Of a stretch of 15,728 nt of DNA, positions 1 to 15,728 are shown one piece after another. The position numbers and the translations under genes are program-made. The notes below the pieces were generated by a model. That model saw only the letters and a list, made by a program, of their open reading frames with translations, had not been told where the DNA came from and made no database searches. The DNA comes from a virus. Taxonomy: Duplodnaviria > Heunggongvirae > Uroviricota > Caudoviricetes. Each line of letters starts with the position of its first letter. The stretch's first letter is position 1. The DNA lies in the IMG/VR virus record IMGVR_UViG_2740892229_000020; one strand, written 5' to 3'.

Positions 1-744
1 CATGTCGCGGTGGTTACGTCCGTCACGTTCACGCATCAGGCGGATATCGTTAGCCCACCCTGCAAAATTCGGTTTTCTGGCTGAGGGCGCGATGGTCTTC
101 ACCATGTCAAACATCCACTCTGCGGCGGTCAGGTCTTCTGCTGTCCCCCACTTGCTGCCGCTCTGAATTGCAGCATCTGGTTTCACCACAGGAAGATCGT
201 TTTCTGGTTGGTCAGAGGATTCGCCAGAATTCTCGGACGAAAAAGGTTTTATATTGTCTTTTGTTAGTTTGTCTTTTGTGTTTACCTGATTCGGGTAAAC
301 GCCTTTACCTGATTTGGGTAAACTTTTCTTACCTGATTCAGGTAAATTTACCTCTTTCAGGTAAACTTTATTTTTCTTACCTGATTCGGGTAATGTTGCC
401 CATTCACTGACCACATTATTAATACCGATATTCCGCCCGCTCTGAATCAAAATCCCACGCTTTACCAGAACACTTTTTGCAGCAGAACACTTGTGCGGCA
501 ATATCCCGGTCAATTCGGACAGTTGCTCGTTGCTCACCCAATCCAGTTTTTTATTAAAGCCATATGTTTTGCGCATGACAGCCAGGAAGACCAGAAGCTG
601 GTGCTGTGTTAATCCGGCCAGCATCACAGCTTCCAGCAACTCATTTGCAATGCGCGTATAACCATCATCGAGATCTGCCACGCGCGGCTCCTTTTGTGCC
701 GCATCCGGCACTGGAAAATTGAATATCTCAGCAGTGTTTGCCAT
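1..744 (-). CDS. Replication initiator, lambda O-like (partial: start codon at 742-744, frame runs off the window start)
   Basis: Minus-strand frame from the ATG (complement of 742-744) stays open to position 1. Translation begins MANTAEIFNFPVPDAAQKEPRVADLDDGYTRIANELLEAVMLAGLTQHQLLVFLAVMRKTYGFNKKLDWVSNEQLSELTG..., which resembles the N-terminal domain of lambdoid O proteins. The ori iterons lie inside the frame, and the gene follows the cro/cII-like genes on the same strand. Confidence 0.7.
   Translation of the reverse strand, partial: MANTAEIFNFPVPDAAQKEPRVADLDDGYTRIANELLEAVMLAGLTQHQLLVFLAVMRKTYGFNKKLDWVSNEQLSELTGILPHKCSAAKSVLVKRGILIQSGRNIGINNVVSEWATLPESGKKNKVYLKEVNLPESGKKSLPKSGKGVYPNQVNTKDKLTKDNIKPFSSENSGESSDQPENDLPVVKPDAAIQSGSKWGTAEDLTAAEWMFDMVKTIAPSARKPNFAGWANDIRLMRERDGRNHRDM
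282..394. repeat. Replication-origin iterons: five ~19-bp repeats, each with internal dyad symmetry (TTACC-N8/9-GGTAA), flanked by an AT-rich tract at 240..281
   Basis: Seen directly: TTACCTGATTCGGGTAAAC (282-300), TTACCTGATTTGGGTAAAC (305-323), TTACCTGATTCAGGTAAAT (329-347), TTACCTCTTTCAGGTAAAC (348-366), TTACCTGATTCGGGTAAT (377-394). The layout (iterons inside the initiator gene, AT-rich region alongside) matches lambda ori inside O. Confidence 0.75.
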
Positions 745-830
745 AATTCCTCCCGCAATGAGTGTGTTACGATTTGCACCTGAAAGTCGGTTCTGTTCCC
801 GCAGACCGACTTTCGCCATTTCTGAACCTG

Positions 831-1376
831 TCATATTGCCCCCAGCATGGTGGTCACCATCGCCATTAATGGACCAGCCAAATCCGGGTCCACACGAAAC
901 ATCGACACAATGCCTTCACTCATCTCCTTCAGTTTCTGGTGGCGTGGTGCGTTGAGAATGACAGCCTGTTTTGCCTCACTGAGTTCCTTTTCCATTTCAG
1001 CCAGCCGAGCCATGAAGCTATCCTGCTCAACCAGGTGGCCGCGATATTTCAGCGGTAGTACTGCCAGAATTGCTGGAGTCAGTTCACGCACGTTATTTCG
1101 GTATTTTTCAGAATCGAATTTGTTATCGAGAAAGCGGAACAGCTTCTGGCGTGCACGACTGACATCATCAGGAAAATCGATAGTGCCGCCGCCCTGTGCT
1201 CGATACTCATTCACAATGAGTGCGGCAACGACATCCTGATTATCTACAGCCGACCAGGCGCGGATGGCATCACGGATTTTTTCGTGGCCTGGCACCTGTT
1301 TTATTTGAGAACGATTTATCACCGCAGTCGGGATAAATCCGCTAGTCTGTTGGTATGTAAGTGGTTGCATAGTCAT
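831..1376 (-). CDS. cII-position regulator, YdaT-family-like protein (181 aa)
   Basis: Complete ORF between the cro-like gene and the O-like gene on the same strand. The product has a QGGG motif and a TPAILAVLPLKYR segment that I recall from YdaT-type proteins of Rac-like immunity regions; family call is from memory. An alternative start two codons in (ATG at 1368-1370) has better Shine-Dalgarno spacing. Confidence 0.55.
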   Translation of the reverse strand: MTMQPLTYQQTSGFIPTAVINRSQIKQVPGHEKIRDAIRAWSAVDNQDVVAALIVNEYRAQGGGTIDFPDDVSRARQKLFRFLDNKFDSEKYRNNVRELTPAILAVLPLKYRGHLVEQDSFMARLAEMEKELSEAKQAVILNAPRHQKLKEMSEGIVSMFRVDPDLAGPLMAMVTTMLGAI

Positions 1377-1400
1377 TGCCTTATCAGTTAACGCCGCAGT

Positions 1401-1628
1401 TTAGGCGGCAGAATTACTCGCGTTAAACAATGGTGCGAGGTCGGGACGAATATCTGCTGGTTTAATCTTTCCACCAGTGGCTGAGACAATTTTCATTACA
1501 TAGCGGGCATCAATTCCGCCACCGTGTAGCCAACGCCAAACAGTGGGTTGGGCTACACCGCATAGATCTGCCAGTCGTTTTTGACTACCTGTAATACTGA
1601 TTGCGAGTTGAATGGTTTGATTTGTCAT
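1401..1628 (-). CDS. Cro-like HTH regulator (YdaS/Cro family), ~75 aa
   Basis: Small HTH protein (…QKRLADLCGVAQPTVWRWLHGGG… ATGGKIKPADIRPDL) divergent from the repressor gene. The ORF track starts at a TTG (1634); the ATG at 1626-1628 is preceded by an AGGA Shine-Dalgarno with 7-nt spacing, so I place the start there. Confidence 0.75.
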   Translation of the reverse strand: MTNQTIQLAISITGSQKRLADLCGVAQPTVWRWLHGGGIDARYVMKIVSATGGKIKPADIRPDLAPLFNASNSAA

Positions 1629-1738
1629 TATCAATTCCTATTGGTATTGCAATGAATGAATAATAGCAATGCGTATTAATCCAAGCAATAGCAAAACATG
1701 TTTTGACCATCAATACGCAAGCGTATAAATTAAAACTT
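1629..1738. promoter_or_regulatory. OR-like divergent promoter/operator region between cro-like and CI-like genes
   Basis: About 110 bp of AT-rich intergenic sequence between divergent regulator genes. Contains the palindrome ATTGCAAT (1644-1651), repeated AATAGCAA(T) motifs (1662-1670, 1687-1694) and a plus-strand TTGACC (1704-1709) … TATAAA (1724-1729) pair with a short 14-bp spacer, just upstream of the repressor start. Promoter assignments are tentative. Confidence 0.45.
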
Positions 1739-2431
1739 ATGAAAAAAGAAACTCTTGCTGATCGCTTAAACCTAGCGATGGAACAATCTGGAATGTCTCA
1801 AGGCGCTCTTGCAAAGGCGTCTGGCGTAGCTCAACCCACAATCTGGAGACTGACAAGCGGCAACGCGCGCGGCTCAACAAAAATTGTTGAAATAGCTAAT
1901 GCATTGGGTGTTCGAACAGAATGGCTCTCATCAGGCATAGGCCCGATGAGAAATGACGGTCAACAATCAGGGAAGCCTGCTGTCAGCCATTCCAAATACT
2001 TCAAAATTGACGTTCTTGATATAGAAGTCAGTGCCGGGCCGGGTGTAATCAACCGTGAGTTTGTAGAAGTTCTACGCTCGGTTGAGTACTCGTTTGACGA
2101 TGCTCGTCACATGTTCGATGGCAGGAAGGCGGAAAATATCCGCATCATTAACGTGCGTGGTGACAGCATGTCAGGAACGATCGAACCAGGTGATCTGCTG
2201 TTCGTTGATATCACGGTTAAATCTTTCGACGGTGATGGTATCTATGCGTTTCTGTACGACGACACAGCCCATGTAAAGCGCCTGCAAATGATGAAAGATA
2301 AGCTACTGGTTATCTCTGATAACAAGAGCTACTCACCGTGGGACCCGATCGAGAAAGACGAGATGAACCGGGTGTTCATCTTCGGTAAGGTTATTGGGAG
2401 CATGCCGCAGACGTACAGGAAGCATGGTTAA
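1703..2431 (+). CDS. CI-type prophage repressor (N-terminal HTH, C-terminal LexA-like S24 peptidase domain)
   Basis: HTH segment MSQGALAKASGVAQPTIWRL; Ala-Gly autocleavage-like site (EVSAGPG); catalytic Ser in RGDSMSGTIEPGD and Lys in AHVKRL. Divergent from the cro-like gene. An alternative start at ATG 1739 (MKKETLADRL…) is possible; neither start has a strong Shine-Dalgarno, which would fit a leaderless transcript as for lambda cI. Confidence 0.85.
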   Translation: MTINTQAYKLKLMKKETLADRLNLAMEQSGMSQGALAKASGVAQPTIWRLTSGNARGSTKIVEIANALGVRTEWLSSGIGPMRNDGQQSGKPAVSHSKYFKIDVLDIEVSAGPGVINREFVEVLRSVEYSFDDARHMFDGRKAENIRIINVRGDSMSGTIEPGDLLFVDITVKSFDGDGIYAFLYDDTAHVKRLQMMKDKLLVISDNKSYSPWDPIEKDEMNRVFIFGKVIGSMPQTYRKHG

Positions 2432-2512
2432 TAATTAGCCTGTAGCTTTTTAAGGCACACTCTTTTCAAGAATATTAAATAGAACGCTATATGGCATAAA
2501 CAAGGACTTAGG

Positions 2513-2986
2513 ATGGAAAAGCCTAGCTTCCCACCTCTTCTTACAGCAGGATTTCATGATATGGATAGTGATGGCATCAAGTCTCTTTGTGTCGACACCT
2601 TCCCAAAATCCGTTAGAAGAAGTATGCTATACTGTAATTTTATACAGCTTATTGAGCAATTTAAACTTGTTAATCAGCAGTGTCTATGTTTCTCTGAAGT
2701 GTGGATCGATGGTTCATTCACTACAGAGAAACCTGAACCTGATGACATAGATATACTCGTGGTCGTCGATTATTTGGCCCTAAACTCTTTGCCAAACACG
2801 CTGATGCCATTGGTTAGCTCATTGTTAAATAGAGATTTTATTAAAGAAAACTACAGCATTGACGTTCTTTTGCTGCCTGAAAATCATCCAGAAATCGATT
2901 ATAGTGAAAGGCGAAGTTACTGGAGAGGGTGGTTTGGTTTTGATCGGAAGGAGAATCCTAAAGGCCTCGTGAGGGTAATGTTATGA
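2513..2986 (+). CDS. Small predicted nucleotidyltransferase-fold protein (157 aa), first gene of an AT-rich two-gene module at the rexAB-equivalent position
   Basis: Complete ORF with a Shine-Dalgarno-like AAGGA upstream. Contains a GS-x10-DxD motif (WIDGSFTTEKPEPDDIDILVVVD) characteristic of Pol-beta-type/minimal nucleotidyltransferases. Noticeably AT-rich compared with flanking phage genes. The fold call is from motif inspection only. Confidence 0.6.
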   Translation: MEKPSFPPLLTAGFHDMDSDGIKSLCVDTFPKSVRRSMLYCNFIQLIEQFKLVNQQCLCFSEVWIDGSFTTEKPEPDDIDILVVVDYLALNSLPNTLMPLVSSLLNRDFIKENYSIDVLLLPENHPEIDYSERRSYWRGWFGFDRKENPKGLVRVML

Positions 2987-3915
2987 GCGAAGAAAAAACA
3001 TTCAACTCCCTCAAGGAGCGAATTGCGTTCATTCAACGCGATGTGGATCTGCTTGCTCAAAATAAGGGGAGATCATTTGCTGATGACATTATATTTAGAT
3101 CACTTGACTCCCATCTGAGCGATCTCCGAGAGAGACAACGTGCAATCGATAACCAACATCCTTTACGTGATTTCATGGAGTTGAGATTAAAAGGTGTTTT
3201 GGTCGATTTCGGGTCTATTCCGTTAGATATTCTATCTGTAATTTCAGGTAATCTCGCATCCCTTGTACAGAAAGCAGTTTACCGACTTGGATCTGGGAAA
3301 GATTCTAGTCGTGTGCCGATTGATGTTAAAAAATCATTAGACATGAGATTGGCAGACTTGCGTCCAGGTTCGACGAAGTTAGGTGTTACTTTTTCTACTG
3401 GTTCTTGCGAGCTCATCGAAACAGTATCCAGTCATGCTGTTAAGGAGATTTTTGCACTACTCTCATCCATTGATGAAGAAACATTCACGGCTAAAATTGC
3501 CGAAATTGGTTCGCAATCAACAGCTAACCTAAAAAACATCATAAATGAGTGCGAAAAATATAGTCTTAACTTTGATCTTACTTGGATTGGACCTTTAAGT
3601 GATGGTACCAGACAAGTGTCAATTTCTTCAGAAGATATAAAAAAACTGAATGCTCGCTTAGCTTTAACGAAGGTCATTCAGCTACCGGATGAGCATATAT
3701 CAGGCGAACTTGCTATTTTATCCATGTACGGGAAATTGGAGATTGCAAGCGAGCTTGGAAAAATAAAGGCTTCTTATCCGATTGATATGTTAGGAGAAAT
3801 TCAAAGTAAATATAAAGTTGGTGAACGAATATCGCTCGTAGTAAGCGTTTCTGAGATTCACAATGAAAGATTAGGAACATCACGACGTAACTACATGGTT
3901 AAAAAAATCGAATAG
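2983..3915 (+). CDS. Hypothetical protein (310 aa), second gene of the two-gene module; function unknown
   Basis: Start ATG overlaps the stop of the upstream gene (ATGA at 2983-2986), with GAGGG 9 nt upstream, indicating translational coupling. AT-rich. Followed by a strong intrinsic terminator. No catalytic motif recognised; contains RSLDSH (an Rx4H pattern) that is not diagnostic on its own. Confidence 0.7.
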   Translation: MSEEKTFNSLKERIAFIQRDVDLLAQNKGRSFADDIIFRSLDSHLSDLRERQRAIDNQHPLRDFMELRLKGVLVDFGSIPLDILSVISGNLASLVQKAVYRLGSGKDSSRVPIDVKKSLDMRLADLRPGSTKLGVTFSTGSCELIETVSSHAVKEIFALLSSIDEETFTAKIAEIGSQSTANLKNIINECEKYSLNFDLTWIGPLSDGTRQVSISSEDIKKLNARLALTKVIQLPDEHISGELAILSMYGKLEIASELGKIKASYPIDMLGEIQSKYKVGERISLVVSVSEIHNERLGTSRRNYMVKKIE

Positions 3916-3923
3916 TGATGCTA

Positions 3924-3950
3924 CCCGGCCACCGTGCCGGGTTTTCTTTT
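3924..3950 (+). terminator. Rho-independent terminator closing the CI / two-gene operon
   Basis: 6-bp GC stem CCCGGC (3924-3929) / GCCGGG (3936-3941), loop CACCGT, followed by TTTTCTTTT (3942-3950). Confidence 0.65.
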
Positions 3951-4077
3951 GCCTCCCCCTCATCACACAAACCGTTCGAAAAACCACCATAACCCCCGCT
4001 TCAGTTATCGCTATGCGATGCAAGTCACAAAATTAATTCTTTTTGCTATCAAACATTTAATATCAAAACACATCAGC

Positions 4078-4130
4078 CAATAGCGATAAGTATTGATATC
4101 ACCAATAGCAATAGCTATTATCACCATATC
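4078..4130 (+). promoter_or_regulatory. pL-like early-left promoter with candidate operator repeats
   Basis: TTGATA (4093-4098), 17-bp spacer, TATTAT (4116-4121) on the plus strand. Overlapped by a direct repeat of TATCACC (4097-4103, 4119-4125), AATAGC repeats (4079-4084, 4104-4109, 4110-4115) and the palindrome AATAGCTATT (4110-4119). The AATAGC motif is shared with the OR-like region. Confidence 0.45.
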
Positions 4131-4194
4131 GCAACAACACAACGATACGGCAACCACCTGATTCACCGTTGCGATGACCGCTTAGATCCGCAGC

Positions 4195-4434
4195 TTGAAT
4201 TTCAGCAGGCTCCGGGGAGTGCGAGGGGTGAAGCGGACGCGTGAACGTCGGTGTGACCAGCTGAAATCAACTCAACACTTCATACCTCAGTCGCTTCAAC
4301 GAGGCGACTTAGTTATGACAACCGGCGGCCATCCACCGCCTGAATACGCGCAGAAGTCTCAATATGTTCAGCAGCCCAGCTTACGGGCAGGAGTTTTTTA
4401 TGGTTCATCAACATTACGGAACGCAGACCGTTAA
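4195..4434 (+). CDS. Possible small arginine-rich protein (79 aa); weak candidate for an N-like factor, uncertain
   Basis: ORF begins just downstream of the pL-like promoter with an Arg-rich N-terminus (RLRGVRGVKRTRERR). No convincing Shine-Dalgarno; overlaps the next ORF by 35 nt. Not similar to lambda N as far as I can recall. Confidence 0.2.
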   Translation: MNFSRLRGVRGVKRTRERRCDQLKSTQHFIPQSLQRGDLVMTTGGHPPPEYAQKSQYVQQPSLRAGVFYGSSTLRNADR

Positions 4435-4606
4435 TCGAGGTGCGGTCATGCCAGGAATGCTGGTCAAACACAAAGATGGTACCTGGACTGCATCAGCTAA
4501 TTTACGCGGACGGCTTTATCTGCATCGCGGCATCGAGCGCACTTATACCCGTGATTTGCTCGTAGAAGTTTTTCTCGACGGACGCGGTAACGGCCTGAAT
4601 CACTAA
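4400..4606 (+). CDS. Hypothetical protein (68 aa) occupying the kil position immediately upstream of gam in this segment
   Basis: ATG at 4400 is preceded by AGGAG (4389-4393) with 6-nt spacing. Stop at 4604-4606 falls exactly where homology to the kil-gam junction of the other copy (5516-5518) begins. Confidence 0.45.
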
Positions 4607-4681
4607 TCCCCTTTCCTGTTTTCCTAATCAGCCTGGCATTTCGCGGGCGATATTTTCACAGCCATTTTCAGGAGTTCAGCC

Positions 4682-4882
4682 ATGAACGCTTATTACATTC
4701 AGGATCGTCTTGAGGCTCAGAGCTGGGCACGTCACTACCAGCAGATCGCCCGTGAAGAGAAAGAGGCAGAACTGGCAGACGACATGGAAAAAGGCCTGCC
4801 CCAGCACCTGTTTGAATCGCTATGCATCGATCATTTGCAACGCCACGGGGCCAGCAAAAAAGCCATTACCCGTGCGTTTGAT
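4682..4882 (+). CDS. gam: Gam (host RecBCD inhibitor), 5' portion, truncated by the N run at 4883
   Basis: [67 protein letters not shown]… matches lambda Gam. A second allele of the same sequence, differing by a few synonymous substitutions, is at 5594..5890. Confidence 0.8.
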
Positions 4883-4892
4883 NNNNNNNNNN
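4883..4892. other. Run of 10 N (assembly gap or masked junction)
   Basis: Exactly 10 ambiguous bases; the following 104 bp (4893-4996) are a near-copy of 5007-5110. Confidence 0.95.
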
Positions 4893-4996
4893 AAGCGACT
4901 TAAATGCATATGGTGTTGTGTGTGAGTTCGACTGGAATGATGGAAATGGTCAGGAAGGATGGCCTCCAATGGATGGTAGCGAAGGAATAAGAATTA

Positions 4997-5006
4997 NNNN
5001 NNNNNN
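4997..5006. other. Run of 10 N (assembly gap or masked junction)
   Basis: Exactly 10 ambiguous bases between two near-identical copies of the same coding fragment. Confidence 0.95.
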
Positions 5007-5007
5007 G

Positions 5008-5169
5008 AAAGACTTAAATGCATATGGTGTTGTTTGTGAGTTCGACTGGGATGATGGAAATGGTCAGGAAGGATGGCCTCCAATGGATGGTAGCGAAGGA
5101 ATAAGAATTACCAATATCGATACATCAGGAATATTTGATCCAGATGATATGACTATCAAAGCCGCCTGA
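5008..5169 (+). CDS. 3' end of a hypothetical early-left gene upstream of cIII (possibly ea10-like), truncated at its 5' end by the N run
   Basis: Open frame …KDLNAYGVVCEFDWDDGNGQEGWPPMDGSEGIRITNIDTSGIFDPDDMTIKAA ending at TGA 5167-5169. The same frame is present in the 104-bp fragment at 4894-4996 with a few substitutions. The ea10 assignment is positional only. Confidence 0.4.
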   Translation, partial: KDLNAYGVVCEFDWDDGNGQEGWPPMDGSEGIRITNIDTSGIFDPDDMTIKAA

Positions 5170-5241
5170 GCGCGGCGTTACCGCATACCAATAACGCTTC
5201 ACTCGAGGCGTTTTTCGTTATGTATAAATAAGGAGCACACC

Positions 5242-5406
5242 ATGCAATATGCCATTGCAGGGTGGCCTGTTGCTGGCTGCCCTTCCGAATCTTTACTTGA
5301 ACGAATCACCCGTAAATTACGTGACGGATGGAAACGCCTTATCGACATACTTAATCAGCCAGGAGTCCCGAAAAATGGATCAAACAATTATGGCTATCCA
5401 GACTAA
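5242..5406 (+). CDS. cIII: CIII (protects CII by inhibiting FtsH), 54 aa
   Basis: AGGAG 7 nt upstream of ATG 5242; translation [54 protein letters not shown], near-identical to lambda CIII as I recall it. Shorter than the ORF-track cutoff, so it is not in the track. Confidence 0.85.
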   Translation: MQYAIAGWPVAGCPSESLLERITRKLRDGWKRLIDILNQPGVPKNGSNNYGYPD

Positions 5407-5518
5407 ATTCACTATCGCCACTTTTATTGGCGATGAAAAGATGTTTCGTGAGGCCGTCGACGCTTATAAAAAATGGATATTAATACTGAAACTGAGATCA
5501 AGCAAAAGCATTCACTAA
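5375..5518 (+). CDS. kil: Kil (host cell-division inhibitor), 47 aa
   Basis: ATG 5375 with AGGAG at 5361-5365; [47 protein letters not shown] matches lambda Kil. Overlaps the cIII 3' end in a different frame, as in lambda. Confidence 0.8.
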
Positions 5519-5593
5519 CCCCCTTTCCTGTTTTCCTAATCAGCCTGGCATTTCGCGGGCGATATTTTCACAGCCATTTTCAGGAGTTCAGCC

Positions 5594-5890
5594 ATGAACG
5601 CTTATTACATTCAGGATCGTCTTGAGGCTCAGAGCTGGGCACGTCACTACCAGCAGATCGCCCGTGAAGAGAAAGAGGCAGAACTGGCAGACGACATGGA
5701 AAAAGGTCTTCCACAGCACCTGTTTGAATCACTCTGCATCGATCATTTGCAACGCCACGGGGCCAGCAAAAAAGCCATTACCCGTGCGTTTGATGACGAT
5801 GTTGAGTTTCAGGAGCGCATGGCAGAACACATCCGGTACATGGTTGAAACCATTGCTCACCACCAGGTTGATATTGATTCAGAGGTATAA
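5594..5890 (+). CDS. gam: Gam (RecBCD inhibitor), 98-aa short form
   Basis: Complete ORF whose translation matches lambda Gam; sits directly upstream of bet. Confidence 0.9.
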
Positions 5891-5895
5891 AACGG

Positions 5896-6501
5896 ATGAG
5901 TACAGCACTAGCAACGCTGGCAGGGAAGCTGGCTGAACGTGTCGGCATGGATTCTGTCGACCCACAGGAACTGATCACCACTCTTCGCCAGACGGCATTT
6001 AAAGGTGATGCCAGCGATGCGCAGTTCATCGCATTACTGATCGTTGCCAACCAGTACGGCCTTAATCCGTGGACGAAAGAAATTTACGCCTTTCCTGATA
6101 AGCAGAATGGCATCGTTCCGGTGGTGGGCGTTGATGGCTGGTCCCGCATCATCAATGAAAACCAGCAGTTTGATGGCATGGACTTTGAGCAGGACAATGA
6201 ATCCTGTACATGCCGGATTTACCGCAAGGACCGTAATCATCCGATCTGCGTTACCGAGTGGATGGATGAATGCCGTCGCGAACCATTCAAAACCCGCGAA
6301 GGCAGAGAAATTACGGGGCCGTGGCAGTCGCATCCCAAACGGATGTTACGGCATAAAGCCATGATTCAGTGTGCCCGTCTGGCCTTCGGATTTGCGGGTA
6401 TCTATGACAAGGATGAAGCCGAGCGCATTGTCGAAAATACCGCATACACTGCAGAACGTCAGCCGGAACGCGACATCACTCCGGTTAACGATGAAACCAT
6501 G
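5896..6501 (+). CDS. bet: Bet (Red-beta single-strand annealing protein), copy 1, 3'-truncated by the N run at 6502
   Basis: MSTALATLAGKLAERVGMDSVDPQELITTLRQTAFKGDASDAQFIALLIVANQYGLNPWTKEIYAFPDKQNG… matches lambda Bet. The frame continues to the N run. Confidence 0.85.
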
Positions 6502-6511
6502 NNNNNNNNNN
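6502..6511. other. Run of 10 N (assembly gap or masked junction)
   Basis: Sequence after the run restarts inside the gam 3' end and repeats bet with substitutions. Confidence 0.95.
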
Positions 6512-6512
6512 A

Positions 6513-6587
6513 CGCATGGCAGAACACATCCGGTACATGGTTGAAACTATTGCCCGCCACCAGGTTGATATTGATTCAGAGGTATAA
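6513..6587 (+). CDS. gam: Gam 3'-terminal fragment (second allele; redundant with 5816-5890)
   Basis: Frame [24 protein letters not shown] ending at TAA 6585-6587; differs from copy 1 (ETIAHHQ) by substitution. Confidence 0.5.
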   Translation, partial: RMAEHIRYMVETIARHQVDIDSEV

Positions 6588-6592
6588 AACGG

Positions 6593-7291
6593 ATGAGTAC
6601 AGCACTCGCAACGCTGGCAGGGAAGCTGGCTGAACGTGTCGGCATGGATTCTGTCGACCCACAGGAACTGATCACCACTCTTCGCCAGACAGCATTTAAA
6701 GGCGATGCCAGCGATGCGCAGTTCATCGCATTGCTGATCGTCGCCAACCAATACGGCCTTAATCCGTGGACGAAAGAAATTTACGCCTTCCCTGATAAGC
6801 AGAACGGCATCGTTCCGGTGGTGGGCGTTGATGGCTGGTCCCGCATCATCAACGAAAACCAGCAGTTTGACGGCATGGACTTTGAACAGGACAACGAATC
6901 CTGCACATGCCGGATTTACCGCAAAGACCGCAATCATCCGATCTGCGTTACCGAGTGGATGGATGAATGCCGCCGCGAACCATTCAAAACCCGCGAAGGC
7001 AGAGAAATCACCGGACCGTGGCAGTCGCATCCCAAACGGATGTTACGGCATAAAGCCATGATTCAGTGTGCCCGTCTGGCCTTCGGATTTGCTGGTATCT
7101 ATGACAAGGATGAAGCCGAGCGCATTGTCGAAAATACCGCATACACCGCAGAACGTCAGCCGGAACGCGACATTACTCCGGTTAACGATGAAACCATGCA
7201 GGAGATTAACACTCTGCTGATTGCCCTGGACAAAACATGGGATGACGACTTATTGCCGCTCTGTTCCCAGATATTTCGCCGCGACATTCGC
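6593..7291 (+). CDS. bet: Bet (Red-beta), copy 2, truncated near its 3' end by the N run at 7292
   Basis: Same protein as copy 1 with scattered synonymous differences; extends 93 bp further than copy 1 before the N run. Confidence 0.85.
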
Positions 7292-7301
7292 NNNNNNNNN
7301 N
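7292..7301. other. Run of 10 N (assembly gap or masked junction)
   Basis: The 93 bp after the run (7302-7394) repeat the 93 bp before it (7199-7291) with a few substitutions. Confidence 0.95.
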
Positions 7302-7481
7302 CAGGAGATTAACACTCTGCTGATCGCCCTGGATAAAACATGGGATGACGACTTATTGCCGCTCTGTTCCCAGATATTTCGCCGCGACATTCGCGCATCG
7401 TCAGAACTGACACAGGCCGAAGCAGTGAAAGCTCTTGGATTCCTGAAACAGAAAGCCACTGAGCAGAAGGTGGCAGCATGA
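7302..7481 (+). CDS. bet: Bet 3'-terminal fragment (continues into exo)
   Basis: In-frame [59 protein letters not shown] ending at TGA 7479-7481, which overlaps the exo ATG at 7478 (ATGA). Confidence 0.75.
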
Positions 7482-8158
7482 CACCGGACATTATCCTGCA
7501 GCGTACCGGGATCGACGTGAGAGCTGTCGAACAGGGGGATGATGCATGGCACAAATTACGGCTCGGCGTCATCACCGCTTCAGAAGTTCACAACGTGATA
7601 GCAAAGCCCCGCTCAGGAAAGAAGTGGCCTGACATGAAAATGTCCTACTTCCACACCCTGCTGGCTGAGGTTTGCACCGGTGTGGCTCCGGAAGTTAATG
7701 CTAAGGCGCTGGCCTGGGGAAAACAGTACGAGAACGACGCCAGAACCCTGTTTGAATTCACTTCCGGCGTGAATGTTACTGAATCCCCGATCATCTATCG
7801 CGACGAAAGTATGCGCACCGCCTGCTCTCCCGATGGTTTATGCAGTGACGGCAACGGCCTTGAACTGAAATGCCCGTTTACCTCCCGGGATTTCATGAAG
7901 TTCCGGCTCGGTGGTTTCGAGGCCATAAAGTCGGCTTACATGGCCCAGGTGCAGTACAGCATGTGGGTGACGCGAAAAGATGCCTGGTACTTTGCCAACT
8001 ATGACCCGCGTATGAAGCGTGAAGGCCTGCATTATGTCGTGATTGAGCGGAATGAAAAGTACATGGCGAATTTTGACGAGATGGTGCCGGAGTTCATCGA
8101 AAAAATGGACGTGGCACTGGCTGAAATTGGTTTTGTATTTGGGGAGCAATGGCGATGA
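7478..8158 (+). CDS. exo: Exo (Red-alpha 5'-3' exonuclease), 226 aa
   Basis: Full-length match to lambda exonuclease ([65 protein letters not shown]…GEQWR); ATGA overlap with bet. Confidence 0.92.
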
Positions 8159-8316
8159 AGCATCCTCACGATAATATCCGGGTAGGCGCGATCACTTTCA
8201 TCTACTCCGTTACAAAGCGAGGCTGGGTATTTCCCGGCCTTTCTGTTATCAGAAATCCACTGAAAGCACAGCGGCTGGCTGAGGCGATAAATAATAAACG
8301 GGGGCTGTATGACTGA
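8155..8316 (+). CDS. Small protein, lambda orf60a-like with an altered C-terminus (53 aa)
   Basis: ATG 8155 overlaps the exo stop (ATGA). [53 protein letters not shown]; the first ~47 residues match the 60-aa orf60a-like ORF at 9389..9571. Confidence 0.5.
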
Positions 8317-8866
8317 TTTCACCGGAAGCAATACTCCTGCCGAACATCGCGACAGCTGGCGCACACCACCAGAGATTTTTGCTGCGCTTAATGCAGAGTT
8401 CGTTTTTCAACTTGATGCTGCCGCCAGCGAAAAAAACCGACTATGTCGGCTTTTTATCTCACAGGAGCAGAACACATTAACCACTTCATGGCCTGAAGCA
8501 ATGGGATATGCCTCTGGTTATGTCTGGTTGAATCCACCATACAGCAATATTTCCCCTTTTGTGAAAAAGGCAGCCACTGAAAACAAATTCAGTAGTGTGG
8601 GATGTGTAATGTTATTGCCTGCTGACACATCTGTCGGATGGTTTCATGAAGCGATACAAACCGCCAGTGAGGTCAGATTCATCACGGCAGGACGACTGGC
8701 ATTTATTAACCCACTCACTGAGAAACCCGTCAGTGGAAATAATAAAGGCTCGATGCTCATTATCTGGCACCCATACCCCCGTACACACTGCCACTTTACG
8801 ACCGTTGATCGTGGAGAGTTGATGGCGTTCGGCTCAAGGATTCTTGCCCGTCGGGAGGCTGCATGA
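8309..8866 (+). CDS. Phage-type DNA N6-adenine methyltransferase (Dam family), 185 aa
   Basis: Catalytic NPPY motif (YVWLNPPYSN). Size and overall sequence character fit the small phage Dam N6-A methyltransferase family. Start overlaps the upstream ORF. Confidence 0.75.
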   Translation: MTDFTGSNTPAEHRDSWRTPPEIFAALNAEFVFQLDAAASEKNRLCRLFISQEQNTLTTSWPEAMGYASGYVWLNPPYSNISPFVKKAATENKFSSVGCVMLLPADTSVGWFHEAIQTASEVRFITAGRLAFINPLTEKPVSGNNKGSMLIIWHPYPRTHCHFTTVDRGELMAFGSRILARREAA

Positions 8867-8942
8867 CAACCACGGAATGCATTTTTCTGGCAGCGGGCTT
8901 CATATTCTGTGTGCTTATGCTTGCCGACATGGGACTTGTTCA

Positions 8943-9158
8943 ATGACACCTCAGCAGGAAAACGCCCTTCGCAGCATTGCCCGTCAGGCTAATTCTGAAA
9001 TCAAAAAAGCCAGACAGCAGTTTCCGGATAAAAACGTCGATGACATTTGCCGTAGCGTACTAAAGAAGCACCGCGAAACGGTAACGCTGATGGGATTCAC
9101 ACCGACTCATTTAAGCCTGGCGATCGGCATGTTAAACGGCGTCTTTAAGGAACGGTGA
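8943..9158 (+). CDS. Hypothetical early-left protein, 71 aa (lambda orf61 region)
   Basis: MTPQQENALRSIARQANSEIKKARQQFPDKNVDDICRSVLKKHRETVTLMGFTPTHLSLAIGMLNGVFKER; present identically in both cassette variants (second copy inside 9716..10027). An N-terminal extension from an upstream start (TTG 8844) is possible. Confidence 0.55.
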   Translation: MTPQQENALRSIARQANSEIKKARQQFPDKNVDDICRSVLKKHRETVTLMGFTPTHLSLAIGMLNGVFKER

Positions 9159-9180
9159 ACATGAAAAGCAAAATCATCAG

Positions 9181-9204
9181 GGAGCTACAGGCTCCTTTTT
9201 TATT
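9181..9204 (+). terminator. Candidate intrinsic terminator (tL-like) inside the early-left operon
   Basis: Stem GGAGC (9181-9185) / GCTCC (9191-9195), loop TACAG, then TTTTTTATT. Confidence 0.45.
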
Positions 9205-9265
9205 GTTCGCATTCATCCTCAAGCGTATTAACCAACAATTCAGGGATTAATGGAAGATGGCAGAC

Positions 9266-9275
9266 NNNNNNNNNN
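9266..9275. other. Run of 10 N (assembly gap or masked junction)
   Basis: Sequence before the run ends at …TGGAAGATGGCAGAC, which recurs at 10118-10135; sequence after the run restarts inside the exo 3' end. Confidence 0.95.
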
Positions 9276-9392
9276 GTTGAGCGGGATGAAAAGTACATAG
9301 CGAGTTTTGACGAGATGGTGCCGGAGTTCATCGAAAAAATGGACGAGGCACTGGCTGAAATTGGTTTTGTATTTGGGGAGCAATGGCGATGA
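9276..9392 (+). CDS. exo: Exo 3'-terminal fragment (second allele; redundant with 8042-8158)
   Basis: In-frame [38 protein letters not shown] followed by TGA 9390-9392. Confidence 0.6.
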
Positions 9393-9571
9393 CGCATCCT
9401 CACGATAATATCCGGGTAGGCGCGATTACTTTCGTCTACTCCGTTACAAAGCGAGGCTGGGTATTTCCCGGCCTTTCTGTTATCCGAAATCCACTGAAAG
9501 CACAGCGGCTGGCTGAGGAGATAAATAATAAACGAGGGGCTGTATGCACAAAGCATCTCCTGTTGAGTTAA
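9389..9571 (+). CDS. Lambda orf60a-like protein, 60 aa
   Basis: ATG overlaps the exo stop (ATGA). [60 protein letters not shown] matches my recall of lambda orf60a. Confidence 0.65.
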
Positions 9572-9735
9572 GAACGAGTATCGAGATGGCACATAGCCTC
9601 GCTCAAATTGGAGTCAGGTTTGTGCCAATACCAGTAGAAACAGACGAAGAATTTCATACGTTAGCCGCATCCCTTTCACAAAAGCTGGAAATGATGGTGG
9701 CGAAAGCAGAAGCAGATGAGAGAGACCAGGTATGA
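9544..9735 (+). CDS. Lambda orf63-like protein, 63 aa
   Basis: 63-codon ORF overlapping the orf60a 3' end and overlapped by the next ORF by 20 nt, which is the arrangement I recall for orf63/orf61 in lambda. Confidence 0.65.
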   Translation: MHKASPVELRTSIEMAHSLAQIGVRFVPIPVETDEEFHTLAASLSQKLEMMVAKAEADERDQV

Positions 9736-10027
9736 CAACCACGGAATGCATTTTTCTGGCAGCGGGCTTCATATTTTGTGTGCTTATGCTTGCCGACATG
9801 GGACTTGTTCAATGACACCTCAGCAAGAAAACGCCCTTCGCAGCATTGCCCGTCTGGCTAACTCTGAAATCAAAAAAGCCAGACAGCAGTTTCCGGATAA
9901 AAACGTCGATGACATTTGCCGTAGCGTACTAAAGAAGCACCGCGAAACGGTAACGCTGATGGGATTCACACCGACTCATTTAAGTCTGGCGATCGGCATG
10001 TTAAACGGCGTCTTTAAGGAGCGATGA
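9716..10027 (+). CDS. Hypothetical early-left protein (lambda orf61 region), 103 aa from ATG 9716; shares its C-terminal 71 aa with 8943..9158
   Basis: ATG 9716 lies 20 nt before the orf63 stop. An alternative shorter start is MTPQQ at 9812, which has a GGGA Shine-Dalgarno-like element. Confidence 0.55.
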   Translation: MRETRYDNHGMHFSGSGLHILCAYACRHGTCSMTPQQENALRSIARLANSEIKKARQQFPDKNVDDICRSVLKKHRETVTLMGFTPTHLSLAIGMLNGVFKER

Positions 10028-10049
10028 ACATGAAAAGCAAAATCATCAG

Positions 10050-10073
10050 GGAGCTACAGGCTCCTTTTTTATT
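10050..10073 (+). terminator. Candidate intrinsic terminator (second copy of the 9181..9204 hairpin)
   Basis: GGAGC (10050-10054), loop TACAG, GCTCC (10060-10064), then TTTTTTATT. Confidence 0.45.
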
Positions 10074-10125
10074 GTTCGCATTCACCCTCAAGCGTATTAA
10101 CCAACAATTCAGGGATTAATGGAAG

Positions 10126-10347
10126 ATGGCAGACATCATTGATTCAGCATCAGAAATTGAAGAATTACAGCGCAACACAGCAATAAAAATGCGCCGCCTG
10201 AACCACCAGGCTATATCTGCCACTCATTGTTGTGAGTGTGGCGATCCGATAGATGAACGAAGACGCCTGGTCGTTCAGGGTTGTCGGACTTGTGCAAGTT
10301 GCCAGGAGGATCTGGAGCTTATCAGTAAACAGAGAGGTTCGAAGTGA
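10126..10347 (+). CDS. TraR/DksA-family C4 zinc-finger protein (lambda orf73-like), 73 aa
   Basis: Four-cysteine motif CCECGDPIDERRR…GCRTCASCQ with TraR-like size and spacing. Lambda orf73 is a TraR homologue from memory. Confidence 0.75.
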   Translation: MADIIDSASEIEELQRNTAIKMRRLNHQAISATHCCECGDPIDERRRLVVQGCRTCASCQEDLELISKQRGSK

Positions 10348-10760
10348 GCGAAATTAACTCTCAGGCACTGCGTGAGGCGGCAGTAGCAATTGAAACAGTA
10401 GCAACGCCTCAAAAATTGCTGGCATTTCGTATGAAAGTCACACCTCAGGTTGTGCTGGCACTGCTGGATGAACGGGAAAGAAACCAGCAATACATCAAAC
10501 GCCGCGACCAAGAGAACGAGGATATTGCGTTAACGGTAGGGAAGTTGCGCGTTGAGCTTGAGGCAGAAAAACAGCGGGCAAAGGATCTGTTTATGGAAAA
10601 TGCTCGGCTTAAGTCAGGTATAGCCGGTCTGATACACCTCGGTATTCGATATGCAGATGTTGAGGTCATGAGAATTGCTGGAGATGCCCAGCTTTCTACC
10701 CCATGCACTGACAGCATCATAAACAGCATTGCAACAGGCATTCGCATCAAAGGAGAGTGA
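10344..10760 (+). CDS. Ead/Ea22-like protein (138 aa)
   Basis: GTG start overlapping the upstream stop (GTGA). N-terminus MSEINSQALREAA…, LDERERNQQYIKRRDQENEDIALTVGKLRVELEAEKQ coiled-coil segment and C-terminal …GIRIKGE are typical of Ead/Ea22-like prophage proteins as I recall them. Confidence 0.55.
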   Translation: MSEINSQALREAAVAIETVATPQKLLAFRMKVTPQVVLALLDERERNQQYIKRRDQENEDIALTVGKLRVELEAEKQRAKDLFMENARLKSGIAGLIHLGIRYADVEVMRIAGDAQLSTPCTDSIINSIATGIRIKGE

Positions 10761-10761
10761 T

Positions 10762-11427
10762 ATGAGCGCTATAACCAAAGAACGTATCAAATTATTCATT
10801 AAAAATCCGCTTGATAACGGACTTACTCGTGGCGAACAAATGGAACTGGCACGAATTGCACTGGCATCACTGGAACGCGAACAGATTCGCCACGAGCATG
10901 CCAAATGGTCTGACTCCACATTTGGCTGCGTTGGCCCCATTGGTCCGCTGAAACATCTCTCAAAAGAGGCACTGGAAGCCGCAGCCGAACCTGACGATCT
11001 CAGCGAGTGGGCTGATATGCAGTTCCTGTTGTGGGATGCACAGCGCCGTGCTGGTATCAGTGATGCTGAAATTACCGCTGCTATGGAAAATAAATTGAAG
11101 ATCAACATGGAGCGCCAGTGGCCTGAACCAAAAGATGGTGAGCCTCGTTTGCACATTAAAGAACCCGGCAACTCTCCGGTAACTCCGGATGGTTGGATAA
11201 GCTGTAGTGAGCGAATGCCTGAAATGGGAGAGCGACAATGCTATGTGTTAGCAGCTGACTTTAAAAACAACTACCCACCAAACATCCCCAACACTCAGGT
11301 CGGCGTATATGGCGACTGGTTTAATGATGGCAAGCCCACTTGGGATGACGGTGATGGCGAAGACCTGTATCTCAAAGAGGTAACCCACTGGATGCAGCTA
11401 CCAGAACCGCCGCAGGAGGTGAAATGA
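10762..11427 (+). CDS. DUF551-like prophage protein (221 aa)
   Basis: AGGAG 6 nt upstream of ATG 10762. C-terminal segment …CYVLAADFKNNYPPNIPNTQVGVYGDWFNDGKPTWDDGDGEDLYLKEVTHWMQLPEPPQ matches the characteristic DUF551 C-terminus from memory. Confidence 0.65.
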   Translation: MSAITKERIKLFIKNPLDNGLTRGEQMELARIALASLEREQIRHEHAKWSDSTFGCVGPIGPLKHLSKEALEAAAEPDDLSEWADMQFLLWDAQRRAGISDAEITAAMENKLKINMERQWPEPKDGEPRLHIKEPGNSPVTPDGWISCSERMPEMGERQCYVLAADFKNNYPPNIPNTQVGVYGDWFNDGKPTWDDGDGEDLYLKEVTHWMQLPEPPQEVK

Positions 11428-11510
11428 TGAATTGGCCTGAAGCATTCACCGCAGTTGGAGTTGCAATAGCGGTGGCATTTATTCTGTATTCGCTTTTCCG
11501 CTGGGGATAA
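11424..11510 (+). CDS. Small hydrophobic peptide (28 aa), predicted single transmembrane helix
   Basis: Strong Shine-Dalgarno AGGAGG (11414-11419) 4 nt upstream; ATG overlaps the upstream stop (ATGA). MMNWPEAFTAVGVAIAVAFILYSLFRWG. Below the ORF-track size cutoff. Confidence 0.5.
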   Translation: MMNWPEAFTAVGVAIAVAFILYSLFRWG

Positions 11511-11514
11511 AGGA

Positions 11515-11757
11515 ATGTTCGCTCTGATTCAACGTGGTCAGATATACACGGACAGAGCCGGATACCCTGTGGTGATTACTCGCAGTACTCAGCACTCAGT
11601 GTTCTTTCGACGCATGGACGGGCGCTCCGGACGGGTACGCATTGGTGAGTTCAACAACCTGTTCGAACATATTGACCAACAGGAGTACCGCAAAATTCTG
11701 GCGGGCACTGAGCAGGAAATGCGCCTGAAAAAATTACGCGCAATGCAACGGAGGTGA
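11515..11757 (+). CDS. Hypothetical protein, 80 aa (possibly DUF4222-like)
   Basis: Complete ORF in the early-left gene string; MFALIQRGQIYTDRAGYPVVITRSTQHSVFFRRMDGRSGRVRIGEFNNLFEHIDQQEYRKILAGTEQEMRLKKLRAMQRR. Family call is a weak recollection. Confidence 0.55.
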   Translation: MFALIQRGQIYTDRAGYPVVITRSTQHSVFFRRMDGRSGRVRIGEFNNLFEHIDQQEYRKILAGTEQEMRLKKLRAMQRR

Positions 11758-11783
11758 TACATGCATACGGCTTTTGAGTTCTG

Positions 11784-11793
11784 NNNNNNNNNN
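11784..11793. other. Run of 10 N (assembly gap or masked junction)
   Basis: Interrupts an ORF that begins at ATG 11761 (MHTAFEF…) and resumes in-frame sequence after the run. Confidence 0.95.
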
Positions 11794-11794
11794 A

Positions 11795-11878
11795 GAAGCC
11801 AAAGATAAAATCATCGCTGAGCAGGAGAAAATCGCTAACGGAGAAAAGACAGTAAGTCAGTATATGAAAACCGCATGA
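11795..11878 (+). CDS. 3'-terminal fragment of a hypothetical gene (possibly ea8.5-like), probably the same gene that starts at 11761 before the N run
   Basis: In-frame …EAKDKIIAEQEKIANGEKTVSQYMKTA ending at TGA 11876-11878. The ea8.5 assignment is positional only. Confidence 0.35.
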   Translation, partial: EAKDKIIAEQEKIANGEKTVSQYMKTA

Positions 11879-11933
11879 TATCATCAGATAAAAATCGGTC
11901 GTAAAGCGAAATATTAATACCAGAACAAACGAG

Positions 11934-11957
11934 TCGAGGTAAATTATATTACCTCGA
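11934..11957 (-). terminator. Candidate terminator hairpin downstream of the minus-strand membrane-protein gene
   Basis: Perfect 9-bp inverted repeat TCGAGGTAA (11934-11942) / TTACCTCGA (11949-11957) with a 6-nt loop; a U-rich tract follows on the minus strand (CTCGTTTGTTCTG). Confidence 0.35.
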
Positions 11958-11991
11958 TAAATTAACTAAAACTTGCCCGCTATATACTATA

Positions 11992-12594
11992 TCATTCAGT
12001 ATCATCACGCGCGGTCTGTGCATATGTCACTACCGCACCTAATATATTAATTTTCTTTTCAACATAGATAATATTATCGTACTCATAATTGCCATACGGA
12101 TAGCAAATGCGAATATTCTCATGTAGTTCGGGGTCATCCACCTCAGCTCCAGAACAACTTTTTGAACTACCGGAAGTATACCGATACGGTGCAACATAAG
12201 ACGATGTCTCTCCAGGCAAAAAATAAGTTAGTGTCGTAAGGGGTATAATCAGAAAAAATCCAGCAAATATGCACATCCCTGCATAAACCTTAAGGTATGC
12301 TGACAGACTCTTCCAGCCTCTTTGTTTTACTATCCCCTTCTTAACCCAAAACAGAGATAACAGAAAAGCTATTCCCATGCTAAACAGAATGTAATAGTGG
12401 GATATACTCTGATTAAGAAACGTGACCCTGTAGATATCTGCCCGCCACCAGAAGAAAAGGAAAATAAAGATCAGCCCTGAAACTGTCATGCAAATCAAAT
12501 AAGGATACGAATCTTTTTTCATGTTTAGCGCCCATAAAATTTTTCCTGACCCGGACAAATTTACCATCCATTTTTTGCGCAGAAAATAGCTCAT
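11992..12594 (-). CDS. Predicted integral membrane protein (about 3 TM helices plus a C-terminal soluble domain), AT-rich reverse-oriented accessory gene
   Basis: Minus-strand ORF of 200 aa (176 aa if the start is the internal Met at 12520-12522). Hydrophobic segments YLICMTVSGLIFIFLFFWW, YYILFSMGIAFLLSLFWV and VYAGMCIFAGFFLIIPLTTLTYFL. Opposite orientation to all surrounding phage genes and markedly AT-rich. Confidence 0.6.
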   Translation of the reverse strand: MSYFLRKKWMVNLSGSGKILWALNMKKDSYPYLICMTVSGLIFIFLFFWWRADIYRVTFLNQSISHYYILFSMGIAFLLSLFWVKKGIVKQRGWKSLSAYLKVYAGMCIFAGFFLIIPLTTLTYFLPGETSSYVAPYRYTSGSSKSCSGAEVDDPELHENIRICYPYGNYEYDNIIYVEKKINILGAVVTYAQTARDDTE

Positions 12595-12836
12595 TACTTA
12601 CTGCACAATAATACACAAAATTGCGTAAATTTTTTGCATGGATTTTAGCTCTTTCAGCCGAAATTTAAGGGGTAAATAGCATTTCCTAAAAGCAACTGCA
12701 CCAACCCAACAGAATGGGCTACCGCTTACGTTGAGAGCAAAAAAGTGTATAGCAGCAATGAACAGCATCCTCGCACTGACGAGGATTTCTTTTATCTGAA
12801 CTCGCTACGGCGGGTTTTGTTTTATGGAGATGATAA

Positions 12837-13004
12837 ATGCACTTCCGAGTCACAGGTGAATGGAATGGAGAACCATTCAACAGAGTTATCGAAGCCGAGA
12901 ACATCAGCGACTGCTATGACCACTGGATGCTGTGGGCGCAGATAGCACATGCAGACGTAACCAATATTCGAATTGAAGAACTGAAAGAACACCAAGCCGC
13001 CTGA
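12837..13004 (+). CDS. Lambda orf55-like small protein (55 aa) just upstream of xis
   Basis: GGAGA 7 nt upstream of ATG 12837; MHFRVTGEWNGEPFNRVIEAENISDCYDHWMLWAQIAHADVTNIRIEELKEHQAA; followed by a terminator hairpin. Below the ORF-track cutoff. Confidence 0.55.
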   Translation: MHFRVTGEWNGEPFNRVIEAENISDCYDHWMLWAQIAHADVTNIRIEELKEHQAA

Positions 13005-13017
13005 TGGCGGTTTTTTC
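12994..13017 (+). terminator. Rho-independent terminator after the orf55-like gene
   Basis: Stem AAGCCGCC (12994-13001) / GGCGGTT, loop TGAT, then a T-tract (13011-13016). Confidence 0.6.
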
Positions 13018-13043
13018 TTGCGTGTAATTGCGGAGACTTTGCG

Positions 13044-13262
13044 ATGTACTTGACACTTCAGGAGTGGAACGCACGCCAGCGACGCCCAAGAAGCCTTGAA
13101 ACAGTTCGTCGATGGGTACGCGAGTGCAGGATATTCCCTCCTCCGGTTAAGGATGGAAGAGAGTATCTGTTCCACGAATCAGCGGTAAAGGTTGACTTAA
13201 ATCGACCAGTAACAGGTAGCCTTTTGAAGAGGATCAGAAATGGGAAGAAGGCGAAGTCATGA
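13044..13262 (+). CDS. xis: Excisionase Xis (72 aa)
   Basis: MYLTLQEWNARQRRPRSLETVRRWVRECRIFPPPVKDGREYLFHESAVKVDLNRPVTGSLLKRIRNGKKAKS matches lambda Xis; overlaps the int start by 23 nt as in lambda. Confidence 0.92.
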   Translation: MYLTLQEWNARQRRPRSLETVRRWVRECRIFPPPVKDGREYLFHESAVKVDLNRPVTGSLLKRIRNGKKAKS

Positions 13263-14310
13263 GCGCCGGGATTTACCCCCTAACCTTTATATAAGAAACA
13301 ATGGATATTACTGCTACAGGGACCCAAGGACGGGTAAAGAGTTTGGATTAGGCAGAGACAGGCGAATCGCAATCACTGAAGCCATACAGGCCAACATTGA
13401 GTTATTTTCAGGACACAAACACAAGCCTCTGACAGCGAGAATCAACAGTGATAATTCCGTTACATTACATTCATGGCTTGATCGCTACGAAAAAATCCTG
13501 GCCAGCAGAGGAATCAAGCAGAAGACACTCATAAATTACATGAGCAAAATTAAAGCAATAAGGAGGGGTCTGCCTGATGCTCCACTTGAAGACATCACCA
13601 CAAAAGAAATTGCGGCAATGCTCAATGGATACATAGACGAGGGCAAGGCGGCGTCAGCCAAGTTAATCAGATCAACACTGAGCGATGCATTCCGAGAGGC
13701 AATAGCTGAAGGCCATATAACAACAAACCCTGTCGCTGCCACTCGCGCAGCAAAATCAGAGGTAAGGAGATCAAGACTTACGGCTGACGAATACCTGAAA
13801 ATTTATCAAGCAGCAGAATCATCACCATGTTGGCTCAGACTTGCAATGGAACTGGCTGTTGTTACCGGGCAACGAGTTGGTGATTTATGCGAAATGAAGT
13901 GGTCTGATATCGTAGATGGATATCTTTATGTCGAGCAAAGCAAAACAGGCGTAAAAATTGCCATCCCAACAGCATTGCATGTTGATGCTCTCGGAATATC
14001 AATGAAGGAAACACTTGATAAATGCAAAGAGATTCTTGGCGGAGAAACCATAATTGCATCTACTCGTCGTGAACCGCTTTCATCCGGCACAGTATCAAGG
14101 TATTTTATGCGCGCACGAAAAGCATCAGGTCTTTCCTTCGAAGGGGATCCGCCTACCTTTCACGAGTTGCGCAGTTTGTCTGCAAGACTCTATGAGAAGC
14201 AGATAAGCGATAAGTTTGCTCAACATCTTCTCGGGCATAAGTCGGACACCATGGCATCACAGTATCGTGATGACAGAGGCAGGGAGTGGGACAAAATTGA
14301 AATCAAATAA
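13240..14310 (+). CDS. int: Tyrosine integrase Int (lambda-type), 356 aa
   Basis: Full-length match to lambda Int (MGRRRSHERRDLPPNLYIRNNGYYCYRDPRTGKEFGLGRDRRIAITEAIQ… catalytic region …HELRSLSARLYEKQISDKFAQHLLGHKSDTMASQYRDDRG). Confidence 0.95.
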   Translation: MGRRRSHERRDLPPNLYIRNNGYYCYRDPRTGKEFGLGRDRRIAITEAIQANIELFSGHKHKPLTARINSDNSVTLHSWLDRYEKILASRGIKQKTLINYMSKIKAIRRGLPDAPLEDITTKEIAAMLNGYIDEGKAASAKLIRSTLSDAFREAIAEGHITTNPVAATRAAKSEVRRSRLTADEYLKIYQAAESSPCWLRLAMELAVVTGQRVGDLCEMKWSDIVDGYLYVEQSKTGVKIAIPTALHVDALGISMKETLDKCKEILGGETIIASTRREPLSSGTVSRYFMRARKASGLSFEGDPPTFHELRSLSARLYEKQISDKFAQHLLGHKSDTMASQYRDDRGREWDKIEIK

Positions 14311-14399
14311 TGATTTTATTTTGACTGATAGTGACCTGTTCGTTGCAACAAATTGATAAGCAATGCTTTTTTATAATGCCAACTTAGTATAAAAAAGCA
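14311..14399. other. attL: P' arm with arm-type sites, and the 15-bp core TTAGTATAAAAAAGC (14385-14399) at the prophage-host junction
   Basis: Reverse complement of 14368-14399 reads GCTTTTTTATACTAAGTTGGCATTATAAAAAAGC, which contains the lambda att core GCTTTTTTATACTAA followed by P'-arm sequence. The sequence beyond 14399 (…AGCAGGCTTCA…) matches the attB B-arm flank upstream of ybhC. Confidence 0.85.
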
Positions 14400-14444
14400 G
14401 GCTTCAACGGATTCATTTTTCTATTTCATAGCCCGGAGCAACCT

Positions 14445-15728
14445 GTGAACACATTTTCAGTTTCCCGTCTGGCGCTGGCATTGGCTTTTGGCGTGACGCT
14501 GACCGCCTGTAGCTCAACCCCGCCCGATCAACGTCCTTCTGATCAAACCGCGCCTGGTACCTCTTCTCGCCCGATTCTGTCGGCAAAAGAAGCGCAGAAT
14601 TTCGATGCTCAACACTATTTTGCATCCCTGACACCAGGTGCTGCAGCGTGGAATCCTTCCCCGATTACCCTGCCTGCGCAACCTGACTTTGTTGTCGGCC
14701 CGGCGGGCACTCAAGGTGTAACGCATACCACGATTCAGGCGGCGGTAGATGCGGCAATTATCAAGCGTACCAACAAGCGCCAGTATATTGCCGTGATGCC
14801 TGGTGAGTATCAGGGAACGGTATATGTCCCTGCCGCTCCGGGTGGAATTACTCTGTACGGTACAGGTGAAAAACCGATTGATGTGAAGATTGGGCTTTCC
14901 CTTGATGGTGGCATGAGCCCTGCCGACTGGCGTCACGACGTCAACCCGCGCGGCAAATATATGCCAGGTAAACCAGCGTGGTATATGTACGATAGCTGCC
15001 AGAGCAAACGCAGCGACAGTATCGGTGTTCTCTGCTCTGCGGTCTTCTGGTCACAAAACAATGGCCTGCAACTGCAAAATCTGACCATCGAAAACACGCT
15101 GGGCGATAGCGTAGATGCAGGTAACCATCCGGCGGTGGCACTGCGTACTGATGGTGACCAGGTACAGATTAACAACGTTAACATTCTCGGTCGTCAGAAC
15201 ACCTTCTTTGTCACCAACAGCGGTGTGCAGAACCGTCTGGAAACGAATCGTCAGCCGCGTACGCTGGTGACCAACAGCTACATTGAAGGGGATGTGGATA
15301 TCGTTTCTGGTCGCGGCGCAGTGGTGTTCGATAACACCGAATTCCGCGTGGTGAACTCACGTACTCAGCAAGAAGCGTATGTGTTTGCACCGGCTACGCT
15401 GTCCAACATTTACTACGGTTTCCTCGCCGTAAACAGCCGTTTCAATGCTTTCGGTGATGGTGTGGCGCAACTGGGCCGCTCGCTGGATGTTGATGCCAAT
15501 ACCAACGGTCAGGTGGTGATCCGTGATAGCGCCATCAACGAAGGTTTTAACACGGCTAAACCGTGGGCCGATGCGGTGATCTCTAATCGTCCGTTTGCGG
15601 GTAATACCGGCAGCGTAGATGATAACGACGAAATACAGCGCAATCTGAATGACACTAACTACAACCGCATGTGGGAATACAATAACCGCGGCGTGGGTAG
15701 TAAAGTGGTTGCAGAGGCGAAGAAGTAA
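14445..15728 (+). CDS. ybhC: YbhC, outer-membrane lipoprotein of the pectinesterase-like / acyl-CoA thioesterase family (host gene flanking the lambda attachment site), 427 aa
   Basis: GTG start; lipoprotein signal with lipobox LTAC; full-length match to E. coli YbhC from memory; stop TAA at 15726-15728 is the last codon in the window. Confidence 0.9.
   Translation: MNTFSVSRLALALAFGVTLTACSSTPPDQRPSDQTAPGTSSRPILSAKEAQNFDAQHYFASLTPGAAAWNPSPITLPAQPDFVVGPAGTQGVTHTTIQAAVDAAIIKRTNKRQYIAVMPGEYQGTVYVPAAPGGITLYGTGEKPIDVKIGLSLDGGMSPADWRHDVNPRGKYMPGKPAWYMYDSCQSKRSDSIGVLCSAVFWSQNNGLQLQNLTIENTLGDSVDAGNHPAVALRTDGDQVQINNVNILGRQNTFFVTNSGVQNRLETNRQPRTLVTNSYIEGDVDIVSGRGAVVFDNTEFRVVNSRTQQEAYVFAPATLSNIYYGFLAVNSRFNAFGDGVAQLGRSLDVDANTNGQVVIRDSAINEGFNTAKPWADAVISNRPFAGNTGSVDDNDEIQRNLNDTNYNRMWEYNNRGVGSKVVAEAKK

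Follow-up and report, generated by a model that had tools for sequence, protein, structure and literature searches.

A PDC-M63 nucleotidyltransferase-partner pair in the rexAB-equivalent slot of a lambda-like Escherichia coli prophage, a candidate lysogen-expressed defence module

In temperate phages, the slot adjacent to the repressor gene carries lysogen-expressed protective genes, rexAB being an example with decades of study behind it. In the lambda map, cI, rexA and rexB lie between OR and OL, share the same orientation and are closed by a terminator. Small Pol-beta nucleotidyltransferases (NTases) are found in several two-gene immune modules: MntA modifies HepT, the HalB NTase of Hailong makes an oligo-dA that closes HalA, and the CloB NTase of Clover makes an inhibitor of CloA. 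Payne et al. 2024 (bioRxiv 10.1101/2024.01.29.577857), in turn, relied on “guilt by embedding” in BREX, DISARM, type I RM and Hma loci to predict the 145 computational candidates known as PDC systems, among them PDC-M63, a candidate with neither an assigned mechanism nor a domain description for its B protein (Payne et al. 2024). Beyond that study, our literature search found PDC-M63 in one further paper only, in which removing PDC-M63AB from a prophage of E. coli NILS69 left the infectivity of ten virulent dsDNA phages unchanged (PMC12409345). A search for DUF6932, the domain family of the first protein, returned no paper, and the literature on PhiR30 and on repressor-adjacent NTase/OB systems yielded no characterisation of the pair.

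Anatomy of the locus

The window, that is, the whole stretch of DNA that was analysed (15,728 nt), corresponds to a lambda-like E. coli prophage region. The features surrounding the gene pair are collected in Table 1. The first-pass annotation had placed two genes co-oriented with cI in a slot equivalent to that of rexAB, and the anatomy of the region agrees with this on both counts: the genes run in the same direction as cI, and the cI-ORF1-ORF2 unit is bracketed by the OR and OL repeats. Exact copies of the CAATAGCRA sequence occur only at position 1686 on the OR side and at positions 4078 and 4103 on the OL/pL side, with the one-mismatch copies clustering beside them (a pattern search located those of the OR side at 1635, 1641 and 1661). 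Because operator-like copies are present on both sides, we place cI-ORF1-ORF2 inside the immunity region. The OL-side repeats lie over a pL-like promoter (TTGATA-17-TATTAT, 4093-4121). Beyond the module, the pL-like region is followed, in this order, by cIII with an Rfam thermoregulator, gam, bet, exo, a Dam methylase gene, xis, int and a ybhC-like host gene. RefSeq annotates cI as a 230-aa form starting at the ATG at 1739, as opposed to the TTG at 1703, and this ATG is probably the true start.

Table 1. Coordinates of the features at and around the ORF1-ORF2 pair (positions within the window)
Feature	Position	Strand	Basis or remark
YdaT-domain gene	831-1376	minus	
YdaS/Cro-like gene	1401-1634	minus	
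OR-side operator-like repeats, CAATAGCRA family	1635-1694		pattern search; between the cro-like gene and cI
cI-type repressor, HTH_3 + Peptidase_S24	1703-2431	+	Pfam S24 1.5e-18, HTH_3 1.5e-6
cI-ORF1 spacer, 81 nt	2432-2512	+	carries the ORF1 Shine-Dalgarno AAGGA
ORF1, PDC-M63A, predicted DUF6932 minimal Pol-beta NTase, 157 aa	2513-2986	+	
Predicted NTase active-site motif of ORF1, G67-S68-x9-D78-I-D80	2711-2752	+	
ATGA stop/start overlap, translational coupling	2983-2986	+	
ORF2, PDC-M63B, soluble partner, 310 aa	2983-3915	+	PADLOC PDC-M63B 4e-42
Ser130 codon of ORF2, G-S-[TS] loop	3370-3372	+	alignments of 31 and 127 diverse homologues
Predicted OB-fold domain of ORF2, residues 229-309 (beta1-3, helix, beta4-5)	3667-3909	+	
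Intrinsic terminator ending the cI-ORF1-ORF2 unit	3923-3950	+	
OL-side operator-like repeats over the pL-like promoter	4078-4121	+	

The spacer that separates cI from ORF1 gave no call for a terminator-like or promoter-like site, and its structure was ordinary (z = -0.64). A strong terminator had been proposed behind ORF2, and we found there a 7-bp stem with 6 GC pairs (3923-3942; dG -13.9 kcal/mol) followed by the U tract UUUUCUUUU. Rfam and tRNA scans detected no RNA component inside the module or adjoining it. From this anatomy, cI is presumed to be the source of a PRM-type transcript that reads into the module, and ORF1 and ORF2 would be transcribed together with the repressor gene.

The ATGA overlap by which the two genes were said to be translationally coupled is present, and so is the difference in base composition with respect to the surrounding genes. 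ORF1 and ORF2 have a GC content of 0.397 and 0.389, respectively, whereas cI reaches 0.471 and the early-left operon 0.494; their GC3 values are 0.39 and 0.32, compared to 0.50 for cI. With respect to the start of ORF1, a Shine-Dalgarno sequence (AAGGA) lies 7 nt upstream of position 2513, and residues 1 to 16 of the protein encoded from that position are conserved among homologues, G13 being invariant. For these two reasons, the shorter 141-aa form of ORF1 annotated in some records is probably wrong.

Identity and predicted structure of the two proteins

The pair had been claimed to match no identifiable system. This claim has to be abandoned, since both proteins match PADLOC-DB models of PDC-M63 nearly end to end: ORF1 matches PDC-M63A (model PDLC04744, E 7.4e-43, residues 1-156 on profile positions 1-148 of 152) and ORF2 matches PDC-M63B (model PDLC04749, 4e-42), with five further B models matching too. 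Given the A match, the adjacent and co-oriented B match and the 4-nt overlap, comparison at the sequence level identifies the pair as an instance of PDC-M63, the same system with no difference, and thus as an already catalogued candidate. The defence label is that of a candidate, and the prediction itself is not new. In PHROGs, the pair is assigned to 9194 and 6603. The two protein families are referred to below as A and B.

ORF1 matches the Pfam family DUF6932 (PF22014), whose gathering score is 27, with 92.5 bits, and shows sub-threshold matches to Polbeta and DNA_pol_B_palm. A GS-x10-DxD motif typical of Pol-beta NTases had been reported in this protein; its type proved correct and its spacing did not, the actual distance being x9, and a third acidic residue, D117 (codon 2861-2863), can now be added. 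Across 42 homologues, down to 35% identity, G67, S68, D78 and D80 never vary and D117 is retained in at least 90%, so that the catalytic motifs hG[GS] ... [DE]h[DE]h ... h[DE]h are maintained among them. The same homologues revealed a DUF6932-specific motif, RSYWRGWFGFDR, and further invariant residues specific to DUF6932 (R36, W64, K73, P76, W137, R145, K150 and G151). The NTase fold, whose absence would have spoken against the initial reading, is predicted with confidence: the structure model of ORF1 reaches a pLDDT of 96, displays the NTase alpha/beta fold and has MNT antitoxins among its nearest structural neighbours. Sequence and profile searches of ORF1 against PDB gave no match, and neither Pfam nor PADLOC gave an AbiEii match. 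Judged from its alignment and its model, ORF1 is a minimal Pol-beta nucleotidyltransferase with an intact predicted active site.

ORF2 was searched against Pfam (as a single sequence and through 31 family members one by one), NCBIfam and PDB (sequence and profile) with no credible match. The best PDB match, a WXG-like stretch of EsxA (E 0.07), was discarded as due to chance, the G of “WxG” not being conserved. Residues 62-148 gave weak PADLOC matches to three sub-models of PDC-M32A (E about 0.005-0.01). The AF2 model has a pLDDT of 67 and consists of an N-terminal helical hairpin (residues 10-56), a poorly modelled middle, with pLDDT below 50 at residues 61-85 and 114-130, and a C-terminal OB fold, recognised by a five-stranded barrel with a helix between strands 3 and 4. 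This fold resembles those of SSB, PriB, RuvA and RPA, and Foldseek comparison of ORF2 with PDB returned only OB folds, with weak E-values (at or above 0.014). At the level of the fold, the model suggests that ORF2 may bind nucleic acids. OB folds are also known to bind proteins and sugars.

Conservation within the B family is concentrated in few positions. Ser130, at the end of the segment 114-130 that is modelled with low confidence, is the only residue that is invariant among 127 diverse homologues, and the positions that are almost invariant hold glycines, tryptophans and, in one case, an acidic residue. No conserved catalytic set was seen among these homologues. Because Ser130 stands alone in its invariance, ORF2 does not look like an enzyme; nor does it look like a HEPN domain or a pore. 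The HEPN reading was rejected, given that R39 and H44 vary freely among homologues and that the model is not all-helical; in line with this, the RSLDSH (Rx4H) sequence, which had been rightly regarded as non-diagnostic, is not conserved across the family. No HEPN Pfam match was obtained for ORF2, and one of the 31 homologues gave a weak HEPN_Toprim_N match (E 0.016). A membrane effector similar to RexB or HalA was likewise ruled out by the lack of hydrophobic segments: the 19-residue hydropathy peaks at 1.26 and 1.54 for the two proteins, and neither contains a membrane segment. An exhaustive profile search for ORF2 yielded 278 clusters at 50% identity, almost all of them of 300-330 aa and free of domain fusions.

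Distribution of the pair

The first-pass annotation had suggested asking whether the pair co-occurs beside repressor genes in other prophages. We examined about 150 loci from several phyla, drawn from metagenomes, viral contigs and species-representative genomes, with A and B serving as independent anchors. Every A is followed immediately by B, mostly with a 4-nt overlap, and every B has an adjacent A, one contig end excepted. The genes are kept together down to about 25-30% identity, and pairing holds in Pseudoalteromonas (where B is 30% identical), Bermanella, Thioalkalivibrio and Psychroserpens (Bacteroidota). Pairing of the genes in these sequences is far beyond chance. A co-oriented repressor, either S24/HTH or HTH-only, lies directly upstream in 59 of the 78 non-redundant contexts, and many repressor alleles are represented. 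Thus, conservation as a unit, usually beside repressor genes, was borne out.

Of 5426 complete E. coli genomes, 98 carry the module, in each case on the chromosome and with at least 99% identity; it also occurs in phage PhiR30_1. Identical modules are found in E. coli behind at least two different cI alleles, and the distribution is patchy. Elsewhere the cassette occupies other accessory sites: it adjoins an integrase gene or a primase-polymerase gene, follows gpD, or separates a terminase gene from one for a KAP NTPase. Some of the sites, next to terminase, tape-measure or primase genes, are not obviously lysogen-expressed. The cassette is found in non-phage islands as well: in Pseudoalteromonas it adjoins a mer transposon, in Psychroserpens it adjoins a gene for a Lit-type Peptidase_U49, and in Thioalkalivibrio AbiEii/AbiEi, YefM/YoeB and a ResIII-DUF3427 protein are encoded at most 5 kb away.

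Degraded copies were also found: the A proteins P0144 and P0092 are truncated, and B carries a frameshift in locus L038. In two E. coli genomes from cattle, an IS3 element is inserted exactly at the A/B junction. Such an element is expected to have a polar effect on B without preventing expression of A, and its presence is compatible with simple inactivation as well. Taken together, these genomic comparisons indicate that the pair is an autonomous, strictly paired accessory cassette of temperate phages, which fills the slot behind many repressor alleles in Enterobacterales prophages and travels as a unit through several phyla.

Proposed function and comparison with described systems

The explanation that we favour as a whole, a PDC-M63 module in the lysogen-expressed slot whose NTase restrains its partner, has in our estimate a probability of roughly one half. 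Its first part, that the pair is transcribed together with cI in the lysogen and counters superinfecting phages, be it by exclusion, by abortive infection or as a toxin-antitoxin-like module, appears rather likely. In favour of lysogenic expression we counted the repressor genes upstream of the cassette, the OR/OL bracket and the closing terminator; in favour of a role in defence, the origin of PDC-M63 by embedding, the Lit-type, AbiE, YefM/YoeB, ResIII-DUF3427 and KAP neighbours, the AT-richness and the patchy distribution. Against defence stands the negative result of the NILS69 deletion with ten virulent dsDNA phages, and the sites beside terminase, tape-measure and primase genes were counted against expression in the lysogen.

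The second part, concerning the mechanism, is put forward tentatively. By analogy with the modules described above, A would be the regulator and B the effector. A would constitutively nucleotidylylate B, possibly on the loop of the invariant Ser130, or, alternatively, A would make an oligonucleotide to be bound by the OB fold of B, and either the mark or the ligand would hold B inactive. Infection would then remove it or stop its renewal, and the freed, oligomeric B might bind single-stranded DNA or RNA, thereby blocking replication or translation. We prefer this scheme because, in the two-gene immune modules whose small Pol-beta NTase is understood (MntA/HepT, HalB/HalA and CloB/CloA), this enzyme is a negative regulator. 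The order and coupling of the two genes fit the scheme, as do the MNT-like neighbours of A, the invariant serine in a flexible loop and the OB fold. Modification of Ser130 and the interaction between A and B are predicted elements of the proposal. The fact that two E. coli genomes tolerate IS3 at the A/B junction was counted in favour of A as the regulator, while the lack of a recognisable toxic domain and the poorly modelled middle third were counted against B as the effector. A more specific version, which we consider doubtful, pictures the pair as a soluble counterpart of guards that are gated by nucleic acid: the nucleotide or oligonucleotide chain that the DUF6932 NTase would build for its partner or on it, maybe primed at Ser130, would be read by the OB fold, and loss of this chain at infection would free a non-enzymatic, nucleic-acid-binding effector.

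In the main alternative the two roles would be reversed, A being the effector and B a sensor or adaptor whose OB fold recognises a nucleic acid of the phage or the host (ssDNA, or tRNA as the anticodon-binding domains of aaRS do) and presents it to the NTase. A would then add nucleotides to a 3′ end or to a protein and poison translation or replication, as a miniature split MenT/AbiEii. We regard this alternative, including the details of its chemistry, as unlikely, because the known NTase toxins are DUF1814 proteins of about 290 aa and A has no AbiEii match, because the characterised small NTases of two-gene immune modules are regulators, and because the structural neighbours of A include MNT antitoxins.

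Another explanation dispenses with a direct anti-phage role and takes the pair as an addiction or stabilisation toxin-antitoxin, or as some other lysogenic-conversion function, whose persistence would be selfish or beneficial to the lysogen. The silent NILS69 knock-out would be accounted for in this way, as would the tightly coupled two-gene architecture, the mobile contexts (the mer transposon neighbourhood and the integrase-adjacent sites) and the existence of degraded copies. However, the negative test covered a narrow panel of ten virulent phages, the cassette is strongly linked to the repressor slot, which holds exclusion genes in lambda, and it has defence-island neighbours; moreover, the candidate was chosen for its embedding within defence systems. 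For these reasons, we judge a pure addiction role to be decidedly improbable. Finally, a contribution of an SSB-like OB protein and a nucleotidyltransferase to phage DNA replication, recombination or repair, to which the OB fold and the primase-polymerase or helicase genes adjoining the pair in some distant phages could point, is very improbable, since most loci lie behind a co-oriented repressor and are separated by a terminator from the early operons, and since the genes are AT-rich, absent from most related lambdoid phages and from all but the 98 E. coli genomes, and able to move among unrelated phage types and non-phage islands.

If the module is indeed a defence system, its partner protein, made up of a helical hairpin and an OB fold, with a single invariant serine and neither a catalytic nor a membrane domain, would represent a type of effector or sensor not yet described, and the system would extend the theme of small nucleotidyltransferases controlling immune effectors. 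Should the version with a soluble guard hold, the rexAB slot would have provided both a new effector class and a new case of immunity kept under an inhibitory nucleotide mark.

Among the named systems, lambda RexA/RexB resembles the pair in the slot between cI and OL/pL, the co-orientation with cI, the terminator, the number of genes and the presumed expression in the lysogen. The difference lies in the proteins: there is no PADLOC RexAB match, an NTase is encoded here instead, and RexB is a polytopic membrane protein whereas ORF1 and ORF2 have no membrane segment. An analogy with HEPN/MNT and AbiE had been drawn from the sequence, and it holds at the level of the NTase fold and fails for the partner, which is not HEPN, AbiEi or DUF1814. 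In HEPN-MNT (MntA/HepT), the order NTase-then-partner with coupling is similar, but the HEPN partner is all-helical whereas the 310-aa partner found here combines an OB fold with beta strands and does not conserve Rx4H; ORF1, in addition, is a DUF6932 protein with extra N-terminal helices and its own family motif. AbiE and MenAT are likewise NTase-containing two-gene abortive-infection or toxin-antitoxin modules. In contrast to them, the present NTase is half the size and encoded first, its partner is not a wHTH antitoxin, and no AbiEii/AbiEi match was found in Pfam or PADLOC.

Hailong and Clover resemble the pair in the proposed logic, both being formed by two genes with a small Pol-beta NTase whose nucleotide or oligo-DNA ligand keeps the partner inactive, and an OB-fold partner could plausibly act as the receptor of such a ligand. 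Comparison of ORF1 through PDB sequence, profile and structure searches gave neither a sequence match nor a specific structural match to either system. HalA is a transmembrane ion channel and ORF2 is soluble, a distinction that is drawn from the transmembrane feature, while CloA is an HD dNTPase and ORF2 has no catalytic motifs. Since the defining partner feature of each is absent from the pair, we conclude that the pair is not a member of HEPN-MNT, AbiE/MenAT, RexAB or Hailong. What it has in common with these systems is the logic only, that is, a small NTase with a partner and a lysogen-expressed slot: the NTase-plus-partner module is familiar and its candidate status already catalogued, while the architecture of the partner is not familiar.

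The nucleotidyltransferase-partner pair in other genomes

Homologues of ORF1, the DUF6932 nucleotidyltransferase gene, and of ORF2, its soluble partner, were examined together with their neighbours. The island of Thioalkalivibrio sp. ALE28 (locus L154) carries, besides the pair, a ResIII-DUF3427 helicase/nuclease, NUDIX, YefM/YoeB and AbiEii/AbiEi, and a conserved unannotated gene of 241-245 aa lies immediately 5′ of the nucleotidyltransferase gene both there and in L155. In Psychroserpens burtonensis (L015), genes for a Lit-like Peptidase_U49 and a DUF6933 protein are found immediately 3′ of the pair, an arrangement that suggests a small defence cluster in this Bacteroidota genome. Two cattle isolates, E. 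coli OkiPb01716 (L151) and E. coli 13E0767 (L152), carry an IS3 insertion that uncouples the two genes while leaving each essentially intact.

Features of the prophage and its assembly (coordinates of other loci are locus-internal)
Feature	Sequence	Coordinates	Strand	Remarks
Island with pair	L154	3138-14358
Region of the pair with Peptidase_U49 and DUF6933 genes	L015	1511-3112
IS3 element	L151, L152	3546-4813		exactly at ORF1/ORF2 junction
YdaS- and YdaT-domain genes	window	831-1634	-	Pfam
Lambda_thermo (cIII thermoregulator)	window	5229-5287		Rfam, 88.5 bits
10-N runs	window	4883-4892, 4997-5006, 6502-6511, 7292-7301, 9266-9275, 11784-11793
Near-duplicate segment pairs (examples)	window	4682-4903 vs 5594-5890; 5896-6633 vs 6593-7312; 8844-9158 vs 9716-10027
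200-aa ORF	window	11992-12594	-	between ea-type genes and xis/int

Other genes and assembly of the prophage

Proteins with YdaS and YdaT domains (named as 'toxin' in Pfam) fill the cro and cII positions, and the trio of S24 repressor, YdaS and YdaT was also found beside the module in metagenomic prophages. A lambda-type cIII gene begins with the Lambda_thermo element. The 200-aa ORF, AT-rich (GC 0.39) and on the opposite strand, contains hydrophobic stretches and had no match in Pfam or PADLOC; it is likely a second moron, and its product may be an exclusion protein of the membrane.

Runs of exactly 10 N (n = 6) are bordered by early-left genes, gam and bet among them, that are present as near-duplicates, a pattern that looks like a scaffolding or assembly-bubble artefact. 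The ORF1-ORF2 finding is unaffected by it.

ORF2 and PDC-M32A

PADLOC gave weak matches between residues 62-148 of ORF2 (window 3166-3426) and the N-terminus of the predicted defence candidate PDC-M32A (E 0.005-0.01, repeated in three sub-models). These two regions may represent a common domain of unknown function.

Follow-up and report, generated by a model that had tools for sequence, protein, structure and literature searches.

Introduction

How does a lambdoid prophage that has no N gene carry its early-left transcripts past downstream terminators? This question is raised by a 15,728-nucleotide stretch of viral DNA (IMGVR_UViG_2740892229_000020; hereafter the window). A preliminary description of it had reported a pL-like promoter followed not by a recognizable N gene but by an arginine-rich small open reading frame (ORF) and a possible RNA structure, and had proposed either a divergent N/nut system or an RNA-based system like that of phage HK022.

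To our knowledge, put RNA is the textbook case, with hardly any others known, in which a nascent RNA reprograms bacterial RNA polymerase without a protein factor. It suppresses both termination and pausing, an effect lost when the zinc-binding domain of the RNA polymerase beta' subunit is mutated. In HK639, it was reportedly shown experimentally by King et al. in 2011. The put RNAs are cis-acting antiterminators that bind the zinc-binding domain of the RNA polymerase beta' subunit, and only about ten put sequences were being aligned as of 2022 (PMC9378689). Our literature search found no paper on antitermination in Bievrevirus or PhiR phages. Here we describe two conserved RNA elements in the leader of such a prophage, and we discuss whether the first of them (module 1) could be a functional analogue of put.

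Results

The window is part of a lambdoid prophage (Table 1). The region analyzed here comprises the pL promoter and the leader of an N-less prophage of the Bievrevirus/PhiR30_1 type, which combines a Rac-type immunity region with lambda-type structural genes. The complete phage PhiR30_1 (PV340558) shares 99.9% identity with the window across positions 3900-4700, and the close relatives include the Bievrevirus phages 4A7 and 4C10, phages 1W/3W, Perceval and several PhiR phages. In PhiR30_1 and its relatives, the genes are ordered repressor, variable cargo, promoter, leader, kil, gam, bet and exo, and these phages sharing the leader are viable isolates. The two cargo genes of the window match the PADLOC candidate defence system PDC-M63 (A: 7e-43; B: 4e-42), the first being a nucleotidyltransferase-like DUF6932 gene. 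Elsewhere, the same cargo slot holds SIR2 (O157 prophage), GevT/GevA (PhiR47_2) or an ASCH-domain gene (4A7).

Table 1. Features of the early-left control region and its surroundings, in window coordinates.
Feature	Position	Strand	Remarks
YdaT-type 'cII'	831-1376	-	
YdaS-type Cro	1401-1634	-	
cI-like S24 repressor	1703-2431	+	
Two cargo genes 3' of the repressor	2513-2986, 2983-3915	+	rexAB position, between cI and pL
Intrinsic terminator closing the cI-cargo (immunity) transcript	3923-3942	+	Just 5' of pL; 7-bp stem (6 GC), then TTTCTTTT
Operator-like repeats around pL	4078-4126		CAATAGC/ATAGCAAT motifs; TATCACCA twice
Early-left promoter (pL analogue)	4093-4121	+	TTGATA-17-TATTAT; 10/12 consensus matches
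Variable transcript 5' end	4122-4171	+	C-rich, G-poor (GC skew -0.4 to -0.54); carries the ATCGCAAC arm of the 8-bp repeat
Module 1, conserved two-stem leader RNA of ~84 nt	4179-4262	+	Candidate put analogue; alignment A4, RNAalifold
Module 1, closing helix P1	4179-4181/4221-4223		
Module 1, stem I	4188-4190/4213-4215, 4192-4197/4206-4211		
Module 1, stem II	4224-4225/4261-4262, 4227-4229/4256-4258, 4233-4234/4251-4252, 4236-4238/4247-4249		
Arg-rich ORF, 79 aa, TTG start	4195-4434	+	...RLRGVRGVKRTRERR...; chance open frame over two RNA elements, not a gene
Module 2	4280-4345	+	Widespread conserved 'post-terminator' leader element before kilR
Module 2, hairpin A	4280-4318	+	Alignment A3
Mini-ORF MTTGGHPPP...	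4315-4434	+	39 codons in the window; frame of the Arg-rich ORF
Module 2, hairpin B	4324-4340	+	GGCGG-CCATCCA-CCGCC, invariant
kilR-type cell-division inhibitor	4400-4606	+	First real gene of the operon; GGAG-T6-ATG; PHROG 294, 1.3e-37
Intrinsic terminator inside the early-left operon	9179-9197	+	Strong hairpin and T-run; duplicate copy 10048-10066

Six N10 runs from position 4883 on (4883, 4997, 6502, 7292, 9266 and 11784) show that the window is a gapped scaffold, which between 4883 and 11793 joins alternative versions of one early-left region and carries gam/bet and several hairpins twice (4631/5543, 8219/9453 and 9179/10048). A cIII-kil-gam segment of the lambda/Stx-phage type is placed after the kilR-type gam. 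The single match in the whole window to reach an Rfam gathering score, the Lambda_thermo cIII thermometer at 5229-5287 (88.5 bits), belongs to this second phage type. Because of the gaps and duplicated segments, what had been described as the downstream operon is not contiguous in the window, and PhiR30_1 was therefore taken as the contiguous operon reference. Of the intrinsic terminators reported inside that operon, the strong one at 9179-9197 does belong to a pL operon, since the identical sequence is found in that of PhiR30_1 (L001 9568-9586), between orf61 and a TraR-like gene.

The promoter that had been proposed as pL is the sole sigma-70-like match in 3850-4750. Its position relative to the repressor and cargo genes is the same in PhiR30_1, 4A7, the O157 prophage and PhiR47_2. 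It is embedded in operator-like repeats: TATCACCA occurs at 4097 and 4119, where 0.44 occurrences are expected, and ATAGCAAT-type motifs recur in the cro/cI intergenic region (1640-1700), which fits a repressor-controlled pL.

The 8-bp inverted repeat that had been noted in the leader exists, but its second arm, GTTGCGAT, lies at 4168-4175 and not at 4171-4178. It is unused in the minimum free energy (MFE) fold. In the O157 variant of the leader, unrelated sequence stands in place of 4122-4171 and homology begins at about 4162, so that the 5' arm is missing; the repeat is thus not the conserved structure. Folding of the whole leader, or of 4128-4282, gave z-scores of about 0. In phages of the phi80, HK225, HK639, ENT1 and KO-TP1 types, the pL transcripts open with about 55 nt in common, CCATCGAAACGAAACATCGACAGCTGAGCGAAGTTAGCCAGCGGCG (L004 1262-1320, L005 640-700, L006 1245-1300, L010 1505-1560, L011 1843-1900 and L028 5316-5365). 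The cassettes 3' of this common start differ and comprise put, module 1 and others (ENT1 and phi80 types). The leader of the window begins with CCATATCGCAACAACACAACGATA, which loosely resembles it.

No N-like gene follows pL, as the preliminary description had stated. The ORFs between pL and gam gave no N-type match, the first gene being kilR, and N is likewise absent from the whole annotated PhiR30_1 genome and from all close relatives compared. The PHROG 294 match of kilR is full-length (residues 1-68), and the gene is also supported by PGAP annotation; against NCBIfam PRK11354 it scores 63 bits (1.8e-17), under the curated cutoff of 92. Just before its start, a T6 run (4394-4399) separates the upstream frame from kilR in the window, PhiR30_1 and E. 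coli M8. Most relatives have T5 instead, which places the upstream frame and the AUG at 4315 in frame with kilR, and in these relatives gene finders call a 96-aa 'long Kil' (cluster P0033, 472 members).

The arginine-rich ORF that had been named as the first after pL is present, and profile searches, which the preliminary description had suggested, found no Pfam, PHROG or NCBIfam family match for either 4195-4431 or 4228-4431. The remark that it has no good ribosome-binding site is correct for the TTG at 4195, but GGGGAG precedes an in-frame GTG (4228) by 8 nt. Read from this GTG (or ATG) in 45 E. coli-type loci, the frame extends to 125 aa by fusion with Kil in 22 loci, ends after 20 aa in 18, where CAG at 4288 has become TAG, and ends after 29 aa in three, owing to a 5-nt insertion that duplicates CTCAA; single loci have 67 aa and 68 aa, the latter being the window only. 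In homologues with about 80% identity, it stops at codon 5 (GTG AAG CGG ACG TGA in L028, an Enterobacter intestinihominis locus) or at codon 2 (GTG TAA in L123 and L164). Gene finders almost never call this ORF, and PGAP annotates nothing there, though, of 5426 complete E. coli genomes, 2231 contain the leader at an identity of at least 95%. Among 5.8 billion proteins searched, the only matches were partial ones, due either to Kil being called from the ATG at 4315 or to singleton calls. Rather than a gene, the Arg-rich ORF is a by-product of two RNA elements that it overlaps: its supposed arginine codons are stem II of module 1, and its second half is the mini-ORF of module 2. We also considered that it might be what a deletion had left of an N gene, and rejected this reading as no N-bearing phage with this leader was found.

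Module 1 was examined in a gap-free alignment of 18 distinct sequences (A4), for which RNAalifold predicted two adjacent stems closed by a short helix. Across its 22 pairs, 99.5% of cells are paired, as against 25-40% with slid partners, the structure having been derived from the same alignment on which pairing was scored. Compensatory changes occur at four pairs, compared with zero to one in the slid controls, and represent about three to four independent events in about four lineages. Stem I, for instance, shows AG/CU changing to CA/UG, and stem II shows A-U changing to G-C as well as A-U/G-U/G-C. Four lineages, each folded individually, adopt one and the same MFE architecture, with ordinary folding energies (z = -0.1 to -1.7). 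An nhmmer search with 4122-4278 against the fetched loci recovered the distant homologues L028 and L123, the latter an IMG/VR contig, with E-values of about 1e-15. In these homologues, module 1 is about 80% identical and the Arg-rich frame acquires stops, and the Enterobacter and IMG/VR copies keep every helix via compensatory changes. The preliminary description had allowed that the leader might prove unconserved and unstructured; the folding and covariance analysis it called for finds a conserved, structured RNA.

Metagenomes contain two more module-1 copies of the slot type described below. Scans for further module-1 lineages returned one chance match, and none among the IMG/VR matches listed. 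We tried frame +1 of module 1 as a coding sequence and rejected it: the frame is open in all lineages, but the E. coli-type transcript offers it no ATG, GTG or TTG, and the compensatory RNA changes would alter the amino acids that it encodes. When the leader was compared by BLAST with the whole PhiR30_1 genome, no second copy of module 1 or the leader was found, and the gap between cro and cII is only about 25-30 nt. A covariance model of module 1 (R2) gave a single weak match in PhiR30_1 (23.3 bits, rough E 0.002; L007 39723-39806), which lies within the coding sequence of the side tail fibre gene (stf) on the late-operon strand and is probably due to chance.

The relation of module 1 to put is one of position. 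In pL leaders of the HK639/phi80 type (L028 and L123), a module-1 core of about 100 nt lies between ...GCCAGCGGCGAAGTGGAG and TTTACCAGCAGCTCTTTGCGAGGGGCTGACGG..., exactly where HK639 carries putL, annotated in GenBank as 'putL-like antiterminator RNA'. The downstream flank, TTTACCAGCAGCTCTTTGCG, is the same in the HK639, L028 and L123 types. After the identical upstream flank CAGCGGCGAAGTGGAG, at least 92 IMG/VR loci, which are not phylogenetically independent, have put, at least 13 have module 1 and at least 17 have unrelated sequence. Among the matches listed, at least 59 loci have module 1 only, at least 102 have put only and none has both, so that put and module 1 are mutually exclusive alternative inserts in one slot. 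The exchange is clearest in L164, an HK639 operon with module 1 in place of put, which shares with HK639 the HK639_45 homologue, the terminator AACCCGCTCCGGCGGGTTTTTT and the post-terminator element that we term module 2. In L123, three intrinsic terminators and no N-like ORF lie downstream of module 1, and L256 has module 1 together with HK022-like operators.

Module 2 was first delimited by BLAST, in which 4279-4359 is common to phi80, HK225, HK639 and Enterobacter and Klebsiella phages. A scan with the invariant 25-mer TATGACAANCGGCGGCCATCCACCG against one genome per species and IMG/VR found 18 loci in genomes and at least 120 in IMG/VR; the element lies before kil or other early-left genes, as in L004, L005, L006, L010-L029 and at least 90 IMG/VR loci. 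Covariation gives strong support to hairpin A: seven of its pairs change on both sides, and 97% of cells are paired, as against 29-51% with slid partners. In the predicted structure, the lower stem of hairpin A pairs CAUA with UAUG and would thereby occlude the AUG at 4315-4317 and the GAG(G) 10-12 nt upstream of it. Of the mini-ORF that starts there, only the first eight to nine codons, MTTGGHPP(P/T/S), are conserved elsewhere, with tails of 11 to more than 99 aa. The conserved motif that comes next, GCGCAGAAGTCTTGT, falls in three different reading frames, which places conservation past these codons at the nucleotide level. The invariance of hairpin B is partly by construction, as it served as a search anchor.

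In 89 of the 94 non-E. coli-type loci listed, module 2 directly follows the T-run of an intrinsic, tL1-type terminator (TTTTTTCATACC...). In two of the remaining listed loci (L039 and L042), and in L173 from a later scan, put is joined straight to module 2 (...CTTCATACC), as module 1 is in the window, where the tL1-type terminator is absent. Hairpin B is annotated as 'terminator' in HK639, in which a T-run follows it. We considered 4279-4359 as tL1, following the phi80 and HK639 annotations, and rejected it because no T-run follows in the window; the real terminator of the relatives lies just upstream of CATACC. We found no described function for module 2, and the possibilities include control over translation of the gene that follows (often the toxic kil), a leader peptide sensitive to EF-P, as the polyproline start of the mini-ORF suggests, and a processing site. 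A separate intergenic unit, AAAGCATTTCTCCCGCATCAGCGGGTAAC(G/T)ACAGAGGG, forms a small hairpin just before the ribosome-binding site of several early-left genes in phi80-type phages (L005 1003-1040; L006 1765-1795 and 1985-2015; L010 2270-2310; L011 2235-2275).

We compared module 1 with three known systems. Like put in HK022 (putL/putR) and HK639 (putL), it lies in the nascent early-left transcript just after pL and consists of two adjacent imperfect stem-loops of about 70-85 nt, in a phage that has intrinsic terminators downstream and no N. It differs in its loop and bulge sequences and in having no putR-like second copy, and it does not match the HK022-type put core (GAACGGC...CGTCGG...GGCGGG.TCA.GGA.GA...GGCAAT). 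A put covariance model (R1), trained on HK022 putL and putR and HK639 putL, which themselves score 67-101 bits, gave no match with E<=10 for either the window or the whole PhiR30_1 genome, with filters off. Pairwise alignments of module 1 to four put RNAs were no better than shuffles, so module 1 falls outside the HK022 put family in both sequence and structure. Rfam, which lacks a family for put, leaves HK022 put itself unmatched; within 3900-4700 it returned nothing better than E=1, and those matches are miRNA/CRISPR noise. The suggestion of a put-like, RNA-based system is thus borne out as far as a conserved RNA in the put slot of an N-less phage, and fails as regards the put family and a second copy.

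Module 1 resembles lambda N/nutL in being transcribed first from pL and in having a CGCT-initiated box followed by a hairpin, with an arginine-rich stretch in one frame. The box, CGCTTAGA (4179-4186), had been said to resemble boxA loosely. It is present, and CGCTT(A/T)GA is kept in all 18 module-1 variants, but it matches lambda boxA (CGCTCTTA; consensus CGCTCTT(T)A) at five of eight positions and is not a free boxA: it forms the 5' strand of P1 and an internal loop, with its CGC paired in P1. Lambda boxB has a 5-bp stem and a purine-rich pentaloop, whereas the hairpin of module 1 has 6+3 bp and an 8-nt loop, AAUUUCAG. BLAST and R2 found no counterpart of nutR in PhiR30_1. With no N-family protein and an unconserved Arg-rich frame, these differences speak against the divergent N/nut system that had been proposed. 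The third system is that of the Rac prophage and kilR-type phages, with which the window shares the YdaS/YdaT-type immunity region and an early-left kilR that lies behind a long non-coding leader. Upstream of kilR in K-12 Rac, however, the sequence, including that of the KilS sRNA, is unrelated to either module. KilS (L150 2906-3003, minus strand) lies about 175 nt upstream of kilR, a comparable position. In Rac, kilR is silenced by Rho, and the Rho terminator described there is located within racR (PMC4150792).

Discussion

The simplest reading of our analysis is that module 1 may be a functional put analogue, a cis-acting leader RNA that carries pL transcripts past terminators without N; we consider the case for and against this role to be evenly poised. 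The argument is one of position and analogy, and draws on the interchange of module 1 and put in one slot, their shared downstream architecture, the absence of both N and put, and the terminators downstream. Transcription from pL would yield an untranslated leader of about 270 nt that comprises two RNA modules. Within it, module 1 would fold into its two adjacent stem-loops and act in cis on the transcribing RNA polymerase, as put RNA does in HK022 and HK639. The modified polymerase would then resist terminators further down the operon, as well as Rho in the long untranslated leader, and module 1 would thereby replace N. Both antitermination by module 1 and its binding to RNA polymerase are inferred from this likeness. 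Module 1 would not account for read-through of the early-right operon, as the pR operon lacks a second copy, and since the tL1 that usually precedes module 2 is missing here, kil-gam-bet-exo may need no antitermination.

The latter point leads to an explanation that we regard as possible but distinctly less probable, in which module 1 is a structured 5' untranslated region that stabilizes the mRNA, controls kil translation or is the target of an sRNA or protein. The operon would have become independent of N through loss of tL1, and the downstream terminator would merely end it. The absence here of the hairpin and T-run found before most other listed copies of module 2 is consistent with this, as are the lack of a second copy for pR and the ordinary folding z-scores of module 1. 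The toxicity of the kilR product, which is known to be tightly silenced in Rac (PMC4150792), also fits this explanation. Such a region would, however, leave unexplained why module 1 is swapped with put between identical flanks, and in L164, L123 and L028 there are terminators between the RNA and the downstream genes, with neither N nor put. Alternatively, the order of motifs in module 1 (boxA-like CGCUUAGA, hairpin, GGUGUGA) resembles boxA-boxB-boxC, and together with the conservation of the box in 18 of 18 variants could point to a nut-like site that recruits host Nus factors or a phage protein. We consider this improbable, given the partial boxA match with its paired CGC, a stem I unlike boxB, the absent nutR counterpart and the absence of a conserved partner protein, as the downstream ORFs wholly differ among the E. 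coli type, L028, L123 and L164.

Two further explanations carry still less weight. One holds that the Arg-rich ORF encodes a short N-like peptide with an arginine-rich motif (MKRTRERR...) that binds the leader RNA. Its RxRERR resembles the arginine-rich motif of lambda N, TRRRERR, and the GTG at 4228 with its upstream GGGGAG, replaced by ATG in some variants, could serve as a start. This idea is largely refuted and hardly credible: 43 of 45 relatives have the ORF either shortened to 20 or 29 aa or joined to Kil, the early stops in L028, L123 and L164 leave the RNA pairing intact, GGGGAG becomes GGGAAG in several variants, and there is neither a family match nor a PGAP call. The other holds that the leader has no function of its own and that its conservation simply reflects a prophage module having spread recently. 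Identity among the E. coli copies is 95-100%, which by itself is silent on constraint, yet the homologues at 80% identity retain every helix through compensatory changes and both modules recur in several unrelated flanking contexts, which makes this view very unlikely.

Returning to the put analogue, we tentatively suggest, in a reading that falls just short of being probable, that 4179-4262 represents a second family of cis-acting antiterminator RNAs that modify RNA polymerase, unrelated to put in sequence. In lambdoid phages, this RNA would take over the function of put and N. Prophages carrying it are present in about 40% of complete E. coli genomes, O157:H7 among them. For phage annotation, our analysis removes a spurious 'Kil' or hypothetical gene call that is present in some records. 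If the put-like role of module 1 is true, factor-free RNA antitermination has more than one structural solution, and the two RNAs would form a natural pair in which to compare the structural rules for binding the beta' zinc-binding domain. Such a role would also explain how early genes are expressed in very common N-less E. coli prophages, including O157 prophages and Bievrevirus.

Follow-up and report, generated by a model that had tools for sequence, protein, structure and literature searches.

A viral scaffold in which short-read contigs of at least three lambdoid prophages were very probably laid in one line

Seven contigs and their gene content

The window, i.e., the whole 15,728-nt stretch of DNA that was analysed (IMG/VR virus record IMGVR_UViG_2740892229_000020), is divided by six runs of N into seven contigs (A to G). 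As stated in a preliminary description made from the sequence alone, each of these runs is exactly 10 N long (starting at 4883, 4997, 6502, 7292, 9266 and 11784), and a scan of the whole window revealed no N outside them. All six placeholders are thus of a single fixed length, as expected of an assembly artefact. The gene content is that of the early-left and integration region of a lambdoid phage (gam-bet-exo, the cIII-kil region, xis-int and an att core by ybhC), as judged from the RefSeq annotation of colinear loci, the Gam and Bet translations (identical to references), an Rfam match and a match to the att core.

Every contig matches closed genomes at 99.7–100%, and these matches are spread over three different lambdoid prophages. 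The corresponding paths are referred to as P1 (reference: the argU-site prophage L003 of Escherichia coli O178:H19 strain 2012C-4431, NZ_CP024289, with Escherichia phage PhiR30_1, PV340558.1, as second reference), P2 (the mlrA prophage L002 of E. coli strain 2013C-4991, NZ_CP027355) and P3 (the att-lambda/ybhC prophage L004, located 1.9 Mb from L002 in the same NZ_CP027355 genome). The features are as follows (strand given where assigned).

Contig A, 1..4882, P1 type, 4881/4882 identical to L003 (4880/4882 to PhiR30_1)
O replication gene, partial, - strand
831-1370, - strand, YdaT-domain gene
1401-1628, - strand, cro-like gene
1739-2431, + strand, cI-like repressor gene
2513-3915, PDC-M63-like gene pair
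4400-4606, kil-like gene
4682-4882, first 201 nt of gam, at the end of the contig
N run 1, 4883..4892, 10 N
Contig B, 4893..4996, + strand, 104-nt allele fragment of the DUF2528 gene, P3 type, 104/104 identical to L004
N run 2, 4997..5006, 10 N
Contig C, 5007..6501, + strand, P2 type, 1491/1495 identical to L002
DUF2528 gene, 3′ part
5229-5287, cIII thermoregulator RNA (Rfam match)
5242-5406, cIII
5375-5518, kil
5594-5890, gam, complete
5896-6501, bet, first 606 nt
N run 3, 6502..6511, 10 N
Contig D, 6512..7291, + strand, parallel to the last part of C and the beginning of E
6512-6587, last 76 nt of the P1 gam
6593-7291, second bet, first 699 nt
N run 4, 7292..7301, 10 N
Contig E, 7302..9265, + strand, mostly P1, 1962/1964 identical to L003 and PhiR30_1
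7302-7481, the window's only bet 3′ end
7478-8158, exo
8155-8316, DUF1317 gene
8309-8866, Dam methyltransferase gene (Dam Pfam match)
8943-9158, hypothetical gene
9257-9265, first 9 nt of traR, at the end of the contig
N run 5, 9266..9275, 10 N
Contig F, 9276..11783, + strand, P2 type, 2506/2508 identical to L002
9276-9392, exo 3′ fragment
9389-9571, DUF1317 gene
9544-9735, DUF1382 gene
9812-10027, hypothetical gene
10126-10347, TraR/DksA gene
ea22-like remnant
10861-11427, dATP/dGTP pyrophosphohydrolase-DUF551 gene
11515-11757, DUF4222 gene
N run 6, 11784..11793, 10 N, false adjacency of the P2 tail and P3
Contig G, 11794..15728, + strand, P3 type plus chromosome, 3935/3935 identical to L004
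11992-12594, - strand, hypothetical gene
12837-13004, hypothetical gene
13044-13262, xis
13240-14310, int
14384-14398, lambda att core GCTTTTTTATACTAA, exact match
14445-15728, ybhC

Redundant segments and split genes

Comparison of the window with itself recovered all five redundancies listed in the preliminary description, with slightly corrected coordinates, together with a sixth pair absent from it.

4600-4882 vs 5512-5794, 277/283 identical
4893-4996 vs 5007-5110, 99/104 identical
5815-6501 vs 6512-7198, 661/687 identical
7199-7291 vs 7302-7394, 91/93 identical
8863-9265 vs 9732-10134, 395/403 identical
8043-8311 vs 9277-9546, 96.3% identical with one indel (the additional pair)

The fifth pair had been described as the end of 9159-9265 recurring at 10030-10135; this repeat is real, but it actually extends over 8863-9265, and the partner coordinates were 1–2 nt off. 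The sixth pair means that the 3′ end of exo is present a second time, at the start of contig F. The copies are adjacent and in direct orientation, and all six pairs start or stop at an N run, with copies that are 96.3–98% alike rather than identical, as would be expected of parallel alleles. The claim that repeats border every N run held for five of the six, which are flanked by near-identical redundant sequence (about 96–98%), but not for the run at 11784, where self-comparison found no repeat.

A single gam was found to be split between contigs, with its 5′ part ending contig A, its 3′ part opening contig D, and a complete paralogous gam in between. In both L003 and PhiR30_1, the distance from A to D is exactly 20 nt, which match C 5795-5814 without a difference, and it is this 20-mer (GACGATGTTGAGTTTCAGGA) that is missing between A 4882 and D 6512. 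When A 4682-4882, the 20 nt and D 6512-6587 are joined, they translate to exactly the 98-aa Gam of L003. Moreover, bet reaches 786 nt from either of its 5′ parts (606 or 699 nt) only by way of the one 3′ end, at 7302/7395-7481, and contig E directly adjoins the end of C (gap = 0) in L002, L003 and L004. ORF callers running across the N runs call chimeric proteins, e.g., 5896-6633 and 6593-7312.

The adjacent, directly oriented copies, and the fact that lambdoid prophages do recombine, could be taken to indicate genuine tandem duplications within one prophage, with the N runs as small unsequenced gaps. Such an event should leave both copies complete or create one definable novel junction, and neither was found: the first gam breaks off after 201 nt and resumes only 1.6 kb further downstream, beyond the DUF2528-cIII-kil-gam-bet of another prophage, with exactly 20 nt missing, while both bet copies are truncated and have one 3′ end in common. 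Tandem duplication was rejected on the split gam and the common bet 3′ end. In addition, all copy boundaries fall on an N run and follow a k-1 = 60 rule (see below), and the layout occurs in no closed E. coli genome (n = 5426) or phage record (n = 50,697), so that this explanation retains virtually no probability. The duplications are an assembly artefact, not biology.

Three prophage paths in closed genomes

Comparison with closed E. coli genomes returned three separate prophages and not the window layout. A genuine duplication would be expected to recur in independent finished genomes, and no place covering at least 80% of the window was found (0/5426 closed E. coli genomes and 0/50,697 phage records). 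The best closed genome compresses the window to 11,417 bp, and the C|D junction maps solely as two permuted pieces (best 12 records). A pattern across N run 3 was also searched for in collections of genome, viral and metagenome contigs; it matches the window itself, but gave no match in any of the three. Conversely, paths from which the redundancy has been removed are colinear with finished genomes, as an artefact predicts.

For P1, the rebuilt path (A + 20 nt + D + E) differs from L003 at 3 of 7553 nt and forms a single contiguous prophage there. The argU prophage of NZ_CP024289 and PhiR30_1 are colinear with A, D and E at 99.4–99.98% identity and have the same order of O, YdaT-domain/cII, cro, cI, two hypothetical genes, kil and gam, followed by bet, exo, orf60a, dam, orf61 and traR. 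They differ from the window in having a single gam and a single bet, and in running on into a DUF4222 gene and an intD-type integrase instead of into F or G.

For P2, contig C, 647 nt of E (7395-8041) and F are contiguous in L002 at mlrA, and the sequence beyond F runs into xisR-int-mlrA. The rebuilt path showed 6 mismatches in 4743 nt against this prophage, which is 99.7–99.9% identical to C and F. For P3, the att-lambda prophage of the same strain (2013C-4991) matches contigs B and G at 100% identity, whereas B differs at 5 positions both from L002 and from contig C; the att-lambda prophage also has a 767-nt segment of its own that is not present in the window. The two 2013C-4991 prophages have a near-identical DUF2528-cIII-kil-gam-bet region in common, but are located 1.9 Mb apart, unlike in the window.

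Contig G is a copy of nothing in the window, being instead a second way in which F can continue after position 10359: the two diverge at the first base of G (the fork base, vs. F 10360), and the preceding 60 nt in L004 are identical to F 10300-10359. Both sides of the F|G junction were never found in one place among the 5426 closed E. coli genomes (never within 800 nt), and in NZ_CP027355 they lie 1.9 Mb apart. The reading of the F tail as a real insertion between traR and G was rejected because of the fork base at the start of G and because closed genomes never have the two sides within 800 nt of each other; this 1424-nt tail (10360-11783) is not located between them. The N run at 11784 is a false join of two different prophages, which goes beyond what the preliminary description had proposed.

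The same matches bear on whether the parallel contigs come from at least two E. coli strains, through mixing or contamination of the sample or from a metagenome, which would still make the layout an allele-linearising artefact. Among the matches listed, no closed genome holds P1 together with P2 and P3, and no P1-type prophage of the 2013C-4991 genome itself is among them. However, the NZ_CP027355 chromosome alone holds P2 and P3 with the alleles of C, F, B and G, so that paralogy within one genome suffices for most of the redundancy, and Shiga-toxin-type strains commonly carry many lambdoid prophages. A mixed sample is therefore quite unlikely, and all three prophages presumably resided in one genome.

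Contig edges and the assembly graph

The positions at which the contigs start and stop were compared with a graph made from the three prophage paths, for which all odd k from 21 to 127 were tested. At k = 61, this graph reproduced 6/6 contig starts and 4/6 contig ends, while no contig end was reproduced at any other odd k in that range. A variant base stands at the start of five of the six contigs that follow an N run (B, C, D, F and G; the first base of F mismatches E 8042). Contigs A, B and D each end exactly 60 nt beyond the last mismatch to their parallel contig (contig C in the case of A), and the end of C conforms to the same spacing (6501 = 6441 + 60, with 6441 being variant in L004). 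The contigs are hence without their 5′ k-1 bases but with the 3′ ones, a pattern that agrees with Velvet, in which the label of a node is made up of the final nucleotides of its k-mers (PMC3488206).

The three-path graph did not reproduce the ends of E (9265) and F (11783). The former lies 60 nt after 9205, which is variant in L004 and in the generic att-lambda prophage L001, but it is not reproduced because both of these references also differ at 9216; this end would need a further, unseen path. For the latter, no parallel sequence is known that accounts for it, and it stays unmatched. Apart from these two of six ends, the window resembles Velvet-like de Bruijn scaffolds in its fixed minimal placeholder, in nodes running from the first variant base to k-1 bases past the last one, and in parallel repeat or allele nodes that are placed in series, which points to a Velvet-like assembler. 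Velvet writes a minimum of 10 N per gap; a literature search for this minimum found nothing.

It is improbable that the 10-N spacer instead stems from reference-guided tiling outside the assembler rather than from paired-end scaffolding inside it. From A to G, the contigs do stand in exactly the order in which they start on a generic att-lambda prophage (e.g., L001). Stand-alone contig files, however, normally retain the k-1 overlap on both sides, and the absence of the 5′ k-1 bases next to retained 3′ ones is in keeping with node labels joined up within a Velvet-like assembler.

We therefore consider it very probable that the window is a scaffolding artefact in which short-read de Bruijn contigs of at least three lambdoid prophages stand in one line. 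The preliminary description, which had suspected that redundant contigs or alternative alleles of paralogous lambdoid prophages were concatenated, is borne out by the directly observed redundancy, the colinearity of the paths with three prophages in closed genomes, the k = 61 pattern of the contig edges, the gam divided between two contigs, and the absence of the layout from the closed E. coli genomes and phage records searched. The source E. coli sample would have contained at least three lambdoid prophages with early-left (gam-bet-exo) regions that are 96–99% identical, and the assembly graph would fork and merge at each run of variants. Its nodes would then have been arranged one after another according to where they fall on a generic prophage, and gaps estimated at zero or less would have received the minimum placeholder of 10 N. 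The paths really present would be A + 20 nt + D/E for an argU-type prophage like PhiR30_1 (P1), C + 647 nt of E (7395-8041) + F, on towards xisR-int-mlrA (P2), and B ... G for a prophage at att-lambda beside ybhC (P3). Given these three paths, the segments that occur twice (gam, bet, the 3′ end of exo and the DUF1317/traR-upstream sequence) would be parallel alleles written in series.

At face value, the scaffold would suggest that the Red recombination genes are tandemly duplicated, that gam, bet and traR occur as truncated pseudogenes, and that one prophage mixes the immunity/replication genes, accessory genes and att-lambda integrase of three phages, all of which are false or unsupported. 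The earlier caution that gene content and order need verification was justified, as order and copy number cannot be trusted here and the three paths lie separately in closed genomes. In particular, it does not follow from this scaffold that the immunity/replication genes of A and the integrase of G come from one prophage. Work on the number of prophages, gene order, mosaicism or pseudogenes in this region should start from the three paths taken separately or from a long-read assembly, and the k-1 edge rule offers a cheap means, requiring nothing but sequence, of spotting such artefacts.

Finally, alleles are swapped in the tails of the contigs that carry the bet 5′ parts: contig D is P2-type from 7093 on (with the alleles of L002 over 7093-7231), whereas C and the start of E are P1-type from 6396 on. 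Gene conversion within bet between co-resident prophages of the source strain could explain such a switch, just as the A...G backbone could be a true att-lambda hybrid prophage, but we regard this as rather unlikely. The switch falls in 6318-6396, one of only two intervals between variants that exceed 60 nt, where a k = 61 graph can mis-phase, and an assembly error is therefore the simpler reading of the C/D swap. The swapped alleles in the C and D tails are an observation beyond the account given in the preliminary description.

Contigs and direct repeats

The data support reading the apparent gene duplications as parallel alleles that stem from three or more lambdoid prophages and that the scaffolder placed one after another. 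The window holds six N runs of exactly 10 N each (at 4883, 4997, 6502, 7292, 9266 and 11784), with no other N along its whole length, and these set apart seven contigs.

Contigs of the window
1-4882: contig A
4893-4996: contig B
5007-6501: contig C
6512-7291: contig D
7302-9265: contig E
9276-11783: contig F
11794-15728: contig G

Comparison of the window with itself revealed six direct repeats, all of which touched an N run.

Direct repeats and their identity
4600-4882 (end of A) and 5512-5794 (C): 277/283
4893-4996 (B) and 5007-5110 (start of C): 99/104
5815-6501 (end of C) and 6512-7198 (start of D): 661/687
7199-7291 (end of D) and 7302-7394 (start of E): 91/93
8043-8311 (E) and 9277-9546 (start of F): 96.3%
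8863-9265 (end of E) and 9732-10134 (F): 395/403

The five repeat pairs listed in the preliminary description were all recovered at nearly the same coordinates, while the 8043/9277 pair had been overlooked. Redundancy, said there to border every N run, was found at five of the six; self-comparison of the window showed no repeat around the run at 11784.

Three prophage types in finished genomes

Among 5426 complete E. coli genomes, no place covered at least 80% of the window, and the source scaffold itself was absent from the public collections searched. The best complete genome, that of strain EC77 (L001), packs the 15,728 nt into 11,417 bp, because the A/C, C/D, D/E and E/F mappings overlap, and F 10359 there runs directly into G 11794. 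When searched contig by contig, finished genomes yielded three prophage types. For the first (P1), contig A was 4881/4882 identical to a prophage that strain 2012C-4431 carries at the argU/intD site (L003, NZ_CP024289); there, exactly 20 nt (GACGATGTTGAGTTTCAGGA, the same as C 5795-5814) separate A from D, and E comes after D (identity 1962/1964); the complete genome of phage PhiR30_1 has the same arrangement. For the second (P2), C (1491/1495) and F (2506/2508) matched the mlrA prophage of strain 2013C-4991 (L002, NZ_CP027355), in which the start of E occupies the 740 nt between C and F, and F continues into xisR, int and mlrA. For the third (P3), B (104/104) and G (3935/3935) were identical to a second prophage of the 2013C-4991 chromosome (L004), which occupies att-lambda next to ybhC and is 1.9 Mb away from the one at mlrA. 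G includes an exact copy of the lambda att core (14384-14398) between int and ybhC, and 767 nt specific to L004 are absent from the window. Rebuilt as A + 20 nt + D (6512-7050) + C (6354-6501) + E, the P1 path differed from L003 by 3 mismatches in 7553 nt; rebuilt as C (5007-6353) + D (7051-7291) + E (7395-8041) + F, the P2 path differed from L002 by 6 in 4743 nt.

The gam and bet genes show how these alleles were interleaved. The gam starting at 4682 breaks off after 201 nt at the first N run and resumes at 6512, where its final 76 nt form the beginning of contig D; between the two halves, contig C has a gam that is complete (5594-5890). Rejoined through the missing 20 nt, the halves encode a 98-aa protein identical to Gam of L003 and one residue different from that of contig C. 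Real tandem duplication was rejected, since it would not split one gam around a complete paralogue. Likewise, bet begins twice (5896-6501 and 6593-7291), truncated each time, and only one bet 3′ end, at the start of E, is there to extend either copy to 786 nt; once completed, both encode the same Bet protein, which L002 and L004 also have. Nucleotide differences between the bet alleles at 5896-6501 and 6593-7198 are all synonymous. The ORFs 4682-4903, 5896-6633 and 6593-7312, read across N runs in a mechanical scan, are chimeras.

At the sixth N run, F 10360-11783, a tail with DUF4222, an ea22-like remnant and a dATP/dGTP pyrophosphohydrolase-DUF551 gene, is part of the mlrA-type path, and G is the other branch of a fork at 10359/10360. 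A 600-nt query joining the last 300 nt of F to the first 300 nt of G found 1270 records with one half, and none of the 5426 closed genomes had both halves in one place. The written F|G adjacency is therefore false, and the window is chimeric at its last N run also.

A mixed sample, instead of three paralogues in one genome, would agree with the absence of all three prophage types from any one genome among the top closed-genome matches listed, but we regard it as a minor and quite improbable alternative. Under either origin the duplication itself is not real, and what lies beneath it is ordinary, known biology: lambdoid modules for the early-left region and for integration, a prophage at att-lambda, and gam, bet and exo that are single-copy in each prophage.

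Contig edges and the assembly graph

Contig starts sit on variant bases: B and C begin on the same homologous base, at which they differ, and D, F and G each open with a base unlike its counterpart in the parallel contig (C 5815, E 8042 and F 10360, respectively). In the closed genome, G is preceded by the same 60 nt as F 10300-10359. For contigs A, B and D the end comes exactly 60 nt past the last mismatch to the parallel contig, and C ends 60 nt past 6441, a variant site in L004. De Bruijn graphs were made from the three reconstructed paths at all odd k from 21 to 127; node boundaries at k = 61 included six of six contig starts and four of six ends, and no other odd k in this range reproduced any of the ends. 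Velvet labels a node by the last nucleotides of its k-mers (PMC3488206). A node written in this way starts at its first variant base and ends k-1 after the last. An origin of the breakpoints in a k = 61 graph is well supported, and, together with the separate prophages, the split gam and the shared bet 3′ end, it bears out the earlier suggestion that concatenated alleles of paralogous lambdoid prophages produced artefactual duplications. Velvet may also write 10 N wherever a gap is short or negative, for which a literature search found no support; the assembler is inferred to have been Velvet-like.

The ends of E (9265) and F (11783) were not reproduced by the three reference paths. That of E lies 60 nt past 9205, a site variant in L004 and L001; as both also differ at 9216, an additional unseen path must be assumed. 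These two ends suggest that the source sample contained one or more other related prophages.

A query across the C|D junction gave two-piece permuted matches only, inside a single gam-bet (best 12 records). L002 alleles are found in the tail of D (7093-7231) and L003 alleles in the tail of C and at the start of E, with the switch falling within 6318-6396. Real gene conversion between prophages could leave such a switch but seems unlikely: in the C/D overlap only two stretches between variants exceed 60 nt, 6318-6396 being one of them, and it is in these two that phasing by a k = 61 graph can fail.

Other genes and elements

Further features of the contigs
831-1370 (-): YdaT_toxin-domain protein (Pfam 5.5e-29) in the place of cII, with the O replication gene and cro on either side
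2513-3915 (+): two overlapping genes just downstream of the cI-like repressor, the position of lambda rexAB
5229-5287 (+): lambda cIII thermoregulator RNA (RF01804) at the cIII start in contig C (Rfam 88.5 bits, cutoff 50)
11992-12594 (-): 200-aa ORF in contig G between traR and xis, on the opposite strand

The 200-aa ORF matched nothing in Pfam or PADLOC, and every closed genome examined lists it as hypothetical. The pair at 2513-3915, encoding a DUF6932 protein of 157 aa and a 310-aa protein with no Pfam match, matches the PADLOC candidate anti-phage defence pair PDC-M63 A (7e-43) and B (4e-42), and is also present in phage PhiR30_1, L001 and L003. The gene at 831-1370 is named cII in the PhiR30_1 annotation. 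In 2013C-4991, cII, cro and the cI-type repressor share protein accessions between the mlrA and att-lambda prophages (L002 3991-5294 and L004 7415-8718), and both co-residents therefore have the same immunity.

Follow-up and report, generated by a model that had tools for sequence, protein, structure and literature searches.

Alternative orf63 and adenine methyltransferase alleles of one lambda-like prophage slot in a chimeric viral scaffold

HP1 Dam and T1 Dam, two phage-encoded methyltransferases, are GATC-specific. The same specificity has been described for M.EcoVT2Dam (PMC6602927, citing Radlinska and Bujnicki 2001). Stx2 phages encode adenine methyltransferases of another family, MT-A70 with a DPPW motif, in their int-exo arm, where they are annotated as Dam; of these (M.EcoGV and M.EcoPA8orf6770P), M.EcoPA8orf6770P requires a partner, PNB-2, and prefers 16S rRNA, and such prophage genes can affect prophage induction (PMC10810198). 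Work on the lambda exo-xis region, with the gene order orf60a-orf63-orf61-orf73-ea22, comes from the Wegrzyn and Donaldson groups (PMC3824215, PMC8614690, PMC10789677). As regards a methyltransferase in this region, the word is absent from PMC8614690, occurs in PMC10789677 only in text on host proteomics and appears in PMC3824215 only in the title of a reference. The Dam allele described here was not the subject of any paper that turned up in literature searches on PF05869, on orphan Dam in lambdoid prophages and on DpdA in E. coli prophages.

We analyzed a window of 15,728 nucleotides from a tailed-phage record (IMG/VR IMGVR_UViG_2740892229_000020), which contains two versions of the segment downstream of exo, here called copy A and copy B. 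Six runs of exactly 10 N, listed in the N-run table, cut the window into seven pieces (S1 to S7); copy A lies in S5 (7302-9265) and copy B in S6 (9276-11783). The features of the two copies and of the spacer between them are as follows.

7478..8158, plus strand: exo (lambda exonuclease), the last gene before the variable slot (PF09588 YqaJ, E 5.6e-30; phrog_149)
8155..8316, plus strand: orf60a-like gene, 53 aa, DUF1317 (PF07026, E 5.2e-32; RefSeq WP_000682294.1, "DUF1317 family protein")
8309..8866, plus strand: filler of allele A, phage N-6-adenine-methyltransferase, 185 aa (PF05869, E 2.3e-56; TIGR01712; equal to WP_000129285.1)
8863..8946, plus strand: small hydrophobic ORF, 27 aa, MTTTECIFLAAGFIFCVLMLADMGLVQ, hypothetical (from the sequence; ATGA overlap with both neighbors)
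8943..9158, plus strand: orf61 homologue, 71 aa per RefSeq (phrog_303, E 4.7e-36; WP_000188870.1; aligns to lambda orf61)
9179..9205, plus strand: intrinsic-terminator-like hairpin with T run, between orf61 and orf73 (terminator scan)
9257..9265, plus strand: first 9 nt of orf73/TraR and end of S5 (alignment to copy B, N-run table)
9266..9275, no strand: scaffold spacer of exactly 10 N, an artificial junction (N-run table, redundant flanks, segments mapping to different prophages)
9276..9392, plus strand: 3' end of a second exo copy and start of S6 (alignment to 8043-8158)
9389..9571, plus strand: orf60a, 60 aa, lambda-type full length (PF07026 (DUF1317), E 2.1e-40; near-identical to lambda orf60a)
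9544..9735, plus strand: filler of allele B, orf63, 63 aa, DUF1382 (PF07131, E 3e-31; phrog_292; lambda orf63)
9812..10027, plus strand: second copy of the orf61 homologue, 71 aa (phrog_303, E 8e-35)
10048..10074, plus strand: second copy of the terminator-like hairpin (terminator scan)
10126..10347, plus strand: orf73, TraR/DksA-type zinc finger (PF01258, E 1.6e-08; phrog_54; protein identical to that of lambda orf73)
10344..10760, plus strand: ea22-like gene, the end of the conserved exo-xis block in S6 (PF13935, E 2.2e-21)

The genes named in the initial annotation were all present where it had placed them, with Pfam and PHROG profile matches far beyond chance, and exo is annotated in finished genomes as "lambda exonuclease family protein." Counted from its ATGA overlap with exo, the orf60a-like gene of copy A encodes 53 aa, and the alignment showed that its C-terminus is shorter than that of copy B through a 1-nt indel. 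The 27-aa ORF had no family match among the Pfam and PHROG profiles and is intact in lambda and in copy B too, and the orf61 homologue of copy A could start in a longer form at the ATG at 8877. Both cassettes had been described as converging on the same 71-aa ORF, terminator hairpin and TraR-like gene. For the ORF and the hairpin this was borne out, the hairpin AGGGAGCTACAGGCTCCTT and its T run being identical at 9179-9197 and 10048-10066 and nearly identical in lambda, but copy A holds only the first 9 nt of the TraR-like gene, followed by 10 N. We further identify the 71-aa ORF as the homologue of lambda orf61 and the TraR-like gene as lambda orf73.

Copy B closely resembled the lambda exo-xis region (30604-31410), with about 98% DNA identity and an equal gene order, likewise after exo on the pL strand: the five exo-xis genes follow exo in order (DUF1317, DUF1382, phrog_303, TraR/DksA and Ead/Ea22). 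Lambda orf61 is frameshift-truncated by an extra A, whereas orf61 of the window is full length. Copy A, in contrast to lambda, is devoid of orf63 and carries the methyltransferase in its place, as do 242 finished genomes and Escherichia phage PhiR30_1 (PV340558.1), whose Dam protein is 100% identical and whose order, exo-orf60a-MTase-orf61-TraR, is that of the window. WP_000129285.1 is the protein annotated at this place in finished genomes whose loci share 99.9% DNA identity with S5. The slot methyltransferase is a gene already annotated as phage N-6-adenine-methyltransferase, with no substantive difference from its counterpart in PhiR30_1 or from WP_000129285.1.

Alignment of the two segments, which had been proposed as a check, gave the exact limits of the exchange. 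The left shared flank (8043-8311 versus 9277-9546) was 96.3% identical with one 1-nt indel, and the right shared flank (8863-9265 versus 9732-10134) was 98.0% identical; between them, the allele-specific DNA of 551 nt in the Dam allele (8312-8862) and of 185 nt in the orf63 allele (9547-9731) could not be aligned. On the left, the homology takes in the ribosome-binding site and the ATG of the variable gene, and the right homology resumes at an ATGA, so that the swap extends exactly from the shared start codon to the shared ATGA stop/start overlap. Independent finished prophages have either the one or the other allele at this position. Unrelated inserts, similar flanks, limits at gene borders and loci with a single allele are the marks of lambdoid mosaic exchange, and all of them were found, which upholds the module swap suggested in the initial annotation. 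The allele exchange is a classic lambdoid module swap by recombination in the conserved flanks, and the slot concerned, flanked by orf60a (DUF1317) and orf61, belongs to the early leftward exo-xis region (pL). In a census of 77 viral contigs anchored on a neutral 33-nt sequence, about 47 were of the orf63 type, about 27 of the Dam type and 3 of another type. A query with a 62-aa orf60a returned only B-type loci because the C-terminus of that query is allele specific.

The side-by-side placement of the two cassettes proved to be of a different origin. The spacer 9266-9275 lies between them; copy A ends 9 nt inside the TraR gene and copy B resumes 117 nt before the end of exo. Every N gap is flanked by redundant piece ends with 96 to 98% identity. 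Masking of contiguous sequence by the database was rejected as the origin of the N runs, since the flanks start anew and the prophages they tile are not the same. In finished E. coli genomes, S1, S4 and S5, the last with the Dam allele, tile one prophage at tRNA-Arg/fimZ of NZ_CP024289.1 (99.4 to 99.98%). S3 and S6, with the orf63 allele, map to the mlrA-site prophage of NZ_CP027355.1 (99.7 to 99.9%; 99.92% identity for S6), and S2 and S7 map to the ybhC-site prophage of the same genome (100%), with the lambda att core of S7 adjoining int and ybhC. The window is a chimeric scaffold of a draft genome, made of contigs of three or more co-resident lambdoid prophages that were joined by 10 N in the order of the lambda map. 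It is this joining across N spacers that put contigs of different prophages, and with them the cassettes, side by side, and the cassettes are therefore two alleles of one slot and not real neighbors. The duplicates and neighbors seen across N runs for gam, bet, exo, orf60a and orf61 are artifacts of the same concatenation, as would be any such finding in this window. That the adjacency is artifactual and that the cassettes are two alleles of one slot can be asserted jointly with high confidence. The two cassettes are real, already-annotated alternatives of one lambda-like prophage slot, in which known mosaicism is combined with an assembly artifact.

Two other accounts of the redundancy were weighed against the concatenation of contigs. 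One is a genuine tandem partial duplication in a single prophage (exo-orf60a'-dam-orf61-partial exo-orf60a-orf63-orf61-orf73) with the Ns hiding 10 bases, for which speak the adjacency and common orientation of the copies in the window and the fact that lambdoid paralogues do occur in this region, Phi24B having two orf63-like genes (PMC8614690). All six spacers are, however, exactly 10 N long with restarting, redundant flanks, the interleaved segments are divided among three prophages, and S1, S4 and S5 are contiguous, with S2, S3 and S6 missing, both in NZ_CP024289.1 and in a viral contig (L048). Neither an uninterrupted junction nor the same layout elsewhere was found: the two cassettes did not occur in one locus in any of 5,426 finished genomes, and the 60 viral contigs with the Dam junction were all free of orf63, of N runs and of a second copy. 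In the finished genomes, 1,982 records passed a two-cassette query at ≥80% coverage, a count that is useless as a test for a tandem because the flanks are shared and a single region of a record can count for the two copies at once. It was replaced by maximum coverage and record span, and the best place covered 93% of the two-cassette span within a record span of only 2,001 bp, which corresponds to one unit. A tandem is thus extremely improbable. The view that both cassettes belong to one locus was not supported, given that the scaffold interleaves at least three prophages and no finished genome or viral contig carries both in one locus. The initial annotation would have given up its reading if the cassettes came from a single misassembled locus; this does not literally describe the window either, because each cassette has a genuine locus of its own and only the concatenation of the two is artificial.

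The second account places the redundancy in a mixed sample, either two strains or a metagenome bin, instead of several prophages of a single genome. Scans for the source with a pattern across the N gap, among viral and genome contigs, and with a 49-mer of the Dam junction, among genome contigs, gave no match, and a divergence of 2 to 4% between the overlaps would also fit a strain mixture. Single finished genomes, however, routinely hold several such prophages, with up to 6 to 11 matching places per genome, and in NZ_CP020092.1 the two alleles are found in two prophages that lie 1.9 Mb from each other. Furthermore, two prophages of a single strain, 2013C-4991, account for four of the seven segments at 99.7 to 100%, which makes a mixed sample quite unlikely. 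The adjacency is artificial in both cases, whether the contigs come from a mixed sample or from several prophages.

Turning to the filler of allele A, its sequence places it solidly in the phage N-6-adenine-methyltransferase family. PF05869, the only Pfam family matched by the 185 aa, scored 190.5 bits against a cut-off of 28.1 over profile positions 1-168 of 169, and the equivalog TIGR01712 scored 165.6 bits against 97.05. The protein keeps every family-invariant residue, with LNPPYS at residues 74-79 (NPPY at 75-78), and combines the catalytic (D/N)PPY and the AdoMet-binding acidic motif with a class-I methyltransferase fold, identified by fold matching as that of an N6-adenine methyltransferase. 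The ORF was intact in 56 of 57 loci. A PDB sequence search did not find a relative, and observed/expected counts of GATC per segment showed nothing distinctive. HP1 Dam, T1 Dam and M.EcoVT2Dam share with it the NPPY and D-A-A-A motifs, a length of about 170 to 185 aa and the status of a phage orphan. The slot enzyme nevertheless stands apart as a subfamily of its own, with an identity of 46% to the enzyme from the nin region of Stx and lambdoid phages and of 39% to HP1 Dam, and is encoded in the early leftward exo-xis arm, while the M.EcoVT2Dam-type gene lies between ninB and ninE; the two paralogues often occur in the same prophages. With M.EcoGV and M.EcoPA8orf6770P it has in common that it is a prophage-encoded adenine methyltransferase of the early arm, but it has NPPY and PF05869 in place of the DPPW motif and the MT-A70 profile, and no PNB-2-like partner gene is adjacent. 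It was not equated with the rRNA methyltransferase of PMC10810198 because that enzyme is of a different family.

What takes the place of orf63 in allele A is a phage enzyme of the Dam family, an orphan N6-adenine methyltransferase that depends on SAM. It would be made early from pL, after infection or induction, the pocket D36-A-A-A would bind AdoMet, and the NPPY loop would direct methylation of adenine at N6. The most likely target would be GATC, as in its characterized relatives VT2-Sa, HP1 and T1 Dam. Rapidly replicating phage DNA might in this way be kept fully methylated, which would protect it from enzymes that cut only unmethylated GATC and could make it independent of limiting host Dam. 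By analogy with these relatives, we give a GATC target and an anti-restriction role about an even chance of being correct. Anti-restriction or epigenetic regulation, the putative functions put forward in the initial annotation, are plausible for an orphan Dam. Taken as a whole, an assembly artifact, an allele swap and a Dam-family enzyme in the slot probably form the best explanation of the locus.

Different functions of the enzyme are conceivable. Its DNA target could be one other than GATC, it could be barely specific, or it could act on RNA, perhaps together with a partner protein: its identity to characterized GATC members is only 39 to 46%, there is no separate target-recognition domain within the 185 aa, an RNA enzyme, PCIF1, ranks first among its fold matches with the Erm/KsgA rRNA methyltransferases scoring near DNA Dam enzymes, and with M.EcoPA8orf6770P this phage arm already offers a precedent (PMC10810198). 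That precedent, however, is an MT-A70 enzyme with DPPW, whereas the protein studied here matches PF05869 only and has NPPY; TIGR01712, treated by NCBI as an equivalog, is scored well above its cut-off, and three divergent PF05869/TIGR01712 members (VT2, HP1 and T1) are reported to be GATC specific, so that we consider a function other than that of a GATC DNA Dam unlikely. PADLOC gave weak matches to Type II methyltransferase models, as might be expected for the modification half of a restriction-modification system, but its best match was "orphan methyltransferase," and in every context examined the neighbors were DUF1317 and orf61, with no adjacent restriction or nuclease gene. We therefore give hardly any credence to a restriction-modification system and retain the reading as an orphan enzyme.

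The slot between orf60a and orf61 can also be filled by a TGT/DpdA-like protein (phrog_887). One may speculate that it is an early-expressed hot spot reserved for enzymes that modify nucleic acids and that the Dam allele does more than duplicate host Dam, but we regard this as improbable. If it were true, the Dam allele could have a non-GATC or RNA target, could keep MutH-dependent mismatch repair away from recombination intermediates, or could shift the lysis-lysogeny balance. What the alleles do indicate is that orf63, a member of the exo-xis "conserved block," is dispensable in about one-third of close relatives, which carry an intact orphan adenine methyltransferase instead. This is a small addition to the exo-xis literature and would not surprise specialists in lambdoid mosaicism or phage methyltransferases. 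As a minor observation, the Dam allele lies directly after the Red recombination genes, where it displaces the reportedly pro-lytic orf63.

Every gene that the initial annotation had described after exo was found there, in one cassette with a Dam-type methyltransferase (copy A, the Dam allele) and one with orf63 (copy B, the orf63 allele):

7478-8158, exo, copy A
8155-8316, orf60a-like gene, copy A, 53 aa (DUF1317)
8309-8866, methyltransferase, copy A, 185 aa, LNPPYS motif (PF05869)
8943-9158, 71-aa ORF, copy A, orf61 homologue by comparison with lambda
9179-9205, hairpin and T run, copy A
TraR-type gene, copy A, only the first 9 nt present
9276-9392, exo, copy B, last 117 nt only
9389-9571, orf60a, copy B, 60 aa
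9544-9735, orf63 (DUF1382), copy B
9812-10027, the same 71-aa ORF (orf61 homologue), copy B
10048-10074, the same hairpin, copy B
10126-10347, TraR/DksA gene, copy B, protein identical to lambda orf73
next, ea22-like gene, copy B

Both cassettes do converge on one 71-aa ORF, hairpin and TraR-type gene, all of them present in copy B and the last represented in copy A by its 9 nt. Alignment of the two copies gave exact boundaries for the swap. The left flank (8043-8311 versus 9277-9546, 269/270 nt, 96.3% identity) contains one 1-nt indel, owing to which the orf60a product is shorter in copy A (53 aa) than in copy B (60 aa), and its homology extends through GGGGCTGTATG, which comprises the variable gene's ribosome-binding region and its start codon. 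The right flank (8863-9265 versus 9732-10134, 403 nt, 98.0% identity) begins at ATGACAACC, the point at which the variable gene's stop codon and the next start codon overlap. The flanks enclose an insert of 551 nt in copy A and one of 185 nt in copy B; each is unique to its copy, and the two are mutually unalignable. Similar flanks, unrelated inserts, limits at gene borders and the single occurrence of each allele in other genomes thus bear out the proposed lambdoid mosaic swap, and mosaic exchange at gene borders is textbook behavior of lambdoid phages.

In lambda, an A-run in orf61 is longer by one A (lambda L005:2040-2060 versus window 9865-9880), which shortens the product to 61 aa, in agreement with Donaldson 2021 (PMC8614690), while in the window and in Stx phages the frame runs on to a product of 71 aa (or up to ~103 aa). 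An upstream ATG (9716 in copy B), a possible start of the long form, is absent with the Dam allele. A 27-aa hydrophobic ORF, intact in copies A and B and in lambda, lies between the variable gene and orf61 with ATGA overlaps:

8863-8946 and 9732-9815 (+), and lambda L005:1903-1986, ORF MTTTECIFLAAGFIFCVLMLADMGLVQ

It carries no annotation in lambda (J02459) and the RefSeq records examined, and might be a small membrane peptide.

The adjacency of the two cassettes in one locus, as first described, did not hold. Six runs of exactly 10 N (4883-4892, 4997-5006, 6502-6511, 7292-7301, 9266-9275 and 11784-11793) divide the window into seven segments (S1 to S7) with redundant ends, the right side of every run repeating left-side sequence at 96 to 98% identity, and gam, bet, exo, orf60a and orf61 are each present twice. 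In the finished genome NZ_CP024289.1, S1 (99.98%), S4 (99.4%) and S5 (7302-9265; 99.9%) tile a single prophage with an intD integrase at tRNA-Arg/fimZ (argU), with a 20-bp gap between S1 and S4 and a 93-bp overlap of S4 and S5; viral contig L048 has the same contiguity. In NZ_CP027355.1, S3 (99.7%) and S6 (9276-11783; 99.92%) match a prophage at mlrA, and S2 and S7 both match at 100% a prophage at ybhC, 1.9 Mb away. S7 itself contains an exact lambda att core:

14384-14398 (-), att core GCTTTTTTATACTAA, between int (13240-14310) and ybhC (14445-15728)

Prophage and chromosome meet at this core, in the classical lambda attachment site adjoining ybhC. Since the segments tile different prophages, the window interleaves contigs of at least three of them (argU, mlrA and ybhC sites) in lambda-map order, and each apparent duplication is therefore a scaffolding artefact. 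Such interleaving with N spacers is the kind of layout that results from reference-guided contig ordering, the spacer at 9266-9275 between the two cassettes is one such junction, and the tandem look of the cassettes is an assembly artefact.

No tandem was found elsewhere. All 60 viral contigs with the exact Dam junction had a single exo, DUF1317, Dam, orf61 and TraR per contig, and orf63 and N runs were absent from all 60; some contigs paired the Dam allele with an S7-type integrase. When the whole two-cassette span was compared with 5,426 finished E. coli genomes, its best place covered 93% within a record stretch of only 2,001 bp, as long as a single exo-Dam-TraR unit, and the uncovered part was the orf63-specific one. 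In the finished genome NZ_CP020092.1 each allele has its own prophage, the two lying 1.9 Mb apart, and an identical orf61 protein is encoded beside each; short-read assembly of a strain like this would yield redundant contigs exactly as in the window.

Copy B, the arrangement of lambda itself, occurred in 174 of the 181 phage records that matched; copy A in full was found in only one, PhiR30_1 (100% identity, same single-copy gene order), and 242 finished E. coli genomes hold most of S5. Anchoring a census on 33 nt of DUF1317 that do not differ between the two copies yielded 77 viral contigs, whose slot between orf60a and orf61 held orf63 (~47), Dam (~27), a 250-aa protein (1) or deletions starting inside Dam (2). 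The latter two contigs (L052 and L066) retain only the initial ~90 nt of Dam and continue directly into exo-xis genes farther downstream, which suggests that the deletions took out Dam, orf61 and orf73. The 250-aa protein, a third and rare filler, is found at L003:12693-13445 (the ybhC-site prophage of NZ_CP027355.1) and in L187. It matched phrog_887, "queuine tRNA-ribosyltransferase" (E 4e-99), had no match in Pfam and NCBIfam, and is possibly a DpdA-like enzyme of 7-deazaguanine DNA modification. In that case nucleic-acid-modifying enzymes would account for two of the three slot fillers; that the slot gathers early-expressed enzymes of this kind with a role beyond copying host Dam seems to us quite improbable.

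Published work has described the exo-xis region, both its conserved genes and the variable part downstream (PMC3824215, PMC8614690, PMC10789677), and the methyltransferase is already annotated (in PhiR30_1 and as WP_000129285.1). Our literature search found no paper on a methyltransferase replacing orf63, and the pairing of these two alleles may so far have gone unmentioned in publications; public annotation does show it, it is unsurprising, and the finding overall is already known.

The methyltransferase gene belongs to the early leftward operon, where it directly follows gam-bet-exo and precedes the terminator-like hairpin. By established lambda biology, N-modified transcription would be expected to read past this hairpin. 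Production of the enzyme would start soon after infection or induction. HP1 Dam and T1 Dam are GATC-specific. M.EcoVT2Dam is likewise reported to be specific for GATC (PMC6602927, citing Radlinska and Bujnicki 2001), and because of these three enzymes the predicted adenine-N6 methylation would most likely target GATC. The likely benefit would be that phage DNA stays fully methylated while replicating fast, which could protect it from enzymes cutting unmethylated GATC and make host Dam dispensable. An Stx-phage MT-A70/DPPW methyltransferase in the same arm, also annotated as Dam, is a 16S rRNA methyltransferase needing a partner subunit (PMC10810198); as it belongs to another family than the PF05869 enzyme of the slot, it serves as a caution, not as a model.

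PhiR30_1 encodes a protein 100% identical to the window methyltransferase, and WP_000129285.1 occupies the slot position in finished-genome loci 99.9% DNA-identical to S5. A second PF05869 methyltransferase, 46% identical to the exo-xis one and often present in related prophages, lies between ninB and ninE in nin regions (L001:2162-2689 and L003:4458-4985); some prophages could thus encode two diverged paralogues, one per early operon. Six Enterobacter relatives of the exo-xis methyltransferase (P0050, P0060, P0068, P0069, P0072 and P0087) are ~73% identical and longer (253 to 284 aa), and also have a precomputed PF00145 cytosine-C5 methyltransferase match, which could reflect a fusion or a miscalled start.

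Two further features lie outside the cassettes:

2513-2986 and 2983-3915 (+), two-gene pair just downstream of a cI-like repressor (1703-2431)
11992-12594 (-), predicted 200-aa membrane protein, between exo-xis genes and xis, on the opposite strand

The pair, which encodes a 157-aa DUF6932 protein and a 310-aa protein and occupies the place of lambda rexAB, matched the PADLOC candidate defence system PDC-M63 (A, E 7e-43; B, E 4e-42) and is a possible prophage-encoded anti-phage system. The membrane protein had no match in PADLOC; its gene resembles a moron and sits in AT-rich sequence (GC ~0.40).

Follow-up and report, generated by a model that had tools for sequence, protein, structure and literature searches.

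The 84-nt open reading frame (ORF) at positions 8863-8946 on the plus strand of the window, i.e. of the whole 15,728-nt stretch of phage DNA analysed here, is most likely a genuine protein-coding gene, as judged by purifying selection confined to its own frame. It starts with ATG at 8863, stops with TGA at 8944-8946 and encodes the 27-aa sequence MTTTECIFLAAGFIFCVLMLADMGLVQ, as read from the sequence and the ORF list. Overall, we consider it probable (roughly 70%) that this is a translated gene for a single-pass membrane peptide, which also relays ribosomes into orf61. [quoted passage not shown]

The upstream gene of this copy is dam, which encodes a 185-aa phage DNA N-6-adenine methyltransferase (8309..8866, plus strand; Pfam PF05869, E=2e-56), and the ATG of the peptide shares the ATGA at 8863-8866 with the TGA stop of dam. 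A second copy of the peptide ORF (9732..9815, plus strand) follows orf63 (DUF1382; 9544..9735, plus strand; Pfam PF07131, E=3e-31), where the ATGA at 9732-9735 is shared with the orf63 stop in the same way. The proteins of the two copies are identical and the DNA differs by one synonymous base (TTC to TTT). At the other end, the peptide stop is shared with the ATG of a 71-aa ORF (8943..9158, plus strand) through the ATGA at 8943-8946, and the same arrangement is found in the second copy, with the 71-aa ORF at 9812..10027 (plus strand). The earlier note had proposed such a 27-aa ORF, overlapped by a stop and a start codon on both sides and in both contexts, and the coordinates and ATGA junctions are present in the sequence as proposed. 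It had also taken the two contexts for variants of a cassette; both do carry the peptide, but the window, with its six gaps of 10 N, is a scaffold in which N runs join two contigs, one for each "cassette". The length of the ORF alone is unremarkable, as the ORF list holds 77 ORFs of at least 20 aa in 4 kb. Since ORFs of this length are common by chance, the case beyond chance lies in the conserved junction, the intact ORF and the purifying selection seen in this frame only.

The locus belongs to the early leftward (pL) operon of lambdoid phages, of which it forms the exo-xis part; the gene order there is gam, bet, exo, orf60a, orf63 or dam, "orf61", orf73/TraR and ea22, on to xis and int. That this is lambda's own exo-xis region had escaped the earlier note, as had the redrawing of the published orf61 that follows from the result. 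The lambda genome (J02459) codes for the identical peptide on the minus strand at 30928-31008, within the annotated orf61 (30839-31024) but in another frame. In a tblastn search of 50,697 phage records, the peptide was found in 175 and was unchanged in 138 of them, with no match outside the E. coli lambdoid group. Of 5426 complete E. coli genomes, 3144 (~58%) carry the 84-base ORF, at 4259 places in all and always with at least 90% identity. Its upstream gene is orf63 in lambda and most prophages and dam in others, and one of these two contexts was found in 418 of 420 cases. The upstream ATGA junction is present in all copies (324/324), across 11 upstream sequence variants and both gene contexts. 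Homology between phages with different upstream genes begins precisely at the peptide ATG (query_from 162-164), which indicates that the peptide and the 71-aa ORF move as one mosaic module. The peptide ORF is intact in 310 of 315 copies and the 71-aa ORF in 294 of 315, and what disrupts most of the non-intact 71-aa copies is the laboratory-lambda frameshift (A7 instead of A6). In one lineage, Escherichia sp. E1V33 (L009), a 14-nt deletion abolishes the peptide frame and brings its ATG into frame with the 71-aa ORF. Protein searches with the 71-aa ORF returned Escherichia sequences only. Three candidate divergent homologues were rejected, two of them (P0090 and P0096, ~51% identity) because they came from low-quality assemblies full of frameshifts and the third (P0057) because it was interrupted by an IS element; the 90% cluster of the peptide also holds 428-aa members, but these belong to an unrelated protein and were clustered spuriously. 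Matches in the scan of genome contigs were mostly lambda contamination in unrelated genomes.

The frame under selection was examined with copies pooled from IMG/VR, metagenomes, phage records and E. coli genomes, which were reduced to 215 distinct 704-nt contexts. Homologues of the module are confined to Escherichia, with a DNA identity of at least about 92%, so the selection test rests on polymorphism and on 35 events, the distinct substitutions over peptide codons 2-27. In the peptide frame these comprise 17 synonymous and 18 non-synonymous changes (S17:N18) against a neutral expectation of 23.5-26.4% synonymous, which corresponds to an omega of 0.33-0.38 (P = 0.001-0.004), or about 0.36 (P=0.0025). 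The synonymous variants were also spread over many more contexts than the non-synonymous ones (Mann-Whitney p=0.00036, 215 contexts): they reach 72 contexts and include all of the common variants, whereas each non-synonymous variant occurs in 1-5 contexts and most are singletons. The peptide sequence is identical in 187 of the 215 contexts. The most divergent E. coli allele carries five synonymous and two non-synonymous changes, and its 71-aa gene starts with GTG, with the overlap kept as GTGA. Over the same stretch, the long frame of the 93-aa Orf61 looks neutral (S9:N26, omega about 0.93), as does the third forward frame (7:28), and omega in the non-peptide forward frames lies between 0.9 and 1.3. 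As like-for-like controls on these sequences, the 71-aa ORF showed selection in the frame in which it is read (S29:N39, omega 0.45, P=0.0013) with no signal in its other frames, and orf63 gave an omega of 0.68, which was not significant; the orf63 protein has an NMR structure (PMC10869804). The signal in the peptide frame is at least as strong as that of these accepted neighbours, and the coding signal changes frame at the ATGA junction.

The constraint could in principle come from a minus-strand ORF at 8796-8930 (MSASISTQNMKPAARKMHSVVV...), which shares its third codon positions with the peptide frame. No stop interrupts this antisense frame, and the five variants found most often are synonymous there too (S8:N13). 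We nevertheless hold such an origin to be barely conceivable, as the same data give 8:13 for it and 11:10 for the sense frame, its ATG is destroyed by a C>T change at base 66 in 11 copies, and after 22 codons it leaves the module into unrelated sequence, ending at 44 aa in the dam context and 61 aa in the orf63 context. It would also need its own promoter opposing pL, and the promoter scan found none upstream. A conserved non-coding element in the 76-nt stretch, such as an RNA structure, a weak promoter or a protein-binding site, would agree with the fact that PGAP leaves the stretch intergenic, and BPROM has placed a low-scoring promoter, p2-lambda, there (-35 ATGCAT, -10 TCATATTCT, score 0.59; PMC4195576, Table 3). 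Variation in the stretch, however, is 3-base periodic in the peptide frame, which is unexpected of a DNA or RNA element and which the BPROM promoter cannot explain. There was no Rfam match, the predicted folds were no stabler than those of shuffled sequences (z=+0.55 and +2.1) and were less stable in the orf63 context, and our promoter scan gave no plus-strand site in the stretch. An element of this kind is accordingly rated as extremely improbable, and protein coding in the peptide frame is the reading we follow.

The published reading takes the stretch as the N-terminus of Orf61, in its 93-aa, 61-aa or 103/104-aa form, and would make the 27-aa ORF an untranslated accident of frame. Older records have a 93-aa ORF from the ATG at 8877 (933W L0070, Sakai H0081), lambda has the 61-aa orf61, and E. 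coli B has a 104-aa ORF; in the window, the corresponding alternative-frame ORFs lie at 8844-9158 (104 aa, TTG start) and 9716-10027 (103 aa, ATG at 9716), as the earlier note had described. Almost every copy has an uninterrupted 93-aa frame and many phage records annotate it, orf61 has been treated in this form (PMC6213356, PMC8614690), and the extension is included in phrog_303 and phrog_26061, though these families were built from the same annotations. Against this, the long frame shows no purifying selection and its common variants are radical (H>N, G>R, H>Y, T>A). At base 12, most contexts have an allele (ACT) that puts a TGA (bases 12-14) into the long frame, so that the 103/104-aa ORFs of the window are closed in most relatives. 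Their start codons lie in non-homologous upstream genes, and the 93-aa start has no Shine-Dalgarno (SD) match (-2.6/-3.8 kcal/mol). AlphaFold2 modelled residues 1-20 of the 93-aa Orf61 with a pLDDT of 40-52, compared with 73-91 for the body, and the published Orf61 model likewise sets aside residues 1-23 (PMC8614690). As argued in the earlier note, only one of the two readings can hold over this stretch, and the per-frame substitution test that it had proposed falls on the side of the peptide (P ~0.003) and not of the long ORF. We therefore regard the published reading as highly unlikely.

With the peptide frame preferred, the orf61 N-terminal extensions (61 aa in lambda, 93 aa in Stx phages and 103/104 aa in the window) are most likely misannotations, that is, peptide DNA translated in the wrong frame. 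The 22-codon N-terminal extension of the 93-aa Stx Orf61 (MHFSGSGLHILCAYACRHGTCS; 8877..8942, plus strand) lies in the frame of the 71-aa ORF, overlaps the peptide and is judged to be non-coding. The true body of "orf61" would be the 71-aa ORF, which PGAP calls as a CDS, which is under selection in its own frame and which matches phrog_303 at positions 23-93. The lambda orf61 and Stx Orf61 entries (vb_24B_7c, 933W L0070; phrog_26061, phrog_303) cover the same DNA as the peptide ORF but in another reading frame, and the evidence splits "orf61" into a 27-aa peptide gene and a 71-aa gene. The 71-aa protein itself gave no functional clue: the match to ZapA (PF05164), from which PGAP takes its name, scored 16.1 bits, below the cut-off of 23.8, there was no NCBIfam match, and Foldseek against the PDB returned none with E below 1. 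A further ORF of 31/29 aa (9155..9250, plus strand) follows the 71-aa ORF with a GTGA or ATGA overlap; it is a neighbour and not a part of the peptide gene, and its coding signal is weak. It contains a terminator-like hairpin at 9179-9197, which has been described as the predicted terminator t2 (PMC4195576).

The initiation signals suggest how the peptide ORF would be translated. A GGGAGG Shine-Dalgarno-like element (8853..8858, plus strand) lies within the end of dam, 4 nt upstream of the peptide ATG, which is a short spacing. The anti-SD duplex at the peptide start has -10.3 kcal/mol in the dam context, among the strongest of the operon, and -5.6 kcal/mol in the orf63 context. Most other starts of recognised genes in the operon lie between -5 and -10 kcal/mol, and the start of the 71-aa gene is the weakest among their ATG/GTG starts (-3.9 kcal/mol). 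The features of a relay ORF, namely the upstream overlap in all copies, the downstream ATGA or GTGA and the SD-poor start of the 71-aa gene, are all present. The SD-poor start together with the invariant upstream ATGA fits termination-reinitiation from the upstream gene to the peptide and on to the 71-aa gene, and translation of the peptide ORF as well as its coupling to the 71-aa gene are probable. In the proposed mechanism, ribosomes that finish orf63 or dam would re-initiate at the peptide ATG overlapping the TGA, assisted by GGGAGG in the dam context; the peptide would then enter the inner membrane as a single helix; and ribosomes ending at the peptide TGA would start again on the 71-aa gene, whose own SD is poor, at its overlapping ATG or, in some alleles, GTG. 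The small ORF would thereby also supply ribosomes to orf61.

This arrangement resembles that of other ATGA-coupled genes of phage operons, with a four-base ATGA overlap at both ends of the peptide ORF and a weak downstream SD, and similar overlaps occur in the same operon between exo and orf60a, between orf60a and dam and, in the orf63 context, between orf60a and orf63. It might then be proposed that the small ORF is a relay and nothing else, which carries ribosomes from orf63 or dam to the 71-aa gene while its peptide is functionless and degraded. Both ATGA overlaps, the operon's weakest SD match at the 71-aa start and the retention of the overlap even where that start is GTG agree with such a role. 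But a relay needs only an open frame, and here the amino acids themselves are constrained, as the omega of the peptide frame, the rarity of its non-synonymous variants and the identity of the peptide in most contexts show; nor would one expect a spacer ORF of arbitrary sequence to encode so hydrophobic a product. In view of the constraint, a role as a relay alone is unlikely. In contrast to ordinary coupled genes, the relay ORF is itself constrained in amino acids and strongly hydrophobic, and it is thus probably more than a coupling device.

The peptide has a polar N-terminus (MTTTE), a hydrophobic core of 15-16 residues (CIFLAAGFIFCVLMLA) and the tail DMGLVQ. Its GRAVY is 1.62, and it contains two acidic residues and no basic ones. 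On the Hessa scale, the 15-residue core C6-L20 sums to -3.5 kcal/mol, and a 19-residue window to +0.3 because of D22. The composition suggests a single-pass inner-membrane peptide, although membrane insertion and topology are uncertain given the lack of basic residues and a core of only 15-16 residues. Small single-pass inner-membrane proteins of E. coli, its phages and its prophages include DinQ (27 aa), TisB (29 aa), ShoB (26 aa) and KdpF (29 aa), and Caulobacter has SidA (29 aa). Like these, the peptide is under 30 aa, would form a single hydrophobic helix and is of a kind routinely missed by gene callers. It differs from them in that it has no similarity in Pfam, NCBIfam, PHROGs, PADLOC or PDB sequences, no basic residues and no apparent antisense RNA antitoxin. 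The NCBIfam match to MtrF (E=0.034) was spurious, and the match to a PHROGs "membrane protein" (E=0.68) was not meaningful.

The type I toxin-antitoxin systems offer no parallel, as no Rfam RNA family was found at the locus and the ORF lies inside an operon and not at a separate locus; whereas toxin loci stand alone, the peptide is operon-embedded and coupled by its start and stop. On the minus strand the scan gave a single, weak promoter-like match (8869-8840), and promoter-like sites were about as numerous as shuffled sequence leads one to expect. Lambda Kil, Rac KilR, Qin DicB and T7 Gp0.4 are small division inhibitors, soluble, which target FtsZ or MinC. All are small proteins that phages make early from operons of this kind, and kil precedes the peptide by a few kb on the pL transcript; the peptide, unlike them, is hydrophobic and has no homology to them. 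A toxin or division-inhibitor role for the peptide is a matter of speculation. In classical lambda genetics the lethal function of pL is kil, which speaks against the peptide as a strongly lethal toxin. That it modulates a host inner-membrane protein early in lytic growth seems likelier than that it kills outright.

Laboratory lambda bears on the question of which product acts, as a frameshift in an A7 run cuts its 71-aa gene to 29 aa and leaves the peptide intact. On this basis the peptide, and not the Orf61 protein, may underlie the "orf61" phenotypes of lambda by binding a host inner-membrane protein early in the lytic cycle, a tentative proposal to which we give rather low odds. Deletion of orf61 has been reported to reveal a pro-lytic effect (PMC6213356), and as the peptide lies within the 5' part of orf61, the published deletions would remove it too. 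The mRNA of the region is plentiful early in lambda infection (PMC4195576), and deletion of the whole exo-xis region of phi24B lowered degP and htpX, two genes of envelope stress (PMC10789677, Table 4). These data are circumstantial: they are compatible with a membrane-active product and are not specific to one gene.

In annotation, the peptide has been passed over in several ways. PGAP/RefSeq leaves a 76-nt gap over it and then calls the 71-aa CDS, and the peptide is unannotated in RefSeq and in the phage records examined. The earlier note had called it unannotated, which holds for those sources; in some GenBank and UniProt entries it does appear as a hypothetical protein. The exact peptide is in the protein collection from 981 contigs, as "hypothetical protein BE964_26140" and UniRef A0A0A2SGE8_ECOLX. 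It is neglected rather than strictly unannotated. A full-text search found the peptide sequence in no paper, and the exo-xis papers PMC8614690, PMC6213356, PMC10789677 and PMC4195576 do not mention it. According to a review, ribosome profiling of lambda added only ORFs of 7 aa and 31 aa in this region and "confirmed" orf61 (PMC8614690). Footprints over the peptide stretch could have been assigned to orf61 in that profiling. ORFs that overlap their neighbours by start and stop codons and fall below a 30-codon cut-off are systematically lost by annotation pipelines, as this case shows.

Among temperate phages lambda serves as the reference, and current work on its exo-xis region addresses both the choice between lysis and lysogeny and the induction of Shiga-toxin phages. 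If the present reading is true, the gene maps of lambda and the Stx phages would gain a 27-aa gene and orf61 would be shortened to 71 aa. The published models and alignments of the 93-aa and 61-aa "Orf61" would contain a segment that is never made, and the phenotypes of orf61 deletions would not be assignable to one product and, in lambda, may belong to the peptide. Being present in ~58% of complete E. coli genomes, the peptide would be a candidate for the host effects in envelope stress and chaperone induction. Should the effector reading be true as well, lambda would have a functional gene that had so far gone unrecognised, and more than half of the sequenced E. coli would carry it.

The hydrophobic 27-aa peptide (8863-8946 in the dam context and 9732-9815 in the orf63 context) is joined to the 71-aa ORF, the body of 'orf61' (8943-9158 and 9812-10027), by a four-base start/stop overlap, and variant alleles of this module were found. 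GTG replaced ATG as the start codon of the 71-aa ORF in the locus retrieved from E. coli CRE444 (L337, 601-684) and in 14 of the 215 distinct 704-nt contexts pooled from IMG/VR, metagenomes, phage records and E. coli genomes. This allele changes CAA to CAG, which is synonymous in the peptide, and the four-base overlap is retained as GTGA. In Escherichia sp. E1V33 (L009, 1925-2005), the gene preceding the peptide is of a third type (its product ends ...LTEAA*), linked to the peptide start through ATGA as dam and orf63 are; peptide codons 3-7 have been lost by a 14-nt deletion, so that reading from the peptide ATG now continues into the 71-aa ORF and yields a 93-aa fusion. Apart from the deletion, this locus differed from the window sequence in the peptide frame by three synonymous substitutions and a single conservative one (A>V).

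A frameshift allele of the 71-aa ORF was found in laboratory lambda (J02459; ~790-870 of L334), which carries a run of seven A versus six in its relatives, the homologous site in the window being 9001-9006. The seven-A run shortens the 71-aa ORF to 29 aa and leaves the 27-aa peptide intact. The same frameshift was present in a laboratory strain, where it is labelled 'ZapA, frameshifted', and in lambda contamination within many unrelated genome assemblies. Many copies of the 71-aa protein bear the PGAP name 'cell division protein ZapA', but this identity was unsupported, as the protein encoded at 8943-9158 scored 16.1 bits against Pfam ZapA versus a cut-off of 23.8; it had no match in NCBIfam, and Foldseek returned no match with E < 1 in the PDB. 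The 90%-identity cluster of the 27-aa peptide lists two unrelated 428-aa proteins (P0006 and P0007), of which P0006, judged from its sequence, looks like a glycosyltransferase; we rejected both as relatives of the peptide and regard their inclusion as a clustering artefact of very short sequences.

The 71-aa ORF is followed, through a GTGA or ATGA overlap, by a 29/31-aa ORF (9155-9250 and 10024-10119) with the product MNMKSKIIRELQAPFLLFAF(I/T)LKRINQQFRD, which showed only a weak coding signal and is probably the 31-aa 'orf2313' of lambda ribosome profiling, as cited in PMC8614690. Inside it lies a strong terminator-like hairpin (9179-9197 and 10048-10066), AGGGAGCT-ACA-GGCTCC followed by a T run, which corresponds to the predicted terminator t2 of the orf61-orf73 interval (PMC4195576).

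Six runs of exactly 10 N (4883-4892, 4997-5006, 6502-6511, 7292-7301, 9266-9275 and 11784-11793) indicate that short contigs were scaffolded to give the window. Beyond 9275 the sequence resumes within the 3' end of exo, and thus each of the two exo-xis 'variants' derives from a different contig or prophage.

A second hydrophobic small ORF of 28 aa, MMNWPEAFTAVGVAIAVAFILYSLFRWG, is located at 11424-11510, directly after a 232-aa DUF551 ORF whose stop codon overlaps the ATG of the small ORF; this start has the strongest SD match of the window (-11.6 kcal/mol). It carried no PGAP annotation among the records listed and is on record as a called gene for one contig; among 5426 E. coli genomes, 547 contained the stretch with its flanks (11380-11560).

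Follow-up and report, generated by a model that had tools for sequence, protein, structure and literature searches.

The exo-xis region of lambdoid phages, which is transcribed from pL, encodes a group of ORFs (orf60a, orf63, orf61, orf73/TraR-like, ea22 and ea8.5) that are small, accessory and mosaic and mostly of unknown role in the balance between lysis and lysogeny (PMC4195576). The pL early-left operons also encode Kil of phage lambda (Pfam PF06301) and KilR of the Rac prophage, small proteins that inhibit host division. Enterobacterial chromosomes encode small single-pass inner-membrane regulatory proteins of their own, such as KdpF (29 aa), PmrR (29 aa), MgtS (31 aa), MgtR (30 aa) and AcrZ (49 aa), each of which consists of one hydrophobic helix with minimal tails, was long missed by annotation and is presumed to act via helix-helix contact (PMC12648545). 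Short hydrophobic helical peptides are also the products of type I toxin genes (Hok/Gef, IbsC, ShoB, DinQ and TisB), whereas holins, with one or more transmembrane domains and a charged C-terminal tail, are encoded next to the endolysin and are usually longer than 60 aa.

The sequence analyzed here (the window) is a stretch of 15,728 nucleotides from a virus of the class Caudoviricetes (IMG/VR record IMGVR_UViG_2740892229_000020). Its early-left exo-xis region contains, between ea22-like genes and xis/int, an ORF for a putative microprotein that is none of the described exo-xis ORFs, although it shares their region and the same pL transcription; it is far shorter than these and predicted to be membrane-embedded. 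The features of the locus are as follows:

10729..11427, + strand: upstream gene, in which dATP/dGTP pyrophosphohydrolase is fused to DUF551 (Pfam PF04447, 4.3e-42; PF04448, 4e-20)
11414..11419, + strand: Shine-Dalgarno (SD) sequence AGGAGG, within the final codons of the upstream gene, read directly
11424..11510, + strand: ORF from the first ATG, 28 codons plus the TAA stop (11508-11510); product MMNWPEAFTAVGVAIAVAFILYSLFRWG
11425..11427, + strand: TGA that ends the upstream gene and overlaps each of the two candidate starts (ATGA, TGATG)
11427..11510, + strand: conserved core gene, 27 codons; product MNWPEAFTAVGVAIAVAFILYSLFRWG; its start, 7 nt after AGGAGG, is the probable true start
11503..11517, + strand: junction to the DUF4222 gene, with GGGGA at 11503-11507 (in the Trp-Gly codons), TAA at 11508-11510 and ATG at 11515
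11515..11757, + strand: downstream DUF4222 gene, 80 aa (Pfam PF13973, 9.3e-16), a frequent but non-obligatory neighbor

The initial annotation had proposed a 28-aa gene at 11424-11510, preceded by AGGAGG at 4 nt and joined by an ATGA overlap to the stop of a DUF551-like gene. Direct reading bears out these coordinates, the ATG, the stop, the AGGAGG and the overlap, and the upstream gene does match PF04448, beside PF04447; its listed ORF begins at TTG 10729 although ATG 10762 is the likelier start. The 4-nt spacing to ATG 11424, which had been considered ideal, is instead short, given that the optimal distance between SD and start is about 5 to 9 nt, and in sequence comparison the lone ATG of every relative lines up with the second ATG (11427), 7 nt from AGGAGG. 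The first ATG is lineage-specific: it is absent from most relatives, and GTG occupies its position in L004. The conserved product therefore is the 27-aa version. AGGAGG occurs only three times on the + strand of the window. The overlap of stop and start, with both ATGA and TGATG present, and an SD embedded in the upstream gene are the hallmarks of a translationally coupled gene pair, and because the SD lies in the last codons of the upstream gene and the ATG overlaps its stop, ribosomes probably would start on the microprotein ORF by coupling or re-initiation.

Taken by itself, the ORF is not beyond chance expectation. The window contains 179 start-to-stop ORFs of 20-60 aa, among which the microprotein ORF ranks fourth in hydrophobicity (maximum 19-residue Kyte-Doolittle mean of 2.28), and a strong SD together with hydrophobicity at the level of a transmembrane (TM) segment is found in just two of the 179. 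The significance of the ORF, as judged by sequence comparison, derives from its conservation across relatives.

A tblastn search found the peptide in 93 phage records. It is represented by approximately 35-40 variants in phages and prophages of Escherichia coli and Shigella, including 933W, VT1-Sakai, VT2-Sakai and the virulent phage Av-05, and pattern searches of IMG/VR and species-representative genomes yielded about 40 peptide strings in 54-56 distinct nucleotide versions; much of this sample was gathered with a search pattern in which 6 of the 27 codons are fixed, and 35 confirmed variants were tabulated for residue conservation and hydrophobicity. The copy in 933W occupies 58829..58909 of NC_000924.1 on the minus strand, stop included. 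In the scan of species-representative genomes, true matches came only from Escherichia and Shigella and from two very small contigs, probably contaminants, and most of the 42 pattern matches were dismissed as out-of-frame chance hits in high-GC genomes. Because the family is confined to close relatives, namely phages of Escherichia and Shigella, its divergence is shallow. In the K-12 prophages Rac, e14 and Qin, neither tblastn nor a profile search against the ORFs of all six frames detected a homologue. The ORF was not found in phage lambda either (all eight tblastn matches labeled "Enterobacteria" belong to other phages). The gene is nevertheless common: of the 5426 complete E. coli genomes, 547 contain the variant of the window and 1370 the commonest variant, so that at least a quarter of these genomes carry the gene.

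The ATG, an SD-like purine run and the stop/start overlap are retained in the great majority of 59 distinct contexts, behind unrelated genes. Every variant collected is 27 codons long, and the position of the stop is constant despite differing stop codons (TAA, TGA) and Gly codons. At IMG/VR loci chosen by flanking sequence only, the ORF is intact in 90 of 91 copies; apart from the single broken copy in this set, it is interrupted by a change of W3 to a stop in phage POCJ13 and by a frameshift in strain MLI121, and such broken copies imply that the gene is dispensable, at least in prophages. Thus, the reading frame, the loss of which in related prophages would have spoken against a gene, is conserved.

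The pattern of substitution is that of a coding sequence under purifying selection. Entropy at codon positions 1, 2 and 3 is 0.39, 0.27 and 0.85, respectively, and the median dN/dS is 0.21 for the whole sample and 0.24 for the 18 interior codons unconstrained by the search pattern, with values below 1 in 98% of the pairs. Between ArgO145 and the virulent phage Av-05, a pair of independent lineages, 12 of 17 nucleotide differences fall at third positions (dN 0.087, dS 1.2). The remaining two forward frames contain stops in all 54 sequences. The conservation of frame, start, SD, overlap and stop, along with this selection amid unrelated neighbors, strongly supports the earlier proposal of a real gene, and we infer that the gene is very probably translated. 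In the Sakai prophage Sp15, the ORF is identical and lies at about 2941818..2941904 of NC_002695.2 (+ strand); the genes on either side of it there, ECs3004, ECs3006 and ECs5482, show uninduced RNA-seq and Ribo-seq signal (PMC5597208, S2 Table), and the same survey left out ORFs of less than 30 aa by design (PMC5597208).

The genes on both sides of the ORF vary between contexts, which indicates that the ORF moves as its own unit. Upstream genes encode DUF551, Ea22-like or pyrophosphohydrolase proteins or, in several cases, proteins without a Pfam domain, whereas the downstream neighbors include DUF4222, hok/sok, RelE/ParD and toxin-antitoxin modules, terminator-like hairpins and other genes; an obligate pairing with either DUF4222 or DUF551 is accordingly ruled out. 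In the context of the window, the codons for the terminal R-W-G likely double as the SD (GGGGA) of the DUF4222 gene, and the layout of GGGGA, a 7-nt gap and ATG is repeated in other DUF4222 contexts. However, these residues cannot be kept solely as the SD for DUF4222 given that they persist, with other Gly and stop codons, where DUF4222 is absent.

The microprotein most likely is a single-pass membrane peptide, as the initial annotation had proposed. All 35 tabulated variants are hydrophobic (maximum 19-residue Kyte-Doolittle means of 1.71-2.76), and with one predicted TM helix and a length of no more than 50 aa, the peptide fits the size and helix definition of small single-pass membrane proteins, as assessed by hydrophobicity only. 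G11, A15, A17, Y/F21, S22, I23 and C24 are conserved without having been imposed by any search, and G11, A15 and S22, plus A13 and A17, make up a conserved face of small residues (G/A/S). The N-terminal tip is short and acidic (W-P-E/D-A) and the C-terminal tip basic and aromatic (R-W-G), so that by the positive-inside rule the N-terminus probably faces the periplasm and the C-terminus the cytoplasm. Under the lipobox rule, which concerns the residues preceding the Cys, a lipoprotein signal peptide is ruled out: Y-S-I before C24 is no lipobox, and the basic N-region is absent. Neither the peptide nor its variants gave a significant profile match in Pfam, NCBIfam or PHROGs, and a PDB profile search found nothing; the sub-threshold matches to DUF883_C, B12D, PTR2, KdpF and phrog_4612 (the latter at E=1e-3 with one variant only) were inconsistent between variants and were taken as chance hydrophobic matches. 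The gene is annotated in none of the GenBank and RefSeq records inspected. A literature search found the peptide strings in no paper, and neither the supplements to the Sakai Ribo-seq paper nor those to the Enterobacteriaceae microproteome preprint contain them. The microprotein thus resembles KdpF, PmrR, MgtS, MgtR and AcrZ in size and design but has no significant similarity to them in Pfam, NCBIfam or PDB and, unlike these chromosomally encoded proteins, is phage-borne and coupled within an early operon. On sequence grounds, it is a previously unannotated family of a known kind of small membrane protein.

Several readings would dispense with a functional free peptide. ORFs of this size are common, as the 179 in the window illustrate, and the conserved feature might be an antisense ORF or an RNA or DNA element, with the forward coding signal a mere by-product. 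The antisense frame that shares wobble positions with the ORF is also open and has an equally low dN/dS (0.22), and some records annotate antisense ORFs at the locus, so the substitution test alone cannot choose the strand. The antisense ORFs, however, vary between contexts in frame, start codon, start position (from -182 to +286) and length, and in the window the first antisense start falls inside the microprotein ORF, with coverage of about a quarter of it, whereas the forward ORF alone retains its start, SD and stop across contexts. The forward strand is chosen on the basis of this conservation and of the inconsistency of the antisense ORFs, which rules out antisense coding; an RNA element is ruled out as well because there is no Rfam match at the locus and the RNA of the ORF folds no more stably than shuffled sequence (z=+1.3). 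No promoter-like site was found either, and neither chance nor any of these other elements is at all a likely explanation. Equally improbable is programmed frameshifting that would add the helix to the upstream protein and yield a membrane-anchored DUF551 protein rather than a free peptide. The ORF does lie in the -1 frame of the upstream gene, and an SD-like sequence just ahead of a stop is reminiscent of prfB-type recoding sites, but there is no conserved slippery sequence (the junctions read GTGAAATGATG, GTGAATCAATGA, ATTTTACGATGA or GATGAATCAATGA, depending on the context), and for this reason the fusion is rejected; moreover, the upstream proteins are unrelated to one another, and a frameshift product would need no ATG with a properly spaced SD, yet both are retained. 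Slightly more credible, though still improbable, is that translation as such matters, with the ORF serving as a spacer that lets ribosomes leaving the DUF551 gene move on to DUF4222 or shields the transcript from Rho. The overlap at the upstream end, the gap of only 4 nt to the ATG of DUF4222 at the other and the probable DUF4222 SD inside the last codons are compatible with such a role. It would not account for selection on the amino acid sequence (dN/dS of about 0.2), the invariant length and uniform hydrophobicity of the variants, the persistence of the ORF without DUF4222 or another coupled gene in 933W, ArgO145, 666R9 and many IMG/VR loci, or the terminator-like hairpins that directly follow it at some loci.

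If the peptide itself is the functional product, the main question is whether it recognizes a partner or simply damages the membrane. A toxin-like effector that depolarizes or permeabilizes the inner membrane during lytic growth, with no specific partner, is a minority possibility but the most serious competitor. By analogy, the size and the purely hydrophobic helix recall IbsC, ShoB, DinQ and TisB-type toxins (reviewed in PMC12648545), the gene sits in a lytic early operon and is present in a virulent phage too, and hok/sok or other toxin-antitoxin modules often adjoin the ORF, the former in Shiga-toxin phages. The microprotein nevertheless has no homology to type I toxins, and although a small hydrophobic membrane peptide is predicted, the remaining attributes of a type I toxin-antitoxin system are missing: no antisense RNA antitoxin and no structured, occluded mRNA were found, and promoter-like or terminator-like sites were found on neither strand between 11300 and 11900. 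In its control, too, the ORF is the reverse of a type I toxin gene, with a strong, exposed SD coupled to the upstream gene in a polycistronic early operon. The toxin-antitoxin neighbors are variable and sometimes on the opposite strand and hence look like independent insertions at the end of the operon. Finally, the small-residue face and the conserved tips (W-P-E-A, R-W-G) favor specific recognition over generic damage. The description of the peptide as Kil-like in the initial annotation does not hold as homology: the peptide and three variants have no match to Lambda_Kil (PF06301) at E<=1, while another ORF of the window (5249..5518) matches this family at E=1.3e-18 and is a genuine Kil homologue. 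Lambda Kil targets FtsZ and is not known to be a transmembrane peptide. The other suggestion made there, a host-membrane effector, would be a reasonable one. The microprotein does not qualify as a holin either, as it is encoded in the exo-xis region rather than in the lysis cassette and has a C-terminal tail of three residues.

The reading that we prefer, with a probability of roughly 0.6 as a whole, is that the locus contains a real, unannotated gene of 27 codons (or 28, should translation begin at the first ATG) for a single-pass membrane peptide that binds a partner. The microproteins would be a family of small single-pass inner-membrane proteins in E. coli and Shigella phages and prophages of the lambda-like and Shiga-toxin types, encoded close to the distal end of the early operon that pL drives leftward ("exo-xis") and translated whenever the operon is transcribed, that is, upon infection or induction. 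The small-residue face might then pack against another TM helix, either in a membrane protein of the host or the phage or in a second copy of the peptide, and the packing could modulate a membrane function early in lytic growth. This mode of action is speculative and, taken by itself, somewhat less than an even bet.

A second hydrophobic 27-aa ORF is found in the window at 8863..8946 and at 9732..9815, and also in phage 434. It equals the microprotein in length and hydrophobicity, shows the same ATGA coupling to the preceding gene and is located in the same operon, where it is likewise unannotated; its sequence, MTTTECIFLAAGFIFCVLMLADMGLVQ, is unrelated, and it is coupled at both ends.

With its 87 nt, stop included, the gene is shorter than the customary length cut-offs and escapes standard annotation even though it is present in the best-studied Shiga-toxin phages, 933W, VT1-Sakai and VT2-Sakai; surveys with a 30-aa floor (e.g., PMC5597208) would miss real genes of this kind. 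Should the gene prove merely accessory, the outcome would be a correction of annotation and a new small-protein family model. Multicopy exo-xis region is known to alter the induction and lysogenization of lambda and Stx phages through mechanisms that are largely unknown (PMC4195576), and a conserved predicted membrane peptide from this region is a candidate effector. A bolder conjecture, to which we assign only a small chance, is that the exo-xis region of lambdoid and Shiga-toxin phages hides a set of tiny coupled TM peptides that spread as self-contained "micro-morons", each made up of an SD, an overlapping ATG and 27 codons, onto the 3′ end of any preceding gene, and that one or more of these are specific effectors of a host inner-membrane protein. 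Targets in that case might include a transporter, a protease or a membrane-bound system for defense or exclusion.

The window is a lambda-like prophage, the principal features of which are listed below together with the signals of the small ORF (11424..11510, +).

1703..2431 (+), cI-type repressor
5249..5518 (+), Kil homologue (Pfam Lambda_Kil, 1.3e-18)
between the Kil homologue and the TraR/DksA-like gene (+), Gam, RecT, YqaJ-type exonuclease, then Dam
10126..10347 (+), TraR/DksA-like zinc-finger protein
10344..10760 (+), Ea22-like protein
10729..11427 (+), upstream gene, with a dATP/dGTP pyrophosphohydrolase domain and DUF551
11414-11419 (+), AGGAGG, read from the window sequence
11424 and 11427 (+), ATG codons, candidate starts of the small ORF
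11508-11510 (+), TAA stop of the small ORF
11515..11757 (+), DUF4222 gene, 80 aa, beginning 4 bases past the small-ORF stop
13044..13262 (+), excisionase
13240..14310 (+), lambda-type integrase
after the integrase (+), pectinesterase-like host gene

Downstream of the Ea22-like gene, the pyrophosphohydrolase-DUF551 gene, the small ORF and the DUF4222 gene follow one another on the + strand, and this gene order places the small ORF within the leftward early operon, in its ‘exo-xis’ part. This part is under pL control in lambda and in the Stx phage 24B, where it includes several functionally uncharacterised small ORFs (PMC4195576). No promoter-like or terminator-like sites were found within 11300-11900 of the window, consistent with expression of the small ORF as part of the operon.

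Directly 3' of the cI-like repressor gene lie two overlapping genes, 2513..2986 (+) and 2983..3915 (+), which match the PADLOC candidate defence pair members PDC-M63A (7e-43; also Pfam DUF6932) and PDC-M63B (4e-42), respectively, and are probably a defence module that the prophage carries in its immunity region. Between the DUF4222 gene and xis, the opposite strand holds an ORF of 200 aa (11992..12594, -) with several long hydrophobic stretches in its translation. It has no match in Pfam or PADLOC and a terminator-like hairpin beside it (11957-11934), and it looks like an independently expressed moron. Six direct-repeat pairs of 96-98% identity and irregular spacing (4600-4882/5512-5794, 4883-4996/4997-5110, 5816-6115/6513-6812, 7199-7291/7302-7394, 8043-8304/9277-9538 and 8863-9162/9732-10031) carry second copies of stretches of gam, recT and the orf61-like region; Gam occurs in a truncated form (4682..4903) beside the full one (5594..5890), there are two RecT ORFs, and a run of ten Ns (11785-11794) interrupts the small gene 3' of DUF4222. 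The repeats and the N-run look like the result of either a draft assembly that merged several similar prophages into a chimera or genuine patchwork duplication.

The 28-aa ORF, the AGGAGG and the ATGA overlap with the upstream stop described in the initial annotation are all present in the window (sequence from ~11410: ...CCGCAGGAGGTGAAATGATGAATTGG...; product from the first ATG: MMNWPEAFTAVGVAIAVAFILYSLFRWG), and the TGA of the upstream gene (11425-11427) overlaps both candidate ATGs. The 4-nt gap between AGGAGG and the first ATG had been called ideal but is short for an SD; the second ATG lies 7 nt away. All relatives have a single ATG, aligned with this second one, so that the conserved product has 27 residues rather than the 28 originally counted, and the first ATG, judging from the alignment, is a lineage-specific addition (strain PM4-5 has GTG at this position). 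The length of the small ORF by itself is unremarkable: the window contains 179 start-to-stop ORFs of 20-60 aa, among which the small ORF ranks fourth in hydrophobicity, and a strong SD together with transmembrane-level hydrophobicity is seen in just two of the 179.

The DNA surrounding the small ORF matches Stx1- and Stx2-converting phages, BP-4795, YYZ-2008, VT1-Sakai and others, as well as 547 of 5426 complete E. coli genomes. In all records inspected, the 87 bases of the small ORF lie between two annotated genes but carry no annotation themselves, and the homologous gap, read in 13 loci, holds the same ORF. Diverged forms occupy the same slot (MTWPDAFAIVGVAMSIALIVFAICRWG, MSWPDAIVTLGMVFAAAFVVYSICRWG and MTWPEALTTVGIAMAVTLMVYSICRWG). 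The search for the same peptide in related prophages that had been suggested at the outset, performed with tblastn using one diverged form as the query, matched 93 phage records, including 933W, VT2-Sakai, many Stx2 phages and ArgO145, and also Av-05, a virulent phage of the Vequintavirinae, and other large phages like it. In place of DUF4222, the downstream neighbour is hok/sok in 933W, a terminator-like hairpin followed by a convergent RelE/ParD module in ArgO145, and unrelated genes in Av-05 and 666R9; in each non-DUF4222 context read, the start of the small ORF falls exactly on the stop codon of the gene before it. A looser IMG/VR pattern scan, together with the other loci compared, yielded at least 135 open-frame matches, with at least ~40 peptide strings and at least 54-56 distinct nucleotide versions. 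The commonest form, MTWPEAFTTVGIAMAVALVVYSICRWG, is present in 1370 of the 5426 complete E. coli genomes; no homologue is found in Rac, e14 or Qin, prophages of K-12. When one genome per species was scanned with a degenerate pattern, true copies were confined to Escherichia, Shigella and two tiny contigs, and all other matches were rejected as out-of-frame, chance hits. The intact copies in these contigs (L033, a 431-bp contig of ‘Xanthomonas pisi’, and L048, a 369-bp contig of ‘Acinetobacter idrijaensis’), one of which encodes a peptide identical to that of 933W, most likely reflect contamination of the assemblies.

The frame of the small ORF is open in all 54 distinct sequences, each of which has stops in the other two forward frames, and positional entropy at codon positions 1, 2 and 3 is 0.39, 0.27 and 0.85. 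The median pairwise dN/dS (Nei-Gojobori) is 0.21, with all pairs below 1; because the search pattern fixed six codons, the estimate was repeated on the 18 interior codons (median 0.24; 98% of pairs below 1). Between ArgO145 and Av-05, an independent lineage pair, 12 of the 17 nucleotide differences are at third positions and five amino acids change (dN 0.087, dS 1.2). The antisense frame that shares the wobble positions is also open and has a dN/dS of 0.22, so this statistic cannot choose the strand. The antisense ORFs vary among contexts in frame, start codon and length, and they start anywhere from -182 to +286 with respect to the small ORF, the first antisense start in the window falling inside the small ORF. 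In the great majority of 59 contexts, the forward ORF keeps its ATG, a purine-rich SD and the overlap with the stop of the upstream gene, and its stop position is kept as well. Where DUF4222 follows, the codons CGC-TGG-GGA include a GGGGA that lies 7 nt before the ATG of the DUF4222 gene and probably serves as its SD; R-W-G is also kept where no DUF4222 follows, with Gly encoded by GGT or GGG and TGA in place of TAA, and its conservation is thus not only an SD effect. When loci were chosen blind to the ORF, from the SD region upstream of it and the start of DUF4222 alone, 90 of 91 copies (11 distinct sequences) were intact and one had a frameshift. The gene can be lost, given the broken copies in Shigella phage POCJ13 (L018, 1501..1584; codon 3, W, TGG to a TAG stop) and in E. 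coli MLI121 (L007, ~1540..1603; shortened and frameshifted, running in frame into the DUF4222 gene without a start codon of its own). The conserved frame, start, SD and stop, the dN/dS of ~0.2 and the ORF-blind sample favor the original proposal that the small ORF is a real translated gene, to which we assign a probability of about 0.9.

The product is very likely a single-pass membrane peptide: as initially predicted, hydrophobicity is at the transmembrane level in all 35 tabulated variants (Kyte-Doolittle mean of the maximal 19-residue segment, 1.71-2.76). The N-terminal tip, M-(T/S/N)-W-P-(E/D)-A, has a net negative charge and the C-terminal tip, (C/F)-R-W-(G), a net positive one; the positive-inside rule, the basis for topology prediction, accordingly predicts that the N-terminus is out and the C-terminus in. 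Near-invariant residues that no search enforced are G11 (34/35), A15 (32/35), A17 (31/35), Y/F21, S22 (29/35), I23 (33/35) and C24 (34/35), the window variant being an outlier with S-L-F in place of S-I-C. G11, A15 and S22 share one face of the helix, next to the face that holds A13 and A17; together they make a surface of small residues such as would be used for helix-helix packing.

The peptide has no match above noise in Pfam, NCBIfam or PHROG and none among PDB chains, and its strings were found neither in the searchable literature nor in the supplements of two small-ORF surveys. The suggestion that it is Kil-like is not borne out at the level of homology: the peptide has none to Kil, and the Lambda_Kil match at 5249..5518 places this function of the prophage elsewhere (the match being confined to residues 44-74 of the listed ORF, the real Kil start is probably internal). 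KdpF, MgtS, PmrR and AcrZ are examples of small single-pass membrane proteins. The predicted small ORF product resembles such proteins in kind (reviewed in PMC12648545) and is a candidate member of their functional class.

Sequence comparison reveals a 27-codon ORF that is conserved and under selection, keeps its SD and stop/start overlap, and moves as a unit among different upstream and downstream genes. Its translation, by coupling or re-initiation, would accompany any transcription of the pL operon, and the peptide would insert as a single-pass helix and, given the early-operon position and the presence in a virulent phage, act during lytic development. Tentatively, the peptide might bind a membrane protein, or itself, via the small-residue face. 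The Sp15 prophage of Sakai carries an identical small ORF, and the operon genes on either side of it gave translatome signal without induction (RPKM in the first condition: ECs3004, 192; ECs3006, 75; ECs5482, a 44-aa gene 3' of DUF4222, 38; PMC5597208 S2 Table), which supports small-ORF expression indirectly; that survey examined only ORFs of at least 30 aa (PMC5597208), so the 27-28-aa small ORF is outside its scope.

A toxin-like membrane disruptor would fit the size and hydrophobicity of the peptide but is unlikely, since every regulatory hallmark of type I toxins is absent and conservation looks residue-specific. Selection on the peptide itself, and retention of the small ORF in contexts with nothing downstream, make it quite improbable that the ORF serves purely for coupling or as a spacer. 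Still less credible is a chance, antisense or RNA origin of the signal, considering the invariably open frame, the inconsistent antisense ORFs, the lack of an Rfam match to the region and an RNA fold no better than that of shuffled sequence (z=+1.3). Frameshifting that fuses the helix to the upstream protein is similarly implausible, there being no conserved slippery site and the conservation of frame, start, SD and stop contradicting it as well.

A second, unrelated hydrophobic 27-aa ORF, MTTTECIFLAAGFIFCVLMLADMGLVQ, occurs in two copies in the window and in phage 434, as follows.

8863..8946 (+), first copy, ATG overlapping the Dam stop
9732..9815 (+), second copy, ATG overlapping the stop of an orf63/DUF1382-like gene
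phage 434 (locus L262), 601..684, identical ORF filling an unannotated 76-nt gap after orf63

The stop of this ORF overlaps the ATG of a 71-aa gene, and the stretch is found in 179 phage records at ≥95% identity. With a second, similarly coupled ORF in the window and in phage 434, coupled hydrophobic peptides may be a recurring, overlooked component of the exo-xis region. The small ORF itself is a real feature and represents a new family of a known kind: a phage membrane microprotein that has gone unannotated. It matters because it is prevalent in Stx phages and lies in this poorly understood region.

Follow-up and report, generated by a model that had tools for sequence, protein, structure and literature searches.

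Genomic setting of the block

The window, that is the whole stretch of 15,728 nt analysed here (Caudoviricetes record IMGVR_UViG_2740892229_000020), covers the left arm of a lambdoid prophage that has inserted at att-lambda. Just before orf55, xis and int it carries a block of low GC content with a membrane-protein gene on the minus strand. The features discussed below are:

11794..11878, plus strand: 3' remnant of an ORF, its translation ending in EAKDKIIAEQEKIANGEKTVSQYMKTA at the stop codon; it travels with the block
11934..11957, minus strand: perfect 9-bp hairpin (11934-11942/11949-11957, 100% complementarity), then CTCGTTTGTT
11992..12522, minus strand: CDS of the 176-aa membrane protein, read from M25, the conserved start within the annotated 200-aa ORF (11992-12594)
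12523..12594, minus strand: leader/promoter region, annotated by PGAP as the first 24 codons
12558-12566, minus strand: extended -10-like element TGGTAAATT, 44 nt 5' of the ATG
12598..12768, minus strand: 56-aa ORF, 'putative membrane protein' in phages 434 and mEp332
12601..12637, minus strand: decayed A-tract and three 10-bp TTGTGC repeats (TTGTGCAnnn), GCAAAAAATTTACGCAATTTTGTGTATTATTGTGCAG in the window; the repeats occur in L006, L014 and L023
12638..12748, minus strand: diverged remnant of a P2-like portal-to-hotspot (cos) intergenic region, aligned with L014, L065, L049 and L006
12767-12786, plus-strand terminator: tL4 hairpin (tL4 is annotated in M60848)
12798-12817, plus strand: second terminator hairpin
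12837-13004, plus strand: orf55
13044-13262, plus strand: xis
13240-14310, plus strand: int
14384-14398: att core GCTTTTTTATACTAA
from 14445, beyond the att core: host gene ybhC

All recognisable neighbours, from exo through int, lie on the plus strand, which agrees with the opposite orientation that the initial annotation had ascribed to the gene. Upstream these are exo (YqaJ domain), a Dam methylase, a TraR-type zinc-finger protein and an Ea22-like protein; other genes upstream on the same strand encode a dATP/dGTP pyrophosphohydrolase-DUF551 fusion and a DUF4222 protein. GC content is 0.36-0.41 across ∼11700-12750 as against 0.47-0.51 on both sides, and the value for 11879-12766 is 0.378 versus 0.475 in the left flank and 0.46 in the right one. 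The AT-rich block proposed at 11880-12720 is thus real in composition, but its limits have to be redrawn: the mosaic and compositional block is wider than the gene and runs from ∼11794 to 12766 (∼0.9 kb), its left end adjoining a masked N-run (11784-11793). Homology to lambda picks up exactly at the tL4 hairpin (12766), which is the right-hand edge of the variable slot. Rfam models gave no match over 11500-13300.

Distribution among lambdoid phages and E. coli

Among 50,697 phage records the whole block was found only in phage 434 (two records), 2B8 (two records) and mEp332, while the adjoining tL4/orf55 flank is common to 249 records, of which these five alone have the block. Lambda lacks the block and has ea8.5 in its place, directly before tL4/orf55/xis in the pL operon region; ea8.5 points in the direction of pL, does not encode a membrane protein and bears no sequence relation to the gene. 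In E. coli the block is present at 95-100% identity in 905 of 5,426 complete genomes (about one in six), with O104:H4 outbreak strains, 55989, ETEC E24377A and Shigella sonnei among the carriers.

To the left of the N-run, the window and 434/E24377A diverge completely, with a DUF4222 gene in the former and a TraR gene in the latter. Given this divergence and the lambda junction at tL4, the block lies between recombination junctions in different backgrounds. The ORF remnant at 11794-11878 is closed by an upstream TAA in 434/E24377A and is fused in the window, across the N-run, to an ATG at 11762; a search for its source returned no match beyond the same five phage records. A moron, in the sense of Hendrix and Juhala, is an autonomous extra gene in a phage genome. 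Two marks of such a gene are present here: patchy presence with sharp mosaic junctions (a varying one on the left), and deviating base composition. The view of the gene as an accessory cassette inserted between the early-left genes and orf55/xis thereby stands, as it does in the comparison with lambda.

Coding sequence and start codon

A minus-strand ORF is indeed present at 11992-12594, and its translation is the one originally reported. The gene itself, however, is most likely 11992-12522 and its product 176 aa rather than 200 aa, since all 14 homologues (43-78% identity) start at the methionine that corresponds to residue 25 of the longer ORF, and since the frame 5' of M25 is closed within 1-18 codons, without a start codon, in every other copy. 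Both the 200-aa start in RefSeq and the 188-aa start in the 434 record are probably wrong. The window has an intact CDS, as do hundreds of genomes in which it is 96-100% identical, and dN/dS between lineages is 0.10-0.17; the gene is therefore under purifying selection. Natural short forms of 112 aa, consisting of TM3 and the C-terminal barrel, also exist. One is an internally started, 5'-truncated E. coli allele found on at least 1,000 contigs, the other a diverged representative with its own N-terminus.

Predicted architecture of the protein

Kyte-Doolittle hydropathy finds hydrophobic segments at residues 29-52, 64-85 and 98-127 (200-aa numbering) and a hydrophilic stretch in the C-terminal 75 residues. 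The AlphaFold2 model, built from a 23-sequence alignment (pLDDT 87, pTM 0.74), contains three helices (5-29, 38-61 and 70-101), with residues 34-36 as a short strand between the first two, and a beta domain of five strands (105-171), which reaches pLDDT 90 when modelled alone. The two agree on the layout first suggested, about three hydrophobic helices followed by a soluble C-terminal domain. This domain of ∼75 aa is predicted to be a five-stranded OB-like beta-barrel.

C123, C140 and a CSGA motif do not vary among the 23 sequences of the alignment, nor in another 13 orthologues from chromosomes, and the invariant motifs are retained down to 33% identity. The TM1-TM2 loop, which contains the modelled strand 34-36, is conserved as well (I30, R32, T34, F35, L36). 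Charges are distributed unevenly, with six positive and no negative residues in the TM2-TM3 loop and a net acidic C-terminal domain (6+/12-). By the positive-inside rule and the cysteine pair, the topology is probably N-in/C-out, with the TM1-TM2 loop and the barrel on the periplasmic side; the predicted cytoplasmic loops are short (5 and ∼18 residues). A lipoprotein signal was considered and rejected, as C11 is unconserved and there is no lipobox.

Promoter-like and terminator-like signals

The initial annotation had given the gene its own upstream region and a downstream hairpin, and both were recovered. Upstream, the element TGnTAAnTT stands 44-47 nt before the ATG and is invariant in five diverged phage-borne copies, including those of E. 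coli and Salmonella P2-like prophages; similar elements can be seen by eye in the Enterobacter hormaechei copy (TGATAAGTT) and in a Cedecea chromosomal copy (TGGTAAGTT). It is consistent with a promoter of the extended -10 type and a leader of ∼30 nt. No sigma-70 -35 element is evident near it, and the consensus scan omitted TGnTAAnTT itself. The hairpin at 11934-11957 begins 35 nt 3' of the stop codon and was scored as terminator-like on the minus strand; with its weak T-run it is a candidate for a weak intrinsic terminator of the cassette. In the E. coli P2-like copy the stem is retained, by eye, with one compensatory change from A-T to G-C, one wobble and one mismatch, and in the Salmonella copies only GGTAA/TTACC is left of it. 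Because the cassette is antisense to pL transcription, we infer that it would be expressed in the lysogen, where pL is repressed, and suppressed in lytic growth.

Searches for known relatives

An exhaustive HMM scan of 1.84 billion representatives yielded only 61 proteins, ∼30 of them full length, and all named members of the family belong to Enterobacteriaceae. With the protein and 23 family members as queries, Pfam and NCBIfam gave no family above noise at E <= 0.5-1, exclusion, immunity and holin families included, and PADLOC-DB 2.0 gave no significant match (best E-value 0.43, to generic TM effector models). The protein likewise has no match among colicin and microcin immunity families. 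The sole match in PHROGs is phrog_1416, a family of unknown function, which spans the C-terminal 88 aa. A profile search of PDB sequences returned no matches and a structure search of BFVD nothing under E = 1e-3; the full-length model finds only generic helix-bundle folds, while the nearest fold neighbours of the barrel, all weak, are small extracytoplasmic proteins of the DUF1093/YxeA type. Homology to P22 SieA was rejected, since the hhalign probability is 0.2% and the SieA motif FxRYPxEAxxFNK is absent from the sequence. The papers examined on 434, mEp332 and prophage defence contain no report on the gene or a homologue, and its peptide strings are absent from the portions searched of the supplements of Rousset 2022 (part of the tables) and Vassallo 2022.

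Homologues in the P2 gpQ-gpA hotspot

Homologues of six lineages are carried by P2-like prophages, next to cos and flanked by the portal gene Q on one side and the replication gene A on the other, while the copy in the window belongs to a lambdoid prophage. The six, all in the gpQ-gpA slot, are:

E. coli P2-like prophage, 78% identity
Salmonella, two lineages, 70% and 58% identity
Enterobacter hormaechei, 58% identity
Klebsiella michiganensis, 55% identity
metagenomic scaffold, 49% identity

This slot is the cos-proximal locus of P2 old and tin, and the homologues are transcribed away from cos, as P2 old is. The P2-borne copies have a GC content of 0.38-0.44 versus 0.52-0.56 in their flanks. 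Their neighbours vary from case to case (StbA/StbB, YafO, an AAA_16 pair or small unknown ORFs), so that the gene is a one-gene unit. Viral contig L065 has lost all of the gene but its first 40 nt, which stand with the promoter in front of other cargo, a remnant that shows turnover at the hotspot. The gpQ-gpA locus is a documented hotspot of anti-phage systems (Rousset et al. 2022, PMC9122126). Partition systems and a cytolethal distending toxin are found there too, as examples of cargo without a defence role, and defence was found in only three of eight newly tested systems (PMC9122126).

A remnant of the P2 cos region and the origin of the block

The window and the P2-borne copies have 113 nt 5' of the ATG in common, and the similarity to P2-like phages extends beyond the gene. 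An exact-pattern scan of IMG/VR for the triple TTGTGC repeat found it in at least 120 viral contigs, with a P2 portal gene ∼430 nt upstream in 85 contigs and gpA downstream in 59; the 40 nt after the repeats differ in 61 of 89 cases. Since the portal gene lies upstream and variable sequence follows, the repeats are a backbone element of P2-type phages at the portal/cos edge of the hotspot. They had been considered as an operator or activator site specific to the cassette; this was rejected, as the same triple repeat stands in at least 85 P2-like contigs with unrelated cargo. The CII-dependent promoter of the 434 record (12605-12618 in the window) was rejected too: TTGY-N6-TTGY occurs three times in the window versus ∼4 expected, and the site is itself part of the TTGTGC repeats.

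From 12748 down to 12601 on the minus strand, the window is a diverged copy of the whole P2-like portal-to-hotspot intergenic region, a segment that belongs to P88-like Peduoviridae. The remnant has an internal deletion of 84 nt (junction 12658|12657). The deleted stretch starts with GCTGTTCCCCCGTCACC, which would correspond to the cohesive end of P2 (GTGCTTTCCCCGCCTCGCC in reverse complement). This finding also bears on the 56-aa ORF, which was considered as the second gene of a two-gene system and rejected, as its frame runs through decayed non-coding P2 cos DNA. It starts inside the tL4 hairpin without usable ribosome-binding spacing, its only matches are to the non-coding intergenic region of P2-like contigs, and PGAP makes no call; it is probably spurious.

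A decayed P2 cos flank upstream of the gene means that the cassette came from a P2-like phage. On sequence grounds it is well supported that the lambdoid block (∼11900-12748) was captured from such a phage in circular or prophage form and that the cos core was lost later; the captured piece comprised the cos flank and the first hotspot gene. To our knowledge, capture from a P2-like into a lambdoid phage with a disabled foreign cos site has not been described.

Chromosomal orthologues

Other members of the family are chromosomal, with host-like GC content and no phage genes nearby. A syntenic locus in at least seven Enterobacter species, found across the Enterobacter cloacae complex, adjoins genes for a GGDEF protein and an AI-2E-family transporter; its orthologues are 63-97% identical, their neighbours 82-98%. 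The chromosomal orthologues are vertically inherited and evolve faster than their neighbours, at 63-86% versus 82-98% identity. A second syntenic locus is shared by Cedecea and Pseudescherichia, and single loci were found in Klebsiella sp. and in Citrobacter portucalensis, in the latter between a DUF1294 gene and rstB-tus-fumC. Such orthologues suggest that the protein may have a cellular envelope role borrowed by phages, and they fit such a role at least as well as defence, which counts against reading the gene as an exclusion factor.

Possible function

The explanation we favour, tentatively and at somewhat less than an even chance, is that the gene encodes a phage-exclusion factor which is expressed in the lysogen and acts in the envelope, at the inner membrane's periplasmic face. 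The block is a moron, taken up by a lambdoid phage of the 434 type from the first position of the cos-proximal gpQ-gpA hotspot in a P2-like phage, the slot in which P2 itself has old and tin; part of the P2 packaging-site region came along and has lost its core since. The 176-aa inner-membrane protein, with a predicted cytoplasmic N-terminus, three TM helices and a predicted periplasmic disulfide-type barrel, would be made from its own promoter, active while pL is repressed. The target of the barrel might then be the route of entry at the inner membrane, or some part of a heterologous phage as it arrives (its tail tip, tape measure or ejection proteins), so that genome delivery would be blocked and the cell not killed. 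The initial annotation had thought of superinfection exclusion or abortive infection, and this idea gains indirect support because the homologues lie in the defence hotspot of old and tin. The protein has no homology to a known defence or exclusion protein, and non-defence cargo occurs in the same hotspot, the latter of which speaks against exclusion.

The gene could instead be a lysogenic-conversion gene for an envelope accessory factor that is unrelated to phage entry and was borrowed from Enterobacteriaceae chromosomes, for example for protection against a periplasm-acting bacteriocin, tailocin or antimicrobial peptide, or for a stress or colonisation function. This is the main rival, and we regard it as possible, if on the unlikely side. 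The syntenic orthologues with host-like GC in Enterobacter, Cedecea/Pseudescherichia, Klebsiella and Citrobacter argue for it, as do the DUF1093/YxeA-type neighbours of the barrel, weak as they are, and the virulence and maintenance cargo that the P2 hotspot holds too. However, no colicin or microcin immunity family, nor any Pfam family, matches the protein, and the phage copies are AT-rich and lie exactly in two accessory slots of prophages, of which one is that of old/tin; the chromosomal orthologues moreover outpace their neighbours in divergence, as defence genes also do.

A small polytopic membrane protein in a defence hotspot might also be an abortive-infection effector of the RexB, 2TM or 4TM type, which would sense infection, depolarise or permeabilise the inner membrane and kill the cell; membrane proteins of known systems are often suicide effectors (PMC9122126). 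This seems improbable for a single gene whose product has no cytoplasmic sensing domain, its predicted cytoplasmic loops being short, with no conserved partner gene among neighbours that differ in every context, and with no match to the PADLOC effector models. Abortive infection is also less likely than superinfection exclusion because the sole soluble domain is predicted to be periplasmic. Still more improbable, to our mind, is the reading of the block as a passenger without function, left by recombination with a P2-like phage and tolerated among the lambdoid early-left genes. Debris in the block (the decayed cos region, the 3' ORF remnant, the spurious ORF), the turnover scar of the same gene in L065 and the widespread 5'-truncated 112-aa alleles in E. 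coli would suit it, but it is hard to reconcile with a CDS intact in hundreds of genomes, with motifs that stay invariant in distant homologues and with a conserved promoter-like element; purifying selection makes it unlikely.

Comparison with known systems

Were the protein an exclusion factor, its closest parallel would be SieA of P22, an inner-membrane protein of 162-164 aa with three TM helices and its own promoter, which blocks DNA injection (PMC10883804). The two are alike in being single prophage genes oriented against their neighbours, in size and in the three predicted TM helices, and the injection block by SieA is non-abortive (PMC10883804). SieA differs in that its motif FxRYPxEAxxFNK is predicted to be cytoplasmic and that it has no beta-barrel domain. 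Moreover, it is confined to P22-like phages, between genes 16 and 9, whereas the 176-aa gene occurs in P2-like phages, lambdoid phages and chromosomes.

With P2 old and tin the homologues share the cos/gpQ-gpA slot and transcription away from cos, but Old, a cytoplasmic ATPase-nuclease, and Tin, which is annotated as blocking growth of T-even phages and acts in the cytoplasm, are unrelated to them in sequence and are not membrane proteins. T4 Sp, T4 Imm and HK97 gp15 are small proteins of the inner membrane and work at its periplasmic face to stop genome delivery, as the 176-aa protein would. The 112-aa short forms, with one TM helix and the barrel, resemble the T4 Sp-type layout of one anchor and a periplasmic domain. 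No Pfam family of such proteins was matched, and the fold has no specific relative.

Implications

The kind of element described here is familiar; the family itself is uncharacterised. That the family is a new periplasm-facing exclusion family, in which a three-TM anchor carries a disulfide-bonded OB-like barrel against heterologous injection apparatus, that it was shuttled between chromosomes, the P2 hotspot and lambdoid phages, and that loss of the P2 cos core was selected, is a combination that we hold to be unlikely as a whole. In that case, a live P2 cos in a lambdoid genome would be open to cutting or hijacking by the terminase of a co-resident P2-like phage.

Two corrections of annotation follow from the analysis: the RefSeq start codon is probably wrong, and the 56-aa gene of phage 434 is probably not a gene. 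If the protein excludes phages, it would represent a new exclusion family without relatives among the known ones, carried by about one in six complete E. coli genomes and present in the textbook phage 434. Whatever the protein does, the block is a clean and datable case of gene flow from P2-like phages (Peduoviridae) to lambdoid ones, in which part of a foreign packaging site came along, and it shows that genes from the P2 defence hotspot can be put to use by phages of a different family.

Repeats and junctions of the block

At the edge of the hotspot (the cos-proximal gpQ-gpA locus of P2-like phages, where relatives of the cassette gene are found), P88-type phages carry an A-tract and then three exact 10-bp TTGTGC repeats, ∼430 nt past the portal gene (IMG/VR loci L027-L146). 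Two further P2-like (P88-type) loci show the same arrangement:

L006 5894-5926: A-tract and triple TTGTGC repeat
L014 5891-5923: A-tract and triple TTGTGC repeat

The equivalent place in P2 itself holds TAATGCACCT-like 10-bp repeats. Such repeats may be terminase-binding (cosB-like) sites; we found them annotated nowhere. In the window the TTGTGC repeats are decayed and are bracketed by a 26-nt direct repeat with 73% identity and a spacing of 59, which is probably a by-product of A-tract/GCAAAAAAT motifs. A run of Ns falls exactly on the block's left mosaic junction and masks the sequence there. The pattern search for CII sites had as its positive control the canonical site of the pI promoter, just 5' of xis. 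These window features are:

11762-11878 (+): 38-codon ORF spanning the N run
11784-11793: N run, 10 nt
12570-12595 and 12629-12654: 26-nt direct repeat
13018-13031: TTGCGTGTAATTGC, CII site of pI

Other copies and a short allele

A copy of the block with 99% identity to that of E. coli, including the 56-aa ORF and the ORF remnant, lies on contig JARKOR010000073.1 (L148; 3.5 kb). This contig was assigned to a 'Candidatus Nanosynbacter' bin and is almost certainly a binning contaminant. The related prophage of E. coli E24377A is mosaic and therefore probably defective. Its replication genes are followed on the right by IS66 and DLP12-like genes:

L004 1-4700: ybcK pseudogene, ylcJ, emrE and ren

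The 112-aa allele P0075, in the cluster of family member P0039, is a 5'-truncated form of the P2-borne gene that starts with GTG at VKQSGW and retains only TM3 and the barrel. At least 1,000 E. coli contigs carry it, and it may be either a short form that still functions or a widespread pseudogene.

Cargo beside the homologues and possible silencing of the cassette

Homologues in P2-like prophages are accompanied by other genes:

L015-L017 2281-5623: cargo adjoining the homologue, Klebsiella michiganensis
L005/L007/L008 5227-5888: two small ORFs (81 and 119 aa) ahead of the homologue, Salmonella

The K. michiganensis cargo comprises two proteins, one of 790 aa that weakly matches AAA_16 (STAND-like) and one of 279 aa for which no Pfam match was found; the pair is a candidate two-gene defence system. 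The Salmonella ORFs, likewise with no Pfam match, are present in some hotspots but missing in others (L006), and are probably cargo separate from the homologue.

Within the cassette region, one motif shares bases with the right arm of the hairpin 3' of the gene:

11954-11963: TCGATAAATT

It equals the consensus reported for high-affinity H-NS sites (Lang et al. 2007), and the AT-rich cassette may be subject to silencing by H-NS.
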